Part shown: one piece after another, positions 1 to 64,000 of the stretch
How the letters are laid out: each line of letters opens with the position of its first letter
Numbering within the stretch: position 1 is the stretch's first letter
Assembly: GCA_963663275.1 (NCBI GenBank)
Contig: OY760183.1
Location: 736,001-800,000 of the forward strand
Direction: 5' to 3'
Source of the DNA: Chloroflexota bacterium
Lineage (GTDB): Bacteria; Chloroflexota; UBA11872; VXOZ01
Length of the DNA stretch: 64,000 nt
The notes under the pieces: model-generated
Seen by the model: the letters and a program-made list of their open reading frames with translations, nothing else
The model's database searches: none
Told to the model about the DNA's origin: nothing
Translations under genes and position numbers: made by a program

Positions 1-1
1 C

Positions 2-763
<762 letters not shown>

Positions 764-832
764 ACGCGCTCAACATTATGTTAGAGCCAAGACGTACATA
801 AGCATAGAAAAGGCTAGTGCGGAGAAAGCCAT

Positions 833-1771
833 GTGAACATCTTTGAGAATAGCGGCAGAGTGTCTCGATCCAAGGGGGCTTTGGCTGCTATTCAGGAGGC
901 CGCAAGCCAAACGGAAGAGATCATCGCTATTGCTACCAATCTTGAGCTCTTTGTACAAGAGTACGGACTGATCGCAGTACATCTCAGGGGGATTCTTCGC
1001 GAGACGGGACGTAGGATAATTGTCAAGGTTGGCACCAGTATCTGCGAGAACTATTGGTCCGACAGATTATGCTCAACTGCGCCTGACTTAGTCCCCAAAG
1101 TCTACGCTTCCGGCTCTCGATTGGGCGAGATCGAAGTTCATTGGCTTGCTACAGAAGCCATTCCATTTGGACCGCTAGGCAATTCCTGGAACGGAAAAGA
1201 GTTTGAGTTGATGCTCGAGGCAGGCATACGCTTCTATCAGGAAGCGAAGAGCATACACTATCCGAACTTGAGGGAGGTAACCCTGAGTGATGTTGCCGGC
1301 TGGCTTACAGGAGCACTCAAGCGGGGATGTCCCGGGCCTGTCAGCGAACTCAGCTTGAACGTCCAACGTCACTGGAGTTTTATTCTTGACAAATGTGGAA
1401 GTGAAACCGCTTTCGACGATTTCCATCTCTGTAATGCCATGACGAAGAGCCCTCCGCCAGACGGTGGGCCTGCGATTCTATTTGACATTCATCCAAATCG
1501 GCAGCCCTGGATTCTGGATACAGCCTATCTTCAAGTTCTGAATTCAGGCGACAAGAAGCGCCCAGGTCATCGGCAACTCATACAAAGAATGGCTGCCAAG
1601 AGATATGAAGTCGGACTAAGTAGCCTTGAGGGCGCTGATCTGGTCGCCGCGAGCAAGATTGCTCTTGGCTGGATGGCTGCGCGTCAATGGCGTGCGGGGC
1701 TTGTCGATGGGCAACCTGATTATCGGGATGTAAACGAACAGTTCATCGTGGACGCTGCTGGGGTCGTGTGA
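833..1771 (+). CDS. Hypothetical protein, possible aminoglycoside-phosphotransferase/choline-kinase-like fold
   Basis: 312-aa ORF of lower GC; DDFHLCN resembles the HGDxHxxN catalytic loop and is followed by ILFD. Confidence 0.5.
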   Translation: MNIFENSGRVSRSKGALAAIQEAASQTEEIIAIATNLELFVQEYGLIAVHLRGILRETGRRIIVKVGTSICENYWSDRLCSTAPDLVPKVYASGSRLGEIEVHWLATEAIPFGPLGNSWNGKEFELMLEAGIRFYQEAKSIHYPNLREVTLSDVAGWLTGALKRGCPGPVSELSLNVQRHWSFILDKCGSETAFDDFHLCNAMTKSPPPDGGPAILFDIHPNRQPWILDTAYLQVLNSGDKKRPGHRQLIQRMAAKRYEVGLSSLEGADLVAASKIALGWMAARQWRAGLVDGQPDYRDVNEQFIVDAAGVV

Positions 1772-1797
1772 CAGAACCCAAGCAGGCCGCCCCGAAA

Positions 1798-1937
1798 GAG
1801 ACCTTTGCATAACCCCTTCCCCATTGAGGGGGAAGGCTGGGATGGGGGTGAAATGGCTTGACGTTATGCCCTTGTTAGTTGTAAAGGCACCTTGGATTCC
1901 GGCTTTCGCCGGAATAACAGAGTTATGCAAAGGTCTC
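1798..1937. mobile_element. MITE family A copy (TIR GAGACCTTTGCATAAC)
   Basis: GAGACCTTTGCATAAC at 1798 and its reverse complement GTTATGCAAAGGTCTC ending 1937; flanks CGAAA/TGAAA (4 of 5 match); two internal palindromes. Confidence 0.85.
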
Positions 1938-1969
1938 TGAAAGGGCTAACCCGGCGCTTGAAGCGAAGG

Positions 1970-2236
1970 TTATGAATCGTCTTCACGCCGAGTAATGGCG
2001 TCACGCAGCCCATCGAGCAAGCCTTCCACACGGGCGACCCGCTCGCGCAGCCCGCCAAGCGAACCCTCTACCCGGGCAATTTGCTCGCGCAAGCTATCAA
2101 GCGAACCTTCCACGTGGGCAACCCGTTCGCCAAGTTGGGAAACACGGTTTTCGAGGCGCAAGATGACCCCAATAACCGCAATGGCCGCAATGATGATCGT
2201 TGCCAAGGTGCTGATAAACTCAAAGTTCTCTGTCAC
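1970..2236 (-). CDS. Small membrane-anchored coiled-coil protein
   Basis: GTG start at 2236 after GGAGAGAGG; one hydrophobic helix followed by three 14-aa repeats of the RVARVEGxL type. Confidence 0.7.
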   Translation of the reverse strand: MTENFEFISTLATIIIAAIAVIGVILRLENRVSQLGERVAHVEGSLDSLREQIARVEGSLGGLRERVARVEGLLDGLRDAITRREDDS

Positions 2237-2584
2237 AGTTGCCTCTCTCCGTTGGGAATGCGCGCGCCTTGCTCGAGCTTGCGCGAGTGCTGAAGAACTA
2301 TACCTGGAGTCTAGCACACGGCAGAAAGAGAGGATAGCGGTAGAGTGTGAAACTCTCAATGCGCCTGGCACACAACATGCGTGACGGCATCACCACGACT
2401 TGGTAATATCTCCGGTAACGTGACGACGTCAGACACGCTCCGAAACGCAACGCTTTCGGATGGAGAAGGCAGCACGCAGCGCATCTGCCGCGAGAGAGCG
2501 AAACGTTTGACGGTTCGCTTGCAGCGGCAGCCGGTGGGAGACTGCGCCGCTGTTGCTTCACTACTGCCCGTATAGGTGAGAGAC

Positions 2585-3274
2585 ATGGCAACGCGACGTA
2601 AGCAGACCAGAGGCGCCTGCGGCTACTGCGGACGGGAATTTACGAAGGGGTCCATGCTCAGGCATTTGCCGGCCTGCAAGCGGCGGGCCGAAGTGGTCGC
2701 GGAGTCCGACCGGCGGCCGGGCGGCGCCAGCAGCGGCCTGGCTCACCTGCGGGTGCTCGATACACACGGCGAATTCTGGCTGGACCTCGAAATGCAAGGC
2801 GCCGCCACCTTGCGGGAACTGGACCGGTATCTGCGCGCCATTTGGCTGGAATGCTGCGGCCACTTGAGCGAATTCTCTACCGGCGGCTGGTCGGTGGGGG
2901 GCAAACTCTCCAAGAAGACGCGCATCGAGCGCACACTTCAGCCCGGCGATGAGATATTCCACGTCTACGATTTCGGCACGCCCTCGGAGACGGTCGTGAA
3001 GGCGGTAGCCGTCCGCCAGGGCAAGCCGACCACCGCTCATCCAATCGCCTTGATGGCGCGCAACCATCCGCCTGCCCACACGTGCATGGAGTGCGCACAG
3101 CCCGCCACACACTTCTGCATGGAATGCGCCTACGGGTACGATGACAGCGGCATGCTGTGCCAACAGCATGTGGAGACGCACGAGCACGACGACTACGGCG
3201 AAACCATGCCGCTGGTCAACTCACCCAGAATGGGCACCTGCGGCTACGACGGCCCCGCCGAACCACCCTACTGA
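2585..3274 (+). CDS. pRiA4b ORF-3-like (IS1096 passenger TnpR-like) protein with Cys/His metal-binding motifs
   Basis: CGYC at the N-terminus, TLRELDRYLRAIWLECCGHLSEF, YDFG motif, C-terminal CxxC...CxxC. Confidence 0.7.
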   Translation: MATRRKQTRGACGYCGREFTKGSMLRHLPACKRRAEVVAESDRRPGGASSGLAHLRVLDTHGEFWLDLEMQGAATLRELDRYLRAIWLECCGHLSEFSTGGWSVGGKLSKKTRIERTLQPGDEIFHVYDFGTPSETVVKAVAVRQGKPTTAHPIALMARNHPPAHTCMECAQPATHFCMECAYGYDDSGMLCQQHVETHEHDDYGETMPLVNSPRMGTCGYDGPAEPPY

Positions 3275-3361
3275 CCGCCACTCAGCAAGGGCTAAGACAG
3301 CGGCCTGACCCGCGCCACCCCGGCGAATGTCGAAATCCGAAAGTGTGATGCCGCTCCCTCA

Positions 3362-3405
3362 TTCAACGCGTAGGGGCACGACATGTCGTGCCCCTACGCG
3401 TTGAA
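3362..3405. repeat. Perfect 44-bp palindrome built around a GTAG-type REP
   Basis: TTCAACGCGTAGGGGCACGACA|TGTCGTGCCCCTACGCGTTGAA is exactly self-complementary; lies between convergent genes. Confidence 0.9.
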
Positions 3406-3800
3406 CCGCATGTGATATCCCGTTAACCTCTGTCCGGTAGCGCAGGTTTGTAACCTGCGTCTGCTGCCCCGCGCGGGTGCGCGAAATGGCCTAACCCGGC
3501 GGCGGTGGCGTTTCACCATAGACGCGCCGTAGAGGTAGCCCCTCAACGTGGAGACGCGCCGCTCCATGGCCCTCTCAAGACCGGACACACGTGAGTCCAG
3601 CGAATCGATGCGACGGTCTATTCTATTGATGCGGCGCACTCGCTCTAGCTCGCGCACAAGCCTGCGGCTATGCGCAGAGTGCGCCGCATGAGCCTTACTC
3701 CCAGAGATATGGCTGTAGTGCCACAGCCAACCAGACGGACTAGCCACCCCAAGCGACGTTGCCGGTGAGGCGGCTAGCCGCCGCTGGCGTGGGCACGCTT

Positions 3801-5483
3801 TCAACGGAAGGCGTCGGGGACCTCCATCACGTAGATCTCATAGTTCCCGTCACGGTTGGAGACGAACGCGATGCGATGGCCTCTACGGGACCAGGCGGGT
3901 TGGCCGTCCCAAGCGCTGTTGTTGGTGAGGCGGGTGACGCCGGTGCCGTCGGCCTTCATCACGTAGATCTCATGGTTCCCGTCGCGGTTGGAGCTGAACA
4001 CGATGTACTGGCCGTCGGGAGACCAGGCGGGAAAGTCATCCACAGCGTTGTTGTTGGTCAGGCGGCGGAGGCCGTAGCCGCCGGGGCGAATCGTGTATAT
4101 CTCATGGTTCCCGTCGCGGTCGGAGGTAAACGCGATGCGGTCGAGGCCGCTGGGGCGCCAAGTTGGTTCGCCATCCCAAGCGTCGTTGTCGGTGACGCGG
4201 CGGAGACTTCCACCGGAGCGTCTGGAGATCGTGTAGATCTCAGCGTTCCCGTCGCGGTCGGAGGTAAACGCGATGCGGTTGAGGCCGATGGGGGACCAAG
4301 TTGGATCGACATCCCAATCGTAGTTGTCGGTGAGGCGGCGGAGGCTGCCGCCGTTGCTGCTCATCCTGTAGATCTCAGCGTTCCCGTCGCGCTCGGAAGT
4401 GAACGCGATGTCCGTATGAACGCCAAAACTGGCATATTCAGGGAACCTATCCGCCGCGTCGTTGTCAGTAAGGCGCCGGAGGCTGGAGCCGTCGGCATTC
4501 ATCCTGTAGATCTCAAAATTCCCGTCGCGGTTGGATTCGAACACGATGCGACTGCCGGTTTGATTCCAAGCCGGGGACCCATCCTCAGCGTTGTTGTTGG
4601 TGAGGCGGGTGGGTGGCACTGGCGTGGGTGTAACCACAATGGGTGTAACCACAGGTTTGGGCCTAGGCGTAGGCGCTGGCACTGGTGTGGCGACAGGTAT
4701 GGGCGTAGGCGCGGGTGTGGTGCTTGTTCCCGCGCACCACTCTATGCGAGGTAGGTCTTGGGGGTCAGATGGTAGTCTGATCACAATGCCGCTAACACTT
4801 GCTCCACTCACATTCACCCGTACAGCCTGACCGCGTTCGGTAGTAATGCCGGCGCCATCATACCACCCAACGAAACTGCACCCGGGGCCCGCATATACAT
4901 CCAAAGTAAACGACCCGTCAGGCACCGGGATTTCAAAAGCGCCACTTTGGTCTGTATTGCCATATCCGCTGTTGTCCCTGCTCCCTTGCCAGGCCCACAA
5001 TCCTATCCCTTGCAAAAGGGCTCCGTCGGGGCCTACCACGGCTCCTCGAATCGACGATGCGGAATGCGGCGTGTCCCCAGGTTCGGGTGTGGCGACAGAC
5101 GCTGGCGGCGGTGTTGCCGCAGGCGCCGGCTCTGGTGTCGCAATGCCTCCGCCGGGGGCATAATCCGGCTCCCAGGGGAATCTTTCCGTGTTGAGCCGTT
5201 GCTCCAGGCCGTTGGGACCGTTTATCCACGTGCGGTAGCCGTCGGTGAAGGCGGTCCAGTTGTCGGCTTTGCGCCAGACCAGCAAGCCGCCGGTGGTCCG
5301 CTGCACGCTGTCGCCGGTGGCGTTGTAGTGCTCGTTCTCCAGGCACTCGCCGACGATGTCGGGGATAAGATCGCGGAGCGCCTTGAAACCAAGCCTGAAC
5401 TCGCAATCGACTGACGCCGACGCCATGCTGGGCACGACGAGCGCCAAGAAGAGTCCGAGTAGCAACGCGCTGAGATGTTTCAC
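3801..5483 (-). CDS. Secreted TolB-like/PD40 beta-propeller protein with an uncharacterised N-terminal domain, a carboxypeptidase-regulatory-like domain and Pro/Thr linkers
   Basis: GTG start 5483 with AAGGGGG RBS; signal peptide ending in AxA; about six repeats of P.WSPDG..IAFTSDRDGN.EIY. Confidence 0.88.
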   Translation of the reverse strand: MKHLSALLLGLFLALVVPSMASASVDCEFRLGFKALRDLIPDIVGECLENEHYNATGDSVQRTTGGLLVWRKADNWTAFTDGYRTWINGPNGLEQRLNTERFPWEPDYAPGGGIATPEPAPAATPPPASVATPEPGDTPHSASSIRGAVVGPDGALLQGIGLWAWQGSRDNSGYGNTDQSGAFEIPVPDGSFTLDVYAGPGCSFVGWYDGAGITTERGQAVRVNVSGASVSGIVIRLPSDPQDLPRIEWCAGTSTTPAPTPIPVATPVPAPTPRPKPVVTPIVVTPTPVPPTRLTNNNAEDGSPAWNQTGSRIVFESNRDGNFEIYRMNADGSSLRRLTDNDAADRFPEYASFGVHTDIAFTSERDGNAEIYRMSSNGGSLRRLTDNYDWDVDPTWSPIGLNRIAFTSDRDGNAEIYTISRRSGGSLRRVTDNDAWDGEPTWRPSGLDRIAFTSDRDGNHEIYTIRPGGYGLRRLTNNNAVDDFPAWSPDGQYIVFSSNRDGNHEIYVMKADGTGVTRLTNNSAWDGQPAWSRRGHRIAFVSNRDGNYEIYVMEVPDAFR

Positions 5484-5630
5484 CGTGGTAGCCCCCTTGC
5501 GGTACACGCTTAAGTTTGGCCTGCCGCGACGCAACGGTTGCGCCGTGAGCCGCAAGGGGACGCGCTCGCTAAAGCGCACTTCCCCACGCGCCCCTTACAG
5601 AGAACTCACGCGTAAGCATCTGCAGCAATT

Positions 5631-5692
5631 GGATAGTACCCCATATTCGGATAGTATCTGTATTCGGATACTACTCCGTGTTGGATATTATC
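5631..5692. repeat. Four imperfect 17-18-bp direct repeats (GGATA[G/C/T]TA core)
   Basis: Units start at 5631, 5649, 5666 and 5683 in an AT-rich divergent intergenic region. Confidence 0.65.
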
Positions 5693-5827
5693 ACACAATG
5701 GAGAACAGCGTTTTACACTGGAGAGAGCGGTTAGGGTGAAGGCGAGCCGGCTTCTCCCGTCACTTGTATGGTGAAAGAGGCCGTCAAACGGTGAAAGTGG
5801 CAATGTAGCGCGGGAGGCGCGACAACT

Positions 5828-5901
5828 GTCATTCCGAGCGCAGCGAGGAATCTAAGGTGCATGCGCTCTAGATTCTTCGTCGCTACGCTCCTCAGAATGA
5901 C
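5828..5901. repeat. REP-like inverted pair (GTCATTCCGAGCG..GAGGAATCT / AGATTC..GAATGAC)
   Basis: The same module recurs near 39858, 42197 and 50708. Confidence 0.8.
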
Positions 5902-6127
5902 GGAAGAACTCCTCGCATGAAATGAACGCCGCGCATGACCGGTAGAGAGCGTGCTCGTTCATCGCGTATTGATATAGAGAACAGCGAGCGTCAACATGCC
6001 TGGTCAAGCGTGCCGCTCCCGTTTAGAATGAACCGGCGAGGCGGTGGAGACGAACGGGCAAGAACGGCAAGCGCGGGCAACGTAACCACACCATGCCGTG
6101 ACGCGCGGCAAACAGGAGCACGACCAC

Positions 6128-7954
6128 ATGGCGGCAGCACAAGCAACGGCGGATGCGAGACAGGAGACCGGCGCGGAGGCGGTGCGGTGGGATTTGGCGG
6201 ACCTCTACGCCGGGCCGGATGATCCGGCGCTGGAGGCGGATTTCAAGGCGGCGTTAGCGCGGGCGGAGGCGTTTCAGGAAAACTACAGAGGCCGGATTGC
6301 CGCGGGCGAGATCACGCCGGAGGAGTTCCTAAGCGCAGTTGAAGAGATCGAGCAGATCTACATGGGCGCGCACAAGGCGGTCATGTATGCTGATATGGTC
6401 TTTTCGGTGGATACGGCGGAGCCAGCGCACGGGGCCCTGCTGCAACGCACGCACGAGCAGGCCACGCAGGTGCAGAACGCCCTGCTCTTCTTCGACGTGG
6501 AGTGGCGGCAGGCGGACGACGCCTTTGCCCAAGGCATCCTGGCGCACCCGCCGCTGGCGCGGTACGCGCATTCCCTGGCGCGCGAGCGGGTCTTTGCGCC
6601 GCATACGCTCACGGAAGCCGAGGAGAAGCTGGACGCGGAAAAGCGCCTGACCGGGATCAGCTCCTTCCAGCGGCTCTTCGACGAGCGCACCGGCCGCCTG
6701 CGCCGCGCGATGACCCTGGACGGCGAGCGCAAGGAGATGAACGAGACCGAACTGCTGGCGCTGCTCTACCGCGACGACCGCGGCGTGCGGCGGCGCGCCC
6801 AGGCGGCCATGACCAAGGCGCTGCAAGACGACGCCCACGTGCTGACCTTCATCTTCAACGTGATGACCCACGAAAAGGCCATCGAGGACCGCCTGCGCAA
6901 CTTCCCGGACCCCATGTCGTCGCGCAACCTGGCGAACGAGGTGGACGACGCCACCGCCCACGCCATGCTGGACGCGGTCACCGCGCGGTACGACATCGTG
7001 GCCGATTATTACACCCTCAAGCGCCGCATGTTGGGCTATCGCACGCTCTACGACTACGACCGCTACGCGCCGGTCTTTCCCCCGCCGGAGGGGGGCGTGG
7101 ACTTCAACCAGGCCAAGGCGCTGGTGCTGGACGCCTACCGCGCCTTTGCGCCCGAGGTGGGCAGCCTGGCTGCGGAGTTCTTCGAGAAGCGGTGGATCGA
7201 CGCCGCCGTGCTGCCCAACAAGCGCGGCGGGGCCTACTGCCAGCCCTGCCTGCCCCATCTGCACCCCTACGTCTTCCTCAGCTACACCGGCAACCAGCGC
7301 GACGTGATGACCCTGGCCCACGAACTCGGCCACGGCATCCACGCGCGGCTCTCAAGCGGCCAGCCCTATCTGGAATTCGATACCTCGCTGGTGGTGGCGG
7401 AACTGGCCAGCACCTTTGGCGAGATGCTGACGTTTCACGCGCTCATGGAAAATACCACCGACCCGCGGGTGCGCCTGGGCCTGCTGGCGCAGAAGATCGA
7501 GGATTCGTTCGCCACGGTCTTCCGCCAGGCGGCCATGCACCGGTTCGAGTACGCGCTGCACACCCGACGCCGCAACGAGGGCGAACTGACGAGCGAGGCC
7601 ATCGGCGACATCTGGCTGGAACAGCAGTCGGCTATGTTCGGCGATTCGGTGACGATGACGGCGAACTACCGCCACTGGTGGGCCTACATCCCCCACTTCA
7701 TCCACGTGCCGTTCTACGTCTACGCCTATCCGTTCGGCGAACTGCTGTCGCTCTCGCTCTACCGCGCCTACCGGCAACAAGGCGCGCCCTTCGTGGAGGT
7801 CTATCGCGGCATGTTGGCCGCCGGCGGCAGCGAATCCCCCGCCCAACTCATGCAACGCGCCACCATCGATACCGCCAACCCCACCTTCTGGCTCGGCGGC
7901 CTGGACATCATCGCGGATATGGTGCAGGAGGCAAAATCCCTGGCAACGGCATGA
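6128..7954 (+). CDS. pepF: M3-family oligoendopeptidase F
   Basis: RWDLADLY N-terminus, KRGGAYC, TLAHELGHGIH zinc motif, HFIHVPFYVYAY; AGGAG upstream of ATG 6128. Confidence 0.93.
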   Translation: MAAAQATADARQETGAEAVRWDLADLYAGPDDPALEADFKAALARAEAFQENYRGRIAAGEITPEEFLSAVEEIEQIYMGAHKAVMYADMVFSVDTAEPAHGALLQRTHEQATQVQNALLFFDVEWRQADDAFAQGILAHPPLARYAHSLARERVFAPHTLTEAEEKLDAEKRLTGISSFQRLFDERTGRLRRAMTLDGERKEMNETELLALLYRDDRGVRRRAQAAMTKALQDDAHVLTFIFNVMTHEKAIEDRLRNFPDPMSSRNLANEVDDATAHAMLDAVTARYDIVADYYTLKRRMLGYRTLYDYDRYAPVFPPPEGGVDFNQAKALVLDAYRAFAPEVGSLAAEFFEKRWIDAAVLPNKRGGAYCQPCLPHLHPYVFLSYTGNQRDVMTLAHELGHGIHARLSSGQPYLEFDTSLVVAELASTFGEMLTFHALMENTTDPRVRLGLLAQKIEDSFATVFRQAAMHRFEYALHTRRRNEGELTSEAIGDIWLEQQSAMFGDSVTMTANYRHWWAYIPHFIHVPFYVYAYPFGELLSLSLYRAYRQQGAPFVEVYRGMLAAGGSESPAQLMQRATIDTANPTFWLGGLDIIADMVQEAKSLATA

Positions 7955-8049
7955 CGACAGCGAGGTGTATCTCCCCCTATTGCGCCGACCGGAGCGGACC
8001 CATTCACGCAGCAGTTGTAACGGTAAGTTCTCACGTAGAGTGAATGTCG

Positions 8050-10956
8050 TCAATCTTCTAGGTTCAGGAGATCGAAGAAACCCCTGCGCAGCAAGTTTTC
8101 GCGGGCGTGTTCGGCGTTTTCTTTGGTCGCCTCGTCCTTGCTTTCAAGGCCCGCCCCTATGATATTCCGCGCGGTTTCGACATTGATGTAGAATGACGAG
8201 TGAAATGACGAGTCATTTGTTACGGCGGTAAGCTTTGCAAAGCACTCAACCACCTTGTTGGTATGCTCAGGCAACAATCCTTCCAATGCTTCTGCTACAA
8301 TTAAATTTGCTCGCGATGTTGAGCCTCCGGTTGCATCCAGTACCTTTGAGAGTGCATCTAAACGCCATTCAGCTTCCAGGCACTTGGCCTCTAGCCAAGA
8401 AGAGAAGTGACCTAACTCCTCGGTATCTCCTGCTTCCAGCCGCCATTCGAAGAATTCAACTAGCCCGCGTTTCAAGTCCTCATCCAAGCCTTCTTTGGTG
8501 TTCCCGAGCTTAGAACCAAGGTTTTCGACCAAATTCGACCAGCATTTGCGGTCATGTTTCGTACCTAGGTAGAAGCGCTCCAAGAGACTTTCTTCACCCT
8601 GTAGTGGATACTGCCCCCAAAGGTAATAGAAAAACAGGTGCCGACCAAGATAGTCTGAGAACTCCGTATCCGAGTCGTCTCGCCTCTTAATCTTGGCTAA
8701 TTGTCGTACCCCGAATTCGTAATCCTTGCCAAGTTCCTCAAATGCCCGGATATTGGGGCCAAATTCACGTAAGTAACTGCCGAACGCCACTTGCCAGTCA
8801 TCTGGTCTATTCTGGGGAAAGAAGTCTGACTTGTGCTCTAATCCCCAAGTCTCGTCTAATCCTAGGAGCCGTACGTAATTCGCGCCCAGAATAGCACGCT
8901 CCGGGAGAGTCAGAGAGAATTCTGTCTTATCAGTAAAGCGATCTTCAAGAACCGCCGTAACTATGCCAAGATCGGCGTTTCCATCCAAACGGCGCATCCA
9001 AGAGCCAAGTCTTATCAGGGAATCTAAAGCGCGACTGCGAGTGTTGTTGATCGCTTCCGCCAGATGGTCGTTGGCGTTTGTCAAGACCGGCTTGTTCCGA
9101 TCCAGCCGCCAATCGAATTGCGTGCAAAGCGTATCCAGGAGTTTGACCAGTTGCTCTCGGTAGGCATACGGCACATTCACTTCCTTCTTAATGCATGTGT
9201 CAATTAGATCGACGACCGCTCGGCGCGAGCTAGCCCACAGGGGATTGTTCCTGGATCGATCCTCATTACCAATATAGTTCTCCCGATCCTGGTCGGGATG
9301 GCAAAGCACCCACTCGCAGAATTCTAGTGACTCGCCTAGCCTTTCAAAGTTCTTACTCTCTATGAGGTCTTTCATCCCATCTACAATTGCTCTCACATAG
9401 ATGGGCCGCGCAATGGCGCCACGGTTCTCAATCCAGAAGCGGATCCTACCATCGTCAGGAAGCACCGCATCCGTGAAGAATTCTTGAAATGCCTTCACAA
9501 GCGCTTCAAAGGTGATCTCTACGAACTGGTCGACATAGTCATAGTGTTCTGCGTCCCACTCGTTGATGAAGTCCAGTAACTCCGCGTCTTCCATGGCGGC
9601 AAGCTGTTCTGGCGGCTTGGGGCTCTTAGCGGACACGGAGCCGACCTTAATATCACTAATTGACAAGTAGTCATCACTTGAAATCTGCTTATCGGCTTGC
9701 CGTTCCGTTTCCTGGAAGCGGGCCAGATAGTCACCAAAGAGCACATCTTCGAAGAGCCTTAACTGCATGCGATGGAAGTGCAACTGACGAAGCTCGAACT
9801 TTCCTTCAGTAAAATCCTCACCATACCATTTCCGGAATTTCTCCTTCGGCGGACCGGCCAAAATAGTCTTGAAGATTAAAATACGCTCCTGTCTGGTGAG
9901 TAACTCTTCTCCGAAGGCCGCACACGCGCTTCGCACCATCTCTTGGAGTTCGTAATAGCGCTCTGAACGACCGTAGTCTTCATGGTTGAGGATTAGGTCT
10001 CGAATCCACGGTTTTGTTAGCTCAGTAGGATAAAGCGCCAAGAGGTGTTGGCGTAGGCGCTTGAAGATTCTCCATCGCTGTTTTCGGAGGTGATCGTCAA
10101 GGTCTGGGATGGAAGTCGGAGTCTTTTCGTAGACCTGCTCACAGGCAAAAGTAAGGGCATTGGCAAGATTCACCTTGCTGTCCATGTAGCCGGTATCTGT
10201 CCTGTCAAGCCGTCTGCACCAGAATTCGGAATCATCTCTGTCACCACTCTTTTCTCGCTGTTCTGGATGCATTCTTAGTCCAAGCATCGCTGCCATGGCA
10301 TCAATGAGCATGCAAGCCGTACGGTAGGGCTCTTTCTCGGCAAGAGGACGAACGCCCGAATTGAGAATTTCACGGTAATCCCATTCTTCAAATCGAGGGG
10401 AAGGATCGAGATGGCTAAAGAATTCACTCGGTTCCTTCCTATGCTTTTCGCTTGCTTTGGGGTCGGGCTTGAACTGGATCAACACTTGAGCAAGTTCTAA
10501 CGCTGCAAGAGTTTCGCTTTCCTGCGTCCAATAGGCTAGCAGGCTTGAACATCTGTAGCCCATAGTCTGAATACCTAACTCTGCGTACTCGAGCATCTTG
10601 TCCTTCAGCTTTGCGGAGTGATGGCCTGGAAGGTCTAGCGCAATTTCCAAGATTTCATGATAGACATGCGGATTATCGACAGCGGGAAGGCCGGACAGTA
10701 GGCTGACAACCTGTTCTGGCACAAACCTACAGACGTTTTTGAGGTATTGAAGTTCTGGCCAAAACGGAAATTGCGTGTGACCGTTCCCTAGGTCGAGTGC
10801 TGGTGGGGGGGATGCGAAACAGTCGCGTTCGATTAGCGGCTGCAACCATAGGGGGTTCTTTAGTTTGGAGAAAAAGTACCGGCGGTCAATCTCTTTCTTT
10901 ACTGACCCCAAGGCCTTCTCTACCATCTCATCTGTTGGTTTCTTCCAGGATGTCAT
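8050..10956 (-). CDS. Large hypothetical, probably alpha-helical protein in a defence-like island
   Basis: 968-aa lower-GC ORF (YFFSKLKNPLWLQPL near the N-terminus); no catalytic motif recognised; overlaps the upstream ORF by 29 nt. Confidence 0.8.
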   Translation of the reverse strand: MTSWKKPTDEMVEKALGSVKKEIDRRYFFSKLKNPLWLQPLIERDCFASPPPALDLGNGHTQFPFWPELQYLKNVCRFVPEQVVSLLSGLPAVDNPHVYHEILEIALDLPGHHSAKLKDKMLEYAELGIQTMGYRCSSLLAYWTQESETLAALELAQVLIQFKPDPKASEKHRKEPSEFFSHLDPSPRFEEWDYREILNSGVRPLAEKEPYRTACMLIDAMAAMLGLRMHPEQREKSGDRDDSEFWCRRLDRTDTGYMDSKVNLANALTFACEQVYEKTPTSIPDLDDHLRKQRWRIFKRLRQHLLALYPTELTKPWIRDLILNHEDYGRSERYYELQEMVRSACAAFGEELLTRQERILIFKTILAGPPKEKFRKWYGEDFTEGKFELRQLHFHRMQLRLFEDVLFGDYLARFQETERQADKQISSDDYLSISDIKVGSVSAKSPKPPEQLAAMEDAELLDFINEWDAEHYDYVDQFVEITFEALVKAFQEFFTDAVLPDDGRIRFWIENRGAIARPIYVRAIVDGMKDLIESKNFERLGESLEFCEWVLCHPDQDRENYIGNEDRSRNNPLWASSRRAVVDLIDTCIKKEVNVPYAYREQLVKLLDTLCTQFDWRLDRNKPVLTNANDHLAEAINNTRSRALDSLIRLGSWMRRLDGNADLGIVTAVLEDRFTDKTEFSLTLPERAILGANYVRLLGLDETWGLEHKSDFFPQNRPDDWQVAFGSYLREFGPNIRAFEELGKDYEFGVRQLAKIKRRDDSDTEFSDYLGRHLFFYYLWGQYPLQGEESLLERFYLGTKHDRKCWSNLVENLGSKLGNTKEGLDEDLKRGLVEFFEWRLEAGDTEELGHFSSWLEAKCLEAEWRLDALSKVLDATGGSTSRANLIVAEALEGLLPEHTNKVVECFAKLTAVTNDSSFHSSFYINVETARNIIGAGLESKDEATKENAEHARENLLRRGFFDLLNLED

Positions 10957-11593
10957 CGATTCCCTTTAGCCGCTCGAATGCGCTGCTTGCTGCCACGTAC
11001 AACATCGAATCAAGCGTTTGAAAGTGCTTCTCGATCTCGCGTTGATCACTTTCCGAGAAGCAGCCCTTCCGGCAATGTACATGTGCCTGGAACCACTTTC
11101 TCGCTTGCTTCCATTCATCCACTAGATACTTAGGAATACTGTCAATATCATTATAGCCCAAGAAGGTTCTAAAGAACAAGTAGTCGGCTAGGTTGCTCCT
11201 TTCGGTTCCGGTCTCATGGTCGGCGAGAAGATTCTTCACCGTCTGGCAAGCCTCGTAGGTAACCCAATGTCCTTCCCTATCATCACGTCCTCCCATGTCA
11301 CCAACGGCGGACGTGATTCCTCGACCTCCCCACTCGTCCTTCCATTCACTCTTTATGGCGTCAGCGAGTTGCTGGTATTGCACTAGACCTCCATCAGTGC
11401 CTGCAACAGTCCTCGCTAGAATGTTCGTAAACTCTCTGCCGACATGCGAGACAAAGGTAATGCAACCTGGCGTCTTGGTGTTCAGAAGATGGATGGCCGT
11501 TTCATATGCCTCAGCGAACACTGGCAAGTCCAGTTTTTCGTGTAGCCATTCGTAGACCCTCTCTTGTTCGGATGTGAAGTTCGTGGTTGGCAA
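10928..11593 (-). CDS. Hypothetical protein, possible HEPN-like domain
   Basis: 221-aa ORF; SHVGRE and RKWFQAHVH (R-x5-H / R-x7-H) are reminiscent of HEPN motifs. Confidence 0.6.
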   Translation of the reverse strand: MPTTNFTSEQERVYEWLHEKLDLPVFAEAYETAIHLLNTKTPGCITFVSHVGREFTNILARTVAGTDGGLVQYQQLADAIKSEWKDEWGGRGITSAVGDMGGRDDREGHWVTYEACQTVKNLLADHETGTERSNLADYLFFRTFLGYNDIDSIPKYLVDEWKQARKWFQAHVHCRKGCFSESDQREIEKHFQTLDSMLYVAASSAFERLKGIDDILEETNR

Positions 11594-11613
11594 GGCTTCA
11601 CTTTCTTTCCCGT

Positions 11614-13086
11614 CTAGACAAATTTATCCGCATGACGAATTTTGCTTAACTCGTTCACAAGGTATTCTTGCGGCCTGTTGCCTTTCGTGCGGTTACAGTG
11701 TCCACAGAGCAGTTGCAGGTTATCCATGTGGTCTGTGCCGCCGCGCGAGCGTGGGATGACGTGATCAACTTCGAGCACCTTGAACGGAAACTCCATCTTG
11801 CAGCCGTTGCACTGCCCTTCCTGCTGTCCAAACAGCACGTGCTTGTTCCGGCGATAGTGAACCGGCGCGTCGATGTCGGTGCGCTTGGGAATATCGGAGC
11901 GGGACGTAACCAGCCGGTCGTGAAAGAGACCGCCCATAGAATCCGCAAGCCGGAATCTCACAAGCTCGACAGCCTTCGGCGAGAGGTCGATGCCAACCCA
12001 CTTGCGCCCCAGCGACTCGGCGGCGACGCAGGCGGTAGCGCAACCGCAGAACGGATCTAACACCACGTCGCCGGGGTTGCTGCTGGCCGCGACGATACGC
12101 TCCAACAATGCCAACGGCTTCTGCGTCGGGTAGCCGATGCGCTCCTTGGCTTGCGCTTGCACCGGCAGTATATCGCTGATGAAGTTGTTGCACTTCTGCC
12201 CGGGGGTGGACGCAAGGTATCGCTTTAGCCGTGGCAGCCCACCTTCCTTTTTTGGCCAGTGGAGCATTCCGGCCTCGTCTAGTGCCTCTAGTCGGTCGTG
12301 GACTCCCTTGATACTCTTGTAGCCGGGAATTACATTTTCCTCAATCCAATCTGCGTAAGACCCGACGCTCGGCACTGCCCAGTGCCGTCCACTTTCGGTC
12401 GGTTCTGCCTCCCTCCAAGGCTCGCCGCTCTCCCCGGTTCTCGTTTCGGCCGCCGTCAGGTCGGATGAACTGAACTGCCCGCGCTCATCTTCATTTCGGT
12501 AGAACTTGCGGATATAATCGGGGTCGTGCTCCACATAGACATTGTTCCACGTTGCCCCTTGTCCCGCGTAGTAGAGCAGCACGTCATACACACGCCCGTA
12601 CCGCTCGCCGTCCGAACGCCCGGTCGTCCGTTTCCACGCGATTTCGTTCCTGAAGTTTGCCGCGCCAAAGATGCTGTCCATCAGCAGCTTTAGGTAGTGG
12701 CTCGCCGTAGGGTCGCAATGAAGATAGATGCTGCCGCTCTCTTTCAGCACGCGCTTCATCTCCAACAACCGCACGGTCATCATGCACAGGTAGGATTGCA
12801 TCCCCTTGCCGTGCGTCAGGCCGGCCGTCTCAATCACTCTGTACACGGCGGGCTGCTCGTCGGCGATCAACCCCATCCACGCCACGTCCAGGTCGGAGAG
12901 CGTCCACGTGTCCTTGAACGCCGCGCCCGCTGCTTTAGAACCTACCGGCGCGGCGTAGGTACGGTTGGAGTTGAACGGCGGGTCGAGGTAGATAAGATCA
13001 ACGCAATTGCTGTTCAACCCTCGCAGAATATCGAGGTTATCTCCCGTCCAGATGGTCCTATTCGCAAAGTTGGGTTCTGTGCTCAT
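11614..13086 (-). CDS. N4C/N6A DNA methyltransferase (beta class) fused to a C-terminal HNH endonuclease
   Basis: DLIYLDPPFNS (motif IV), YPTQKP, VLDPFCGCAT (motif I); C-terminal CNGC..EVDHVIPRSRGGTDHMDNLQLLCGHCNRTKG. Confidence 0.92.
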   Translation of the reverse strand: MSTEPNFANRTIWTGDNLDILRGLNSNCVDLIYLDPPFNSNRTYAAPVGSKAAGAAFKDTWTLSDLDVAWMGLIADEQPAVYRVIETAGLTHGKGMQSYLCMMTVRLLEMKRVLKESGSIYLHCDPTASHYLKLLMDSIFGAANFRNEIAWKRTTGRSDGERYGRVYDVLLYYAGQGATWNNVYVEHDPDYIRKFYRNEDERGQFSSSDLTAAETRTGESGEPWREAEPTESGRHWAVPSVGSYADWIEENVIPGYKSIKGVHDRLEALDEAGMLHWPKKEGGLPRLKRYLASTPGQKCNNFISDILPVQAQAKERIGYPTQKPLALLERIVAASSNPGDVVLDPFCGCATACVAAESLGRKWVGIDLSPKAVELVRFRLADSMGGLFHDRLVTSRSDIPKRTDIDAPVHYRRNKHVLFGQQEGQCNGCKMEFPFKVLEVDHVIPRSRGGTDHMDNLQLLCGHCNRTKGNRPQEYLVNELSKIRHADKFV

Positions 13087-13147
13087 TGCCTCTGCCACTA
13101 TGCGCGCATCATGCTTCGTTACGTGGTAGCCACTTGCTCCACGAACC

Positions 13148-13411
13148 TTAGGAGACCTTGTCGTGCTCTTCGACGAGGGGGGTCAGGTCGGTCGGAGCCT
13201 TGCCGGTCTGGTCCATTTGGTATTCGATAGCCGCACTGGGGCTGGGTGGATCAATCGGGTAGTGCTCCGCTGCATAGACTTCGACTAGGTCAACGAGGTT
13301 TTCGAGTTCATCACCCTCGGGAGTGCCTAGCGGCGCGTGGAATATCTCATGAATCCTGGCGAGCGCGGCTTCGTACTCTTCCTCCGTGCGGATGGGTTCA
13401 CTAATTGCCAT
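13148..13411 (-). pseudogene. higA: HigA-like antitoxin, apparently truncated before or within its HTH
   Basis: PIRTEEEYEAALARI..GTPEGDELENLVDLVEVY..EHYPIDPPSP is typical; ORF stops at 87 aa where the HTH should continue. Confidence 0.7.
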
Positions 13412-13413
13412 TC

Positions 13414-13706
13414 CTACACCCTCTCAACGTCTATGCGATTATACGCCGCGTGTGTGCCGGTGAAGCGGATGAAAATCAGACCGCGGACGTAGTTGATTTC
13501 CACTACCAGCCGGCAGGCAGCGCCCTTTATTCTGAAGACCGCGCATTACTGTCAACGATGCTGGCTTGGGGGTACCGCGCTCTCACTCTTGCTGGCGTGT
13601 CCCAGTCGGCCCTGCGGACTCGTGCGTGCCAACGTTCGAGCGGCTGCTTGGCGTCCGGGTGACGTTCCCAGAACTCCCTGAGCGTCCTTTTGGCGATAAT
13701 GCGCAC
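13414..13706 (-). pseudogene. higB: HigB toxin with a 1-nt frameshift
   Basis: GTG 13706 gives MRIIAKRTLREFWERHPDAKQPLERW..ASIVDSN; a frame change near 13545 continues AVFRIKG..RLVVEINYVRGLIFIRFTGTHAAYNRIDVERV to TAG at 13414. Confidence 0.88.
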
Positions 13707-13792
13707 AACGAGCTTTTGTTGCTTCCCCTCTTTAAAGCCAATTATACACCCTGCTTAAGGCGGCGCAGCCTGCGAAAACCTGGCGCTTTCGC

Positions 13793-14602
13793 CTAGCTTG
13801 CGCCGGATTTGCCGAGGAAGACCTGGGTGAGGATGTCGGAGGCGCGGATGTCGTGGGGGGCGCCGGTGAAGGCGATGCGGCCTTTATCCAGGACGTAGGC
13901 GCGGTCGACGATGTCCAGCACGCCTTTGATGTTGTGCTCCACGATCATGATGGTGGTCTTGAGGGTCTCGCTGATTTCGGAGACGCGCTCGAAGACCTCT
14001 TTCACCACGATGGGGGCCAGGCCGAGCGTCGGTTCATCCAGCAGGAGCACGTCGGGAGCGGCCATCAGGCCCCGGCCCAGGGCGAGCATCTGTTGCTGGC
14101 CGCCGGACATTGCGCTGGCCAGGTCGCGGCGCTTGCTTTCCAGGATGGGGAAGATGCGCATCACCTCGTCCAGGCGGCGCGCTTTTTCCGCCTTGTCTTT
14201 CAGGTAGAGGCAGCCCATCTCCAGGTTTTCCTCGATGGTGAGGTGGGTGAAGACGCGCCGGCCCTGGGGGACGAAAGCGATGCCTTCTTTCACGATCTCG
14301 TGGGTGGCCGCCGCCAGCCGCGCCTGCCGCCACAGCACCTCGCCGGCCACCACGGGCGCCAGCCCCATGATGGCCTTCAGCACGGTGGATTTGCCGGCGC
14401 CGTTGGGGCCCATCACAGCCACCACCTCGCCCCGGCGCACGCCCAGCGAGACGTCGTGCAGCGCCACCACCGCGCCGTAGTGCACGGTGATGCCGGAGAG
14501 TTCGAGGAGCGGCCCGCCGTTGGCTGCGGCTGCGCCGGCGTCGGGGGCGGCCGGTGGCGCGGCGGGATTCTGCTCTGCGGTTGTGTCTTGCGGTGTTTCC
14601 AT
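13793..14602 (-). CDS. livF: Branched-chain amino acid ABC transporter ATP-binding protein (LivF-like)
   Basis: GPNGAGKST, FVPQGRRVF, MSGGQQQMLALGRGL, LLLDEP; start placed at ATG 14602 because the longer ORF runs into repeats. Confidence 0.9.
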   Translation of the reverse strand: METPQDTTAEQNPAAPPAAPDAGAAAANGGPLLELSGITVHYGAVVALHDVSLGVRRGEVVAVMGPNGAGKSTVLKAIMGLAPVVAGEVLWRQARLAAATHEIVKEGIAFVPQGRRVFTHLTIEENLEMGCLYLKDKAEKARRLDEVMRIFPILESKRRDLASAMSGGQQQMLALGRGLMAAPDVLLLDEPTLGLAPIVVKEVFERVSEISETLKTTIMIVEHNIKGVLDIVDRAYVLDKGRIAFTGAPHDIRASDILTQVFLGKSGAS

Positions 14603-14713
14603 TGGGTTGTCCTGGGTTAACCTCTGCGCGCGTGCGGGTTCGAGGTGCGGCATGTGTCCTCTTGAGTTGTAGTGCGGCTGATTTTCCCCCCTCACCCCGG
14701 CCCTCTCCCGGCG

Positions 14714-14853
14714 GAGACCCTTGCATAACCCCTTCCCCATCGAGGGGGAAGGTTGGGATGGGGGTGTAAAGGATTGAAAACAGGCTATTCTTAGTTGTAA
14801 CTGCGGTCTGGATTCCGGCTTTCGCCGGAATGACAGAGTTATGCAAAGGTCTC
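14714..14853. mobile_element. MITE family A copy inserted in the loop of a CCCTCTCC..GGAGAGGG hairpin
   Basis: TIRs GAGACCCTTGCATAAC / GTTATGCAAAGGTCTC; perfect 5-bp duplication CGGCG on both sides. Confidence 0.9.
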
Positions 14854-15027
14854 CGGCGGGAGAGGGGGCGGAAATCGGAGCATGGGCAACCGCCAACGTC
14901 CGCTATCCGGCCGGTTTCCGCTAGCCGGACATGTTGGACTTTCCGGTCAGGTTCGATTGACGCAACGCCACACGCCAGTAAGGGGGTGTGGTATGTATCC
15001 TCTCAAACTGCCTTTGTTCCGCTGATT

Positions 15028-15110
15028 CCCCCCTCACCCCGGCCCTCTCCCGCCGGGAGAGGGGGCGGAAATCGGAGCTTGGGAAACCGCCAACGTCCGC
15101 TATCCGGCCG
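15028..15110. repeat. Uninterrupted copy of the [33 protein letters not shown]-like unit (empty-site equivalent of 14686-14912)
   Basis: Near-identical flanking sequence (GGAAATCGGAGC..CCGCCAACGTCCGCTATCCGGCCG) without the MITE. Confidence 0.85.
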
Positions 15111-15164
15111 CGCTCGGTTTATCGGTCGCGTTCGCTAATCCGGTCATGTTCGCTTGGCGCAACG

Positions 15165-15926
15165 CTACGCGCCCAGGTAGGCCTGTATCACCTTCGGTTG
15201 GCTCAAGACCTCATCCACGTCGCCTTCCGCCAGCAGGCTGCCGCTATCCAGCACGATCAAGTGATCGGAAAGCTCCCGCACGATGTCCATGTTGTGGGAG
15301 ATGAAGACGATAGTATCGCCCTGTTCTCTCATGCGGTTCATCACCTCTTTCACCGTCTCCACCATCTCCGGAAAGAGGCCGGCAAAGGGTTCGTCGAAGA
15401 GGTAGATGTCGGCCTCCATCGCCATGGCGCGGCCGATTTCCAGCAATTTGCGCTGGCCGTAGGAGAGATTCTCGGCCAGGGCGTCCCGCTTCTCCCACAG
15501 GCCGACGTTTTGCAGGATGCCGCGCGCCTTATCCCGGCGCGCCGGTTTCATGCGTTCCAGCAGGGCGGGGAAGAGCCCCCGCGCGGTCAAGACCACCATG
15601 ATGTTGTCCCACACGGTGACCTGGTCGAAGAGGCGCACCTCCTGGAACGTGCGGGTCAAGCCGTTTTCGGGGTTCTCGTGGGCTTTCACCACCTTCAGGC
15701 TGTTGCCGTCCAGGACCACGATGCCGCCGTCCAGGGGCAGCACGCCGCTCAGCAGGTTCACCAGGGTGGATTTTCCCGACCCGTTCGGTCCCACGATGCT
15801 GGTCAGACCCCGTTTGGGAATGGAGATAGAGAGTCTCCGCACCGCCTTCACCGCGCCGAAGTGCTTGGAGATGTCTTCGGTCTGTATGGCGAAAGGCTCG
15901 TCGATCGCGTTCCCGCCGTTTCTCAT
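15165..15926 (-). CDS. livG: Branched-chain amino acid ABC transporter ATP-binding protein (LivG-like)
   Basis: GPNGSGKST, RTFQEVRLF, LSYGQRKLLEIGRA, DEPFAG, VIQAYLG. Confidence 0.92.
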   Translation of the reverse strand: MRNGGNAIDEPFAIQTEDISKHFGAVKAVRRLSISIPKRGLTSIVGPNGSGKSTLVNLLSGVLPLDGGIVVLDGNSLKVVKAHENPENGLTRTFQEVRLFDQVTVWDNIMVVLTARGLFPALLERMKPARRDKARGILQNVGLWEKRDALAENLSYGQRKLLEIGRAMAMEADIYLFDEPFAGLFPEMVETVKEVMNRMREQGDTIVFISHNMDIVRELSDHLIVLDSGSLLAEGDVDEVLSQPKVIQAYLGA

Positions 15927-16978
15927 AGCCTATACCTCCCCACCAGGCCCTGAGGCCGAAAGAGCATGAGCAGCACCAGCAGAATGCCCAGCACCACCAG
16001 CCGGGCCTGTCCCACGTGGATAGTCGGCAGGAAAGGCAGGAAGCGCATGCCCTCTTCCAGCAGCACGAAGGCCATCGCGCCCAGCAGCGAACCCCAAATG
16101 GTGGCCAACCCGCCGAGGATTACGATGGCGACCAGCAGCATCGACTCCAGCAGAATGAAGGAATTGGGGTCTACGAAACTCGTCCAACTGGCAAACAACC
16201 CGCCGGCCAGACCCGCCATCATCGCCGATATAGTCCAAACCGCCAGCTTGTAATGGGTGGTCCGGTAACCGAAAACCGCAATCGCCTGTTCGTCCTCGCG
16301 GATGGCGGTCAGCACGCGCCCGAACGAGGAGGTCACGATCAGCCAGGAGAGCAGCACGATGAGCGCGAGAAACGCCAGCACGAACAGGAGAAACTCCAAT
16401 TCGCCATCCAGCGCCCACGCGCCGATCTGCGGCCGGCCGATTTCGTGAATGCCGAACGCGCCCCGGGTGAGATTGCGCCAGTTCAGGAAGACGTTGAAGC
16501 TGATGATGGCGAAGCCGAACGAAACGAGCACGTAGATGTCGTCCCGGAAGCGATTGAAGACCACGCCGACCGCGATGGCAACCACCCCGGCCAGGAGCAC
16601 GCCCACCGGCAGCGCGGCGAAGAACGGCCAACCGAAGGTGGGGATGGCCTCCGTGCGCAGTTGCTCGTACTTGGCGTCCGACGTGAGGATCGCCACGGTG
16701 TACGCGCCAATGCCGAAGAAGCCCACGTGCCCCACCGAGAGCAGGCCGGTGAACCCCACCACCAGGTTCAGGCTCACGCTCAGAATGGCCCAGATGGCAA
16801 AGACGGTGCCCACCGTAATGGCAAAGCCGACGCCCTGCCACAGCATGAAGCCGAGCGCCCACGCGATGATGAGCAGGTTGGCCCATAGTTCCACGTTGCC
16901 CCTGGCGGTTGCCAGGAGTTCTCGTGGATTGCGCCGCAGCCGCGTCATGATTCCGTTGCTTTCCATTTCCGTTTGCAC
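15923..16978 (-). CDS. livM: Branched-chain amino acid ABC transporter permease (LivM-like)
   Basis: SLNLVVGFTGLLSVGHVGFFGIGAY, FGRVLTAIREDE, FRPQGL; exact start uncertain. Confidence 0.9.
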   Translation of the reverse strand: MQTEMESNGIMTRLRRNPRELLATARGNVELWANLLIIAWALGFMLWQGVGFAITVGTVFAIWAILSVSLNLVVGFTGLLSVGHVGFFGIGAYTVAILTSDAKYEQLRTEAIPTFGWPFFAALPVGVLLAGVVAIAVGVVFNRFRDDIYVLVSFGFAIISFNVFLNWRNLTRGAFGIHEIGRPQIGAWALDGELEFLLFVLAFLALIVLLSWLIVTSSFGRVLTAIREDEQAIAVFGYRTTHYKLAVWTISAMMAGLAGGLFASWTSFVDPNSFILLESMLLVAIVILGGLATIWGSLLGAMAFVLLEEGMRFLPFLPTIHVGQARLVVLGILLVLLMLFRPQGLVGRYRL

Positions 16979-16984
16979 GCGCGC

Positions 16985-18370
16985 CTACTTTCGTGGCAAG
17001 AGGCCCTTGGGCCAGAACGAGAGAAAGAGAATCAAGAGTATGAAGGAGATCACGTCGCGCCACTCGCCCGCCAGGTCCCAGATGCCGAATTGTTCGATCA
17101 TGCCCAGCACGAACCCGCCCACAATGGCGCCGTTCAGATTGCCGATGCCGCCGACCACTGAGGCGATCCAGCCTTTCAGGAGCAGCAGCAGGCCCATGCG
17201 GGGTTGAATGGCCGTATCGTGGCCGCTGAGCAGGCCGGCCATGGCGGCGTAGACCGCGCCGATGAAGAAGACCACGGCAACCACCGTGGTGGTGTTGATG
17301 CCCACCACTTTCGCCACCTCTTCATCGTCGCCGATGGCGCGCACCGCCTTGCCAAACGCCGTGCGCTTGAGCAGGAAGAGCAGAAACAGGAAGCCCGCCA
17401 GCGCCACACCGACGGTGAAGACGTTGAAGCCCTTGATGCTGGCGCCGGCGATTGTCCACGGCTCGTTGCCGAGCGCCTCCGGCAGGGGGCGCGGCGTGCT
17501 CTCGAAGACGATGCTGGTGAAGGCGGTGATTGACAGCAGTATGCCCAGTGAGGCGACCAGCATGATCAACGGCGAATGCGATCGCTGCCGCATGTACACG
17601 TACAAGCCCCGGTAGAGGGCGAGACCGACCACTCCCGCCAGAAAGCAGGAGACGCCCCAACTCAGGTAGAGTTTCGTATCCGGCGCGTTGGCGATGAGGT
17701 AGCCGCAGTAAGCGCCCAGCGCGGTTGCCGCAACGCCCGTTACCGCCAGCAGCGCCCGCAAGGCGCGGCCCCCGACAACGCCCTGATAGGCGTGATACAG
17801 CAGCCAGGTGGCAAGCGCGGCCAAGCCAACGCCGATCACCGGGCTGAGGATGAGGTGCAGTTCCTTGGGATAAGAGAGCGCGACGCCGGTGTAGACGCCC
17901 GCGCCGGCCGCCAGAAGGCCCACGATGCCGCGCGAAACGACCGGCCGCAGGCGCGGCCGCAAGCGGGGATACAGGCTCTCATACAGGACCCAGGCGACGA
18001 CACCCGCGGTTACCGCTGCAAAGAGCGCGTTCACGACAAGGCTGTTTACCGCGTAGATGCCGCCAAGTGTCTCTTGCGAACGCAGGTAGAAGACGCCGTA
18101 CGCGCCCAGCGTAGCCGCCGCGCCATAGTAGAGATCGAAGTACCACACGGTGCTGTAGACCAGGGTAAACCCGATGGCCAGCAGCGCGTACACGGCGCCG
18201 ACGGACAAGCCGTTGAAGACGAACTGCACGGCTTGTTCGGCGGACTGGCTGAACTTCCAGCCAACATACGCCGCGGCCGCCGCGGTAAGCGCAATCGCCA
18301 GGAGGTTATTCAGGCTGATACGTTGGGCAATCAAGCGGTTCTCCCTTAGGAAGCCTTTGCCAAATCTCAC
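16985..18370 (-). CDS. livH: Branched-chain amino acid ABC transporter permease (LivH-like, with extra TM segments)
   Basis: QFVFNGLSVGAVYALLAIGFTLVYS, FGKAVRAI, ASVVGGIGN, WPKGL. Confidence 0.88.
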   Translation of the reverse strand: MRFGKGFLRENRLIAQRISLNNLLAIALTAAAAAYVGWKFSQSAEQAVQFVFNGLSVGAVYALLAIGFTLVYSTVWYFDLYYGAAATLGAYGVFYLRSQETLGGIYAVNSLVVNALFAAVTAGVVAWVLYESLYPRLRPRLRPVVSRGIVGLLAAGAGVYTGVALSYPKELHLILSPVIGVGLAALATWLLYHAYQGVVGGRALRALLAVTGVAATALGAYCGYLIANAPDTKLYLSWGVSCFLAGVVGLALYRGLYVYMRQRSHSPLIMLVASLGILLSITAFTSIVFESTPRPLPEALGNEPWTIAGASIKGFNVFTVGVALAGFLFLLFLLKRTAFGKAVRAIGDDEEVAKVVGINTTTVVAVVFFIGAVYAAMAGLLSGHDTAIQPRMGLLLLLKGWIASVVGGIGNLNGAIVGGFVLGMIEQFGIWDLAGEWRDVISFILLILFLSFWPKGLLPRK

Positions 18371-18399
18371 CGAGAGGCGGACAGTCCCTTCTCACTCTG

Positions 18400-18558
18400 G
18401 AAACCTTTGCGTAACCCCTTCCCCATCGAGGGGGAAGGTTGGGATGGGGGTGAAAGTACCCTGGATTCCGGCTTTTGCCGGAATGACGGAGTTACGCGAA
18501 GATCTCCAAAGTAAGCGGGAGGCTTCTCGCCTGCCGGATCTCGTTATGCAAGAATCTC
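18400..18558. mobile_element. Degenerate MITE family A copy with two right ends
   Basis: GAAACCTTTGCGTAAC left end, same internal palindromes as 1798 and 14714; right ends GTTACGCGAAGATCTC and GTTATGCAAGAATCTC. Confidence 0.75.
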
Positions 18559-18619
18559 CATTGCGGTCATTGTGCGTAGCGCCTTGACAGAGATTGCGTT
18601 CGTTTCTTGCGCCAAGAAG

Positions 18620-18860
18620 CGGGAGGGCAAGCCCCCGCGCTACCGGGGAGCGGCGGCCTCAAGCCAGCCGGCAGCATGATACGCCGGACAACCCCTTGCG
18701 TCACGGCCTGCCGGGCAAGAGGCGGGGGACGAGCCCCCGCGCTACGGTTTAGAGGGAAGCGAGTGTCCGCGTCCGTCATTCCGGCGGAAGCCGGAATCCA
18801 TCTTCCCTGCCGTATCGCGGAGCGCCGCCGCCCTGGACTCCGGCATCCGCCGGAGTGACA
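18620..18860. repeat. Cluster of REP-like elements (GGGCAAGCCCCCGCGCTAC type and GTCATTCCGGCG..CCGGAATCC type)
   Basis: Two ..AGCCCCCGCGCTAC copies (also at 60603 and 60641) plus an inverted GTCATTCCGG pair. Confidence 0.7.
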
Positions 18861-18941
18861 GAATTAACACCCTCTTGGCGGCAACGCGCCTGTCCGTTAT
18901 TCGCGGGGCGGTGCCAAGCGCCTTGCAGACGCCCTCGCCCG

Positions 18942-20141
18942 CTACTCGCGCGGCGCGTTACCCAACACCGTGTAGCCGTGATTCTCCGGCGTGCGCTCGG
19001 CAACGGGCAGCACCTCCACCACCAAGCGGGAGAGGCCCACCACCTCGCCGTCGGCGTCGAAGCTATAGTTATTGCCGATTGCGCCGCTCCACGTAATCTC
19101 GTACATGCAGTCGCGGAAGCCGTCGGCGTCCTGGTCGTCGCCGGTGCGCCTCAGGCATTCGGCGGCGATGTACACGTTGTCATAAGCGGAACCCAGGTGC
19201 CACGGCAGGGTGATGTAGTCGTAGCGCGCCCGGAAGTTGGCCAGCACCTCTTGGGCTTTCGCGTTGTCGGGATGCAGGTCCGCCGTGATTGCCTTCATGC
19301 CGGTGGCGTCCTCGCCGGCGATTTCCAGCGCCGTAGTGCCGACCGAGATCGTCTCGGCGTAGATGGGGCCTTGGTAGCCCAACTCCCGCGCCTGCTTGAT
19401 GATAACCCCGGCCGCGAACTCGGATTGCGGCGCCAGGTGGAGCGCGTCCGGTTCGGCGTCCAGCAATTTGGTCAGTTGCGTGCGGAAGTCGGTCACGTCG
19501 GAGGCATAGGACTCCGCCGCCGCCACCTCGCCGCCCCGTTTGGTGAACTGCGCCACCGTAGTGCGGCGCACGCCTTCGGCGTAGTCGGTGGCCTCGGTGA
19601 TGGTGGCCAACCTGCGCACGCCGTCCGCCCACATCACGTTGCCGGTGGCGATGCCGACCTCCACGTCGCTGATCTGGGTGCGAAAGATGTAGTCGCCGGC
19701 GTTGGCGATGTCCGGGTTGCTCGCCAGGCCGGAAAACAGGATGACCCCGTCCGCCTCCGCCAGCGGGGCGACCCCGAGCATGGCGCCGCTGCACGAGGTG
19801 CCCAGGATGATCTTCACGCCGTCCACGTCGGTCAGCTTGCGGTAGGCGGCGACCGCTTCCTTGGCGCTGCACTGGGAGTCTTCCACCACGAACTCCAGCC
19901 GGCGGCCGTCGATGCCGCCCGCGGCGTTGATTTCGTCCAGCGCCATCTGCTTGGCGCGCACGGCCACGTTGCCGTAGGTCTCGCCGGGGCCGGTGAGCGA
20001 CTCCATCACGCCAATTCTGTAAGGCGGCTGCTCGTCCTCCGGCGCGGCCTGCTCCGTATCCCCGGCGGCGCAACCGGCGATGAGCGACGCCAACAGCGCC
20101 AGCGCCAGGAGCGAGACTAATCGAATCAGTACGGGCCGCAT
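18942..20141 (-). CDS. Branched-chain amino acid ABC transporter substrate-binding lipoprotein (LivK/LivJ-like)
   Basis: Lipobox IAGC; IGVMESLTGP, EINAAGGIDGR, DYIFRT. Confidence 0.92.
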   Translation of the reverse strand: MRPVLIRLVSLLALALLASLIAGCAAGDTEQAAPEDEQPPYRIGVMESLTGPGETYGNVAVRAKQMALDEINAAGGIDGRRLEFVVEDSQCSAKEAVAAYRKLTDVDGVKIILGTSCSGAMLGVAPLAEADGVILFSGLASNPDIANAGDYIFRTQISDVEVGIATGNVMWADGVRRLATITEATDYAEGVRRTTVAQFTKRGGEVAAAESYASDVTDFRTQLTKLLDAEPDALHLAPQSEFAAGVIIKQARELGYQGPIYAETISVGTTALEIAGEDATGMKAITADLHPDNAKAQEVLANFRARYDYITLPWHLGSAYDNVYIAAECLRRTGDDQDADGFRDCMYEITWSGAIGNNYSFDADGEVVGLSRLVVEVLPVAERTPENHGYTVLGNAPRE

Positions 20142-20190
20142 GGCATATTCCTTGAGGTGAGAGTGCGCGAAAGCAGCTATTTCGTTAGGT

Positions 20191-20219
20191 ACTCTAGCAT
20201 CATTGCGTCAATGCCGCAA
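20191..20219 (-). promoter_or_regulatory. Putative sigma70 promoter TTGCGG-17-TAGAGT with TGn extension
   Basis: The same layout is conserved upstream of the paralogous binding-protein gene (22130-22158). Confidence 0.5.
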
Positions 20220-20500
20220 ATGCGCGGCCCGGCGGCGGCGCGTGGACGCCGGTACGAGGAGAGCGCGCCCCGGGCCGGCGGCTGCCGCTGCCATTCGGAT
20301 TGAATAGACGGGGGAAGCGGCCGCGTCGGCCTTGATTGGCTGGGGAACTGGCCGCGCGTGCGTCTCTTGCGTTCATTCGCTCCGGCAGCGCCCGCGGCCC
20401 CCGCGCTTCGACAGGCTCAGCGCGAACGGTCTTGGCAGTACATCCAATGACTGCTCTATTGAGAAAGTGCCTGCCCTAGCGAGAATACGGACTGCTATAG

Positions 20501-20770
20501 AAGACCTTTGCTGACCTTGCGGAGAGGCGAACAGTTCCCTCTCCTGGGGGAGAGGGTTAGGGTGAGGGGAGATTCTGCGGCGAGTCGTGCCCAAACCATG
20601 CGGAATGGAGCCGAGCCTACGAGGATTCCCCCTCACCCCGGCCCTCTCCCCTAGTGAGAGGGAGTTTCAGCGCGCCGACCGGGGTTACGCAAAGGTCTCC
20701 TCAGGGAGAAGGAGTTTCAATGCGCTGACTGGGGTTGCGCAAAGGTCTCTTGGGATTACGCAAAGGTCTC
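20501..20770. mobile_element. Composite MITE family A element with three tandem right ends and CCCTCTCCC-type hairpin cargo
   Basis: AAGACCTTTGC left end; GCAAAGGTCTC ends at 20699, 20749 and 20770; outer flanks TATAG/TTTAG. Confidence 0.75.
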
Positions 20771-20878
20771 TTTAGAGAGCAAAAAGAGAGCATCCGTTCG
20801 TCCTGAGCTTGTCGAAGGATGAACGGATGCTCTCTCTGAAGGCCATTTAGAGACTCGTGAAGCAACGGGCTTTGGCCG

Positions 20879-22084
20879 CTACTCGGTCGGCGCGCTGCCC
20901 AGCACCTTGTAGCCTTGGTTTTCCTCGGTCCGCTCCGCCACGGGCAGGATTTCCACCAACACGTTGGAGAGGCCCACGACCTCGCCCTTCTCGTCGAAGG
21001 TGTAGTCCACGCCGATGCCGCCGGTCCACGTGATGCCGTACAGGCAGTCACGTATGCCGTCGGCGTCCTGATCGTCGCCGGTCTGCTTCAGGCACTCGGC
21101 GGTGATGTAGACGGTGTCGTACGCCGAGGCCAAGTACCAAGAGAGCGAGACGTAGCCGTAGCGTTCCCGGAAGCTGGCCAGCACTTCCTGGCCTTTGGCG
21201 TTGTCCGGGGCAATATCCGGCAGGATGGCCTTCACGCCCGCGGCGGCGTCACCGGCGATTTCCAGGGCCGTGGAGCCAACGGGCACCAGGTCCGAGTAGA
21301 TTTGACCCTCGTAGCCCAACTCGCGCACCTGCTTGATGATGGTGCCGCCGGTGAACTCAGACTGGGCGGCAACCAGCAGCGCGTCGGGCTCTTCGCCCAG
21401 CAGCTTGGTCAGTTGGGTTCTGAAGTCGGTGGTATCGGAACTGTAGCGTTCCGCCCCCACCACCGTGCCGCCGCGCAGTTCGAATTGCGCCACGCTGGTG
21501 CGGCGCACGCCCTCGGCGTAGTCGGTGGACTCGGATATGGTCGCCAGCTTGCGCACGCCGTCGGCCCACATCACGTTGCCGGCGTCCACGCCAAGCTGGG
21601 CGTCGCTGATGGCCGTGCGGAAGATGTAGTCGCCGGCGTCGGCGATGTCGGGGTTCGTCGCCAGGCCGGAGAAGAGCACCACGCCGTCCGCTTCAGCCAG
21701 GGGCGCGGCCCCCAACATCGCGCCGCTGCACGAGGTGCCCAGCACGACTTTCACGCCGTCCACGTCGGTCAGCTTGTTATAAGCCGTAATCGCGTCTTGC
21801 GCGGAGCACTTGGAGTCCTCCACGATCAGTTCCAGCATACGGCCGTTCACGCCGCCGGCCGCGTTGATTTCGTCCACGGCCAACTGCTTGGCCTGCACCG
21901 CCACGTTGCCGTAGGTCTCACCCGGGCCGGTGAGCGACTCCATCACGCCCACCTTGTACGGCGGCAACTCTTCCGTCTCTGCGTCGGCGTCCGCGTCCCC
22001 GTCACCGCCGCAGGCGATGACCAACGAGGCCAGCAGCGCCAGTGCCGCAAGCAAGATGGCTCTCTTCCACAAAAGATTCCGCAT
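20879..22084 (-). CDS. Second branched-chain amino acid ABC substrate-binding lipoprotein
   Basis: Start MRNLLWKR at 22084 after GAGGAG; lipobox VIAC; close paralogue of 18942-20141. Confidence 0.92.
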   Translation of the reverse strand: MRNLLWKRAILLAALALLASLVIACGGDGDADADAETEELPPYKVGVMESLTGPGETYGNVAVQAKQLAVDEINAAGGVNGRMLELIVEDSKCSAQDAITAYNKLTDVDGVKVVLGTSCSGAMLGAAPLAEADGVVLFSGLATNPDIADAGDYIFRTAISDAQLGVDAGNVMWADGVRKLATISESTDYAEGVRRTSVAQFELRGGTVVGAERYSSDTTDFRTQLTKLLGEEPDALLVAAQSEFTGGTIIKQVRELGYEGQIYSDLVPVGSTALEIAGDAAAGVKAILPDIAPDNAKGQEVLASFRERYGYVSLSWYLASAYDTVYITAECLKQTGDDQDADGIRDCLYGITWTGGIGVDYTFDEKGEVVGLSNVLVEILPVAERTEENQGYKVLGSAPTE

Positions 22085-22129
22085 GGCATTCTCCTCTCTG
22101 AGGATGCGTCCGTTAGATATTTCAGGGAT

Positions 22130-22158
22130 ACAGTAGCATTTTCGCGTCAATCCCGCAA
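22130..22158 (-). promoter_or_regulatory. Putative sigma70 promoter TTGCGG-17-TACTGT with TGn extension
   Basis: Homologous to 20191-20219. Confidence 0.5.
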
Positions 22159-22412
22159 GTGGGCGCGATGGTTTGGCGCGCGCAAGCTCAACCATTCCAG
22201 TTCCCGTGTTTCCACCAGTTCTCCCTATTGCTGCGCCAACGCCGCGCCCGCCGGTGATCAGTATCGACGAGAATGACGCGAGAGCGCCTGCCCCAAGCCG
22301 TTCTGGAGAAAGTGGGGAGCCAAGTCGCGGCACGGGTATGCGGTCTGCGCTACCGTTTGGGCGGGTGCTATACTGCCCAATGGAGACACCGTTTATCAAG
22401 GTAAGAGCGGCG

Positions 22413-23723
22413 ATGGATGAGAGAGAATCCCGGACTTCAATAGTAAGAGTGTGGGCCAAGAACTTCCGCAGCATCGAGCATGCCGTGTTGGAGTTGGGGC
22501 CGCTTACCGTGCTGGTGGGGCCCAACGCTTCAGGGAAGAGCAACCTGCTTGACGTTTTGGCCTTCCTCAGTGATGCGGCTCGCGACGGTCTGGAAACGGC
22601 GATAAACCGGCGTGGCGGCATCGACTCCATTGGCCGCAGGTCCGCAAACGGTAGAATACTGGGGCCTGAGATTGGCCTGGAATACAGGAGCGAAGAGGGA
22701 ACGCTCACGTACACCTTTGCCTTGATGCGGCGGCGCGAGGGTGAGTATCGCGTAAGGCATGAAACCGCCCGGCTGGAACCTTTCGATTCAGAAAGCAAGC
22801 CATCGGAAATCGCGATAGATAACGGCCGCATTATAAAGCCCAGAGTCAGGCGGGAATCTGGACTGACAGAGGAAGGCAGACAGTCGACGAGGGCCGCCGG
22901 CATGATTAACCAACTCATACCGGAGTCTGGCGGCAAGGACCTCCAACTGATTACTCCGGAACCCTCGCCGGTTTCGACCCTCTTGGCGGTCTTGTGGCCT
23001 CATTCAGGCCCATTCCAGGACAACCCCCTCTTCCGCTTGTATCGCAGGCTTACTACTGCGAGAGACGCCTTGGCCAAAATCGGACTCTACCACATCTTTC
23101 CCAACTCATTGCGAGACCCACAGAAGGTAGCGGACAGTTATCCCCTGGCGGTGGGCGGGGAAAATCTCGCGTCTATGCTGCGGGACATGATTCAGAGCAA
23201 GAGCCGCTTCCTCCCGGAATTGAAGAGCGCCCTGGCTTTCGCGGTACCGGGAGTAAGCGATATTCGAGTGGCCACTGCCGGTAGCTACTATGTCGTGGAA
23301 CTCAAGCACGAAAGAAATGATAGCGCTGAGAGAGGCGCCTGGTTCGATCTATCCCATGAGTCGGACGGTACCATCCGCTTGTTGGCCATGTTGGCGGCTC
23401 TGTTCCAGGATCCGGCGCCGCCGCTGATTTGCCTCGAGGAGCCTGAGTTGGCGATTCATCCCGGGGCGGTGGCGGTCCTGTCGGACACCATGGAGGAAGC
23501 CGCGCTGCGGGGGCAGGTGTTGGTGGCTACCCACAGCCCCGACCTAATCGATCGCCTGCCTATCGAGAGCGTCCGCGCGGTTACCGCCGAAGACGGCTCC
23601 ACAAAAGTGGGCTTCGTGGCCGATCATCAACTGAAGTCGGTGAGAGAGGACTTATTCTCGCCGGGAGAACTGCACAGCATGGAAGGGCTGCAGCCGGCAG
23701 CGCATGGAGACGAACCGGTTTGA
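22413..23723 (+). CDS. AAA_21/SMC-like ABC ATPase
   Basis: KNFRSI, GPNASGKSN (Walker A), ESDGT signature, ICLEEPELAIHP (Walker B/D-loop), ATHSP; start could be 22380. Confidence 0.9.
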   Translation: MDERESRTSIVRVWAKNFRSIEHAVLELGPLTVLVGPNASGKSNLLDVLAFLSDAARDGLETAINRRGGIDSIGRRSANGRILGPEIGLEYRSEEGTLTYTFALMRRREGEYRVRHETARLEPFDSESKPSEIAIDNGRIIKPRVRRESGLTEEGRQSTRAAGMINQLIPESGGKDLQLITPEPSPVSTLLAVLWPHSGPFQDNPLFRLYRRLTTARDALAKIGLYHIFPNSLRDPQKVADSYPLAVGGENLASMLRDMIQSKSRFLPELKSALAFAVPGVSDIRVATAGSYYVVELKHERNDSAERGAWFDLSHESDGTIRLLAMLAALFQDPAPPLICLEEPELAIHPGAVAVLSDTMEEAALRGQVLVATHSPDLIDRLPIESVRAVTAEDGSTKVGFVADHQLKSVREDLFSPGELHSMEGLQPAAHGDEPV

Positions 23724-24316
23724 GCTCAATTGTGCCTGTAGTCGAGGGCGATGGGGATGCTGCCGCCGTGCCCGGGTTGTTGCGACGGCTTCTCGTGGAG
23801 AAGTTCAACCGGTACGATATTCAAGTGGGCCAAGGCAGCCGCGGGGTGGTAAAGGCGAACGGCCGTCAGAAACTTGAAAACAGGCTGGATAGATTCCTCC
23901 GTCATGCGCAGAACAAGCCAGGGTGTGGAGCGATTCTGATTCTTGTGGATGCCGACGTTGACTGTCCGGTGACATTTGCCCGGCAGCTTTCCCAGCGGTG
24001 TCAGCAAATTGGCGCAAAATGCCCTGTGCAGGTCGTGTGCGCTCACAGGTCTTATGAGTCTTGGTTTCTGGCCAGCTTGGACACCATCAAAGGGCGCCAT
24101 GGCATTGCCGCATCGGCAACGCTATCCGGCCGCGTTGAAGATGAGTCCAGACCCAAGCGTTGGCTCAGCCGCCAAATGCCTCCCGGCCAGGCTTACAAGG
24201 AGACGACGCACCAAGCGTCGCTTACCCAGCACATAGACTTGGACTCGGCCTACCGGAACTCCCGCTCTTTCCGCAGGTTGTGCCACGCGCTTGAGCAACT
24301 TATGGACGCTATGTAG
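23720..24316 (+). CDS. DUF4276-like (TOPRIM-like) protein
   Basis: IVPVVEGDGD, LVDADVDCP, YESWFLA, SRSFRRL; TTG start overlaps the ATPase stop. Confidence 0.82.
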   Translation: MSSIVPVVEGDGDAAAVPGLLRRLLVEKFNRYDIQVGQGSRGVVKANGRQKLENRLDRFLRHAQNKPGCGAILILVDADVDCPVTFARQLSQRCQQIGAKCPVQVVCAHRSYESWFLASLDTIKGRHGIAASATLSGRVEDESRPKRWLSRQMPPGQAYKETTHQASLTQHIDLDSAYRNSRSFRRLCHALEQLMDAM

Positions 24317-24444
24317 GCGCCCTGGTCCAGGTGGACGAAGGATAGTTGGCTATGGTGAGGCAATTGCGCGGTTAAGGGTGTAACCTCCCTTGACGCATGG
24401 CGCGCAAGATCGGCCGTGGCTCCTTTTGCCCGCTCCTTGGACTC

Positions 24445-25245
24445 CTAGCCGCTGTACGCCGCCAGCAGTTCTTCCACGTGTGCGCGGACGTGGCTGCGGT
24501 CCGCGCTGCAGACGATGCACGTGATGGGGAAATCTCCGGTTTCGCGGAAGCGTTCGGCGTTGGGATAGTGGAAGTCGCCGGTGTGGGTCATGAACTGGCC
24601 CCACCAGCCGTAGGTATAGGCCGGGCCGGAGACTCTGGCGCTCGCGTCCCATTCAGGCGGAAAGAGCGACCGAAAGGGCGGGAAGTTGTTGATCCAACTG
24701 CCGCATTGAAGTAGCCGGAGGTCTGGGCGCTCCCGTTCCGCGTCGTCGAGCAGCTTGAGCAGCAGCCCCGCCAGCGCTGGCATGTCCCAGAAGGGCGAGC
24801 GCGGCTGCTCCACGTTGGTGAAGTGCAGATGGACTCTGTCTTCCCCGTAGTCGCGGCTAAACGAGCCGTAGGGCGTGGGCGGGATTACCTGTCCGGCGCC
24901 CTCCCAGAGGTTGCCTTTGCGTTCCCCTGCCAGGCGTTGTTCCATGGCGGGCAGCAGCAGCGCGTAGGCGGCTTCTTCCAGTGGCTCGGTAGTCGCGTCG
25001 GCGCGGTGGTGGTGAAAGAGCGCCTCCAACTGCCGCACCAGCGCGTCCCACGCAGGGTCGGCATGGCCGCTCGCCGGGTGGCGTTTCCCGTCCCAGAGGT
25101 GCGTGCGCCGGTAGATGTCCACGCGGGTGGTGATCAGTTCCGCGAAAGGCAGCCGCTCGGTCCGCAGCAGGCGATGCACGTACCAGATCTTGAGTTTCAC
25201 GCACTCGCGGTCGTAGTTGCGCCGGATCTCTAATCGCGTTGGCAT
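24445..25245 (-). CDS. Hypothetical protein, possibly acyltransferase/GNAT-C-like
   Basis: 266-aa ORF directly downstream of the oxidoreductase; VHLHF..CGSWINN weakly recalls GNAT_C; function uncertain. Confidence 0.65.
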   Translation of the reverse strand: MPTRLEIRRNYDRECVKLKIWYVHRLLRTERLPFAELITTRVDIYRRTHLWDGKRHPASGHADPAWDALVRQLEALFHHHRADATTEPLEEAAYALLLPAMEQRLAGERKGNLWEGAGQVIPPTPYGSFSRDYGEDRVHLHFTNVEQPRSPFWDMPALAGLLLKLLDDAERERPDLRLLQCGSWINNFPPFRSLFPPEWDASARVSGPAYTYGWWGQFMTHTGDFHYPNAERFRETGDFPITCIVCSADRSHVRAHVEELLAAYSG

Positions 25246-25257
25246 CGCTTCGCTTCT

Positions 25258-26235
25258 CTAGGCTTGCGGCGCTACGCTAACGGGCAGGCCCGTCTCGATT
25301 GACTGCCGCGCCGCTTCGATGAGCCGCATCGCCTCCACGCCGTCCTCGCCCGTCGCGAGCGGCGCGGCCTTGCCTGCCACGCAGTCCAGGAAGTGGCTGA
25401 TTTCCAGATAGAACCGGTCGTGGCCGCCGCGGTCGGTTTCCAGCCGCTCGGTGACGTGGTCCAGGCTGAAGCGGCTGCGGCCGGTCAGGAAGTCGATCAC
25501 AATCGCGCCGCGTTCACCGTAGATTTCCACGCGCTTCTCCCCATGGGGCGACGACCAACTTGCCTCCAGCGTGCCGACCACGCCGTCCACGCTTTCCGCC
25601 ATGAACGCCACGGTGTCCGTGCCGGGGATGTCCTGGGCGAGCGTGCCGCCCTTGGCGTAGATGTTCTTCATCTCCCCCACCAGGTGGCGGAAGAGGTCTA
25701 CGTAATGCTGGCCGGATTCCCACAGCAGGCCGCCGCCTTGCGCCGGGTCCGCCAGCCACGTGCCGGCCATGAGTTCCACGCCCCCGAAACGGAGACGAAG
25801 ATGGTGCAATGGCCCCAGCTTGCCGGCGTCCAGCCACTCCTTGGCTTTGGTTATCGGCGTATAGAAGCGGTTGCAGAAGGCGGTCAGGAGCAAGACGCGG
25901 GCGCGCCTGGCGGCGGCCACCATCGCCTCGCCCTCGGCCACGCTCATCGCCAGCGGCTTCTCGCAGAGCACGTGCAGGCCGCGCGCCGCCGCGTGCTCGG
26001 TAATTGCCCGGTGCGAGGGCGGCGGCGTGCAGATGCTCACGGCATGCAGTTCCTCAGCGCGCAGCAGATCCGCATAGTCGGTGTACGCCCGGGCGTCATA
26101 TTCCCGCGCGCGCGCCTCGGCGGCGGCCTGAAGCGGATCGGCCACGGCCACGATTCGCGCCCGTCCGCTCTTGGCGTAACTGCGCAGGTGTGAGTGCGAA
26201 ATGGCTCCACAACCGATGACGCCCACACGTATCAT
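25258..26235 (-). CDS. Gfo/Idh/MocA family oxidoreductase
   Basis: RVGVIGCGAI, HVLCEKPLA, GGGLLWESGQHYVD. Confidence 0.93.
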   Translation of the reverse strand: MIRVGVIGCGAISHSHLRSYAKSGRARIVAVADPLQAAAEARAREYDARAYTDYADLLRAEELHAVSICTPPPSHRAITEHAAARGLHVLCEKPLAMSVAEGEAMVAAARRARVLLLTAFCNRFYTPITKAKEWLDAGKLGPLHHLRLRFGGVELMAGTWLADPAQGGGLLWESGQHYVDLFRHLVGEMKNIYAKGGTLAQDIPGTDTVAFMAESVDGVVGTLEASWSSPHGEKRVEIYGERGAIVIDFLTGRSRFSLDHVTERLETDRGGHDRFYLEISHFLDCVAGKAAPLATGEDGVEAMRLIEAARQSIETGLPVSVAPQA

Positions 26236-26332
26236 GGTCTCTTCATTCCTCGGTGATGTCTTGGCTGCGCAATGAGCACGGAGCGGACGCTATCCCCAAT
26301 AGTGTCACATTAAGGCGGTGAGCTTTCAGCAG

Positions 26333-26551
26333 GAGACCTTTGCACAACCAGACCCGGCAGGCGAGAAGGCTCCCCCTCCCTGGGGAGAGGGCCGGGGTGA
26401 GGGGGAATGCCCGTCGGTTCCACTTCATTTCGCATGAATTGGGTATGAGTCACCGCACAATCTCCCCTCACCCTAACCCTCTCCCAGAGGGAGAGGGGAC
26501 AAGAGGCGCGCTGGGCTTCGACTGTTCCCTCTCCGGTTACGCAGATGCCTC
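26333..26551. mobile_element. MITE family A-like composite with CCCTCTCCC-type hairpin cargo
   Basis: GAGACCTTTGCACAAC left end; degenerate right end GTTACGCAGATGCCTC; internal part similar to 20530-20670 inverted and to 39670-39800; no clear TSD. Confidence 0.65.
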
Positions 26552-26566
26552 CTGCGGGAGAGGGAG

Positions 26567-27316
26567 TCAATGCTTCTTGCCGACCATGAGGCGGGTGAGC
26601 AAGCCGAATTGGCGGGAGTCGATGGCGAACGTCTCGCGAATGTCCGGCGGCGCGGCGCTGAAGAGCCTTCTCAGTTGGGCTACCGCGTCCGGCGGCGTCT
26701 GTTGGCGGGCCACCCAATCGTCGAACTCCAGCATCTTCAGCCAGGTGTGTTTCACGCCGAAGCTGAGGCCCGCCTCCCCAAAGAAGCCCTGCCATTCGCC
26801 TTGGCTCCACTCGCGCACGTGGGAAGGATCCCGCAGCACTTCCACCCGGTTGATCCAACGGTCCGCGGCCGGATCGTCCGGCGACGTATTGTCCACCACC
26901 AGGAGGCGCCCGTCCGGCGTAAGCACGCGGGCCGCTTCCCGCACAACCCGCGCCGGATTGTGGAAGTGGTGCGCCGTGTAGCGGCAGACTACCAGGGAGA
27001 AACTGGCGTCCGGGAAAGGCAGGCGCTCGGCGTTGCCCACGCTGGCGTGGAAGCCCGCTATGCCGCGTTCGCGGGCGTTGCGGCGGGCGGCTTGAAGCAT
27101 TTGCGGCGTGATGTCCAGGCCGACGACCAGGCGCGCGGCCGGCGCCAGCGCAAAGGCGGCGTGTCCCGCGCCGGTACCCAGATCCAGGGCGCGGGGGTGT
27201 GTATCCGGCCCGGCCTGCTCCAGCAGCCACGCCAGATCCTCGCCCTCCGCGAAGACCGCGCTCCGGCTGTAGGCTTCCGCCGCGCGGCCAAACTGTTTTT
27301 GAACTTGCTGATACAT
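26567..27316 (-). CDS. Class I SAM-dependent methyltransferase (UbiE/YafE-like)
   Basis: ALDLGTGAGH, AERLPFPDASFSLVVCRYTAHHF, LRDPSHVR. Confidence 0.92.
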   Translation of the reverse strand: MYQQVQKQFGRAAEAYSRSAVFAEGEDLAWLLEQAGPDTHPRALDLGTGAGHAAFALAPAARLVVGLDITPQMLQAARRNARERGIAGFHASVGNAERLPFPDASFSLVVCRYTAHHFHNPARVVREAARVLTPDGRLLVVDNTSPDDPAADRWINRVEVLRDPSHVREWSQGEWQGFFGEAGLSFGVKHTWLKMLEFDDWVARQQTPPDAVAQLRRLFSAAPPDIRETFAIDSRQFGLLTRLMVGKKH

Positions 27317-27647
27317 GGCTTCGATGCGCGTATTGCGCCTGTGCTGGGGCAGATGTTCCCGTGTGCGCTCGCTTGCGCCGCTCCAGTCCTAATGCGGAAC
27401 GGCGGCGCTCGCTTCCGCTCGCGGTGTGTGTAATGAAGCGGACAAAGGGGGTCAAGCTGTCTGCGGCAAAACTTCCATAACCCGCCTATCGCATAGTAAA
27501 GGATGCGCCCCGCGCGGGGCAACGGGAACATGACACTGGTTTGGCGCTATGCTAGAATCTTGGTACTGGTGAAGAGAAACACACGTCCTTTGCCGGGCCG
27601 CAGTGGTCGCATTGGCAGCAGCATGTCGTAAGAAGGAGTCACTCTTG

Positions 27648-28166
27648 ATGCAATGGCGTTTGCGCGTTCCCTTGGCGCTCGTCGCAATTGTGCTTTCGTT
27701 GACACTATTCAGCGCTTGTGGCGGTGAAGAGGAAGCAGCTTGGAGTTGGGATGAAGAACCGCCAACGCCGACACCTGCTATAAGTGAGACTACGACAGCG
27801 TCTGCCGGCCCCATTTGCGAACCGATACCGGACTGCATCGAGGTAACCGTGGACCTGAGTGTGGGCAATGCCGATGACGGCATGGAGTTGTTCGAGAAGA
27901 AGGGCTGCGTCGCCTGCCATAAGGTCGCGGAAGACGGTCCCGGCGGCGAAATTGGCCCGGTGCTCGCCGGCATTGGCGATCCCGTGGGCCGCCCGCAACT
28001 GGCGGCGAGCACGGGAGATGCGGAAGGCATTCCCAACACACCCGAAAATATCTGGCGCTGGGTGCAGTACCCGAACGACATCAAGCCCGGCACGGAAATG
28101 GCGCCCCAACCCCTCACTCCCCAAGAAGCCGCCGACCTGGTGGCCTATCTCCTGACGTTGAAGTAG
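27648..28166 (+). CDS. Mono-haem cytochrome c lipoprotein
   Basis: AAGGAG RBS; lipobox FSAC; GCVACH; KPGTEM axial Met; LVAYLLTLK. Confidence 0.88.
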   Translation: MQWRLRVPLALVAIVLSLTLFSACGGEEEAAWSWDEEPPTPTPAISETTTASAGPICEPIPDCIEVTVDLSVGNADDGMELFEKKGCVACHKVAEDGPGGEIGPVLAGIGDPVGRPQLAASTGDAEGIPNTPENIWRWVQYPNDIKPGTEMAPQPLTPQEAADLVAYLLTLK

Positions 28167-28230
28167 GGCGTGCTATTGGCCGGCGGCGGTCTCTGGGATG
28201 GCTTGCGGCGCGTCTTGGGAACCGCGGTCG

Positions 28231-28653
28231 ATGCGTAGGCGTGTCCGAATCGCCGTGTCCTTGGCCTTCGCCGCTCTCATGATCGGCGCGTTTGCCGCCT
28301 GCCTGCCCTGGGAGACGCGCGAGCCTGGGGCTCCCCGGCCGCTCCCCACCGCGCCGCCGGACCTGCTCAGCAGCGGCAATGCGGCGTGGGGCCGGGAGCT
28401 ATTCTCCAGCAGGGGCTGCGCCGCCTGCCACAGCGTCGGCGGCGAGGGCGGCAGCGCCGGCCCGGCGCTGGACGGCATCGGCAATCGCGCGGAGCGGCCC
28501 ACGCTGGCGGGGAACCTCGAGAATACGCCGGAGAACATCTGGCGCTGGATCACCAATCCGCGGGCGGTCAAACGCGACACCCTCATGGCCTCACAGCCGC
28601 TCAGCCCGCAGGAAGCCGCCGATTTGGTGGCATACCTGGTAACCTTGCGCTAG
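28231..28653 (+). CDS. Second mono-haem cytochrome c lipoprotein (tandem paralogue)
   Basis: Lipobox FAAC; GCAACH; NTPENIWRW..QEAADLVAYL shared with the upstream gene. Confidence 0.86.
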   Translation: MRRRVRIAVSLAFAALMIGAFAACLPWETREPGAPRPLPTAPPDLLSSGNAAWGRELFSSRGCAACHSVGGEGGSAGPALDGIGNRAERPTLAGNLENTPENIWRWITNPRAVKRDTLMASQPLSPQEAADLVAYLVTLR

Positions 28654-28782
28654 CGGGCAGCTAGCGCCGCGCCTGCGCGGCCTGCTCGTGTCAAGTCTTC
28701 TAAACTGTGGCGAGATTGGTGTACTATAGGGGTTGACGTGGTAAACGGTTTGGCAGTGGTATAGCGGGCAGAGAGGAATTGA

Positions 28783-28995
28783 GTGATGAATGTTGAAGCT
28801 CTATCGGACTGGGCGCCAATGATTATTGCCAGCGTTGCATTCGCTGGTTTGATTTGGAGGATAGCGCGCCTCGAAGGTCAGTATGATCACTTGGCGACAA
28901 AGGCTGACATTGCTCGTGTCGAAGGGAAAATCGATGGTGTTGAAAGGCTGATCGAGGGCTACTTCCTGCAAGCGAGCAAGAAAGAGTCGGAGTGA
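28783..28995 (+). CDS. Small membrane-anchored coiled-coil protein
   Basis: GAGG RBS; one TM helix then LATKADIARVEGKIDG (CCDC90/DUF1640-like motif). Confidence 0.72.
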   Translation: MMNVEALSDWAPMIIASVAFAGLIWRIARLEGQYDHLATKADIARVEGKIDGVERLIEGYFLQASKKESE

Positions 28996-29285
28996 TGGCC
29001 CGGATGCCGTCGGCCTTCAGCAAGATGATCGGGCTGATTTTGGCAATGCGGTCGGAGGACGTGGAGAACGCGCCAGGCCCCGATACGGCAGATGATCGCC
29101 GACCATCCGTAGTGCAGTGCTAGCTTGGATGACCGGCAACGAGTAGCACACCTCCAAGTAGGCGCGTCTACTTCGTCTGTTTGCCAACTAAGAATGTGGA
29201 ATTGCATACAGGGATGGCCGCCGCTCGCCGTCCCTGTAGCGCTTTAAGCCGGTCTGGGAAGCGTGTTGGAGGCTGAAGATCGCCT

Positions 29286-30167
29286 ATGGTCGTCTTCTGC
29301 TACGCCAAGCTCAACCTGACGCTCGAAATCCTCGGCAAGCGCGCCGACGGCTACCACGAGATCCGCTCGATGATGCAGACGATCGAGCTGGCCGACCGGC
29401 TGGAGGTGAAGGCGGCGCGGGAGCTTTCGTTCACTTGCTCCGACCCCGCGCTGTCCACGCCGGACAATCTTGTCTACCGCGCCGCGCGGCTGCTGCAAGC
29501 GGAGTGCGGCGCGCGTGCGGGAGCGGCACTGCGGCTACAGAAGCGCATACCGGCGGCGGCCGGCCTGGGCGGCGGCAGCAGCGACGCGGCCGGCACGCTC
29601 ATCGCCCTCAACCGCCTGTGGAACCTGCGACTCTCCTTGGGGGAACAACAGCGGCTGGCGGCGCGCCTGGGCTCGGACGTGCCGTTCTTCCTCACCGGCG
29701 GCGCGGCGCTCGCCTCCGGTCGCGGCGAACGCATTACGCCGCTGCCGCCGCTGCCGCGGCGCTGGGTCGTGCTCGTCCTGCCGCCCGGCGCGCTCAGCAC
29801 GGCGGCGGTCTATCGCGCCGTCACCCCGTCGGACTACACGTCAGGCGTCGCCACTGCGGACACCGTCGCCGCCGCCCAACGCGGCGCGCTCTCACCCCAG
29901 TCCCGCTGGCGCAACGCCCTCGTCCGCCCGGCCCGCGCGCTCGCGCCCCAAATCGCGGCGACGCAAAGCGCCGTGCTCCAGGCCGGCGCCCCCCACGCCC
30001 ACCTCTCCGGCAGCGGCCCCACGATATTTGCCGTGTGCCCAGAGGAGGCCGCGGCCCGCGCGCTCAGCGCCCGGCTCCGCGAACGAGGCTACGCTACGGA
30101 CGTCATCCCATTCGCGCAGGCCGGTTGGACGTACGGCGACGTGCGCCAGAAAACACGCACATGGTAA
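29286..30167 (+). CDS. ispE: 4-diphosphocytidyl-2-C-methyl-D-erythritol kinase
   Basis: AKLNLTLEILGKRADGYHEI, KRIPAAAGLGGGSSDAA, LGSDVPFF, LSGSGPT. Confidence 0.96.
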   Translation: MVVFCYAKLNLTLEILGKRADGYHEIRSMMQTIELADRLEVKAARELSFTCSDPALSTPDNLVYRAARLLQAECGARAGAALRLQKRIPAAAGLGGGSSDAAGTLIALNRLWNLRLSLGEQQRLAARLGSDVPFFLTGGAALASGRGERITPLPPLPRRWVVLVLPPGALSTAAVYRAVTPSDYTSGVATADTVAAAQRGALSPQSRWRNALVRPARALAPQIAATQSAVLQAGAPHAHLSGSGPTIFAVCPEEAAARALSARLRERGYATDVIPFAQAGWTYGDVRQKTRTW

Positions 30168-30808
30168 CCGTTCACCCATTACGCATCGCGGCCGCCGCGT
30201 TCCTGGCCGGCCTCTGCTTTCTCTTGGCCGCTGGTCAAGCGCAGGCGTGCTCCTGCGGAGACTTGCCATCCCCGGCCCAAGCTCTGGCGCAGAGCGCCAA
30301 GGTGTTCTCCGGTAGAGTCGTGTCCATCCATGGCGGGGACGGCACGCGGCGAGAACCGGCATTGCTCAGCGGGTACATTGCGGTGGAGTTCGAAGTCTAC
30401 TCAGTCTGGAAAGGCCCGTCCTATGCCACCATGTTCATCGAGACGGCCTGGTGGAGCGGCAGTTGCGGGGTGGAGTTCTATGTTGGCGAGGAGTGGCTGG
30501 TCTACTCCTTCGACGGCGAAACCGCGCACCCGTGCGGCCGCACACGCCCCCTGTCGCGCGCGCAGGCGGACATTAACGCGCTTGGCGAAGGCCAAGCGCC
30601 TGCCGCCGGCACCGTCGAACCCTATCAACAGTCCCGCGACCGGATCGAACGGACACCCACAACGGCTGCCGCGACGACCAAAGCAGCCACGCCCACGGCA
30701 AATCCGTTGCAGGACTTAATTCCTGCATGGCTGAGCGTTGCGTTGCTCATGATCGTGTCGGTAACGGTGCTGGGCTGGGTGCTGCGCGGGACCAGCCAGA
30801 AAGGCTAG
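30161..30808 (+). CDS. TIMP/NTR-like secreted protein with a C-terminal membrane anchor
   Basis: ATG 30161; signal peptide ending AQA then CSC; VFSGRVV, VWKG, SCGVEF..GEEWLVY, CGRT; C-terminal TM helix. Confidence 0.8.
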   Translation: MVTVHPLRIAAAAFLAGLCFLLAAGQAQACSCGDLPSPAQALAQSAKVFSGRVVSIHGGDGTRREPALLSGYIAVEFEVYSVWKGPSYATMFIETAWWSGSCGVEFYVGEEWLVYSFDGETAHPCGRTRPLSRAQADINALGEGQAPAAGTVEPYQQSRDRIERTPTTAAATTKAATPTANPLQDLIPAWLSVALLMIVSVTVLGWVLRGTSQKG

Positions 30809-30976
30809 GGCTGTCTCCGCGTCAGGCAGCCCCTCGCGGTCCGGGCGGCGGCCGCGGCGACTGTTCGGCGATCGCCCGAGGCGCTAGCCCGCAGTACTCG
30901 CTTGCGGATGTCCAGGGTAACCAATGCAGACGAAGAAGCGCCTTGTTACTCAAGCTGCTATTGAAGAGCCGCTCAA

Positions 30977-31909
30977 CTATGCGCGAAACGGCTTCCCCGT
31001 GCGCCGCAGTTCTTTCGTCACCGCTATCTGGCACGTCACGTAGGCGCTTTCCGTGGGGCGGCCGCGGTGGTTCATATCGCCGGCGGAGTAGCCGGGGCGG
31101 GCGTCGCCGATGGTGCCGACGATCAGGTTGGCGTGTTCCGTGGTCGTATCGTAGCGGTCGGCGATCAGGCCCACCATATCGGCCCACGCCGCGCGCACGG
31201 CGTCGGTCCAGGTGCGGCCCTGGCCGCTGGTGAGGTATTCCTCCGCGCTTTCGACCACGTTGGTGGTCTCCACCACCGGGCTGGAAGTCGAAAAGCCCGG
31301 CGAGCGGTCCACGCGGATGGTCACGCTCGTATCGATCTCCACGCCGGTGCCGGTCAGTTCGCCGTCGGACATGCGCGCGTGGGCGTCGGCCAGGGTCAGC
31401 AGGCCGCCCGCTTTCTGGGCGCGCACGTGCACCGTGCTGCCGGGGCGCGTTGAGTTGAAGTCCATGTTGCCGCCGTGGTCGATCTCGTATGGGTCTACGG
31501 ATTCCAACATCACCACGCCGACCATGGGGCGCTCCGGGACCACGAAGTCCGGCGGAAAGTGCACCAGGCCGTCGCGCACCGGGGCGATCAGGCGCACGCT
31601 GCCCCAGATGGGGCCGCCGTTGCGGTAGAATCCGTAGGGGCCGCATTCCATGTCCAGGATTTCGATTGACACCCAATCGCCGGGCGCGATGTCCTCGATG
31701 TAGAACGGTCCGCCGGGCCGGGAGTAGCGCGGCGTGCCCACTTCCATCACCGCGCCGGGCTTCAGTTCGCCCTTGATCTTCAGGTCCTGGTCGTGGCCGC
31801 CGACGGTCTCGACGACCACCGTCTCGCCGAGCCGCAGCGTGCCTCTGATTTCCCCGCGTTCCGGGTCGTCGGGGCCGTGGTAGTAGGGCGTACGGGTGAA
31901 GCGCCGCAT
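30977..31909 (-). CDS. Acetamidase/formamidase family protein
   Basis: GPFYIEDIAPGD, PMVGV, HGGNMD, LADAHARMSDGELTGTGVE; GGGAGG before ATG 31909. Confidence 0.85.
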   Translation of the reverse strand: MRRFTRTPYYHGPDDPERGEIRGTLRLGETVVVETVGGHDQDLKIKGELKPGAVMEVGTPRYSRPGGPFYIEDIAPGDWVSIEILDMECGPYGFYRNGGPIWGSVRLIAPVRDGLVHFPPDFVVPERPMVGVVMLESVDPYEIDHGGNMDFNSTRPGSTVHVRAQKAGGLLTLADAHARMSDGELTGTGVEIDTSVTIRVDRSPGFSTSSPVVETTNVVESAEEYLTSGQGRTWTDAVRAAWADMVGLIADRYDTTTEHANLIVGTIGDARPGYSAGDMNHRGRPTESAYVTCQIAVTKELRRTGKPFRA

Positions 31910-32146
31910 GAGATTCCTCCCGCTTGCGGTGTCGTTCGGCTGTTGCAACCAAGGCGCTCTCGGCAAGCGAAACCGGCCGAGACGCTTTCTCTTGCCCCAA
32001 TAGTATGCGGATTCGCTTTTTGGCGCTAGTTCGTTTGACAGAGGCGGAAATCTCACCCTATACTTACGGGGGATTCGACCGCATTGCCAGTGGAAGCAAG
32101 GCGCTTGTCTTTGTCCATGCCGGCAAGGTTCGGCATCTCAATCTTG

Positions 32147-32220
<74 letters not shown>

Positions 32221-32266
32221 CCGCTGCGGTATCGCGTTCAGCAGAGAGTTTGGGAGGGTGGAAAGC

Positions 32267-34003
32267 ATGGCTGCGGTAGCCGGCAACGACAACGTCCGCT
32301 ACGAACCGGATGAGAATCCTCCCCGGCTCATAACCCTTGGCGCCGGTGTGCAGGCGGCCATGGTCACGGTGTCGTCGATCGTGCTGGCCGTGGTCATCGT
32401 AGGGCGCATAGCCGGGCAACCGGAAAGCTACATAACCTGGGCCGTCTTTGCGGCCCTGCTCGTCAGCGGCGCGGCGACGATTCTCCAGGCGGTGCGCGTG
32501 GGCAGGTTTGGCGCCGGGCACGTGCTGATGATGGGCACGTCGGGCGCGTTCATTGCCGTCTGCGTGGGGGCGTTGCAGATGGGCGGCCCCGCCACCTTAG
32601 CCAGCCTGGTCGTGGTGTCGTCGCTCTTCCAGTTTCTCCTGGCGGCGCGTCTCTCGCTGCTGCGGCGCATCTTTACGCCGGTCGTCACCGGCACGGTCAT
32701 CATGTTGATTGCGGCCACGGTCATGCCGCTCGTGTTCGGTTCGCTGACGGAGGTGCCCGAGGGCGTGCCGCAGGCCGCCGCCCCGCTCACGGCGCTGGCA
32801 ACCACGGCGGCCGTCGCCGTGCTGGTGATGCGCGGCTCCCCCACGTGGCGGCTCTGGTCGCCGCTCATCGGCATCGTCGTCGGCTGTCTGGTGGCAATTC
32901 CCTTCGGCCTCTTCGACGCGCAGCCGGTGCTGGACGCGCCGTGGCTGTCCGTTCCCTTCGCCTCGTGGCCGGGCTTCGACCTCAGCCCGGGCGTGGAGTT
33001 CTGGGCGCTGCTGCCGGCGTTCGTGGTGGTGACCCTGGTCGGCGCGATCGAGACCATAGGCGACGGCGTCGCCATCCAGCGGGTTTCCCGGCGCAAGCCG
33101 CAGTCAACCGACTTCCGGGTCGTGCAGGGCGCGCTGAACGCCGACGGCGTGGGCAATCTGTTCTCCGGCATTCTGGCAACCGTGCCCAATACCACGTATT
33201 CGTCCAGCATCGCGCTGGTTGAAGTCACCGGCATTGCCGCGCGGCGCGTGGGTGTGGTCATCGGCGCGGTTTTCGTGGTACTGGCGTTCCTGCCCAAGGC
33301 TGCGGCGTTGTTGATCGCCATTCCCGGTCCGGTGGCGGCTTCCTACATCACCGTGCTGGTGGTGCTGCTCTTCGTGCAAGGCATGCGCATCGTCATTCAA
33401 GACGGGATCGACCATCGCAAGGCCGCGATTGTGGGCCTGTCGTTCTGGATCGGCGCCGGCTTCCAGAACCAATGGATCTTCCCGAACCTCATCGGGGACG
33501 GCTTTCTGGGCGTGCTGCTGGGCAACGGCATGACGTCCGGCGCGATCGTCGCCATCATCCTGATGGTCTTCCTGGAGTTGACCAGCCCCCGGCGCCGGCG
33601 GCTGCACGTGGCTTTGGATAACGACGCTCTGCCCAAGGTGGAGCAATTCCTGATGGCGTTCGCGGCGCGGCTCAAGTGGAATGACTCCTCCACGGAACGG
33701 CTGACCTCCGTGGGCGAAGAGACGCTGGCGATCCTCTTGCAGGAGAGCGGCGACGCTGAGAATACGGGACGGCGCTTGACCGTGAACGCCCGCATGGAGG
33801 GCGGCGCGGCGGAACTGGAGTTCGTAACCTCACTGGAGGGCGAAAACCTGGAAGACCACCTGGACTACCTCAACGAACTGCCGCCCGCCCCGGACGAGCG
33901 CGAGGTCTCGTTCCGGCTGCTCTGGCACTACGCTTCTTCCGTGCGCCACCAGAAGTACCACGGCCTGGACATCCTGACCGTGACCGTCGATGGCTCGCGC
34001 TGA
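32267..34003 (+). CDS. NCS2 (xanthine/uracil) family permease with an extra C-terminal soluble domain
   Basis: VRYEPDENPP, GTSGAF, FTPVVTGTVI, ETIGD, ADGVGN..PNTTYS; ~135-aa tail after the last TM. Confidence 0.88.
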   Translation: MAAVAGNDNVRYEPDENPPRLITLGAGVQAAMVTVSSIVLAVVIVGRIAGQPESYITWAVFAALLVSGAATILQAVRVGRFGAGHVLMMGTSGAFIAVCVGALQMGGPATLASLVVVSSLFQFLLAARLSLLRRIFTPVVTGTVIMLIAATVMPLVFGSLTEVPEGVPQAAAPLTALATTAAVAVLVMRGSPTWRLWSPLIGIVVGCLVAIPFGLFDAQPVLDAPWLSVPFASWPGFDLSPGVEFWALLPAFVVVTLVGAIETIGDGVAIQRVSRRKPQSTDFRVVQGALNADGVGNLFSGILATVPNTTYSSSIALVEVTGIAARRVGVVIGAVFVVLAFLPKAAALLIAIPGPVAASYITVLVVLLFVQGMRIVIQDGIDHRKAAIVGLSFWIGAGFQNQWIFPNLIGDGFLGVLLGNGMTSGAIVAIILMVFLELTSPRRRRLHVALDNDALPKVEQFLMAFAARLKWNDSSTERLTSVGEETLAILLQESGDAENTGRRLTVNARMEGGAAELEFVTSLEGENLEDHLDYLNELPPAPDEREVSFRLLWHYASSVRHQKYHGLDILTVTVDGSR

Positions 34004-34069
34004 CGGCCCCTGCGAACAACGGGAGCCTGGCCCGCTCTGCGCGCGCTGCGTCGATTTGCCCGCGCTTGC

Positions 34070-34618
34070 TCAAGCGCACGTGTCGTGCTCGAAAACGAGC
34101 GCTGCCGTGTCTCTCCAGCCGTATGCCACTTCTACGAGAGCCGTGCCGCCGATGGTGATGGCCTTCTCAGCGACGAATTCGCCGCCCAGCGCTGCGTAGA
34201 AGCGGCGCGCCGCGTGGTTGTCCCGCAAGACCCACAGCAGCATGGATTCCATGCTCGCCGCGCGCAGCCGCCGGGCGACGCCCGCCAAGAGTCGCTGTCC
34301 GACGCCCTTGCGCTGGTACGCCGCCAGGACGTATAGGGCGAAAACCTCACCGCGGTATACCGGATTGCCTTCACGCTCCGGCGCGCCAAAGGCGAAGCCT
34401 ACGACCTCGCCCGCAGCGGTCTCCGCCACGACCATGCAGGTGTCCGGCCGGTTTGCCGTAAGCGCTTGACTCCAATTGGACTCGCTATCCGCATACGCGA
34501 GGCTGGCCAAGAACTCGGCCGGCAATATGCCGGCATACGTAGACCGCCACGTGTCCACGTGCACCCTCGCTATGCCGTTGGCGTCCGACGGGGTTGCCTT
34601 GCGTATGCGAATCTTCAT
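34070..34618 (-). CDS. GNAT family N-acetyltransferase
   Basis: ARVHVDTWRSTYAGI, YQRKGVG, LWVLRDNHAARRFY. Confidence 0.92.
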   Translation of the reverse strand: MKIRIRKATPSDANGIARVHVDTWRSTYAGILPAEFLASLAYADSESNWSQALTANRPDTCMVVAETAAGEVVGFAFGAPEREGNPVYRGEVFALYVLAAYQRKGVGQRLLAGVARRLRAASMESMLLWVLRDNHAARRFYAALGGEFVAEKAITIGGTALVEVAYGWRDTAALVFEHDTCA

Positions 34619-34673
34619 GTTACTTTCATCTACTTACAGTACCGATAATCAATGATCCAGACCAGATTCCCGT

Positions 34674-35219
34674 TCACGCGGTAACCAGATGGGCTATGTC
34701 CTTCCAGCCGTAGGACACCATCACAAGATCTGTACCGCTGATCGTGACAGTCTTTTGATCGAGATATGCGCCTCCCATCGATTCGTAGACGCGGCGGGCC
34801 GGATGGTTGTCCTTGAATACCCACAATAGCATCGAGTCAATTCCGTGCCTAAGAAAGTGCTGGGCTACTGCTGAGAAGAGACGTCGACCGACCCCAAGGC
34901 GCTGATACTGGTCAAGAACGTAGATGGCGACAATTTCCCCACGGTAGACTTGGCTGCCTTCTCGTTCCGGAATTCCAAGCGCGAAGCCAATGACCTCAGC
35001 CTCTTGGGTTTCAGCAACAAGCATGCTCGTAGCGGGCTGGTCTTTCTTGAGAGCCTCATTCCAAATCTGCTCGCTATCCGCATACGAGAAATCAGCTAAG
35101 TTCTCGTCTGTAAGTATGCCGGCATATGAAGTTCGCCGCGTGTCAACGTGCACGCGCGCGATGGCACCGGCATCAGCCGGATTGGCCTTTCGAATGTTGA
35201 TTCTCGCTTCAGAATTCAT
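34674..35219 (-). CDS. GNAT family N-acetyltransferase (tandem paralogue, lower GC)
   Basis: ARVHVDTRRTSYAGI, YQRLGVG, LWVFKDNHPARRVY; ATG overlaps the stop of the thioester-protein gene. Confidence 0.9.
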   Translation of the reverse strand: MNSEARINIRKANPADAGAIARVHVDTRRTSYAGILTDENLADFSYADSEQIWNEALKKDQPATSMLVAETQEAEVIGFALGIPEREGSQVYRGEIVAIYVLDQYQRLGVGRRLFSAVAQHFLRHGIDSMLLWVFKDNHPARRVYESMGGAYLDQKTVTISGTDLVMVSYGWKDIAHLVTA

Positions 35220-38200
35220 TCCGTCACGATCAGTGCGCCGCCGAGCGTTTCGCCGCGATGCTCGGGACGGTAATAGGAGTACACCTGGGACACAACCTCT
35301 TTCGCCCGCACCGGGTACTTGGCGCGCGCCTGGAAGGCAAAGCTGACGGTTTGTCCGGCGTGCAGGTTGTCGATGTAGAGAATCACCTTGCGCCCGGCGA
35401 TCTCGAACCGCTTGAAGTCGGCGTACTCTTCAACCAAGGCCGCGATTGTCTCGCGCACCGGCTCGAATCCCGTCGGCACGGCCACGTCGAGCACCACCAT
35501 GCCGGCTTCGATTGCCTCGGGAGGATTGAAGGTGACGCTGGTGTGCACGGTGATGAGATCATCCACCGCGACGTGTTCGGTGCCGTAGTCCACCGTAATC
35601 TCGAACACGTCCGGAACCTCGGTCTCCCTCTCGGGCATGTTGTAGCGCAGGACGGACTGGAGCACCACCGTGCCCCGGCCCGCGGACGTGATGACCAGTT
35701 GCGTGTCGAGCGGGACCTGCACGATTTGCAGCACGTCGGCGTTCTCCGGCGTGATGCGCACCACTTTGCGCCACTCGCCGCTTGCCATGCGCACGGTCAT
35801 GTCCACGTCCGCGCGCACCCGCGTGGAGTAGGCCGCGAGCGCCTGGAGGCCGACCACCGTATCCTGGGTGGAGCCAAAGCCGCCCAGGGCGTTGCGCTGG
35901 CCGGCCAGCCACTTGGCCGCTTGCGCGGCGTTTGCCAGGTCGTCGTGGGCCATCAGAGCGAGCAGCGCATACCCGGTTGTCTCCACGGCGGCGCTGTGGT
36001 GTCCCAGCCCGCCGCCCCAGTAGAGGCCGCCGGTGGCGTCTTCATTAGCCATGGACATCAGCTTGGCGTGCGCTTCGGCGCGCAGGCCGCTGCCGTCCAG
36101 TTGCAGAGCATAGGCCGTGATGGCCATGGTGTACGGGTCCTGGATGCCTTCCAGCCGGCTTTCCAGGTAATGCATAGCGCGCGCGGCCCCAAAGTCGCGC
36201 CCGGCTTCCAGCAGCGCGATCGCCACGTAGGCCGTCAGCGCGTCCCGCCCTTGCAAGCCGCCCAGCAGTTCCTGGTGGTGCAGGAAGCCGACGTTCTCGA
36301 ACGAGCCGTCGCTCAGTTGATGTTCCACGATCCAGGATGACGCGCGGTCTAATACTGTTGGGTCGATGTAGATGATCTCCCGCGACTCGGCGAAGGTCTT
36401 GAGCACGAACGCCGTCAGCCACAGGCTGCCTTGGGCGTCGCTATCGCCGAACGCGGAAAAGCTGCCGTCGCGCCGCATGTACGTCAGTTCACGCTGGTAG
36501 CCGACCAGCATGAGGTGTTCGGCCTTGGCCATGATTTCGGGCTTGAGTTGCGCGGTTTCCTTTAAATAGCGCGTGACGTACACGTTCGGCGCGAACAGGA
36601 TCATGTTCTGCTCGCCGCAGCCGAACGGCATCTGCAAGAGTTGATCGAGACCCTCGATGCTCTGGGTCATCAGGCTGCCGGTCAGCGCCACGTACGCGCG
36701 GGCGGAACCGGCGATGGCGCCGAAGGGCACGTCCGGCAGGAACTCATGGCGGAACACGCCCGTCAGGAGGTGGTTGCCGACGACTTCCACGGGGATGCCC
36801 TCCGGCTCCACGCGCAGGTTCCTGATGACGGCGTCCGCGGTCTCCGCGCTGCGCGCCGTGATTTTGATGGGATTGCCGCCCAGTCCCGTGGGCCGGATCA
36901 TGAACGCAACGCCGCCGATATCGTTGGCGGCGACGGTTACCGACTTGACCGGCTCGTCCAGCAGGTCGAACCATTCGGCTTCCTCGATCTCCACGAAGAA
37001 CTCCTGAGCGGTCTCACGGTAATTGAAGAGCGCGATCTTGACCGGCAATTCTTCGCCCCGGATGGCGGAAACCGGCAGGTCCACGGTCAGGAAGAAGGGC
37101 TGGAAGACCCGCAGCGTGTCCTCGCCCATGCCCAGGCCGCGCTCCTTGGAGATGCCGACGCCGCGCAGCGCCCAGGTGGTGATGCTGTCGGGCGCTTCCA
37201 CCGTCAGCGCGGCGCGGCCGTTCGCGTCGGTTTGAACGTCCTGCCAAATCCAGGTTTCGGGGAAGAACTGGCGCACGCGCCGGACTTCCGCGAGGTTTTC
37301 GGGTGCGGCGGCTGCGGCGGATACGGGCTCAGACGCCATTTCCTGCGCCACTGCCATCTCTGCCTCCTCCGCTGCCGCGCTTTCATCCACCGGGGCGTAG
37401 TGCCTCTCGCCTGCCGGCACGTTCTTGTTGGTCAGCACGACCGTGCCGGCGGCTGTGAAGGTATCGGAGGCGCCGCGCGTGTCGATGGTGTACGAGAAGT
37501 CGATTTCGTGGAGTTCCGCTTGCGGCTCCTGGTAGAGGCGTTCCAGTTCATTGAAGATCTGCTGGAGGTTCAGCCGGTTTTCGGCCAGGATGAAGACCGA
37601 CCGGTCAACGGCCACCAGCCCCACGCGGGACTCGCCTTCCGTTTGGACATCGATGTCAACGGAATCGCCCGGCCTGACCTCCTCCTCGCTAAAGCCGACC
37701 CGCACGTCGTGCGCATACGCCGCTTCCACGCTGAACGGCAGGTAGTCGGCGGCAATCTCGTTATTCGGCAGAATCTGATACACCAGCAGGCGCGCGGACG
37801 GCGCCATCAACTGCGTTGCCGTAAAGGATATGTCCGGGCCGGAACTCACGTCCGTAAAGACCACCGCGCCTCTGGAGAGCACCTCGTAGTAGAAGTTGCG
37901 CGCTTCACGGGTGGCATTGACGCGGAACTGCACGGTATCGCCGACCCCGATGTCGCTTTGCGTCACCTGCTCGAGGTGAATGAAACTGTCGGAGGGCGAG
38001 TGACCTGATTCCAGTGCGAGGAAGCCACGAGCGTGCGTACTCCGCGCATACACCTTAACGGCAGCGGCGTACGCGGGCGCGGTGGCGCGGATGATTGCTT
38101 TACCGTTTTCGGTCGCTACCCTGACTGTCTCGGAGGAACCCACCCGGAAAGACGGGGTTAGGTAATCGAAACTCACCACAACGTCAGTGTCAATTGGCGC

Positions 38201-39358
38201 GCCGTCGGGCGCCTGGGCGATGATGAGGTAACTCAGCGGCAAACAGGGCTTCAGAATGCGGCTTTCCGGTATCACCGTGAGCGTCGCGGCCGTTTCCGCA
38301 ACGGTAAGCAACTTGGTGGTCTTCTCCGCGTAGCCGGTGCTCTTCTCGCGCACGGTCACCTCCAGCGAGACGTTGCCCTGCCCGCCCGCCTGGGGCACGC
38401 CGGCCACGTATCCCACCGGCGGCAACTCGAAACGCGCCTCGCCGTCGATGGGCGCGCTGAACCGGGCGTACTCTTCCCACCGGCCGACGTAGCGCGACGC
38501 CACGATTTCAACCTCGCCCACCACCGGCTTGCCAAAGGCGTATTCGCCGGACACCGTCCCCGTGAGCGGATCGCCGGCCAGCACCCAGTCGCTCGCGGTG
38601 GTCACGTTCACCTCGTACTTGGGCAGCGCGTACCGCTCGACGCGCACGTCCAGTTGGGTTTCCTGGTCGCCCGCCAGCGCGGTGAGTTTCCACACCCCCA
38701 GGTTCGGTTCCACCGAGAGCGGCAGGTCCAGCGTCGCCATGCCGTACGCATCGGTGTCAACCGCTTTTCGAAACACTTTGATGCCTTTGGCGTCCCGCAT
38801 TTCGATAGTGGCGGCGGCAGGCCAGGGCTTGAGCGCCGCGTCCAAGGTCATCAGGCGCACGGGAATAGTCTGGCCGGGTTGGTAGATGGGCTTGTCGGTC
38901 TCGACGAAGAGGAGCAGGCCGTCCACGACCGCCACGAACGCCGCGCGGGCCTCCGGCACGTTCTCCACCCGCACGGACACCTGGAGTTGCGAACGCTCCA
39001 CCCGCGGCACGGGCAGCATGACGTTGGCCGTCCCGTCCACCTTTGCGTTAACCGTTTGGACAATCGTGCCGCCGTCGAGGAGCGTCACCCAGACGTTGCC
39101 CGCGGCGGGACGGTCGCCCTTGAAGAGCGATACGGAGATTTGCTCGGTGTAGCCCCGGCGCAGTCGCTTGGGCACAATCGCCACGAAGCTGTCCGGCGCG
39201 GGCAGATTCTCCGCCGCTGCCGGGGAGGATGCGGCGGCGGACGCGGCTTCCCGGGGGCATTCCTTATCGAGATAGAGAATCTCCTCCGGGCCGTCGCCGC
39301 AGCCGGCGAGCGCCAGCGCGAGCAGCGCCAGGATGGCAAACGTGGCGTATTTCCGCAT
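35216..39358 (-). CDS. Alpha-2-macroglobulin / thioester-containing protein (TEP) lipoprotein of animal-like type
   Basis: Lipobox LAGC; ETDKPIYQPG, FFPETWIW, PDSITTW, FQPFF, PFGCGEQNM, DGSFSAFG, WLTAFV, GGFGSTQDTVVGLQAL, DVAVPTGF. Confidence 0.93.
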   Translation of the reverse strand: MRKYATFAILALLALALAGCGDGPEEILYLDKECPREAASAAASSPAAAENLPAPDSFVAIVPKRLRRGYTEQISVSLFKGDRPAAGNVWVTLLDGGTIVQTVNAKVDGTANVMLPVPRVERSQLQVSVRVENVPEARAAFVAVVDGLLLFVETDKPIYQPGQTIPVRLMTLDAALKPWPAAATIEMRDAKGIKVFRKAVDTDAYGMATLDLPLSVEPNLGVWKLTALAGDQETQLDVRVERYALPKYEVNVTTASDWVLAGDPLTGTVSGEYAFGKPVVGEVEIVASRYVGRWEEYARFSAPIDGEARFELPPVGYVAGVPQAGGQGNVSLEVTVREKSTGYAEKTTKLLTVAETAATLTVIPESRILKPCLPLSYLIIAQAPDGAPIDTDVVVSFDYLTPSFRVGSSETVRVATENGKAIIRATAPAYAAAVKVYARSTHARGFLALESGHSPSDSFIHLEQVTQSDIGVGDTVQFRVNATREARNFYYEVLSRGAVVFTDVSSGPDISFTATQLMAPSARLLVYQILPNNEIAADYLPFSVEAAYAHDVRVGFSEEEVRPGDSVDIDVQTEGESRVGLVAVDRSVFILAENRLNLQQIFNELERLYQEPQAELHEIDFSYTIDTRGASDTFTAAGTVVLTNKNVPAGERHYAPVDESAAAEEAEMAVAQEMASEPVSAAAAAPENLAEVRRVRQFFPETWIWQDVQTDANGRAALTVEAPDSITTWALRGVGISKERGLGMGEDTLRVFQPFFLTVDLPVSAIRGEELPVKIALFNYRETAQEFFVEIEEAEWFDLLDEPVKSVTVAANDIGGVAFMIRPTGLGGNPIKITARSAETADAVIRNLRVEPEGIPVEVVGNHLLTGVFRHEFLPDVPFGAIAGSARAYVALTGSLMTQSIEGLDQLLQMPFGCGEQNMILFAPNVYVTRYLKETAQLKPEIMAKAEHLMLVGYQRELTYMRRDGSFSAFGDSDAQGSLWLTAFVLKTFAESREIIYIDPTVLDRASSWIVEHQLSDGSFENVGFLHHQELLGGLQGRDALTAYVAIALLEAGRDFGAARAMHYLESRLEGIQDPYTMAITAYALQLDGSGLRAEAHAKLMSMANEDATGGLYWGGGLGHHSAAVETTGYALLALMAHDDLANAAQAAKWLAGQRNALGGFGSTQDTVVGLQALAAYSTRVRADVDMTVRMASGEWRKVVRITPENADVLQIVQVPLDTQLVITSAGRGTVVLQSVLRYNMPERETEVPDVFEITVDYGTEHVAVDDLITVHTSVTFNPPEAIEAGMVVLDVAVPTGFEPVRETIAALVEEYADFKRFEIAGRKVILYIDNLHAGQTVSFAFQARAKYPVRAKEVVSQVYSYYRPEHRGETLGGALIVTE

Positions 39359-39494
39359 TGGTCGCTCACTCCAGTGTTGAGGCGTACGTCCTCTTGCTCT
39401 CAATGGAGACCTTTGCGTAACATGGTGACTTTTGCGCAACATAGGTCGGCTGCGTACCATAGGTCGGCGCGCGCTCAGACTCCCTCTCCCCCAG

Positions 39495-39634
39495 GAGACC
39501 TTTGCATAACTCCGTCATTCCGGTGAAAACCGGAATCCAGAGCGGTGTTACACCTACAGATTGCATGATGTCAATCCATTTCACCCCCCATCCCAACCTT
39601 CCCCCCAATGGGGAAGGGGTTACGCAATGGTCTC
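39495..39634. mobile_element. MITE family A copy (opposite orientation) inserted in a hairpin loop
   Basis: GAGACCTTTGCATAAC / GTTACGCAATGGTCTC; perfect 5-bp duplication CCCAG inside CCCTCTCC..GGAGAG. Confidence 0.88.
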
Positions 39635-39838
39635 CCCAGGGAGAGAGGACAAGAGGCGCGTGCCCAGACTCCCTCTCCCTGGGGAGAGGGCCGGGGTGGG
39701 GGGGAATCCTCGTCGGTTCCGCCCTATCTCGCAAGAATTGGATATGGTTCGCCGCGAAATCTCCCCCCTCACCCTAACCCTCTCCCCCAGGAGAGGGGAT
39801 AAGAGGCGCGTGCCCAGACTCCCTCTCCCCCAGGAGAG

Positions 39839-40056
39839 CTGACAGGGGTAGGCAACTGTCATTCCGAGCGGAGCGAGGAATCTAGAACTGCTGGATTTGC
39901 GGCTCTCCGCTCTAGATTCCTCTCTCCGCTGCGCTCCGCTCGGAATGACAAGCGATGCGCCCCTCGCCCTTCCTCGTCACCCTCCCCTATTTCTCCGCCT
40001 TTTACAACTATACAAATGACACGTTAAGCCGATTCAAGAGTGCCTACCCCTGTCAG
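39839..40056. mobile_element. MITE family B copy (TIR CTGACAGGGGTAGGCA)
   Basis: Perfect 16-bp TIRs; flanking direct repeat CCCAGGAGAG; GTCATTCCGAGCG REP pair as cargo. Confidence 0.88.
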
Positions 40057-40175
40057 CCCAGGAGAGGGGACAAGAGGCGCGTGCTCAAACTCCCTCTCCC
40101 CCAGGAGAGGGGATAAGAGGCGCGCGCCGCCGGACGCTCCCTTTTCGCCGCGCGCTACCGCTATCGCCGGCTCGC

Positions 40176-41792
40176 TTACCGCTCCAGCAGCCGTTGGGCG
40201 ATTGCCTTCGCCTCGTCGAGGCTTGTAGCGAACTGAGCGGCGGGAACGTGCTGCAGGACGTTGAGCGCGCCCAAAGAAGAGGCGGGTTGGCCGGTGAGGC
40301 TCATGATAATGCACTCGGTCTCTTCCGCTTTGGCGGTGTCGATCATCTGTTCCACCACCAGCGCCGCGCTGTCGTCCATGTAGACCGTCTCCGAGAAGTC
40401 CAGGATCACCACCTCGTGGTCGCGGATGTCCACGCTGATGGTGTTGATCAGCTTATTCGAGGAGGCGACGGAGAAACTGCCGCGCAGCGCCACCAGGCCC
40501 ACCCGCGCCGAGAACGTGTCCGCCGCTGCCACTTCTTCCTCACTCCCCAGGAAACTCTGGTCCAGCAGCGGCGCGGAGACCACGCGATCCAGTTCCAGGC
40601 GCTCGAACTGGCGCGCGCTCGCCATGCCCGCGGCGATCAGGCCGATGGCCACGGCGGTAACCAGATCCACGAATACGGTCAGCCCCATCGTAATCAGCAT
40701 CACCAGCAGGTGCTCGCGCTGCACCCGGTGGATGCGCGTGATGAACCGCCAGTCCACGATGTCCCAGCCGACCTTCATTAATATACCGGCCAGCACCGCG
40801 TGGGGAATCGCCTCCACGTACCGGCCCAGGCCCAGCACCAGCGCCAGCAGGATGGCCGCCCGCAGCGCGCCGGATACCTGCGTCTGGCCGCCGGCGCGGA
40901 TGTTCACCACCGTTCCCATGGTGGCCCCGGCCCCCGGCAGGCCGCCAATGAACCCGGCCACCATATTGCCGATGCCCTGCCCGACCAGTTCGCGGTTCGG
41001 ATTGTGGCGCGTGCGCGTTATGGCGTCGGCGATCAGGGAGGTGAGCAGGCTGTCGATCGAGCCGAGCAGCGCCAGGATCAGGGCGGGCTGGATGGCCTTC
41101 ACCAGCAGGCCCAGGGAGAGCATCGGCAACGCGATCTCCGGCAGACCCGTGGGCACCTCGCCAATCACCGGCACGCCGGTCAGCCACAGCACGCCCAGCA
41201 GTGTGCCCGCCACCAGCGCCGCCAGCGTGGGCGGAAAGTAGCGCCGCAACTGCTGGGGCCACAGGATGCCCACCACCAGCGTTACGGCGGCAATGGCGAA
41301 CGCGCTGAAGTTTACGTTGCCGAGCGCCTGCGGCCAGGCGCGCACCACGCCCACCGGCCCGCCCGTTGCGCCCGCCGCGCCCAGAAACGGCAGGGTCTGC
41401 AAGAGCATGATGATGATGCCGATGCCGGACATGAAGCCGGAAATCACCGAATAGGGCGTAAAGGCCACGAAGCGGCCAATGCGCAGCACGCCCAGCAGGA
41501 TTTGAATCAGGCCCGCCAGGATGACGATGGTGAAGGCCTCGGCCAGAGTGTCGGCGTGGGTGGTGACGATCACCGCCATTGCCACGGCCATGGGGCCGGT
41601 GGGACCGGAAATCTGCGAGCGCGTGCCGCCAAAGACCGCCGCGAAGAAGCCGACCGCGATCGCGCCGTAGATGCCCGCCAGCGCCCCCAGGCCGGAGGCC
41701 ACGCCAAAGGCCAACGACACCGGCAGTCCCACGACCGCCGCCGTGACGCCGCCAAAGACGTCCCCTCGGAGTGTCTGCAAATTGTAGTTCAC
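40176..41792 (-). CDS. SulP/SLC26 family anion transporter with STAS domain (BicA-like)
   Basis: LRGDVFGGVTAAVVGLPVSLAFGVASG, QISGPTGPM, NRELVGQGIGN, VILDFSETVYMDDSA. Confidence 0.93.
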   Translation of the reverse strand: MNYNLQTLRGDVFGGVTAAVVGLPVSLAFGVASGLGALAGIYGAIAVGFFAAVFGGTRSQISGPTGPMAVAMAVIVTTHADTLAEAFTIVILAGLIQILLGVLRIGRFVAFTPYSVISGFMSGIGIIIMLLQTLPFLGAAGATGGPVGVVRAWPQALGNVNFSAFAIAAVTLVVGILWPQQLRRYFPPTLAALVAGTLLGVLWLTGVPVIGEVPTGLPEIALPMLSLGLLVKAIQPALILALLGSIDSLLTSLIADAITRTRHNPNRELVGQGIGNMVAGFIGGLPGAGATMGTVVNIRAGGQTQVSGALRAAILLALVLGLGRYVEAIPHAVLAGILMKVGWDIVDWRFITRIHRVQREHLLVMLITMGLTVFVDLVTAVAIGLIAAGMASARQFERLELDRVVSAPLLDQSFLGSEEEVAAADTFSARVGLVALRGSFSVASSNKLINTISVDIRDHEVVILDFSETVYMDDSAALVVEQMIDTAKAEETECIIMSLTGQPASSLGALNVLQHVPAAQFATSLDEAKAIAQRLLER

Positions 41793-42160
41793 GTGGCGTG
41801 TTTGCTTTGCTGGCGCGGAGCGCGGCGGTTGCGCTCGCCGGCGCCCCTTCCTGGCGGCGGCAGCCCCGGGCGCGCGCCCCGGAGCCGTGCCGTCCGCCGC
41901 GCGTAGTCATGCTACCACACGAGAGTCGGCGTGTCAGAATGAAGCGCGGCCTACCCCGCCGCGCTGCTCCTACACTGCCAACCGCCTGGCAAATTCACCC
42001 AAAGGTCTCCCCCGGCGGCAGTAGGCGCAATGGCGCGTCACGAACGCCCGGGGTGAGCCAGCGCTTCCTTTAATTAAGAGAACAGCATTTAGAGTGGCGG
42101 CCGCATCTCGCCGCGCGTCCGCCGTTGGCCGCGGTGGGGGCCGTTATCCCCCGCGCGGGA

Positions 42161-42332
42161 CTGACAGGGGTAGGCATTCCACATCCGACTTCACGTGTCA
42201 TTCCGAGCGGAGCGCAGCGGAGAGTCGCTAAGAGCGCGGAATCTAAGGCTTTCGCTGCAAAGACATCGGTTCTAGATTCCGCGAACCCTGTTCGACGCTC
42301 CGCTCGGAATGACACTTGCCTACCCCTGGCAG
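42161..42332. mobile_element. MITE family B copy
   Basis: CTGACAGGGGTAGGCA / TGCCTACCCCTGGCAG; CCCGCGCGGG repeated on both sides, one base outside the TIRs. Confidence 0.85.
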
Positions 42333-42424
42333 TCCCGCGCGGGGGCGGAGAGCGGGAGCGGATCGGATTCCCCCGATTTTCTCCAGTTTTCTCGAATTTT
42401 CTCTGATTTTCGCCCTCAAATCCC

Positions 42425-42453
42425 TTGCACTATCTTTTCCTGCATGATATTTT
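42425..42453 (+). promoter_or_regulatory. Putative sigma70 promoter TTGCAC-17-TATTTT (TGn extended) for giant gene 1
   Basis: Same position in the cassette as 51035 and 60807; preceded by four TTTT tracts at exact 10-bp spacing. Confidence 0.7.
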
Positions 42454-42571
42454 GTCTAGTGAAAATAGTTGGGCTGTGAAACTAATTCATGATGGTACGA
42501 AAGCACATTAGAGTGAACAGTATCCGATGCGCTACAGTACAGCGCAAGCAACAGATGGGCAACAAGATTAT

Positions 42572-42696
42572 ATCGCGCATGGCCGAGAGGATCGGGACAC
42601 CGCTCCCGCCTCTCGCCTTGCCGTCCTCCATCCCCGCACGGGCTGCTCCGTCCTCTGGCCAGGACGGAGCGCCAGTGTTTGGCGGTTGGAGAACGG
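42572..42696 (+). ncRNA. Candidate structured leader RNA, copy 1
   Basis: Homologous to 51182-51306 and 60954-61078; stems GAGAGG/CCTCTC, CGGGA/TCCCG, CTCCA/TGGAG, GCTCCGTCCT/AGGACGGAGC. Confidence 0.55.
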
Positions 42697-42996
42697 ACGC
42701 GGCATCGAGCATGAGCATAGGCAAGGAAGCAGCCGGCGCTAGCCAGCCGGCTACAGAGGTGAGTCCGCGAGGCCACTTGATGACGGAGCGGACGTAAGCA
42801 GGAATGGCGGAGCGTTGCCGCGGAAAAGGACGGCACGCTCGCAGGTAGCGCCGCCAGCGCGCGCCGGCCGGAGAGCGCGGCAAGCCGAAGCGAAGCAGCA
42901 GATTGCGAGAGGGCTTGCCAGCGGGATTGCGGTCGAGAGCGAACGCGGCGGTAGGGGATAGAGTTCGGTAGTAGCAGGACAGCTATGGAGCGTGTC

Positions 42997-45900
42997 ATGA
43001 GCGGGACGGTTTCGGTAGGACGGCAGAACGCGCGCAAGCGCAATATCGGATGGCTGGCCTTGGCGCTGGCCCTGTTCACGGTAAGTTTTCTCATTTCTCC
43101 CATTGCCTCCGCGCAGGCGGCGGGCGTAAGCGGTTGGGCGGAGTCCGAGTCCGTCCAGACGCGACCGGAAGCGACCCCCACACCTAAGCCGGTTCCAACG
43201 CCAACGCCTGAACCGACAGCCACACCGACGCCGGAACCGACGGCCACACCGACGCCGGAACCCACGGCCACACCGACGCCGGAACCCACGGCCACACCGA
43301 CGCCGGAACCGACAGCGATACCGACGCCTGAACCAACGGCCACGCCGACCCCGGAACCGACAGCGATACCGACGCCGGAACCGACGCCTGAACCCACGGC
43401 CACACCGACCCCTGAGCCCACCGCAACGCCGACCCCTGAGCCGACTCCGGAACCCAAGGCGACCCCGACGCCTGTGCCGGCGCCGCAAGCGCCAAACGGC
43501 GTGAAAGCCACCCGGGGCAGCGGGACGCTGACGGTCAGTTGGAGCGCCGTAGATGGCGCGACCGGCTACAACGTCAATTGGACGGACGATAACAGGACTA
43601 GCTGGAACCGCGGCGCGAGCGACGTGAGCGGCACGAGCGTGACGCTCAAGAACGTGGACGATAGCAAAGACTACTACGTCTCCGTGCAGGCGGTGAACGC
43701 CGGCGGCGCCAGCGGCTGGACGGATTCCAGCCTCATACCGGCCGACCAGCCCTCCATCCAACCGACCGCGACACCGGCCCCGGCGGACCTCAGCTTCAGC
43801 GTCAACGACATTGCCGACCAGGACTACACCAAGGACGTCGCCTTCGTTACGCTGAACCTGCCTGAGGCCAGCGGCGGCAGCGGCGCGCTCACCTACAGCC
43901 TCTCCGGGACGCTGCCCGCGGGACTGAGCTTCGACGCCTCGGCGCGCACCATCAGCGGCACGCCTACGGAGGCCAAGGGCACGGTTGCCCTGACGTACAC
44001 GGCTACCGACGGCACGGACACCGCTTCCATCATGTTCAACCTGCGGGAGGCCTCGGAATACGCCCAGGCGGCGGCAAACCAAGCGCCCCAAACGATAGCC
44101 ACCACCCACAATACCCATCACCGGATATCGCCCTCGAGTGACCCCCCAGGCAGTGACAACGAGTGCTACCACAACCACGGGGTGTCGTACCCATCCGGCG
44201 AGAATAGCTATTTCAGTGACCCGGACGGCGACACGCTTACCATCACGTCGACCAGCTCGCATCCCGGGCTGGCAGCCATCACGCAGAACACCCCGGTCAG
44301 GATTCGCGCCAACCACCCCGCCGACACCTGGATAACCATAACCACCACGGCAACGGACCCCGGCGGCCTCTCCGCGAACTTCACCTGGCAGTACAAGATG
44401 ACCTGCACCACCGCCCTGTCGGTGAACGAGAACTCCGCCGCCGGCACCGACGTGGGCTCGGTGGGCAGAAAAGGTAATGGTAACGCCGCGGCCAGCAGCT
44501 ATACCATCGAAGGGGATGCCGCCAACGCTTTCACCATTAACAGCAGCAGCGGCCTGATCGAGGTGAAGTCCGGGGCGAGCCTGGACTACGAGACCAAGAC
44601 CAGCTACAGCGGCACGGTCAAGTACAAGGCATCCAAAACAGTGGATGGCACCAGCCACACCAACGATTCTGCCCGCAGCGTGACAATCAACATCAACAAC
44701 GTGGGCCCGCCGTCCATGAACGCGCCCACGGTGGCAGCGGACTCCTCAAATCCGACCGTCCAGCTGCTTGTGTCCTGGACGGCCCCGACCTCTACCCACC
44801 CCAACGGCATCACCGGCTACAATATACAGCACAGGCTGACCGGGGCCAGCAGTTGGACGAGCCTGAGTTTCAGCGGCACGGGAACCAGCAAGGAACTGAA
44901 CTGGCGCACCGCCGGCAAAAGCTACGACGTGCAGGTGCGGGCCATCGACGGCGAGGGCACCGGCGCCTGGTCCGCCTCCGGCACCGGCACCACCCAGTAC
45001 ACCACGCAGACGCGCGACATCGCCGAGAACTCGGCGGCGAACACCAACGTGGGCGCGGCAGTGGATGCCGATTCCAACCCCAACGGCTACACCCTGAGCT
45101 ACGCGCTGAGCGGAACCGACGCCAGCAGTTTCAACATCAACTCGTCCACCGGGCAAATCACGGTGAAGTCGGGAACCAACCTGGACTACGAAACCAAGTC
45201 GTCTTACAGCGTCATCGTCACCATGACGGCCTCCGGGGGCAGCGGCACCGGCACCGGCAGCACCGGCCTCAGCCCCAACGGGACGGGCGATTACGTCATC
45301 CCGGTAACCATCGACGTAACCGACGTGAACGAAACGCCCCAGTTTCCGACTGGCCCGCTAACCCGCAGCATCGCCGAAAACTCGGCGGCGGGCACCAACA
45401 TCGGCACGGCGGTTACCGCCAGCGCCGGCCAGGCCGCGTTGACCTACTCGCTTACGGGAACCAACGCCAGCGACTTCGACATCGTATCAACCACCGGACA
45501 AATACAAGTCAAGTCGGCCCTGAACTACGAATCCAAGACCTCGTACACCGTGACGGTGAACGTAACCGACGGCAAGGACAGCATGAACGATGACGACAAC
45601 AGCATCGACGACACCGTCACCGTAACCATCAACGTGACGGACGTGAACGAGCCGCCGGCCAAGCCGGCCGCGCCGTCGGTGTCGGTGAACAGCACGACGC
45701 CGACCAGCAAGCTGGACGCGAGTTGGACGGCGCCGGACATGACCGGCAAGCCGGCGATAACCGACTACGACGTGCAGTACCGGCAGGTGGGCGCTACTAA
45801 CTGGACGGACGCTTCGTTCACGGGCACGGGCACGAGCACGACCCTGAGCAGCCTGACCGCGAGCAAGAGCTACGAGGTGCAGGTGCGGGCCACGAACGAC

Positions 45901-48900
45901 GAAGGGACGAGCGCCTGGTCGGATTCGGGCACGGCGATCACCGACGGCAGCGCGGTGACCCGCAGCATCGCGGAGAATTCGCCGGCGGGGACGGCCGTAG
46001 GGGCCGCGGTAACGGCGAGTTCCAACCCGAACAGCTACACCTTGACGCACAGTCTGAGCGGAACGGACGCCGGCAGCTTTACGATCGAGAGCGGGACCGG
46101 GCAGATAAAGGTGAAGACGGGCACGAACCTGGACTACGAGACGAAGAAGAGCTACAGCGTGACGGTGACGGTGAAGGCGGCGGTGGCGCAGACCCAAGGC
46201 GCAAGCGAGTCGTCGGTGGCGCCCAACAATCCCGGCAATTACGTGATACCGGTGACGATCAACGTGACCGACGTGAACGAAAAGCCGGAGTTTACCGACG
46301 ACACGGCCACGCGGAGCATCGCCGAGAATTCGGCGGTAGGGACGAACGTGGGCGCGGTAGTGACGGCGAGCGACGTGGACGGCGACACGCTGGAGTATTC
46401 GCTGACGGGCACCGACGCCGGGAAGTTCGACATTGGGTCGGGCACGGGCCAGATCACGGTGAAGACGGGCTACGTGCCCGACTACGAGGCAAAGACCTCG
46501 TACAGCGTGACGGTGAACGTGAGCGACAAGAAGAACGCGAGCGGCACGGCGGACACGGTAATCGACGATACGATTGCGGTGACGATCAACGTGACGGACG
46601 TGAACGAGCCGCCGGCCAAGCCGGCCGCGCCGACGGTGACGATCCATTCCACCTCGCCCACGTCGAAGCTGGACGTAAGCTGGACGGCGCCGGACATGAC
46701 CGGCAAGCCGGCCATCAGCGACTACGACGTGCAGTACCGGCAGGTGGGCGCTGCTAGCTGGACGGACGCCTCGCACAGCGGAACGGGCACGAGCCTGACG
46801 TTGAGCAGCCTGACGGCGGGCAAGACCTACGAGGTGCAGGTGCGCGCCACGAATGATGAAGGGACGAGCCCCTGGTCGGATTCGGGCACGGCGATTACCG
46901 ACGGGAACGCGGTGAGCCGCAGCATCGCCGAGAACTCGGCGGCGGGCACGGCGGTAGGCGCGGCGGTAACGGCGACGTCCAATCCGAACAACTACACCTT
47001 GACGCACACGATGAGTGGGACGGACGCCGGGAAGTTCAGCATCGATAGCGGGACGGGTCAGATCAGCGTGGGTACGGGTACGACTCTGGACTACGAGACG
47101 AAGACGAGTTACAGCGTGACGGTGACGGTAGCGGCGGCGAGTAGCGGCGGCGGCGCCCAGGGCGCGTCGGTGTCGCCGAACAATCCCGGCAACTACGTGA
47201 TACCGGTGACGATCAATGTGACGGACGTGAATGAAGGGCCGGAGTTTTCCGACGACACGGCCACGCGGAGCATCGCCGAGAACTCGGCGGTGGGGACGAA
47301 CGTGGGCGCGGTAGTGACGGCGACCGACCCTGAGGGCGATACGATTACCTATTCGCTGACGGGAACCGACGCGGCCAAGTTCAGCATCGATAGCGCGACG
47401 GGCCAGATCAGCGTGGGCACGGGCACGACGCTGGACTACGAGAGCAAGACCTCGTACAGCGTGACGGTGAACGCGACCGATAAGAAGAAGGCGGACGGCA
47501 CGGCGGACACGGCGATCGACGACACGATCGCGGTGACGATCAACGTAACGGACGTGAACGAACCGCCGGCCAAGCCGGCCGCGCCGAGGGTGGCGGTCAA
47601 CGCCGCCTCTCCGGAAACGAAGCTGGACGTGAGTTGGACGGCGCCGACGATGACCGGCAAGCCGGCCATAACCGACTACGATGTGCAGTACCGGAAGCAC
47701 GGTGACGCGAACTGGACGGACGCCTCGTTCACAGGCGCGGGCACGAGCACGACGCTGACGGGCTTGACGTCCGGCAAGAGCTATGAGGTGCAGGTGCGGG
47801 CCACGAATGATGAAGGGACGAGCCCCTGGTCGGATTCTGGCACGGCGATTACCGACGCGAACGCGGTGAGCCGCAGTGTGCCGGAGAACTCTGCGGCGGG
47901 CACGAACGTGGGCGCGGCGGTAACGGCGAGTTCCAACCCGAACGGCTATACCCTGACGCACAGTTTGAGCGGCACGGACGCCGGCAAGTTCACGATTGAG
48001 AGCGGCAGCGGCCAGATAAAGGTAAAGACGGGCACGAACCTGGACTACGAGACGAAGAATTCGTACAGCGTGATCGTGACGATAGCGGCGGCCTCGGGCG
48101 GCGGCGCCCAGGGCGCGTCGGTGACGCCGAACAATCCGGGTAACTACGTGATCCCGGTGACGATCAACGTGACGGACGTGAATGAAGCGCCGGAGTTTAC
48201 CGACGACACGGCCACGCGGAGCATCGCCGAGAACTCGGCGGTGGGTACGAACGTGGGGGCCGTGGTGACGGCGAGCGACGTGGACGGCGATACGCTGGAG
48301 TATTCGCTGACGGGAACCGACGCGGCTAAGTTCGACATTGGGTCGGGCACGGGCCAGATCACGGTGAAGACGGGCTACGTGCCCGACTATGAGGCGAAGA
48401 CCTCGTACAGCGTGACGGTGAACGTGAGCGATAAGAAGAATGCGAGCGGCACGGCGGACACGGTGATCGACGACACGATCGCGGTGACGATCAACGTCAC
48501 GGACGTGAACGAGCCGCCGGGCAAGCCGGCCGCGCCGACGGTGACCATCCATTCCACCTCGCCGGAAACCAAGCTGGACGTGAGTTGGACGGCGCCGGAC
48601 ATGACGGGCAAGCCGGCGATCAGCGACTACGACGTGCAGTATCGGCAGGTGGGCGCTGCTAACTGGACGGACGCCTGGCACAGCGGGACGGGCACGAGCC
48701 TGACGCTGAGCGGCCTGACCGCGGGCAAGACCTACGAGGTGCAGGTGCGGGCCACGAACGATGAGGGCGCCGGGCCCTGGTCGGATTCGGGCTCGGCCAT
48801 AACCGACGGGGACGCGATCACGCGCAACATCGCCGAGAATTCACCGGCGGGTACGGCGGTAGGGGCGGCGGTGACGGCCAGTTCCAATCCGAACAACTAT

Positions 48901-50433
48901 ACCTTGACGCACACGATGAGCGGCACGGACGCCGGCAAGTTCAGCATCGATAGCGGGACGGGTCAGATAAGCGTGGGTACAGGGACGGTGCTGGACTACG
49001 AGACCAAGAATTCGTACAGCGTAATCGTGACGGTCGCGGCGGCGCAGAGCCAGAGCCAAGGCGCCCAGGGCGCATCGGTGTCGCCGAACAATCCCGGTAG
49101 TTACGTGATACCGGTGACGATCAACGTGACGGACGTGAACGAAAAGCCGGAATTTACGGATGGGACGTCAACCACGCGCAGCATCGCCGAGAACTCGCCG
49201 GTAGGGACGAACGTGGGCGCGGCGGTGGCCGCTACGGACGTAGACGGCGACACGCTGACCTATTCGCTGGCGGGGACGGACGCGGACTCGTTTACAATCG
49301 TAGCGTCCACCGGCCAGATACAGGTGAAGGACGTTCCCGACTACGAGGCGAAGACCTCGTACAGCGTGACGGTAGGCGTGAGCGACGGCAAGGACTCTCA
49401 AGGCAACGCGGACACGGCGATCGACGCGACGATTGCGGTGACGATCAACGTGACGGACGTGGATGAGCCGCCGGACGCGCCGGACGCGCCGGCGGTGTCG
49501 GGGCACGACACGTCGCCGAGGAGGAAGCTGAACGTGAAGTGGAAAGCGCCGGACATGACGGGCAAGCCGCCGATCACCGACTACGACGTGCGGTACCGCA
49601 TAGAGAACTCCGGCACGTGGATGGACGCGTCGTTCAGCGGGACGGGCACGAGCACGACGCTGACCGGCCTGTCCGAGGACACCACGTATGAGGTGCAGGT
49701 GAAGGCCTGGAACGACGAGGGCGAGAGCGGATGGTCGACGATGGGCCGGGGCAGGACGGATCTGTATGTAGCGCCGAACGTGCAAGCAACGCCGACGCCG
49801 GTGCTAGACCCCTCGGCGCCGCACGTGCCGGGGCCGAATTCCCCCGTCGTCTTGGGCAAGAGCGCGTGCGCGACAGCCTATGACTTTGGGAAGACGATGC
49901 ACGTGGACCGGCACGACGGCGGAGCGGACCTGGACATCGAGATAGGCTCCATCTCGGCCGACGGCAGCAAGATTGTGGTGGCGGGCTTCATCCGGGACGG
50001 CGACCTGGGTCAGACCTATAGCGTGGTGCGCTACGAGGCCGACGGCCGCGTGGTGCGGGTGTGGGTGGATCCGGACGACCCGTTGATCCGTGAAATCCCC
50101 TGGGCAGAGGTGAACACGAAGTACACGGTGCCGGTCTGCGTGGTGGTGTCGATACCGCTGGACGACCAGTTCCCGGCTCTGGGGCAGATGGTGCGGCGCT
50201 TCGACGGCCAGGACGACCGCATCTTCCGCCACGTGGGCAACCTGGTGTGGCGTCACATACCGGACGAAGGCACGTTCCAGTCGCTGGGGTACTACTGGTG
50301 CAACGTGACGGCGGCCAATGCGGGCTACTTCAAGAATATCAACATTGGCGAGCCGCTCCCCAGCAGCGGGACGGCGCCGCAGGGCGACTACCCAAGTTGT
50401 TGGGTCTGGGGAGAGGAGCCTCGCTCCAGGTAA
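42997..50433 (+). CDS. Giant secreted surface protein/adhesin 1: signal peptide, Pro/Thr linker, Fn3, putative Ig, about five Fn3-cadherin-cadherin units, conserved C-terminal domain
   Basis: ~2480-aa ORF; [23 protein letters not shown] cadherin motifs; VSWTAP..YDVQYR..YEVQVRA Fn3 motifs; GGAG 6 nt before ATG 42997. Confidence 0.93.
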
Positions 50434-50513
50434 CGCCGGGCCGCCGGACGTAGGGTGACGGCGTCCGCACAGAAGAAGAGGTTGGCCGACGGCGTACGTA
50501 GAGAAGAAGCGAT

Positions 50514-50551
50514 GAGGCCGTCCCGCGGAGACACATCCGCGGGACGGCCTC
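50514..50551 (+). terminator. GC-rich 16-bp stem-loop downstream of giant gene 1
   Basis: GAGGCCGTCCCGCGGA-GACACA-TCCGCGGGACGGCCTC; homologue follows gene 2; U-tract weak. Confidence 0.6.
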
Positions 50552-50688
50552 TCTTCGCGTGCCGCACTCCCCCCCCCCCCCCCATGCCGCCGCGCCCCTG
50601 AACCCCCTCGCGTAATCTCCCCCTCACCCTAACCCTCTCCCCCAGGGAGAGGGGACAGGAGGCGCTCCTTTAACTCCCTCTCCCCCAG

Positions 50689-50834
50689 CTGACAGGGGTA
50701 GGCAAGTGTCATTCCGAGCGGAGCGAGGAATCTAGGACCGACGTTTTTGCAGCGAAAGCCTTAGATTCCTCTCTCCGCTGCGCTCCGCTCGGAATGACAC
50801 GTGAAGTCGGATGTAGAATGCCTACCCCTGTCAG
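50689..50834. mobile_element. MITE family B copy inserted in a CCCTCTCCCCCAGGGAGAGGG hairpin array
   Basis: Perfect 16-bp TIRs; flanking direct repeat CTCTCCCCCAG; body resembles 42161-42332 inverted. Confidence 0.88.
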
Positions 50835-51034
50835 CTCTCCCCCAGGGAGAGGGGACAGGAGGCACTCCTTTTACTCCCTCTCCCCCAGGGAGAGGGGACA
50901 GGAGGCGCTCCTTTTACTCCCTCTCCCCCAGGGAGAGGGCCGGGGTGAGGGGGGCGCGCAGGGTGGGATATACCCAATTTTCTCGGTTTTTCCAGGTTTT
51001 CTCGGATTTTCTCCCATTTTCTTGCCAAAACCGC

Positions 51035-51063
51035 TTGCACTGCTTTTGTGCGTTGTGTATTAT
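51035..51063 (+). promoter_or_regulatory. Putative sigma70 promoter TTGCAC-17-TATTAT for giant gene 2
   Basis: Near-consensus boxes with 17-bp spacer; five phased T-tracts upstream. Confidence 0.75.
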
Positions 51064-51181
51064 CTGTGTATGTCATTAGATGCAAACGCAACTGATGAAG
51101 GACGGTAGGACAGCACATAGTATGAACCAGTATCCTGTTGCGCTCACTGTGTGTGAAAAGGCACAGGAACAAGCGGACTGT

Positions 51182-51306
51182 ATCGCGCATGGCCGAGAGG
51201 TTCGGGGGACGCCCCCGCCTTTCGCCGTGCCGTCCTCCATCCCCGCACAGGCTGCTCCGTCCTCGACCCAGGGCGGAGCGCCGGTGTTTACCGGATGGAG
51301 CGCAGC
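51182..51306 (+). ncRNA. Candidate structured leader RNA, copy 2
   Basis: Stems GAGAGG/CCTTTC, CGGGG/CCCCG, CTCCATCC/GGATGGAG, GCTCCGTCCT/AGGGCGGAGC. Confidence 0.55.
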
Positions 51307-51596
51307 CGCCAAGCGGGTCACTAGTAGTGTAGCAGGCGCTAGCCGGCCGGCTACAGCGGAGGCAAGCAGAAAAATGGAGGAAGCAGCCAAGTAGGTCTTA
51401 GCCTGAGTGGAGCCGGCGCGGGACGCCAGCACGCTTACAGGCAACGCCGCCAGCGCGCGCCGACCGGCAACGCGGCAAGCCGGAGAGAGTAGCCAGAGTT
51501 TTGACGGAGAGGGTTTGCGGCAGGGTTGCGGTCGGGAACGGGCGCTGCGGTCAGGGGACAGAGTTCGGTGACGGCAGGAAAGCTTTGGAGCGTGTC

Positions 51597-54500
51597 ATGA
51601 GCGGGACGGTTTCTCGTTACTCGTTAGCACGGCAGAACGCGCGGAAGCGCAGTATCGGGTGGCTGGCCTTGGCGCTGGCCCTGTTCGCGGTAAGTTTCCT
51701 CATTTCCCCCATCGCCTCCGCGCAGGCGGCGAGCGTCAGCGGTTGGGCGGAGTCCGAGTCCGTCCAGGCGCAATCGGATCCGACCCCCACGCCCGAACCC
51801 ACCGCAACCCCGACCCCGGCGCCCCTCGCCTTCAACGTCACCGGCATTAGCGACCAGCAGTACATGAAGGGCGTTTCCTTCGGTACGTTGAACTTGCCGG
51901 CGGCCACCGGCGGCAGCGGTTCGCTCACCTACAGCCTGTCCGGCACGCTGCCCGCGGGCCTGACTTTCAGCGCCTCGGCGCGCACCATCAGCGGCACGCC
52001 CACGGAGTCCAGGGGCACAGTCTCCCTGGCGTACGCGGCTACCGACGGCACGGACACCGCTTTCATCAGGTTCAGCCTGCTGGAGGCGATGGAACAAAAG
52101 ACCCCCACCCCGGTTCCGGTCCCGCCAGCGCCCGGCGGCGTCAGCGCGATCCGCGGCACTGGCACGTTGACCGTCAGTTGGAACGCCGCCGCGGGCGCGA
52201 CCGGCTACAACGTTAATTGGACGGACGATCACAAGTCCAGTTGGAAGCGCGGCGCCAGCAACGAGAGTGGCACGAGCGTAACGCTCAGCGACATCGACGA
52301 CAGCAAAGACTACTATGTGGCCGTGCAGGCCGTGAACGGCAGCGGCGCCAGCGGCTGGACGGACTCCGGCCTCATCAAGGCCGCGCCGCAACCCACGCCC
52401 ACGCCGAAGCCGGTGCCGACGGCGACCCCCACACCGGTTCCGGCCCCGCCAGCGCCCAGCGGCGTCAGCGCCAGCCGCGGCGTCGGCACGCTCAACGTCA
52501 GTTGGAACGCGGCGGCCGGCGCGACCGGCTACAACGTCAATTGGACGGACGACGGCAAGGCCAGTTGGAACCGCGGCGCGAGCAACGTCAGCGGCACGAG
52601 CGTGACGCTCAACAACATCGACGCCACCAAAGACTACTACGTCTCCGTGCAGGCGGTGAACGCCGGCGGCGCCAGCGGCTGGACGGATTCCAGCCTCATA
52701 ACGGCCGGGCAGCCCTCGCTCCAAGCGACCCCGACCCCGGCGGACCTCAGCTTCAGCGTCAACGACATTGCCGACCGGAACTACACCAGCGGCGTCGCCT
52801 TCGGTACGTTGAACCTGCCTGAGGCCACCGGCGGCAGCGGTTCGCTCACCTACAGCCTCTCCGGGACGCTGCCCGCGGGCCTCAGCTTCGATTCGTCGGC
52901 GCGCACCATCAGCGGCACGCCCACGGAAGGCAAGGGCACGGTCGCCCTGACGTACCAGGTTACCGACGGCACGGACACCGCTTCCATCAAGTTCAACCTG
53001 CTGGAGGCCCAGGAAGAAGCCCGGGCGCAGAACAACCAAGCGCCCGAAACGATAGCCAGCACCCACGATACCCATCACCAGATAAACCCCTCGAGCGACC
53101 CCCCAGGCGGTGACAACCAGTGCTACCACAACCACGGGGTGTCGTACCCATCCGGCGAGAGTAGCTATTTCAGTGACCCGGACGGCGACACGCTTACCAT
53201 CACGTCGACCAGCTCGCATCCCGCGCTGGCAGCCATCACGCAGGTCACCCCGGTCAGGATTCGCGCCAACCATCCCGCCGACACCTGGGTGACCATAACC
53301 ACCACGGCAACGGACCCCGGCGGCCTCTCCGCGAACTTCACCTGGAAGTACAAGATGACCTGCACCACCGCCCTGTCGGTGAACGAGAACAGCGCCGCCG
53401 GCACCGACGTGGGCTCGGTGGGCAGAAAAGGGAATTCTAACGCCGCGGCCAGCCAATATACCATCGAAGGGGACGCCGCCAACGCTTTCACCATTAACAG
53501 CAGCAGCGGCCTGATCGAGGTGAAGTCCGGGGCCAGCCTGGACTACGAGACCAAGAGCAGCTACAGCGGCACGGTCAAGTACAAGGCATCCAAGACAGTG
53601 GATGGCACCAGCTACACCAACGATTCTGCCCGCAGCGTGACAATCAACATCAATAACGTAGGCGGGCCTTCGGCGAACACGCCCACGGTGACCCGGGACG
53701 CCACCACGCCGACCACCAAGCTGGACGTGTCCTGGACTGCATCGACGTCCACGCACGCCAACGGCGTCACCGACTACGACGTGCAATACCGGCTGACCGG
53801 GGCCAGCAGTTGGACCAGCAAGTCCCACACCGGAACGACCACCAGCACGGAGCTTACGGGCCTCACCGCGGGCAAGAGCTACGAGGTGCAGGTGCGGGCC
53901 ACCGACGGCGAAGGCACCGGCTCCTGGTCATCCTCCGGCACGGCCATCACCCAATACACCACGCAGACCCGCAGCATCGCCGAAAACTCGACCGGCAATG
54001 TTGGCGCGGCGGTGGACGCCGATTCCAACCCCAAAGGCTACACCCTGTCCTACTCCCTGGGCGGAACCGACGCCAGCAGCTTCGACATCAGCTCCTCCAC
54101 CGGCCAAATCACGGTGGCAACGGGAACCACGCTGGACTACGAAACCAAGAAGTCCTACAGCGTCACCGTGACCATGGCGGTGTCCGGAACGACCAGTGTC
54201 ACCGGCACCGGCAACACCGGCCTCAGCCCCAACGGGACGGGCAACTACCTCATCCCGGTGACCATCAACATAACCGACGTGAACGAAACGCCCCAGTTCC
54301 CGAAGGACACGGACACCCGCAGCATCGCCGAAAACTCGGCGGCGGGCACCAACATCGGCGCGGCGGTTACCGCCAGCGCCGGCCAGGCCGCGTTGACCTA
54401 CTCGCTTACGGGAACCAACGCCAGCGACTTCGACATCGTATCAACCAGCGGACAAATACGAGTCAAGTCGGCCCTGAACTACGAATCCAAGACCTCGTAC

Positions 54501-57500
54501 AGCGTGACGGTGAACGTAACCGACGGCAAGGACAGCAGCAACAATGACGACAGCAGCATCGACGACACCATCACCGTAACCATCAACGTGACGGACGTGA
54601 ACGAGCCGCCGGCCAAGCCGGCCGCACCGACGGTGTCGGCCAACAGCACGACGCCGACGAGCAAGCTGGACGTAAGCTGGACGGCGCCGACGATGACCGG
54701 CAAGCCGGCCATAACCGACTACGACGTGCAGTACCGCAAGCACGGCGAGTCCTCGTGGACGGACGCCTCCTTCACGGGCACGGGCACGAGCACGACCCTG
54801 AGCAGCCTGACCGCGAGCAAGAGCTACGAGGTGCAGGTGCGCGCCACGAACGACGAAGGGACGAGCGACTGGTCGGATTCGGGCACGGCGATCACCGACG
54901 GGAACGCGGTGACCCGCAGCATTGCCGAGAACTCGGCGGCGGGCACGGCGGTAGGGGCCGCGGTGACCGCCAGTTCCAACCCGAACGACTACACCCTGAC
55001 GCACAGTCTGGGCGGGACGGACGCCGGCAAGTTCACGATCGAGAGCGGCAGCGGCCAGATAAAGGTGAAGACGGGCACGAACCTGGACTACGAGACGAAG
55101 ACCAGTTACAGCGTGACGGTGACGGTCGCGGCGGCGGTGGCGCAGAGCGAAGGCGCTAACAGTCAATCGGTGTCGCCGAACAACCCCGGCAACTACGTGA
55201 TACCGGTGACGATCAACGTAACCGACGTGAACGAAGCGCCGGAGTTTACCGGCAGCACGGCCACGCGGAGCATCGCCGAGAACTCGGCGGTAGGGACCAA
55301 CGTGGGCGCGGCGGTGACGGCGACCGACGTGGACGGCGATACGCTGGAGTATTCGCTGACGGGCACCGACGCGGGTAAGTTCGACATCAGCTCGAGCACG
55401 GGCCAGATCACGGTAAAGACGGGCCACGTGCCCAACTACGAAGCCAAGACCTCGTACAGCGTGACGGTGAACGTGAGCGACAAGAAGAACGCGAGCGGCA
55501 CGGCGGACACGGCGATCGACGACACGATTGCGGTGACGATCAACGTGACGGACGTGGACGAGCCGCCGGATGCGCCGGCCGCGCCGACGGTGTCGGCCAA
55601 CAGCACAACGCCGACCAGCAAGCTGGACGTAAGCTGGACCGCGCCGACGATGACCGGCAAGCCGGCAATCAGCGACTACGACGTGCAGTACCGCAAGCAC
55701 GGAGATTCGTCATGGACGGACGCCTCGTTCACGGGCACGGGCACGAGCACCACGCTGACGGGTCTGACCGCGGGCAAGAGCTACGAGGTGCAGGTGCGGG
55801 CCACGAACGATGAAGGCACGAGCGCTTGGTCGGATTCGGGCACGGCCATTACCGACGGCAGCGGCGTGACCCGCAGCATCGCCGAGAATTCGGCGGCGGG
55901 CACGGCGGTAGGCGCGGCGGTGACGGCCAGTTCCAACCCGAACGACTACACGCTGACGCACAGTCTGAGCGGAACGGACGCCGGCAAGTTCACGATTGAG
56001 AGCGGCAGCGGCCAGATTAAGGTGAAGACCGGCACGAACCTGGACTACGAGACGAAGAAGAGCTACAGCGTGACGGTGACGGTGGCGGCGACGGTGGCGC
56101 AAAGCGAAGGCGCTAACAGTCAGTCGGTCGCGCCGAACAACCCCGGCAGTTACGTGATACCGGTGACGATCAACGTGACCGACGTGAACGAGAAGCCGGA
56201 ACTCTCGGATGGGACGTCGGCGACGCGCAGCATCGCCGAGAACTCGGCGGTGGGGACGAACGTGGGCGCGGCGGTGGCCGCGACCGACCAGGACGGCGAT
56301 ACGCTGACCTATTCGCTGACGGGTACCGACGCGGGTAAGTTCGACATCAGCTCGAGCACGGGCCAGATCACGGTGAAGACGGGGCACGTGCCCAACTATG
56401 AAGCCAAGACCTCGTACAGCGTGACGGTGAACGTGACCGATAAGAAGAAGCCGGACGGCACGGCGGACACGGCAATCGACGATACGATTGCGGTGACGAT
56501 CAACGTGACGGACGTCGATGAGCCGCCGGATGCGCCGGCCGCGCCGACGGTGTCGGCCAACAGCACAACGCCGACCAGCAAGCTGGACGTAAGCTGGACG
56601 GCGCCGACGATGACCGGCAAGCCGGCGATCAGCGACTACGACGTGCAGTACCGCAAGCACGGGGATTCCTCCTGGACGGACGCCTCGTTCACGGGCACGG
56701 GCACCAGCACGACGCTGACGGGCCTGACCGCGGGCAAGAGCTACGAGGTGCAGGTGCGGGCCACGAACGATGAAGGCACGAGCGCCTGGTCGGATTCGGG
56801 CACGGCCATTACCGAAGGCAGTGGGGTGACCCGCAGCATCGCCGAGAACTCGGCGGCGGGCACTGCGGTAGGCGCGGCGGTGACGGCGTCGTCGAACCCG
56901 AATAGCTACACCTTGACCCACAGTTTGAGCGGCACGGACGCCGGCAGCTTTACGATCGACAGCGGCAGCGGCCAGATAAAGGTGAAGACCGGGACGAACC
57001 TGGACTACGAGACGAAGAAGAGCTACAGCGTGACGGTGACGGTGGCGGCGTCGGTGGCGCAGAGCGAAGGCGCTAACAGTCAGTCGGTCGCGCCGAACAA
57101 TCCCGGCAACTACATGATCCCGGTGACGATCAACGTGACCGACGTGAACGAGAAGCCGGAACTGACGGACGGGACGTCGGCCACGCGGAGCATCGCCGAG
57201 AACTCGGCGGTGGGCACGAACGTGGGCGCGGCGGTGGCCGCGACCGACCAGGACGGCGATACGCTGACCTATTCGCTGACCGGTACCGACGCGGCGAAGT
57301 TCGACATCAGCTCGACCACGGGCCAGATCACGGTGAAGACGGGCCACGTGCCCAATTACGAGGCCAAGACCTCGTACAGCGTGACGGTGAACGTGACCGA
57401 TAAGAAGAAGCCCGACGGCACGGCGGACACGGCGATCGACGACACGATCGCGGTGACGATCAACGTGACGGACGTGAATGAGCCGCCGGCGGCCCCGGAC

Positions 57501-60428
57501 GCGCCGACGGTGACGATCCATGCCACCTCGCCGGAAACGAAGCTCGACGTAAGCTGGACGGCGCCGGACATGACGGGCAAACCGGCCATCAGCGACTACG
57601 ACGTGCAGTACCGGAAGCATGGCGATTCCTCCTGGTCGGACGCCTCGTTCACGGGCACGGGCACGAGCACGACGTTGACGGGCCTGACCGCGGGCAAGAG
57701 CTACGAGGTGCAGGTGCGCGCCACGAACAACGAAGGCACCGGCCCTTGGTCGGCTTCGGGTTCGGCGATCACCGACGGAAACGCGGTGAGCCGCAGTGTG
57801 CCGGAGAACTCCGCGGCGGGCACGAACGTGGGCGCGGCGGTGACGGCCAGTTCCAATCCGAACAACTACACCTTGACGCACACGATGAGCGGCACGGACG
57901 CCGGCAAATTCACGATTGACAGCGGCACCGGCCAAATCAAGGTGAAGAGCGGCACGAACTTGGACTACGAGACGAAGAACAGCTACAGCGTGACGGTGAC
58001 GGTGAAGGCGGCGGTGGCGCAGACCCAAGGCGCAAAAAAGCAGTCGGTGGCGCCGAACAATCCCGGCAACTACGTGATCCCGGTGACGATCAAGGTGACC
58101 GACGTGAACGAGAAGCCGGAACTGTCGGAGGGGACGTCGGCGACGCGGAGCATCGCCGAGAACTCGCCGGTAGGGACGAACGTGGGCGCGGCGGTGACGG
58201 CAACCGACGTTGACGGCGATACGCTGACCTATTCGCTGACGGGCACCGACGCTGGGAAGTTCGACATCGGGTCGGGCACGGGCCAGATCACGGTGAAGAC
58301 GGGCCACGTGCCCAACTATGAAGCCAAGACTTCGTACAGCGTGACGGTGAACGTGACCGATAAGAAGAAACCCGACGGCACGGCGGACACGGCAATCGAC
58401 GACACGATCGCGGTGACGATCAACGTGACGGACGTGAACGAGCCGCCGCCGCAATTGGCCGCGCCGACGGTGACGACGAATGCCGCCTCGCCGACGGGCA
58501 AGCTGGACGTGAGTTGGGCAGCGCCGACGACCCAGCAGATGGCCGGCAAGCCGGCCGTGAACGACTACGACGTGCGCTACCGGAAACACGGCGACGCCAA
58601 CTGGACGGACGCCTCGTTCAGCGGCACGGGCACGAGCACTACCCTGGTAGGTGTGACGGCCAGCAAGAGCTATGAGGTGCAGGTGCGCGCCGGAAACGTG
58701 GAAGGAGAGGGCGCTTGGTCGCCTTCGGGCTCGGCCATAACCGACGGGGACGCGGTCACGCGCAGCATCGCCGAGAATTCGCCGGCGGGCACGGCGGTAG
58801 GCGCGGCGGTGACGGCCAGTTCCAACCCGAACAACTACACCTTGACGCACTCGTTGAGCGGAACGGACGCCGGGAAGTTCAGCATCGATAGCGGGACGGG
58901 TCAGATAAAGGTAGGGACGGGCACGTCGCTGGACTACGAGACGAAGACAAGCTACAGCGTAGTCGTGACGATAGCGGCGGCGAGTAGCGGCGGCGGAGCA
59001 TCGGCTAATTCGGTGGCGCCGAACAATCCCGGCAACTACGTGGTGCCGGTGACGATCAGAGTGACGGACGTGAATGAAATATCGGAGTTCACGGACGGGA
59101 CCACGGCCACGCGGAGCATAGTGGAGAACGCGTCGGTGGGGACGAACGTGGGCGCGGTAGTGACGGCGACGGACGTTGACGGCGATACGCTGACGTATTC
59201 GCTGCTGGGGACGGACGCGGACTCGTTCACCATCGTAGCGTCCACTGGGCAGATAAAGGTGAAGGCGGGCCACGTGCCCGACTACGAGACGAAGAATTCG
59301 TACAGTCTGTCGGTAGGCGCGAGCGACGGCAAGGACGCTAACGACAATCCGGATAACGCGGTGGACACCACGATACCGGTGAAGATCACGGTGACGGACG
59401 TCGATGAGCCGCCGGACGCGCCGGCCGCGCCGACGGTGACGACCAATGCGACGACGCCGACGAGCAAGTTGGACGTGAGTTGGACGGCGCCGGACACGAC
59501 CGGGAAGACGGCGATACACGACTACGACGTGCGCTACCGTGCGGATGGCGCTTCCGGCTGGACGGACGCATCGTTCAGCGGGACGGGCACGAGCACGACG
59601 CTGACCGGGCTGGACGCGGGCACCACGTATGCGGTGCAGGTGAGGGCCCGGAACTACGAGGGCGTAAGCGGCTGGTCGCCCTCGGGTAAAGGCAAGACGG
59701 ATCAGTCCAAGAATAAGGCCCCTCGGCAATTGCTGCCGCTGACGCCGACTCCGACGCCGTCGCTAGACCCATCGACGCCGCTATTGCAGGCGACGCCGGT
59801 GCTAGACCCCTCGGCGCCGCGCGTGCCGGGACCGACTACCCCCATCTTCTTGGGCAAGAGCGCGTGCGCGTCGGCCTATGACTTTGGGAAGACGATGCAC
59901 CTGGATCGACACGACGGCGGGGCTGACCTGGATATCGAGATTGGCTCGATCTCGGCCGACGGCAGCATAGAGGTAAAGGGCTTCATCCGGGACAGCGACC
60001 TGGGCCAGACCTATAGCATCGTGCGCTACGAGGCCGATGGCCGCGTGGTGCGGGTGTGGGTGGATCCGGACGACCCGTTGATCCATGAAATCCCCTGGGA
60101 AGAGGTGAACACGAAGTTCACGGTGCCGGTCTGCGTGGTGGTGGCGATCCCGCTGGACGACCAGTTCCCGGCTGTGGGGCAAATGGTGAGGCGGTTCGAC
60201 GGCCAGGACGACCGGATCTTCCGGCACGTGGGCAACCTGGTGTGGCGTCACATACCGGACGAAGGCACATTCCAGTCGCTGGGTTACCACTGGTGCAACG
60301 TGACAGCGGCCAACGCGGGCTACTTCGACCAGATCAACATCGGCGAGCCGCTTCCCAGCAGCGGGACGGCGCCGAAGGACGACTACCCAAGTTGTTGGGT
60401 CTGGGGAGAGGAGCCTCGCTCCCGGTAA
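51597..60428 (+). CDS. Giant secreted surface protein/adhesin 2 (about six Fn3-cadherin-cadherin units; same C-terminal domain as gene 1)
   Basis: ~2940-aa ORF; internal 960-nt periodicity; GGAG 6 nt before ATG 51597. Confidence 0.93.
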   Translation: MSGTVSRYSLARQNARKRSIGWLALALALFAVSFLISPIASAQAASVSGWAESESVQAQSDPTPTPEPTATPTPAPLAFNVTGISDQQYMKGVSFGTLNLPAATGGSGSLTYSLSGTLPAGLTFSASARTISGTPTESRGTVSLAYAATDGTDTAFIRFSLLEAMEQKTPTPVPVPPAPGGVSAIRGTGTLTVSWNAAAGATGYNVNWTDDHKSSWKRGASNESGTSVTLSDIDDSKDYYVAVQAVNGSGASGWTDSGLIKAAPQPTPTPKPVPTATPTPVPAPPAPSGVSASRGVGTLNVSWNAAAGATGYNVNWTDDGKASWNRGASNVSGTSVTLNNIDATKDYYVSVQAVNAGGASGWTDSSLITAGQPSLQATPTPADLSFSVNDIADRNYTSGVAFGTLNLPEATGGSGSLTYSLSGTLPAGLSFDSSARTISGTPTEGKGTVALTYQVTDGTDTASIKFNLLEAQEEARAQNNQAPETIASTHDTHHQINPSSDPPGGDNQCYHNHGVSYPSGESSYFSDPDGDTLTITSTSSHPALAAITQVTPVRIRANHPADTWVTITTTATDPGGLSANFTWKYKMTCTTALSVNENSAAGTDVGSVGRKGNSNAAASQYTIEGDAANAFTINSSSGLIEVKSGASLDYETKSSYSGTVKYKASKTVDGTSYTNDSARSVTININNVGGPSANTPTVTRDATTPTTKLDVSWTASTSTHANGVTDYDVQYRLTGASSWTSKSHTGTTTSTELTGLTAGKSYEVQVRATDGEGTGSWSSSGTAITQYTTQTRSIAENSTGNVGAAVDADSNPKGYTLSYSLGGTDASSFDISSSTGQITVATGTTLDYETKKSYSVTVTMAVSGTTSVTGTGNTGLSPNGTGNYLIPVTINITDVNETPQFPKDTDTRSIAENSAAGTNIGAAVTASAGQAALTYSLTGTNASDFDIVSTSGQIRVKSALNYESKTSYSVTVNVTDGKDSSNNDDSSIDDTITVTINVTDVNEPPAKPAAPTVSANSTTPTSKLDVSWTAPTMTGKPAITDYDVQYRKHGESSWTDASFTGTGTSTTLSSLTASKSYEVQVRATNDEGTSDWSDSGTAITDGNAVTRSIAENSAAGTAVGAAVTASSNPNDYTLTHSLGGTDAGKFTIESGSGQIKVKTGTNLDYETKTSYSVTVTVAAAVAQSEGANSQSVSPNNPGNYVIPVTINVTDVNEAPEFTGSTATRSIAENSAVGTNVGAAVTATDVDGDTLEYSLTGTDAGKFDISSSTGQITVKTGHVPNYEAKTSYSVTVNVSDKKNASGTADTAIDDTIAVTINVTDVDEPPDAPAAPTVSANSTTPTSKLDVSWTAPTMTGKPAISDYDVQYRKHGDSSWTDASFTGTGTSTTLTGLTAGKSYEVQVRATNDEGTSAWSDSGTAITDGSGVTRSIAENSAAGTAVGAAVTASSNPNDYTLTHSLSGTDAGKFTIESGSGQIKVKTGTNLDYETKKSYSVTVTVAATVAQSEGANSQSVAPNNPGSYVIPVTINVTDVNEKPELSDGTSATRSIAENSAVGTNVGAAVAATDQDGDTLTYSLTGTDAGKFDISSSTGQITVKTGHVPNYEAKTSYSVTVNVTDKKKPDGTADTAIDDTIAVTINVTDVDEPPDAPAAPTVSANSTTPTSKLDVSWTAPTMTGKPAISDYDVQYRKHGDSSWTDASFTGTGTSTTLTGLTAGKSYEVQVRATNDEGTSAWSDSGTAITEGSGVTRSIAENSAAGTAVGAAVTASSNPNSYTLTHSLSGTDAGSFTIDSGSGQIKVKTGTNLDYETKKSYSVTVTVAASVAQSEGANSQSVAPNNPGNYMIPVTINVTDVNEKPELTDGTSATRSIAENSAVGTNVGAAVAATDQDGDTLTYSLTGTDAAKFDISSTTGQITVKTGHVPNYEAKTSYSVTVNVTDKKKPDGTADTAIDDTIAVTINVTDVNEPPAAPDAPTVTIHATSPETKLDVSWTAPDMTGKPAISDYDVQYRKHGDSSWSDASFTGTGTSTTLTGLTAGKSYEVQVRATNNEGTGPWSASGSAITDGNAVSRSVPENSAAGTNVGAAVTASSNPNNYTLTHTMSGTDAGKFTIDSGTGQIKVKSGTNLDYETKNSYSVTVTVKAAVAQTQGAKKQSVAPNNPGNYVIPVTIKVTDVNEKPELSEGTSATRSIAENSPVGTNVGAAVTATDVDGDTLTYSLTGTDAGKFDIGSGTGQITVKTGHVPNYEAKTSYSVTVNVTDKKKPDGTADTAIDDTIAVTINVTDVNEPPPQLAAPTVTTNAASPTGKLDVSWAAPTTQQMAGKPAVNDYDVRYRKHGDANWTDASFSGTGTSTTLVGVTASKSYEVQVRAGNVEGEGAWSPSGSAITDGDAVTRSIAENSPAGTAVGAAVTASSNPNNYTLTHSLSGTDAGKFSIDSGTGQIKVGTGTSLDYETKTSYSVVVTIAAASSGGGASANSVAPNNPGNYVVPVTIRVTDVNEISEFTDGTTATRSIVENASVGTNVGAVVTATDVDGDTLTYSLLGTDADSFTIVASTGQIKVKAGHVPDYETKNSYSLSVGASDGKDANDNPDNAVDTTIPVKITVTDVDEPPDAPAAPTVTTNATTPTSKLDVSWTAPDTTGKTAIHDYDVRYRADGASGWTDASFSGTGTSTTLTGLDAGTTYAVQVRARNYEGVSGWSPSGKGKTDQSKNKAPRQLLPLTPTPTPSLDPSTPLLQATPVLDPSAPRVPGPTTPIFLGKSACASAYDFGKTMHLDRHDGGADLDIEIGSISADGSIEVKGFIRDSDLGQTYSIVRYEADGRVVRVWVDPDDPLIHEIPWEEVNTKFTVPVCVVVAIPLDDQFPAVGQMVRRFDGQDDRIFRHVGNLVWRHIPDEGTFQSLGYHWCNVTAANAGYFDQINIGEPLPSSGTAPKDDYPSCWVWGEEPRSR

Positions 60429-60475
60429 CGCCGGGCCGCTTGAGGTAGGGCTTTCGGCGTAAGCAGAGACAAAGT

Positions 60476-60519
60476 GGAGAGGCCGTCCCGCGGAGTGAAA
60501 TCCGCGGGGCGGCCTCTCT
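60476..60519 (+). terminator. GC-rich stem-loop downstream of giant gene 2
   Basis: GGAGAGGCCGTCCCGCGGA-GTGAAA-TCCGCGGGGCGGCCTCTCT; homologous to 50514-50551. Confidence 0.6.
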
Positions 60520-60806
60520 GCGCGTGCCCGGTTCCAACGGCGAAAACCCGGAAGCCACACCCCCGCGATGCAGGCTTGGCGGCAGTTTCTCGCGCTCCGG
60601 CGGGGGACAAGCCCCCGCGCTACGTTAACGCGACAGCATTGGGGACAAGCCCCCGGGCTACGCTAATGCGACGGCATGGGGGTGAGGTGGGAGAATGAGA
60701 CTCCCTCTCCCTGGGGAGAGGGCCGGGGTGAGGGGGGAGAGCAGGGGGAGATACCCGGAACTTCCCCGGTTTTTTCCGGTTTCTCCTATTTTACCCCCAG
60801 AATCGC

Positions 60807-60835
60807 TTGCGCCGTTTAGATGCGTCGTGTATTAT
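60807..60835 (+). promoter_or_regulatory. Putative sigma70 promoter TTGCGC-17-TATTAT for giant gene 3
   Basis: Third copy of the promoter layout, with T-tracts upstream. Confidence 0.72.
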
Positions 60836-60953
60836 CTGTCTGTAACATTAGAGGCATACACAACGAATGTAGGATGATAGCAGATAGCATCAGATGAATC
60901 GGAATTATGTCTTGCACAGTGTATTGGGAACGTCACACAAGCAAGCGGAATTC

Positions 60954-61078
60954 ATCGCGCATGGCCGAGAGGTACGGGGGGCGCTCCCGCCTCTCGTCCT
61001 GCCGTCCTCCATCCCCGCACAGGCTGCTCCGTCCCTTGGCCGGGACGGAGCGCCAGTGTTCGCCGGGTGGAGGGCAGC
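60954..61078 (+). ncRNA. Candidate structured leader RNA, copy 3
   Basis: Stems GAGAGG/CCTCTC, CGGGG/TCCCG, GTCCTCCATCC/GGGTGGAGGGC, GCTCCGTCCC/GGGACGGAGC. Confidence 0.55.
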
Positions 61079-61364
61079 GCAGATGGGCGTGAGCAGTAGC
61101 GTAGCGGGCGTTCGCCGGCCGGCTACAGCGGATGTAGTGAGCGAAACGGAGGGCGCGGAGATTTAGGTTCATTCTGAGCGAGGCCGTTCACCAAAAGCGG
61201 CACGCTCACAGGTAGCGCCGCCAGCGCGCGGCCGCCGGAGAACGTGGCAAGCCAGAGACCGAGTGAGGAGTTTGTCGAGAGCGCTTGCCGATGGGTTTCG
61301 GCGCGATTGTGCGCAGCGGTCGGGATGAGGGATCGGTTTTTCTAGCAATGCTATGGAGCGTGTC

Positions 61365-64000
61365 ATGAGCGGGATGGTTTCTCTTGGTCGGTTTGGCGTC
61401 CGCAAGCGCCGGTTTGGGCGGTGGATGGCCTGCGTGCAGGTCTTCCTCATCGTAAGTTTGTTGGGCATTCCCGTGCCGGTGCGCGCGGACAACGCTCAAC
61501 CCGCGTCGCCGCCCGCCGGGCCGCCGTCCAGCGTGGAGGTCACGCGCGGCAGCGGGACTCTGGCAGTGCGTTGGAGCGCGGTAGCGGGCGCGACCGGCTA
61601 CAACGTGAACTGGACCTCCGATCACAAGTCTAGCTGGCAGCGGGGCGCCAGCGACGTGAGCGGCACGAGCGTCACGCTCAGCGACATCGACGATAGCAAA
61701 GACTACTACGTGTCCGTGCAGGCGGCGAACGCCAACGGCGTGACCGGTTGGACGGACTCTCAGCTCATACCGGCCGTCGAGCCGACGCCGGCGCCTGAGC
61801 CGACAGCGACCCCGACTCCGACACCGGTGCCGACGCCCGAGCCGGCGCCGCTGCTGCCGAGCAGCGTGAGCGCGAGCCGGGGCGATGGGACGCTGACGGT
61901 GAGTTGGAGCGCGGTAGCGGGCGCGACCGGGTACGACGTCAATTGGACGGACGATCACAAGTCGAGTTGGAAGCGCGGGGCGAGCGGCGTGAGCGGCACG
62001 AGCGTGACGCTCACGGACATCGACGACAGCAAAGCCTACTACGTGGCGGTGCGGGGGCTGAACGCCACTGGCGAGGGCGGCTGGACGGACTCCGGTCTGA
62101 TAGCGGCCGTGCCGCCGACCCCCACGCCAATGCCCACCCCGACACCGAAACCGACGGCAACGCCGGTACCGACCCCAACCCCGGCGCCGACAGCGACCCC
62201 GGTACCCACTCCGACGCCTGAACCGACGGCAACGCCGGTACCCACCCCGACGCCTGTGCCGACGGCAACACCGGTACCGGCGGCGACGCCGGCGCCGACT
62301 CCGATCTCGAAATCCACAGCGACCCCGACGCCGGAGACCACGCCGACACCCACGCCGGAAACCACGGCGACCCCGACGCCAATCCCGGACGAGGTGGCCC
62401 CGGCCAAGCAAGAGGAAGTGGCTGCGCTTAGCAGCAACGGGCCGCCGGTTATCACCAACCCCGGCAACCAAGACTATTACCAGCACGCCAGCCAGACCCT
62501 GCCCATCACCGTGTCCGACCCGGACGACGACACGGTCACCGTAACGGTAACGGGTCTACCCGCGGGCCTGTCCTACGCCAGCGGCAAGATCACCGGCACG
62601 GTTTCCGGCAGCGCCAGCACGGGGAATCATACGGTTACCATCACCGCCAACGACGGCACGAACACGGCGGTCACCGCAACGTTCACCATCCGCATTAGTG
62701 CCAACACGAAGCCGGTCCTCGGCAATCACAGCGACAAGACGTACTACCGGGGCCAGGCCATTCGCGCTTTCAACATCAGCGCCGCCGACTCGGATGGCGA
62801 TGCCCTCGTCATCGTCGTGCAAAACCTCCCCAAAGGCCTGGTTCTCACCAGTCAGGGCAGCCTTGGCGGCAAGCGCGTGAGCGGGACGATTGCGTCGGAC
62901 GCCAGTCTGGGCCACCTCGTCGTACAAATCACGGCGACTGACATCAGAGGAGCGAAGGTCACCGGTTCGTTCAGAATCTCCGTTACCAGCGGCAATAGCC
63001 AGCCCCTTTTCGCATCGAGCAGCGTGACCCGCAGTGTAAACGAGAACTCGCCGGCCGCTACCGCGGTCGGCGCCCCGGTATCGACTACGGACGCCAACGA
63101 CGACGCGCTGACCTACAGCCTGAGCGGTACCGATTCCGGCAAGTTCACGATCGACGCGGCCACGGGCCAGATCAGAGTGAAGTCGGGGGCAACCCTGGAC
63201 AAGGAAAGCCTCGCGGGAGACTATAGCGTCACCGTGGGCGTCAGCGACAAGAAAGACTCCAGCGGCGCCGCCGACACGGTGGTTGACGACACGATAACGG
63301 TGACGGTGCAACTGGAGGACGTGGATGAGCCGCCGGCCGCGCCGGCCGCGCCGACGGTGGCCGCGGCGGGCACGAATCCGCAAACCGGCCTGGCCGTGTC
63401 GTGGACGGCCCCGATCACCACCGACCGCCCGGCCGTCAGCGATTACGACGTACAGTACCGCGTCAAAGGCGCGTCCTCGTGGACGTCCCATGCCTTCACC
63501 GGCACGGGCGCCAGCGCCACCATCACCGGCCTGAACGCCAACACGACCTACCAGGCGCAGGTACGGGCCGTGAATGACGAAGGCAACGGCGCCTGGTCGG
63601 CCGCGGGTGAGGGGAAGACGAACGCCTCTGCCGGCACGAACCTCAACCCCACCTTCGCGGCGGACACCGCCGCCCGCTCGGTGCCGGAGAGTTCACCGGC
63701 CAACACGAACGTGGGCGCCGCCGTGACGGCTACGGACGGCAACGCGGACACCCTGGAGTACACGCTCAGCGGTACTGACGCCGCCAGTTTCACCATCGGC
63801 GCGGCCACCGGCCAGATCAAGGTGAAGTCCGGCACGAACTTGGACCATGACACCAAGAGTTCCTATAGCGTGACCGTGGGCGTCTCCGACAAGAAGGACG
63901 CCTCGGGCAACGCGGACACGGTGGTTGACGACACCATCGCGGTAACCATCAACGTAACCGCGGCGAACACCCCGCCGGTCATCACCAACCCGGGCAGGAA
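61365..64000 (+). CDS. Giant secreted surface protein/adhesin 3, 5' part (Fn3, Pro/Thr linker, putative Ig, cadherin); runs off the window and is absent from the ORF track
   Basis: ATG 61365 after GGAG; [20 protein letters not shown].. signal-like start; [20 protein letters not shown] Fn3; GLPAGLSY Ig; RSVNENS cadherin; no stop seen. Confidence 0.9.

Follow-up and report, generated by a model that had tools for sequence, protein, structure and literature searches.

Three genes for giant putative surface proteins in a 64-kb stretch of Chloroflexota DNA (the window, in which all positions below are numbered) are each preceded by the same segment of about 125 nt, and the question is whether this element is part of a regulatory RNA and how it might act. 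To our knowledge, nothing is known about the control of such costly genes in uncultured Chloroflexota. Published work (PMC8163846 and others) presents giant cadherin- and fibronectin-like proteins as presumed mediators of contact between animal hosts and their symbionts.

We compared the copies of the element in this genome (A, B and C in the window, D elsewhere) with those of the sister species G011 (Ga and Gb). With a probability of about 0.5, the element forms one conserved part of the long, untranslated, multi-hairpin 5' leader RNA of lineage-specific cadherin/FN3 genes, and acts in cis. A cis-acting RNA role of some sort is rather probable; Rho-dependent attenuation as the specific mechanism is a tentative proposal. 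The two-hairpin structure of the element is a prediction, and its regulatory role is putative. The element matches no known RNA family and is found in two uncultured Chloroflexota species. A structured leader with a conserved module is a concrete, testable handle on the control of giant genes and would contribute an RNA motif from a phylum to which few of the known regulatory RNAs belong; what limits its value is that the distribution is very narrow, with six copies in two species, and that the host organism is uncultured.

Giant surface-protein genes and their leaders

The product of gene A contains 11 Cadherin stretches (Pfam, E 2e-105) and 7 fn3 stretches (E 1.6e-74). Gene B is homologous to it in the leader and the N-terminus, and the C-terminal domains are 90% identical. 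The paralog family comprises seven giant cadherin/FN3 genes, four in this genome and three in G011. Copy D of the element precedes the fourth paralog of this genome, elsewhere in the genome, outside the window, and the middle paralog of G011 has lost the element by deletion while retaining an open frame of 2954 aa. No regulator gene adjoining the giant genes was found at these loci.

The upstream regions share several characteristic features (Table 1): (i) arrays like the TTTTCTC-type repeats of gene A are also present before genes B, C, and D and the three G011 paralogs, (ii) the promoter-like motif has TTG, the 17-nt spacing, and A2 and T6 of the -10 hexamer in common in all seven leaders, and (iii) the hairpin GAGCG.GCCG...CGGC.CGCUC has 98.6% of its cells paired across the seven leaders. 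A whole-genome search with TTTTCTCNNNTTTTCTC, allowing at most one mismatch, gave eight matches, seven of them before the giant genes A, B, and D; the reversed pattern, used as a control, gave none genome-wide. The TTGCRY-17-TAKTNT motif was not called by a consensus promoter scan of the three loci; judging from its conservation, transcription would start near it. The resulting leader is about 400-675 nt long, multi-hairpin and untranslated.

The spacing described in the sequence-only reading, about 120 nt from a -10 box to the element and about 290-300 nt from the element to the start codon, agrees with our measurements for copy A, where the element starts 119 nt after the -10-like TATTTT (42448-42453) and its end is separated from the first ATG by 289 nt and from the second by 301 nt. 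The likely true start of gene A is the ATG at 42997, which corresponds to the ATG at 51597 in gene B and at 61365 in gene C; the in-frame ATG upstream of it is TTG in copy B. An upstream open reading frame or leader peptide running across the element was rejected, since neither the start codon nor the frame is conserved: the ATG that stands at the element's start is replaced by TTG in Ga and by ACG in Gb, and a 1-nt indel in the loop of hairpin 1 shifts the frame between A/D and B/C, the downstream nucleotides being identical. The element is more aptly seen as one part of a larger structured leader than as a regulator of 125 nt in its own right.

Table 1. Positions in the window of the element copies, the giant genes and the features of their leaders
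Feature	Position	Strand	Details
TTTTCTC-like repeats, gene A	42377..42413	+	four repeats, 10-bp period, just 5' of the -35-like hexamer; sequence
Promoter-like motif, gene A	42425..42453	+	TTGCAC, 17-nt spacer, TATTTT; conserved motif
Promoter-like motifs, genes B and C	51035-51063 (B), 60807-60835 (C)	+	correspond to the gene A motif
Element copy A	42572..42700	+	hairpin 1, C-rich linker UGCCGUCCUCCAUCCCCGC, hairpin 2; CM 147.9 bits; fold -76 kcal/mol, z -5.4
Element copy B	51182..51309	+	CM 143.7 bits; fold z -4.8
Element copy C	60954..61081	+	CM 143.4 bits; fold z -5.0
Leader hairpin GAGCG.GCCG...CGGC.CGCUC	42810..42840 (A), 51405-51436 (B), 61176-61207 (C)	+	10 pairs
Long rod-like hairpin, 3' leader domain	42850..42952 (A), 51446-51551 (B), 61217-61320 (C)	+	fold, covariation
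Shine-Dalgarno-like GGAG, 6-nt gap, ATG, gene A	42987..42999	+	GGAGCGTGTCATG invariant in 7/7 leaders
Gene A, putative surface protein	42997..50433	+	2478 aa; signal-peptide-like start, Pro/Thr-rich linker
Gene B, paralog	51597..60428	+	about 2943 aa; open frame
Gene C, paralog	61365..64000	+	open frame; continues past the end of the window, 2304 aa in the genome

Fold and conservation of the element

Matches of the covariance model (CM) fall where the sequence-only reading had placed three homologous segments, and the stems of the two proposed hairpins read as first described. In hairpin 1, the outer stem is GAGAGG/CCT(C/T)TC and the fifth pair of the inner stem is A-U in copy A, G-C in B, and G-U in C. 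In hairpin 2, the apical stem has 10 bp, with the loop-closing U-A changed to C-G in C and a U-A changed to U-G in B; the loops vary freely in the alignment of the copies. The basal stem of hairpin 2, CTCCATCC/GGATGGAG, is present as claimed in copies A-C but is not kept in Ga and Gb, and over the six copies only 79% of its cells are paired and five of its eight pairs have unpaired cells. The same two hairpins were recovered by an independent run of RNAalifold. Between them lies a C-rich and largely unpaired linker of 20 nt, and UGCCGUCCUCCAUCCCCGC together with the adjoining bases is identical in all six copies of both species. Five of the six copies fold more stably than their dinucleotide shuffles (z -5.4, -3.4, -4.8, -5.0, and -3.2), and the remaining copy has a z of only -1.2.

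The element is more conserved than its surroundings, as had been claimed: the paralog pairs A-B, A-C, and B-C have 85-88% identity in the element vs 47-63% in the 5' leader, 54-67% in the middle stretch, and 67-73% in the 3' domain. A second block, 150-250 nt 3' of the element, is about equally conserved, and none of the seven leaders lacks it. Within the element alignment, 39 of 59 unpaired columns are variable vs 26 of 78 paired columns, and standard pairs occupy 94% of the pair cells of the element vs 42-49% for partners slid out of register by 1-3 columns.

The compensatory changes described earlier are present, and they are few and statistically indistinguishable from chance with six copies: both sides changed in 2 of 39 pairs, a number reached by 80 of 500 shuffles, so that covariation of the element is not significant, at the low power given by six related copies. 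All of them were drawn from two species and do not count as independent sequences, and no larger alignment was possible because just six were found. The 3' leader domain, which all seven leaders contain, behaves differently, with both sides changed in 6 of 35 pairs vs 2.4 expected (a value reached by none of 500 shuffles) and 95% of cells paired vs 29-39% after sliding, again at the low power of seven related sequences. In the inner helix of its rod-like hairpin, both sides changed in four of six pairs, and the fold of this hairpin has z -2.7 to -3.2 on the plus strand and z -1.1 on the minus strand (copy A).

Known RNA families and genomic distribution

A covariance-model search with Rfam 15 matched no family to the element, in agreement with the initial impression that it is not a known riboswitch or T-box. 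At the gathering score, the whole window contains one match, a tRNA at 32147-32220. At E <= 10, four 3.1-kb loci gave 20 weak matches, all below the gathering score and all at locus positions 940-1285, 5' of the promoter-like motif, with none in the leaders. No intrinsic terminator-like site was called in the three elements of the window; the bases 3' of hairpin 2 in the six copies are UUUGG, UUCGC, UUUAC, UUCGC, CUUGC, and UACCG. Two dedicated regulators were considered and rejected: specialised antitermination, since a search with PF02357 (NusG) gave exactly one match in each of 17 genomes of the genus, both element carriers included, and a CsrA-bound leader, since PF02599 has no match in the 99.6% complete genome. 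For motifs of this kind in Chloroflexi, the literature yielded general motif-discovery work only, and published sets outside Rfam may hold one.

All six copies are located in the leaders of giant cadherin/FN3 genes, which confirms the proposed link to surface-protein genes and shows that the element is not a dispersed repeat. In this genome of 3.53 Mb, it has four copies, all on the coding strand and at the same place of the leader. A search of the class found it in 2 of 98 genomes; these counts, with all four copies lying before paralogs, ruled out a REP/MITE-type repeat. None of 150 other genomes in a phylum sample (which did not contain G011) has the element, and two metagenome scans gave no contigs. 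BLAST against 61 relatives gave, beyond G000 and G011, three matches of 25-29 nt in G018 and G028 (E 0.001-0.008) that are taken as chance. The extra covariance-model matches across the genus are weak (E 0.04-0.85) and include the reverse strand of the element itself. An 18-nt core pattern matched at least 120 stretches of genome contigs, mostly of unrelated taxa or another repeat, and is uninformative; longer patterns match the G011 record only. Four sequencing runs contain short pieces in which the differences from the element are known paralog differences, with no new sequences. A look-up of RNA runs gave none that contains the sequence.

The suggestion that the element acts as a regulatory leader stands in part: it is conserved, gene-linked, and without an Rfam match, but its covariation is not significant, no terminator-like site was called after its hairpins, and it shows nothing specific to a ligand-binding riboswitch.

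Possible modes of action

Under the preferred reading, a cis-acting leader module, the likeliest mechanism would be control by Rho. Two stable hairpins would hold the invariant, largely unpaired tract between them; the tract and the C-rich strands of both hairpins may form a Rho loading site, and the share of transcripts that read through into the 6-9-kb gene would depend on whether the tract pairs instead with G-rich parts of the leader. PMC6144790 defines a C>G bubble by a 78-nt window, states that it exceeds 78 positions in templates that always terminated in vitro, and calibrates the rule on E. coli and Salmonella. Applied here to a genome of about 65% G+C, outside that calibration, it gives each of the six element-bearing leaders one large bubble, which is centred on the element and spans 82-98 window positions, and the element-less leader a bubble of 2 window positions. 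The 70 nt around the core contain 21-23 YC dimers, and Rho is encoded in the genome (PF07497, 97.3 bits, in a 508-aa open frame). Part of the bubble is due to two hairpins having C-rich strands that face each other, and Rho is disfavoured by the stable structure, with much of the C-rich stretch predicted to be base-paired. The G-richness of the leader (skew about +0.15) is also no greater than the range of the coding region allows. As the specific mechanism, Rho-dependent attenuation is possible, with the odds against it.

It is unlikely that the C-rich tract instead binds a protein or a small RNA, or pairs with G-rich stretches of the leader near the ribosome-binding site, and so tunes mRNA half-life or translation rather than termination. 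An invariant unpaired sequence alongside variable loops is typical of sequence-specific recognition sites, and CUCCAU is the exact complement of AUGGAG, which contains the Shine-Dalgarno-like GGAG. When the full leader is folded, the tract of copies A and B finds a local partner in UGGAG; that of D and Gb (probability 1.0) and of C (probability 0.55) pairs with a GGGGAUAGAG-type block lying some 40 nt upstream of the start. However, none of these folds pairs the tract with Shine-Dalgarno bases, and the anti-Shine-Dalgarno idea was rejected, no full-leader fold joining the two complementary sequences to each other. Long-range pairing of the tract with the purine block was also rejected, as shuffled targets give duplex energies as good: the energies with local and distal segments are no better than those of dinucleotide shuffles (z +0.25 to -2.0; 4-58% of shuffled segments match or beat them), and the paralog devoid of the element has an identical purine block. 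No candidate partner was identified, and the 99.6% complete genome gave no CsrA match.

Doubtful as well is a reading without RNA function, according to which the element is left over from a recent tandem duplication, its copies being held similar by gene conversion, or else acts as DNA, for example by binding a protein downstream of the promoter. The whole upstream region of the paralogs is homologous (78% mean column identity across 801 nt), the 3' leader domains of Gb and Gm are 94% identical, evidence of recent exchange or duplication, covariation in the element is not significant, and the minus strand of copy A folds as well as the plus strand (z -5.8). Conversion, however, would level whole tracts, whereas here the loops differ and the stems and linker are fixed, both within and between species; the pair C-Ga has 86% identity in the element vs 50-54% in the flanks. 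Hairpin 1 and the upper part of hairpin 2 together have 18 G-U cells vs 3 A-C cells, which favours a plus-strand RNA, and the adjoining leader domain truly covaries.

A ligand-binding riboswitch, with the hairpins and linker as an aptamer (for c-di-GMP or Ca2+, for example) and the downstream leader as the expression platform, would suit a long, structured, conserved leader before costly genes with invariant interhelix nucleotides and possible alternative pairings, and c-di-GMP riboswitches are known upstream of adhesin genes; it is nevertheless very unlikely, given no Rfam riboswitch match even at E <= 10, no terminator-like expression platform called, internal loops of hairpin 2 that are mostly variable except for one bulged U, an occurrence in 2 of 98 class genomes where all validated riboswitch classes are much more widespread, and one paralog that manages without the element.

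The cis-acting leader module might be extended to the whole leader of about 400-675 nt as a new lineage-specific multi-domain riboregulator, composed of the phased upstream repeats, an AU-rich 5' part, the two-hairpin C-tract module, further hairpins, and the long rod. It would convert a host or environmental signal via Rho read-through into coordinated display of the giant proteins: in a sponge- or coral-associated Chloroflexota cell, the signal would pick which of the eukaryote-like cadherin/FN3 proteins are shown, and the element-less paralog would have escaped this control. We regard this extension as quite improbable.

Comparison with known systems

The c-di-GMP-I/II (GEMM) riboswitches are likewise cis-acting leader RNAs before surface-adhesion genes. 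The element differs from them in having no Rfam match at the gathering score or at E <= 10 and in its architecture of two hairpins and a 20-nt C-rich linker. Leader elements that make antitermination processive over very long transcription units (the LoaP hairpins, RfaH/ops, Bacteroides UpxY, and the pLS20 leader) resemble the present case in a dedicated, conserved leader of several hundred nucleotides before very long surface-structure genes. They depend on a specialised paralog of NusG or on an antiterminator gene of their own; here, each of the 17 genomes of the genus has a single NusG match, and no regulator gene adjoins the loci. Like REP/MITE-type repeats, of which this genome has an example in the GGGAGAGGGCCGGGGTGAGGGG repeat, the element is short, G+C-rich, hairpin-forming, and present in several copies. 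The GGGAGAGGGCCGGGGTGAGGGG repeat, however, has 203 matches genome-wide on both strands, whereas the element has four copies, on the coding strand, before one gene family.

Rho-dependent leader attenuators are known in enterobacteria from the mgtA, corA, and mgtCBR leaders, and rut sites from lambda tR1. Literature on this subject includes PMC5314796, PMC13650167, and PMC6144790. The present leader has no sequence or Rfam relation to these attenuators, belongs to a different phylum and a G+C-rich genome, and has its tract largely flanked by very stable stems. It shares with them a long untranslated leader, a C-/YC-rich tract beside hairpins that could mask or free it, a single C>G bubble exceeding 78 window positions in every leader that bears the element, and a Rho gene in the same genome.

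Giant genes downstream of the leaders

Gene A encodes a protein that starts with a signal-peptide-like segment followed by a Pro/Thr-rich linker, and genes B and C are its paralogs. Of its two candidate ATGs, the second is likely the true start, as judged from the leader sequences, since it is preceded by GGAG 6 nt upstream, GGAGCGTGTCATG is unchanged across all seven leaders compared, and the upstream in-frame ATG is replaced by TTG in copy B. These leaders belong to genes A, B, and C, to a fourth paralog D elsewhere in the genome, and to three paralogs (Ga, Gm, and Gb) of G011, a second species of the genus.

The C-terminus of gene A falls outside the Pfam families: a 260-aa query of this end retrieved only the tail of the preceding fibronectin type III stretch and a chance-level DUF3592 match (E 0.75). 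This domain occurs on smaller proteins, most of them 200-1000 aa long, in 17 of 17 genus genomes (at most 17 matches in any one genome) and could be an anchoring or sorting domain.

The neighbours of the adhesin genes encode a SulP permease, an alpha-2-macroglobulin, and GNAT acetyltransferases, and no regulator gene was found among them. Farther upstream, an ATPase gene and a DUF4276 gene resemble a two-gene module of a kind often met in defence islands, and some of the five long Pfam-less frames nearby may be spurious, given the G+C richness of the genome.

Coordinates of leader features, genes, and repeats (w, window coordinate)
Feature	Location	Strand	Description
Element copies A, B, C	w42572-42700, w51182-51309, w60954-61081		Two hairpins with a C-rich tract
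Fourth element copy	G000:C1:938565-938696 (genome under study)		Lies ~290 nt ahead of a paralog that shares the start region
Gene A	w42997-50433		2478 aa; 11 cadherin and 7 fibronectin type III stretches
Gene A C-terminus	w49800-50430		Last ~200 aa without Pfam family
3' domain of leader	w42804-43002 (copy A)		95% of cells paired; 29-39% when slid
AU-rich leader start	w42460-42570 and equivalents		First ~110 nt of presumed leader; window G+C 0.56, about 0.65-0.70 nearby
TTTTCTC-like arrays	w42377-42413 (gene A), about w50986-51023 (gene B)		Also before C, D, and the G011 paralogs
GGGAGAGGGCCGGGGTGAGGGG repeat	w50931-50952, w60714-60735, w26383-26404, w39682-39703		Part of a hairpin-forming unit, dispersed
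Gm leader	L149 = G011:C3:284963-288151, positions 1240-1690		Most of element deleted
Alpha-2-macroglobulin-like gene	w35216-39460	-	1414 aa; two genes upstream of adhesin cluster; MG2, MG3, bait region, A2M, thioester, receptor-binding
AAA_21/AAA_15 ATPase gene, then DUF4276 gene	w22173-24316	+	
Five long open frames	w26310-32000		137-457 aa; no Pfam match at E <= 1e-5

Position, conservation, and distribution of the element

The three homologous segments described in the sequence-only reading are present in the leaders of the window, with the stems and base differences ascribed to them. The spacing proposed there also holds in copy A: 119 nt separate a -10-like TATTTT from the start of the element, whose end lies 289 to 301 nt upstream of the two candidate ATGs. 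When the three 801-nt upstream regions are aligned (mean column identity 78%), the element forms a nearly invariant block. The proposal that it is more conserved than its flanks is borne out: paralogs of this genome share 85-88% identity in the element versus 47-73% in the rest of the leader, which makes it their best conserved leader module. In the likely orthologous pair C-Ga, the element ties with the 3' domain (86% versus 84%).

A BLAST search with the element as query found four copies in the whole 3.53-Mb genome, three of them in the window. All four precede paralogs of one gene family, which speaks against the scattered repeat considered in the earlier reading; in contrast, the dispersed repeat GGGAGAGGGCCGGGGTGAGGGG, copies of which precede the promoter-like motifs of genes B, C, and D by ~100 nt, has 203 genome-wide matches on both strands (up to 2 mismatches; reversed control, 0).

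When the four copies were combined into a covariance model, strong matches came only from this genome (four) and from G011 (two; 65 and 47 bits), that is, from 2 of 17 genomes of the genus and 2 of 98 of the class; a sample of 150 further genomes of the phylum gave none. A scan for exact patterns across all species-representative genomes returned the G011 record alone, and two metagenome scans for the element found nothing. The contigs of a sponge-metagenome run include leader DNA or close relatives in 15 records, two of them at 95-99% likeness, and those of a coral-metagenome run include one 151-nt piece with no differences; no RNA run was found with this sequence. Among the 17 genus genomes, giant open frames (1930-3008 aa) with the same C-terminal domain were found only in the two element-bearing species, four in the genome under study and three in G011; thus, the element travels with this gene family.

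The exception is Gm, the middle paralog of G011. The covariance model matches nothing in its leader, where all that is left of the element is a diverged piece from the 5' strand of hairpin 1. The promoter-like motif and the 3' domain are retained, and the latter shares 94% identity with the 3' domain of the neighbouring paralog, suggestive of recent duplication or conversion. Given the remnant and the intact open frame (2954 aa), we conclude that the element is ancestral, underwent a single loss by deletion, and is dispensable for an open gene.

Structure of the element and of the surrounding leader

Several observations bear on the structure of the element: (i) the same pair of hairpins forms in every copy, with an energy below that of dinucleotide shuffles in five of six copies (z -5.4 to -3.2; the sixth is weak, -1.2), (ii) RNAalifold finds both hairpins unaided and adds GCA/UGC to hairpin 1, and (iii) in a model-guided alignment of six sequences, standard pairs occupy 94% of cells versus 42-49% with the partners slid. 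The basal stem of hairpin 2, with 79% of its cells paired, is not kept in the copies of G011. The compensatory changes claimed earlier do exist as base changes, with a third changing pair at columns 86/93 (UA, UG, CG), but changes on both sides are limited to 2 of 39 pairs, a count that 80 of the 500 shuffles also reached. We regard the two-hairpin structure as plausible and as conserved, short of proof by covariation in six related copies.

The reverse of copy A folds equally well, so thermodynamics alone does not decide the strand. An RNA read from the plus strand is favoured by the excess of G-U over A-C cells (18 versus 3 in hairpin 1 and the top of hairpin 2), by the variation in unpaired columns (39 of 59, versus 26 of 78 paired), and by hairpin 1 of the G011 copies, rebuilt with a shifted register and altered strands.

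The seven-leader alignment is a mosaic of modules: TTTTCTC repeats (10-bp period), a conserved TTGCRY-17-TAKTNT motif, an AU-rich 5' part, the element, a GUAGCCGGC...GCCGGCUAC hairpin, a GAGCG.GCCG...CGGC.CGCUC hairpin, a ~105-nt rod-like hairpin, a purine block, and the ribosome-binding site. In the 3' domain, six pairs changed on both sides versus 2.4 in shuffles (0 of 500 as good), four of them in one 6-bp helix; relatedness inflates some covariation measures, and this pair count is the robust one. Pairing and covariation of the 3' domain support a transcribed, folded leader on the plus strand. The element is embedded in a larger, previously unnoticed structured leader.

In most copies, the AU-rich part shares short conserved strings, among them AAUAGUU and GAAACUAAUUCAUGAUGGUA. 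The TTTTCTC-like repeats, three to four per array, lie directly upstream of the -35-like hexamer, and seven of eight genomic matches to a two-repeat pattern precede giant genes A, B, and D. These arrays could bind a dedicated transcription factor or act as DNA-bending phased T-tracts.

Possible modes of action

We consider a general cis-acting RNA role of the element probable (about 0.6-0.65). Among specific mechanisms, Rho loading at the element, which would cause premature termination, ranks first but stays tentative. The leaders stand out by their composition, being G-rich (G/C 1.3-1.6). The 78-nt window rule of Nadiras et al. (PMC6144790) for C>G bubbles was set on enterobacteria. By this rule, a single large bubble, 82-98 positions long and centred on the element, is present in every leader that bears the element, and the leader lacking it shows virtually none. 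The element-bearing leaders also have 21-23 YC dimers in the 70 nt around the core, and Rho is encoded in the genome. However, the element stems are stable, the G-skew of the leader is inside the range of the coding region, and the geometry of two facing hairpins accounts for part of the bubble.

The C-tract is complementary to AUGGAG, which holds Shine-Dalgarno bases, but masking of these bases was rejected because the pairing is absent from every full-leader fold. In these folds, the C-tract pairs locally or with the purine block ~40 nt before the start, and neither partner outperforms shuffled targets. In the three window elements, the hairpins are not followed by an intrinsic terminator. 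Antitermination by a NusG paralog (one NusG per genome in the 17 genus genomes), CsrA control (no CsrA found in the genome), and a conserved upstream ORF (excluded by comparison of the seven leaders) were dismissed.

Relation to known RNA families

Rfam at gathering score yielded tRNA alone over the window, and at E <= 10 the four loci gave 20 weak matches, none within a leader; as the sequence-only reading had supposed, the element matches no family. The sequence-only observation holds, and its regulatory interpretation is supported in part. The structure falls short of statistical proof and the spread is very narrow; the element itself is a genuine, conserved leader module, specific to this gene family and without known relatives.
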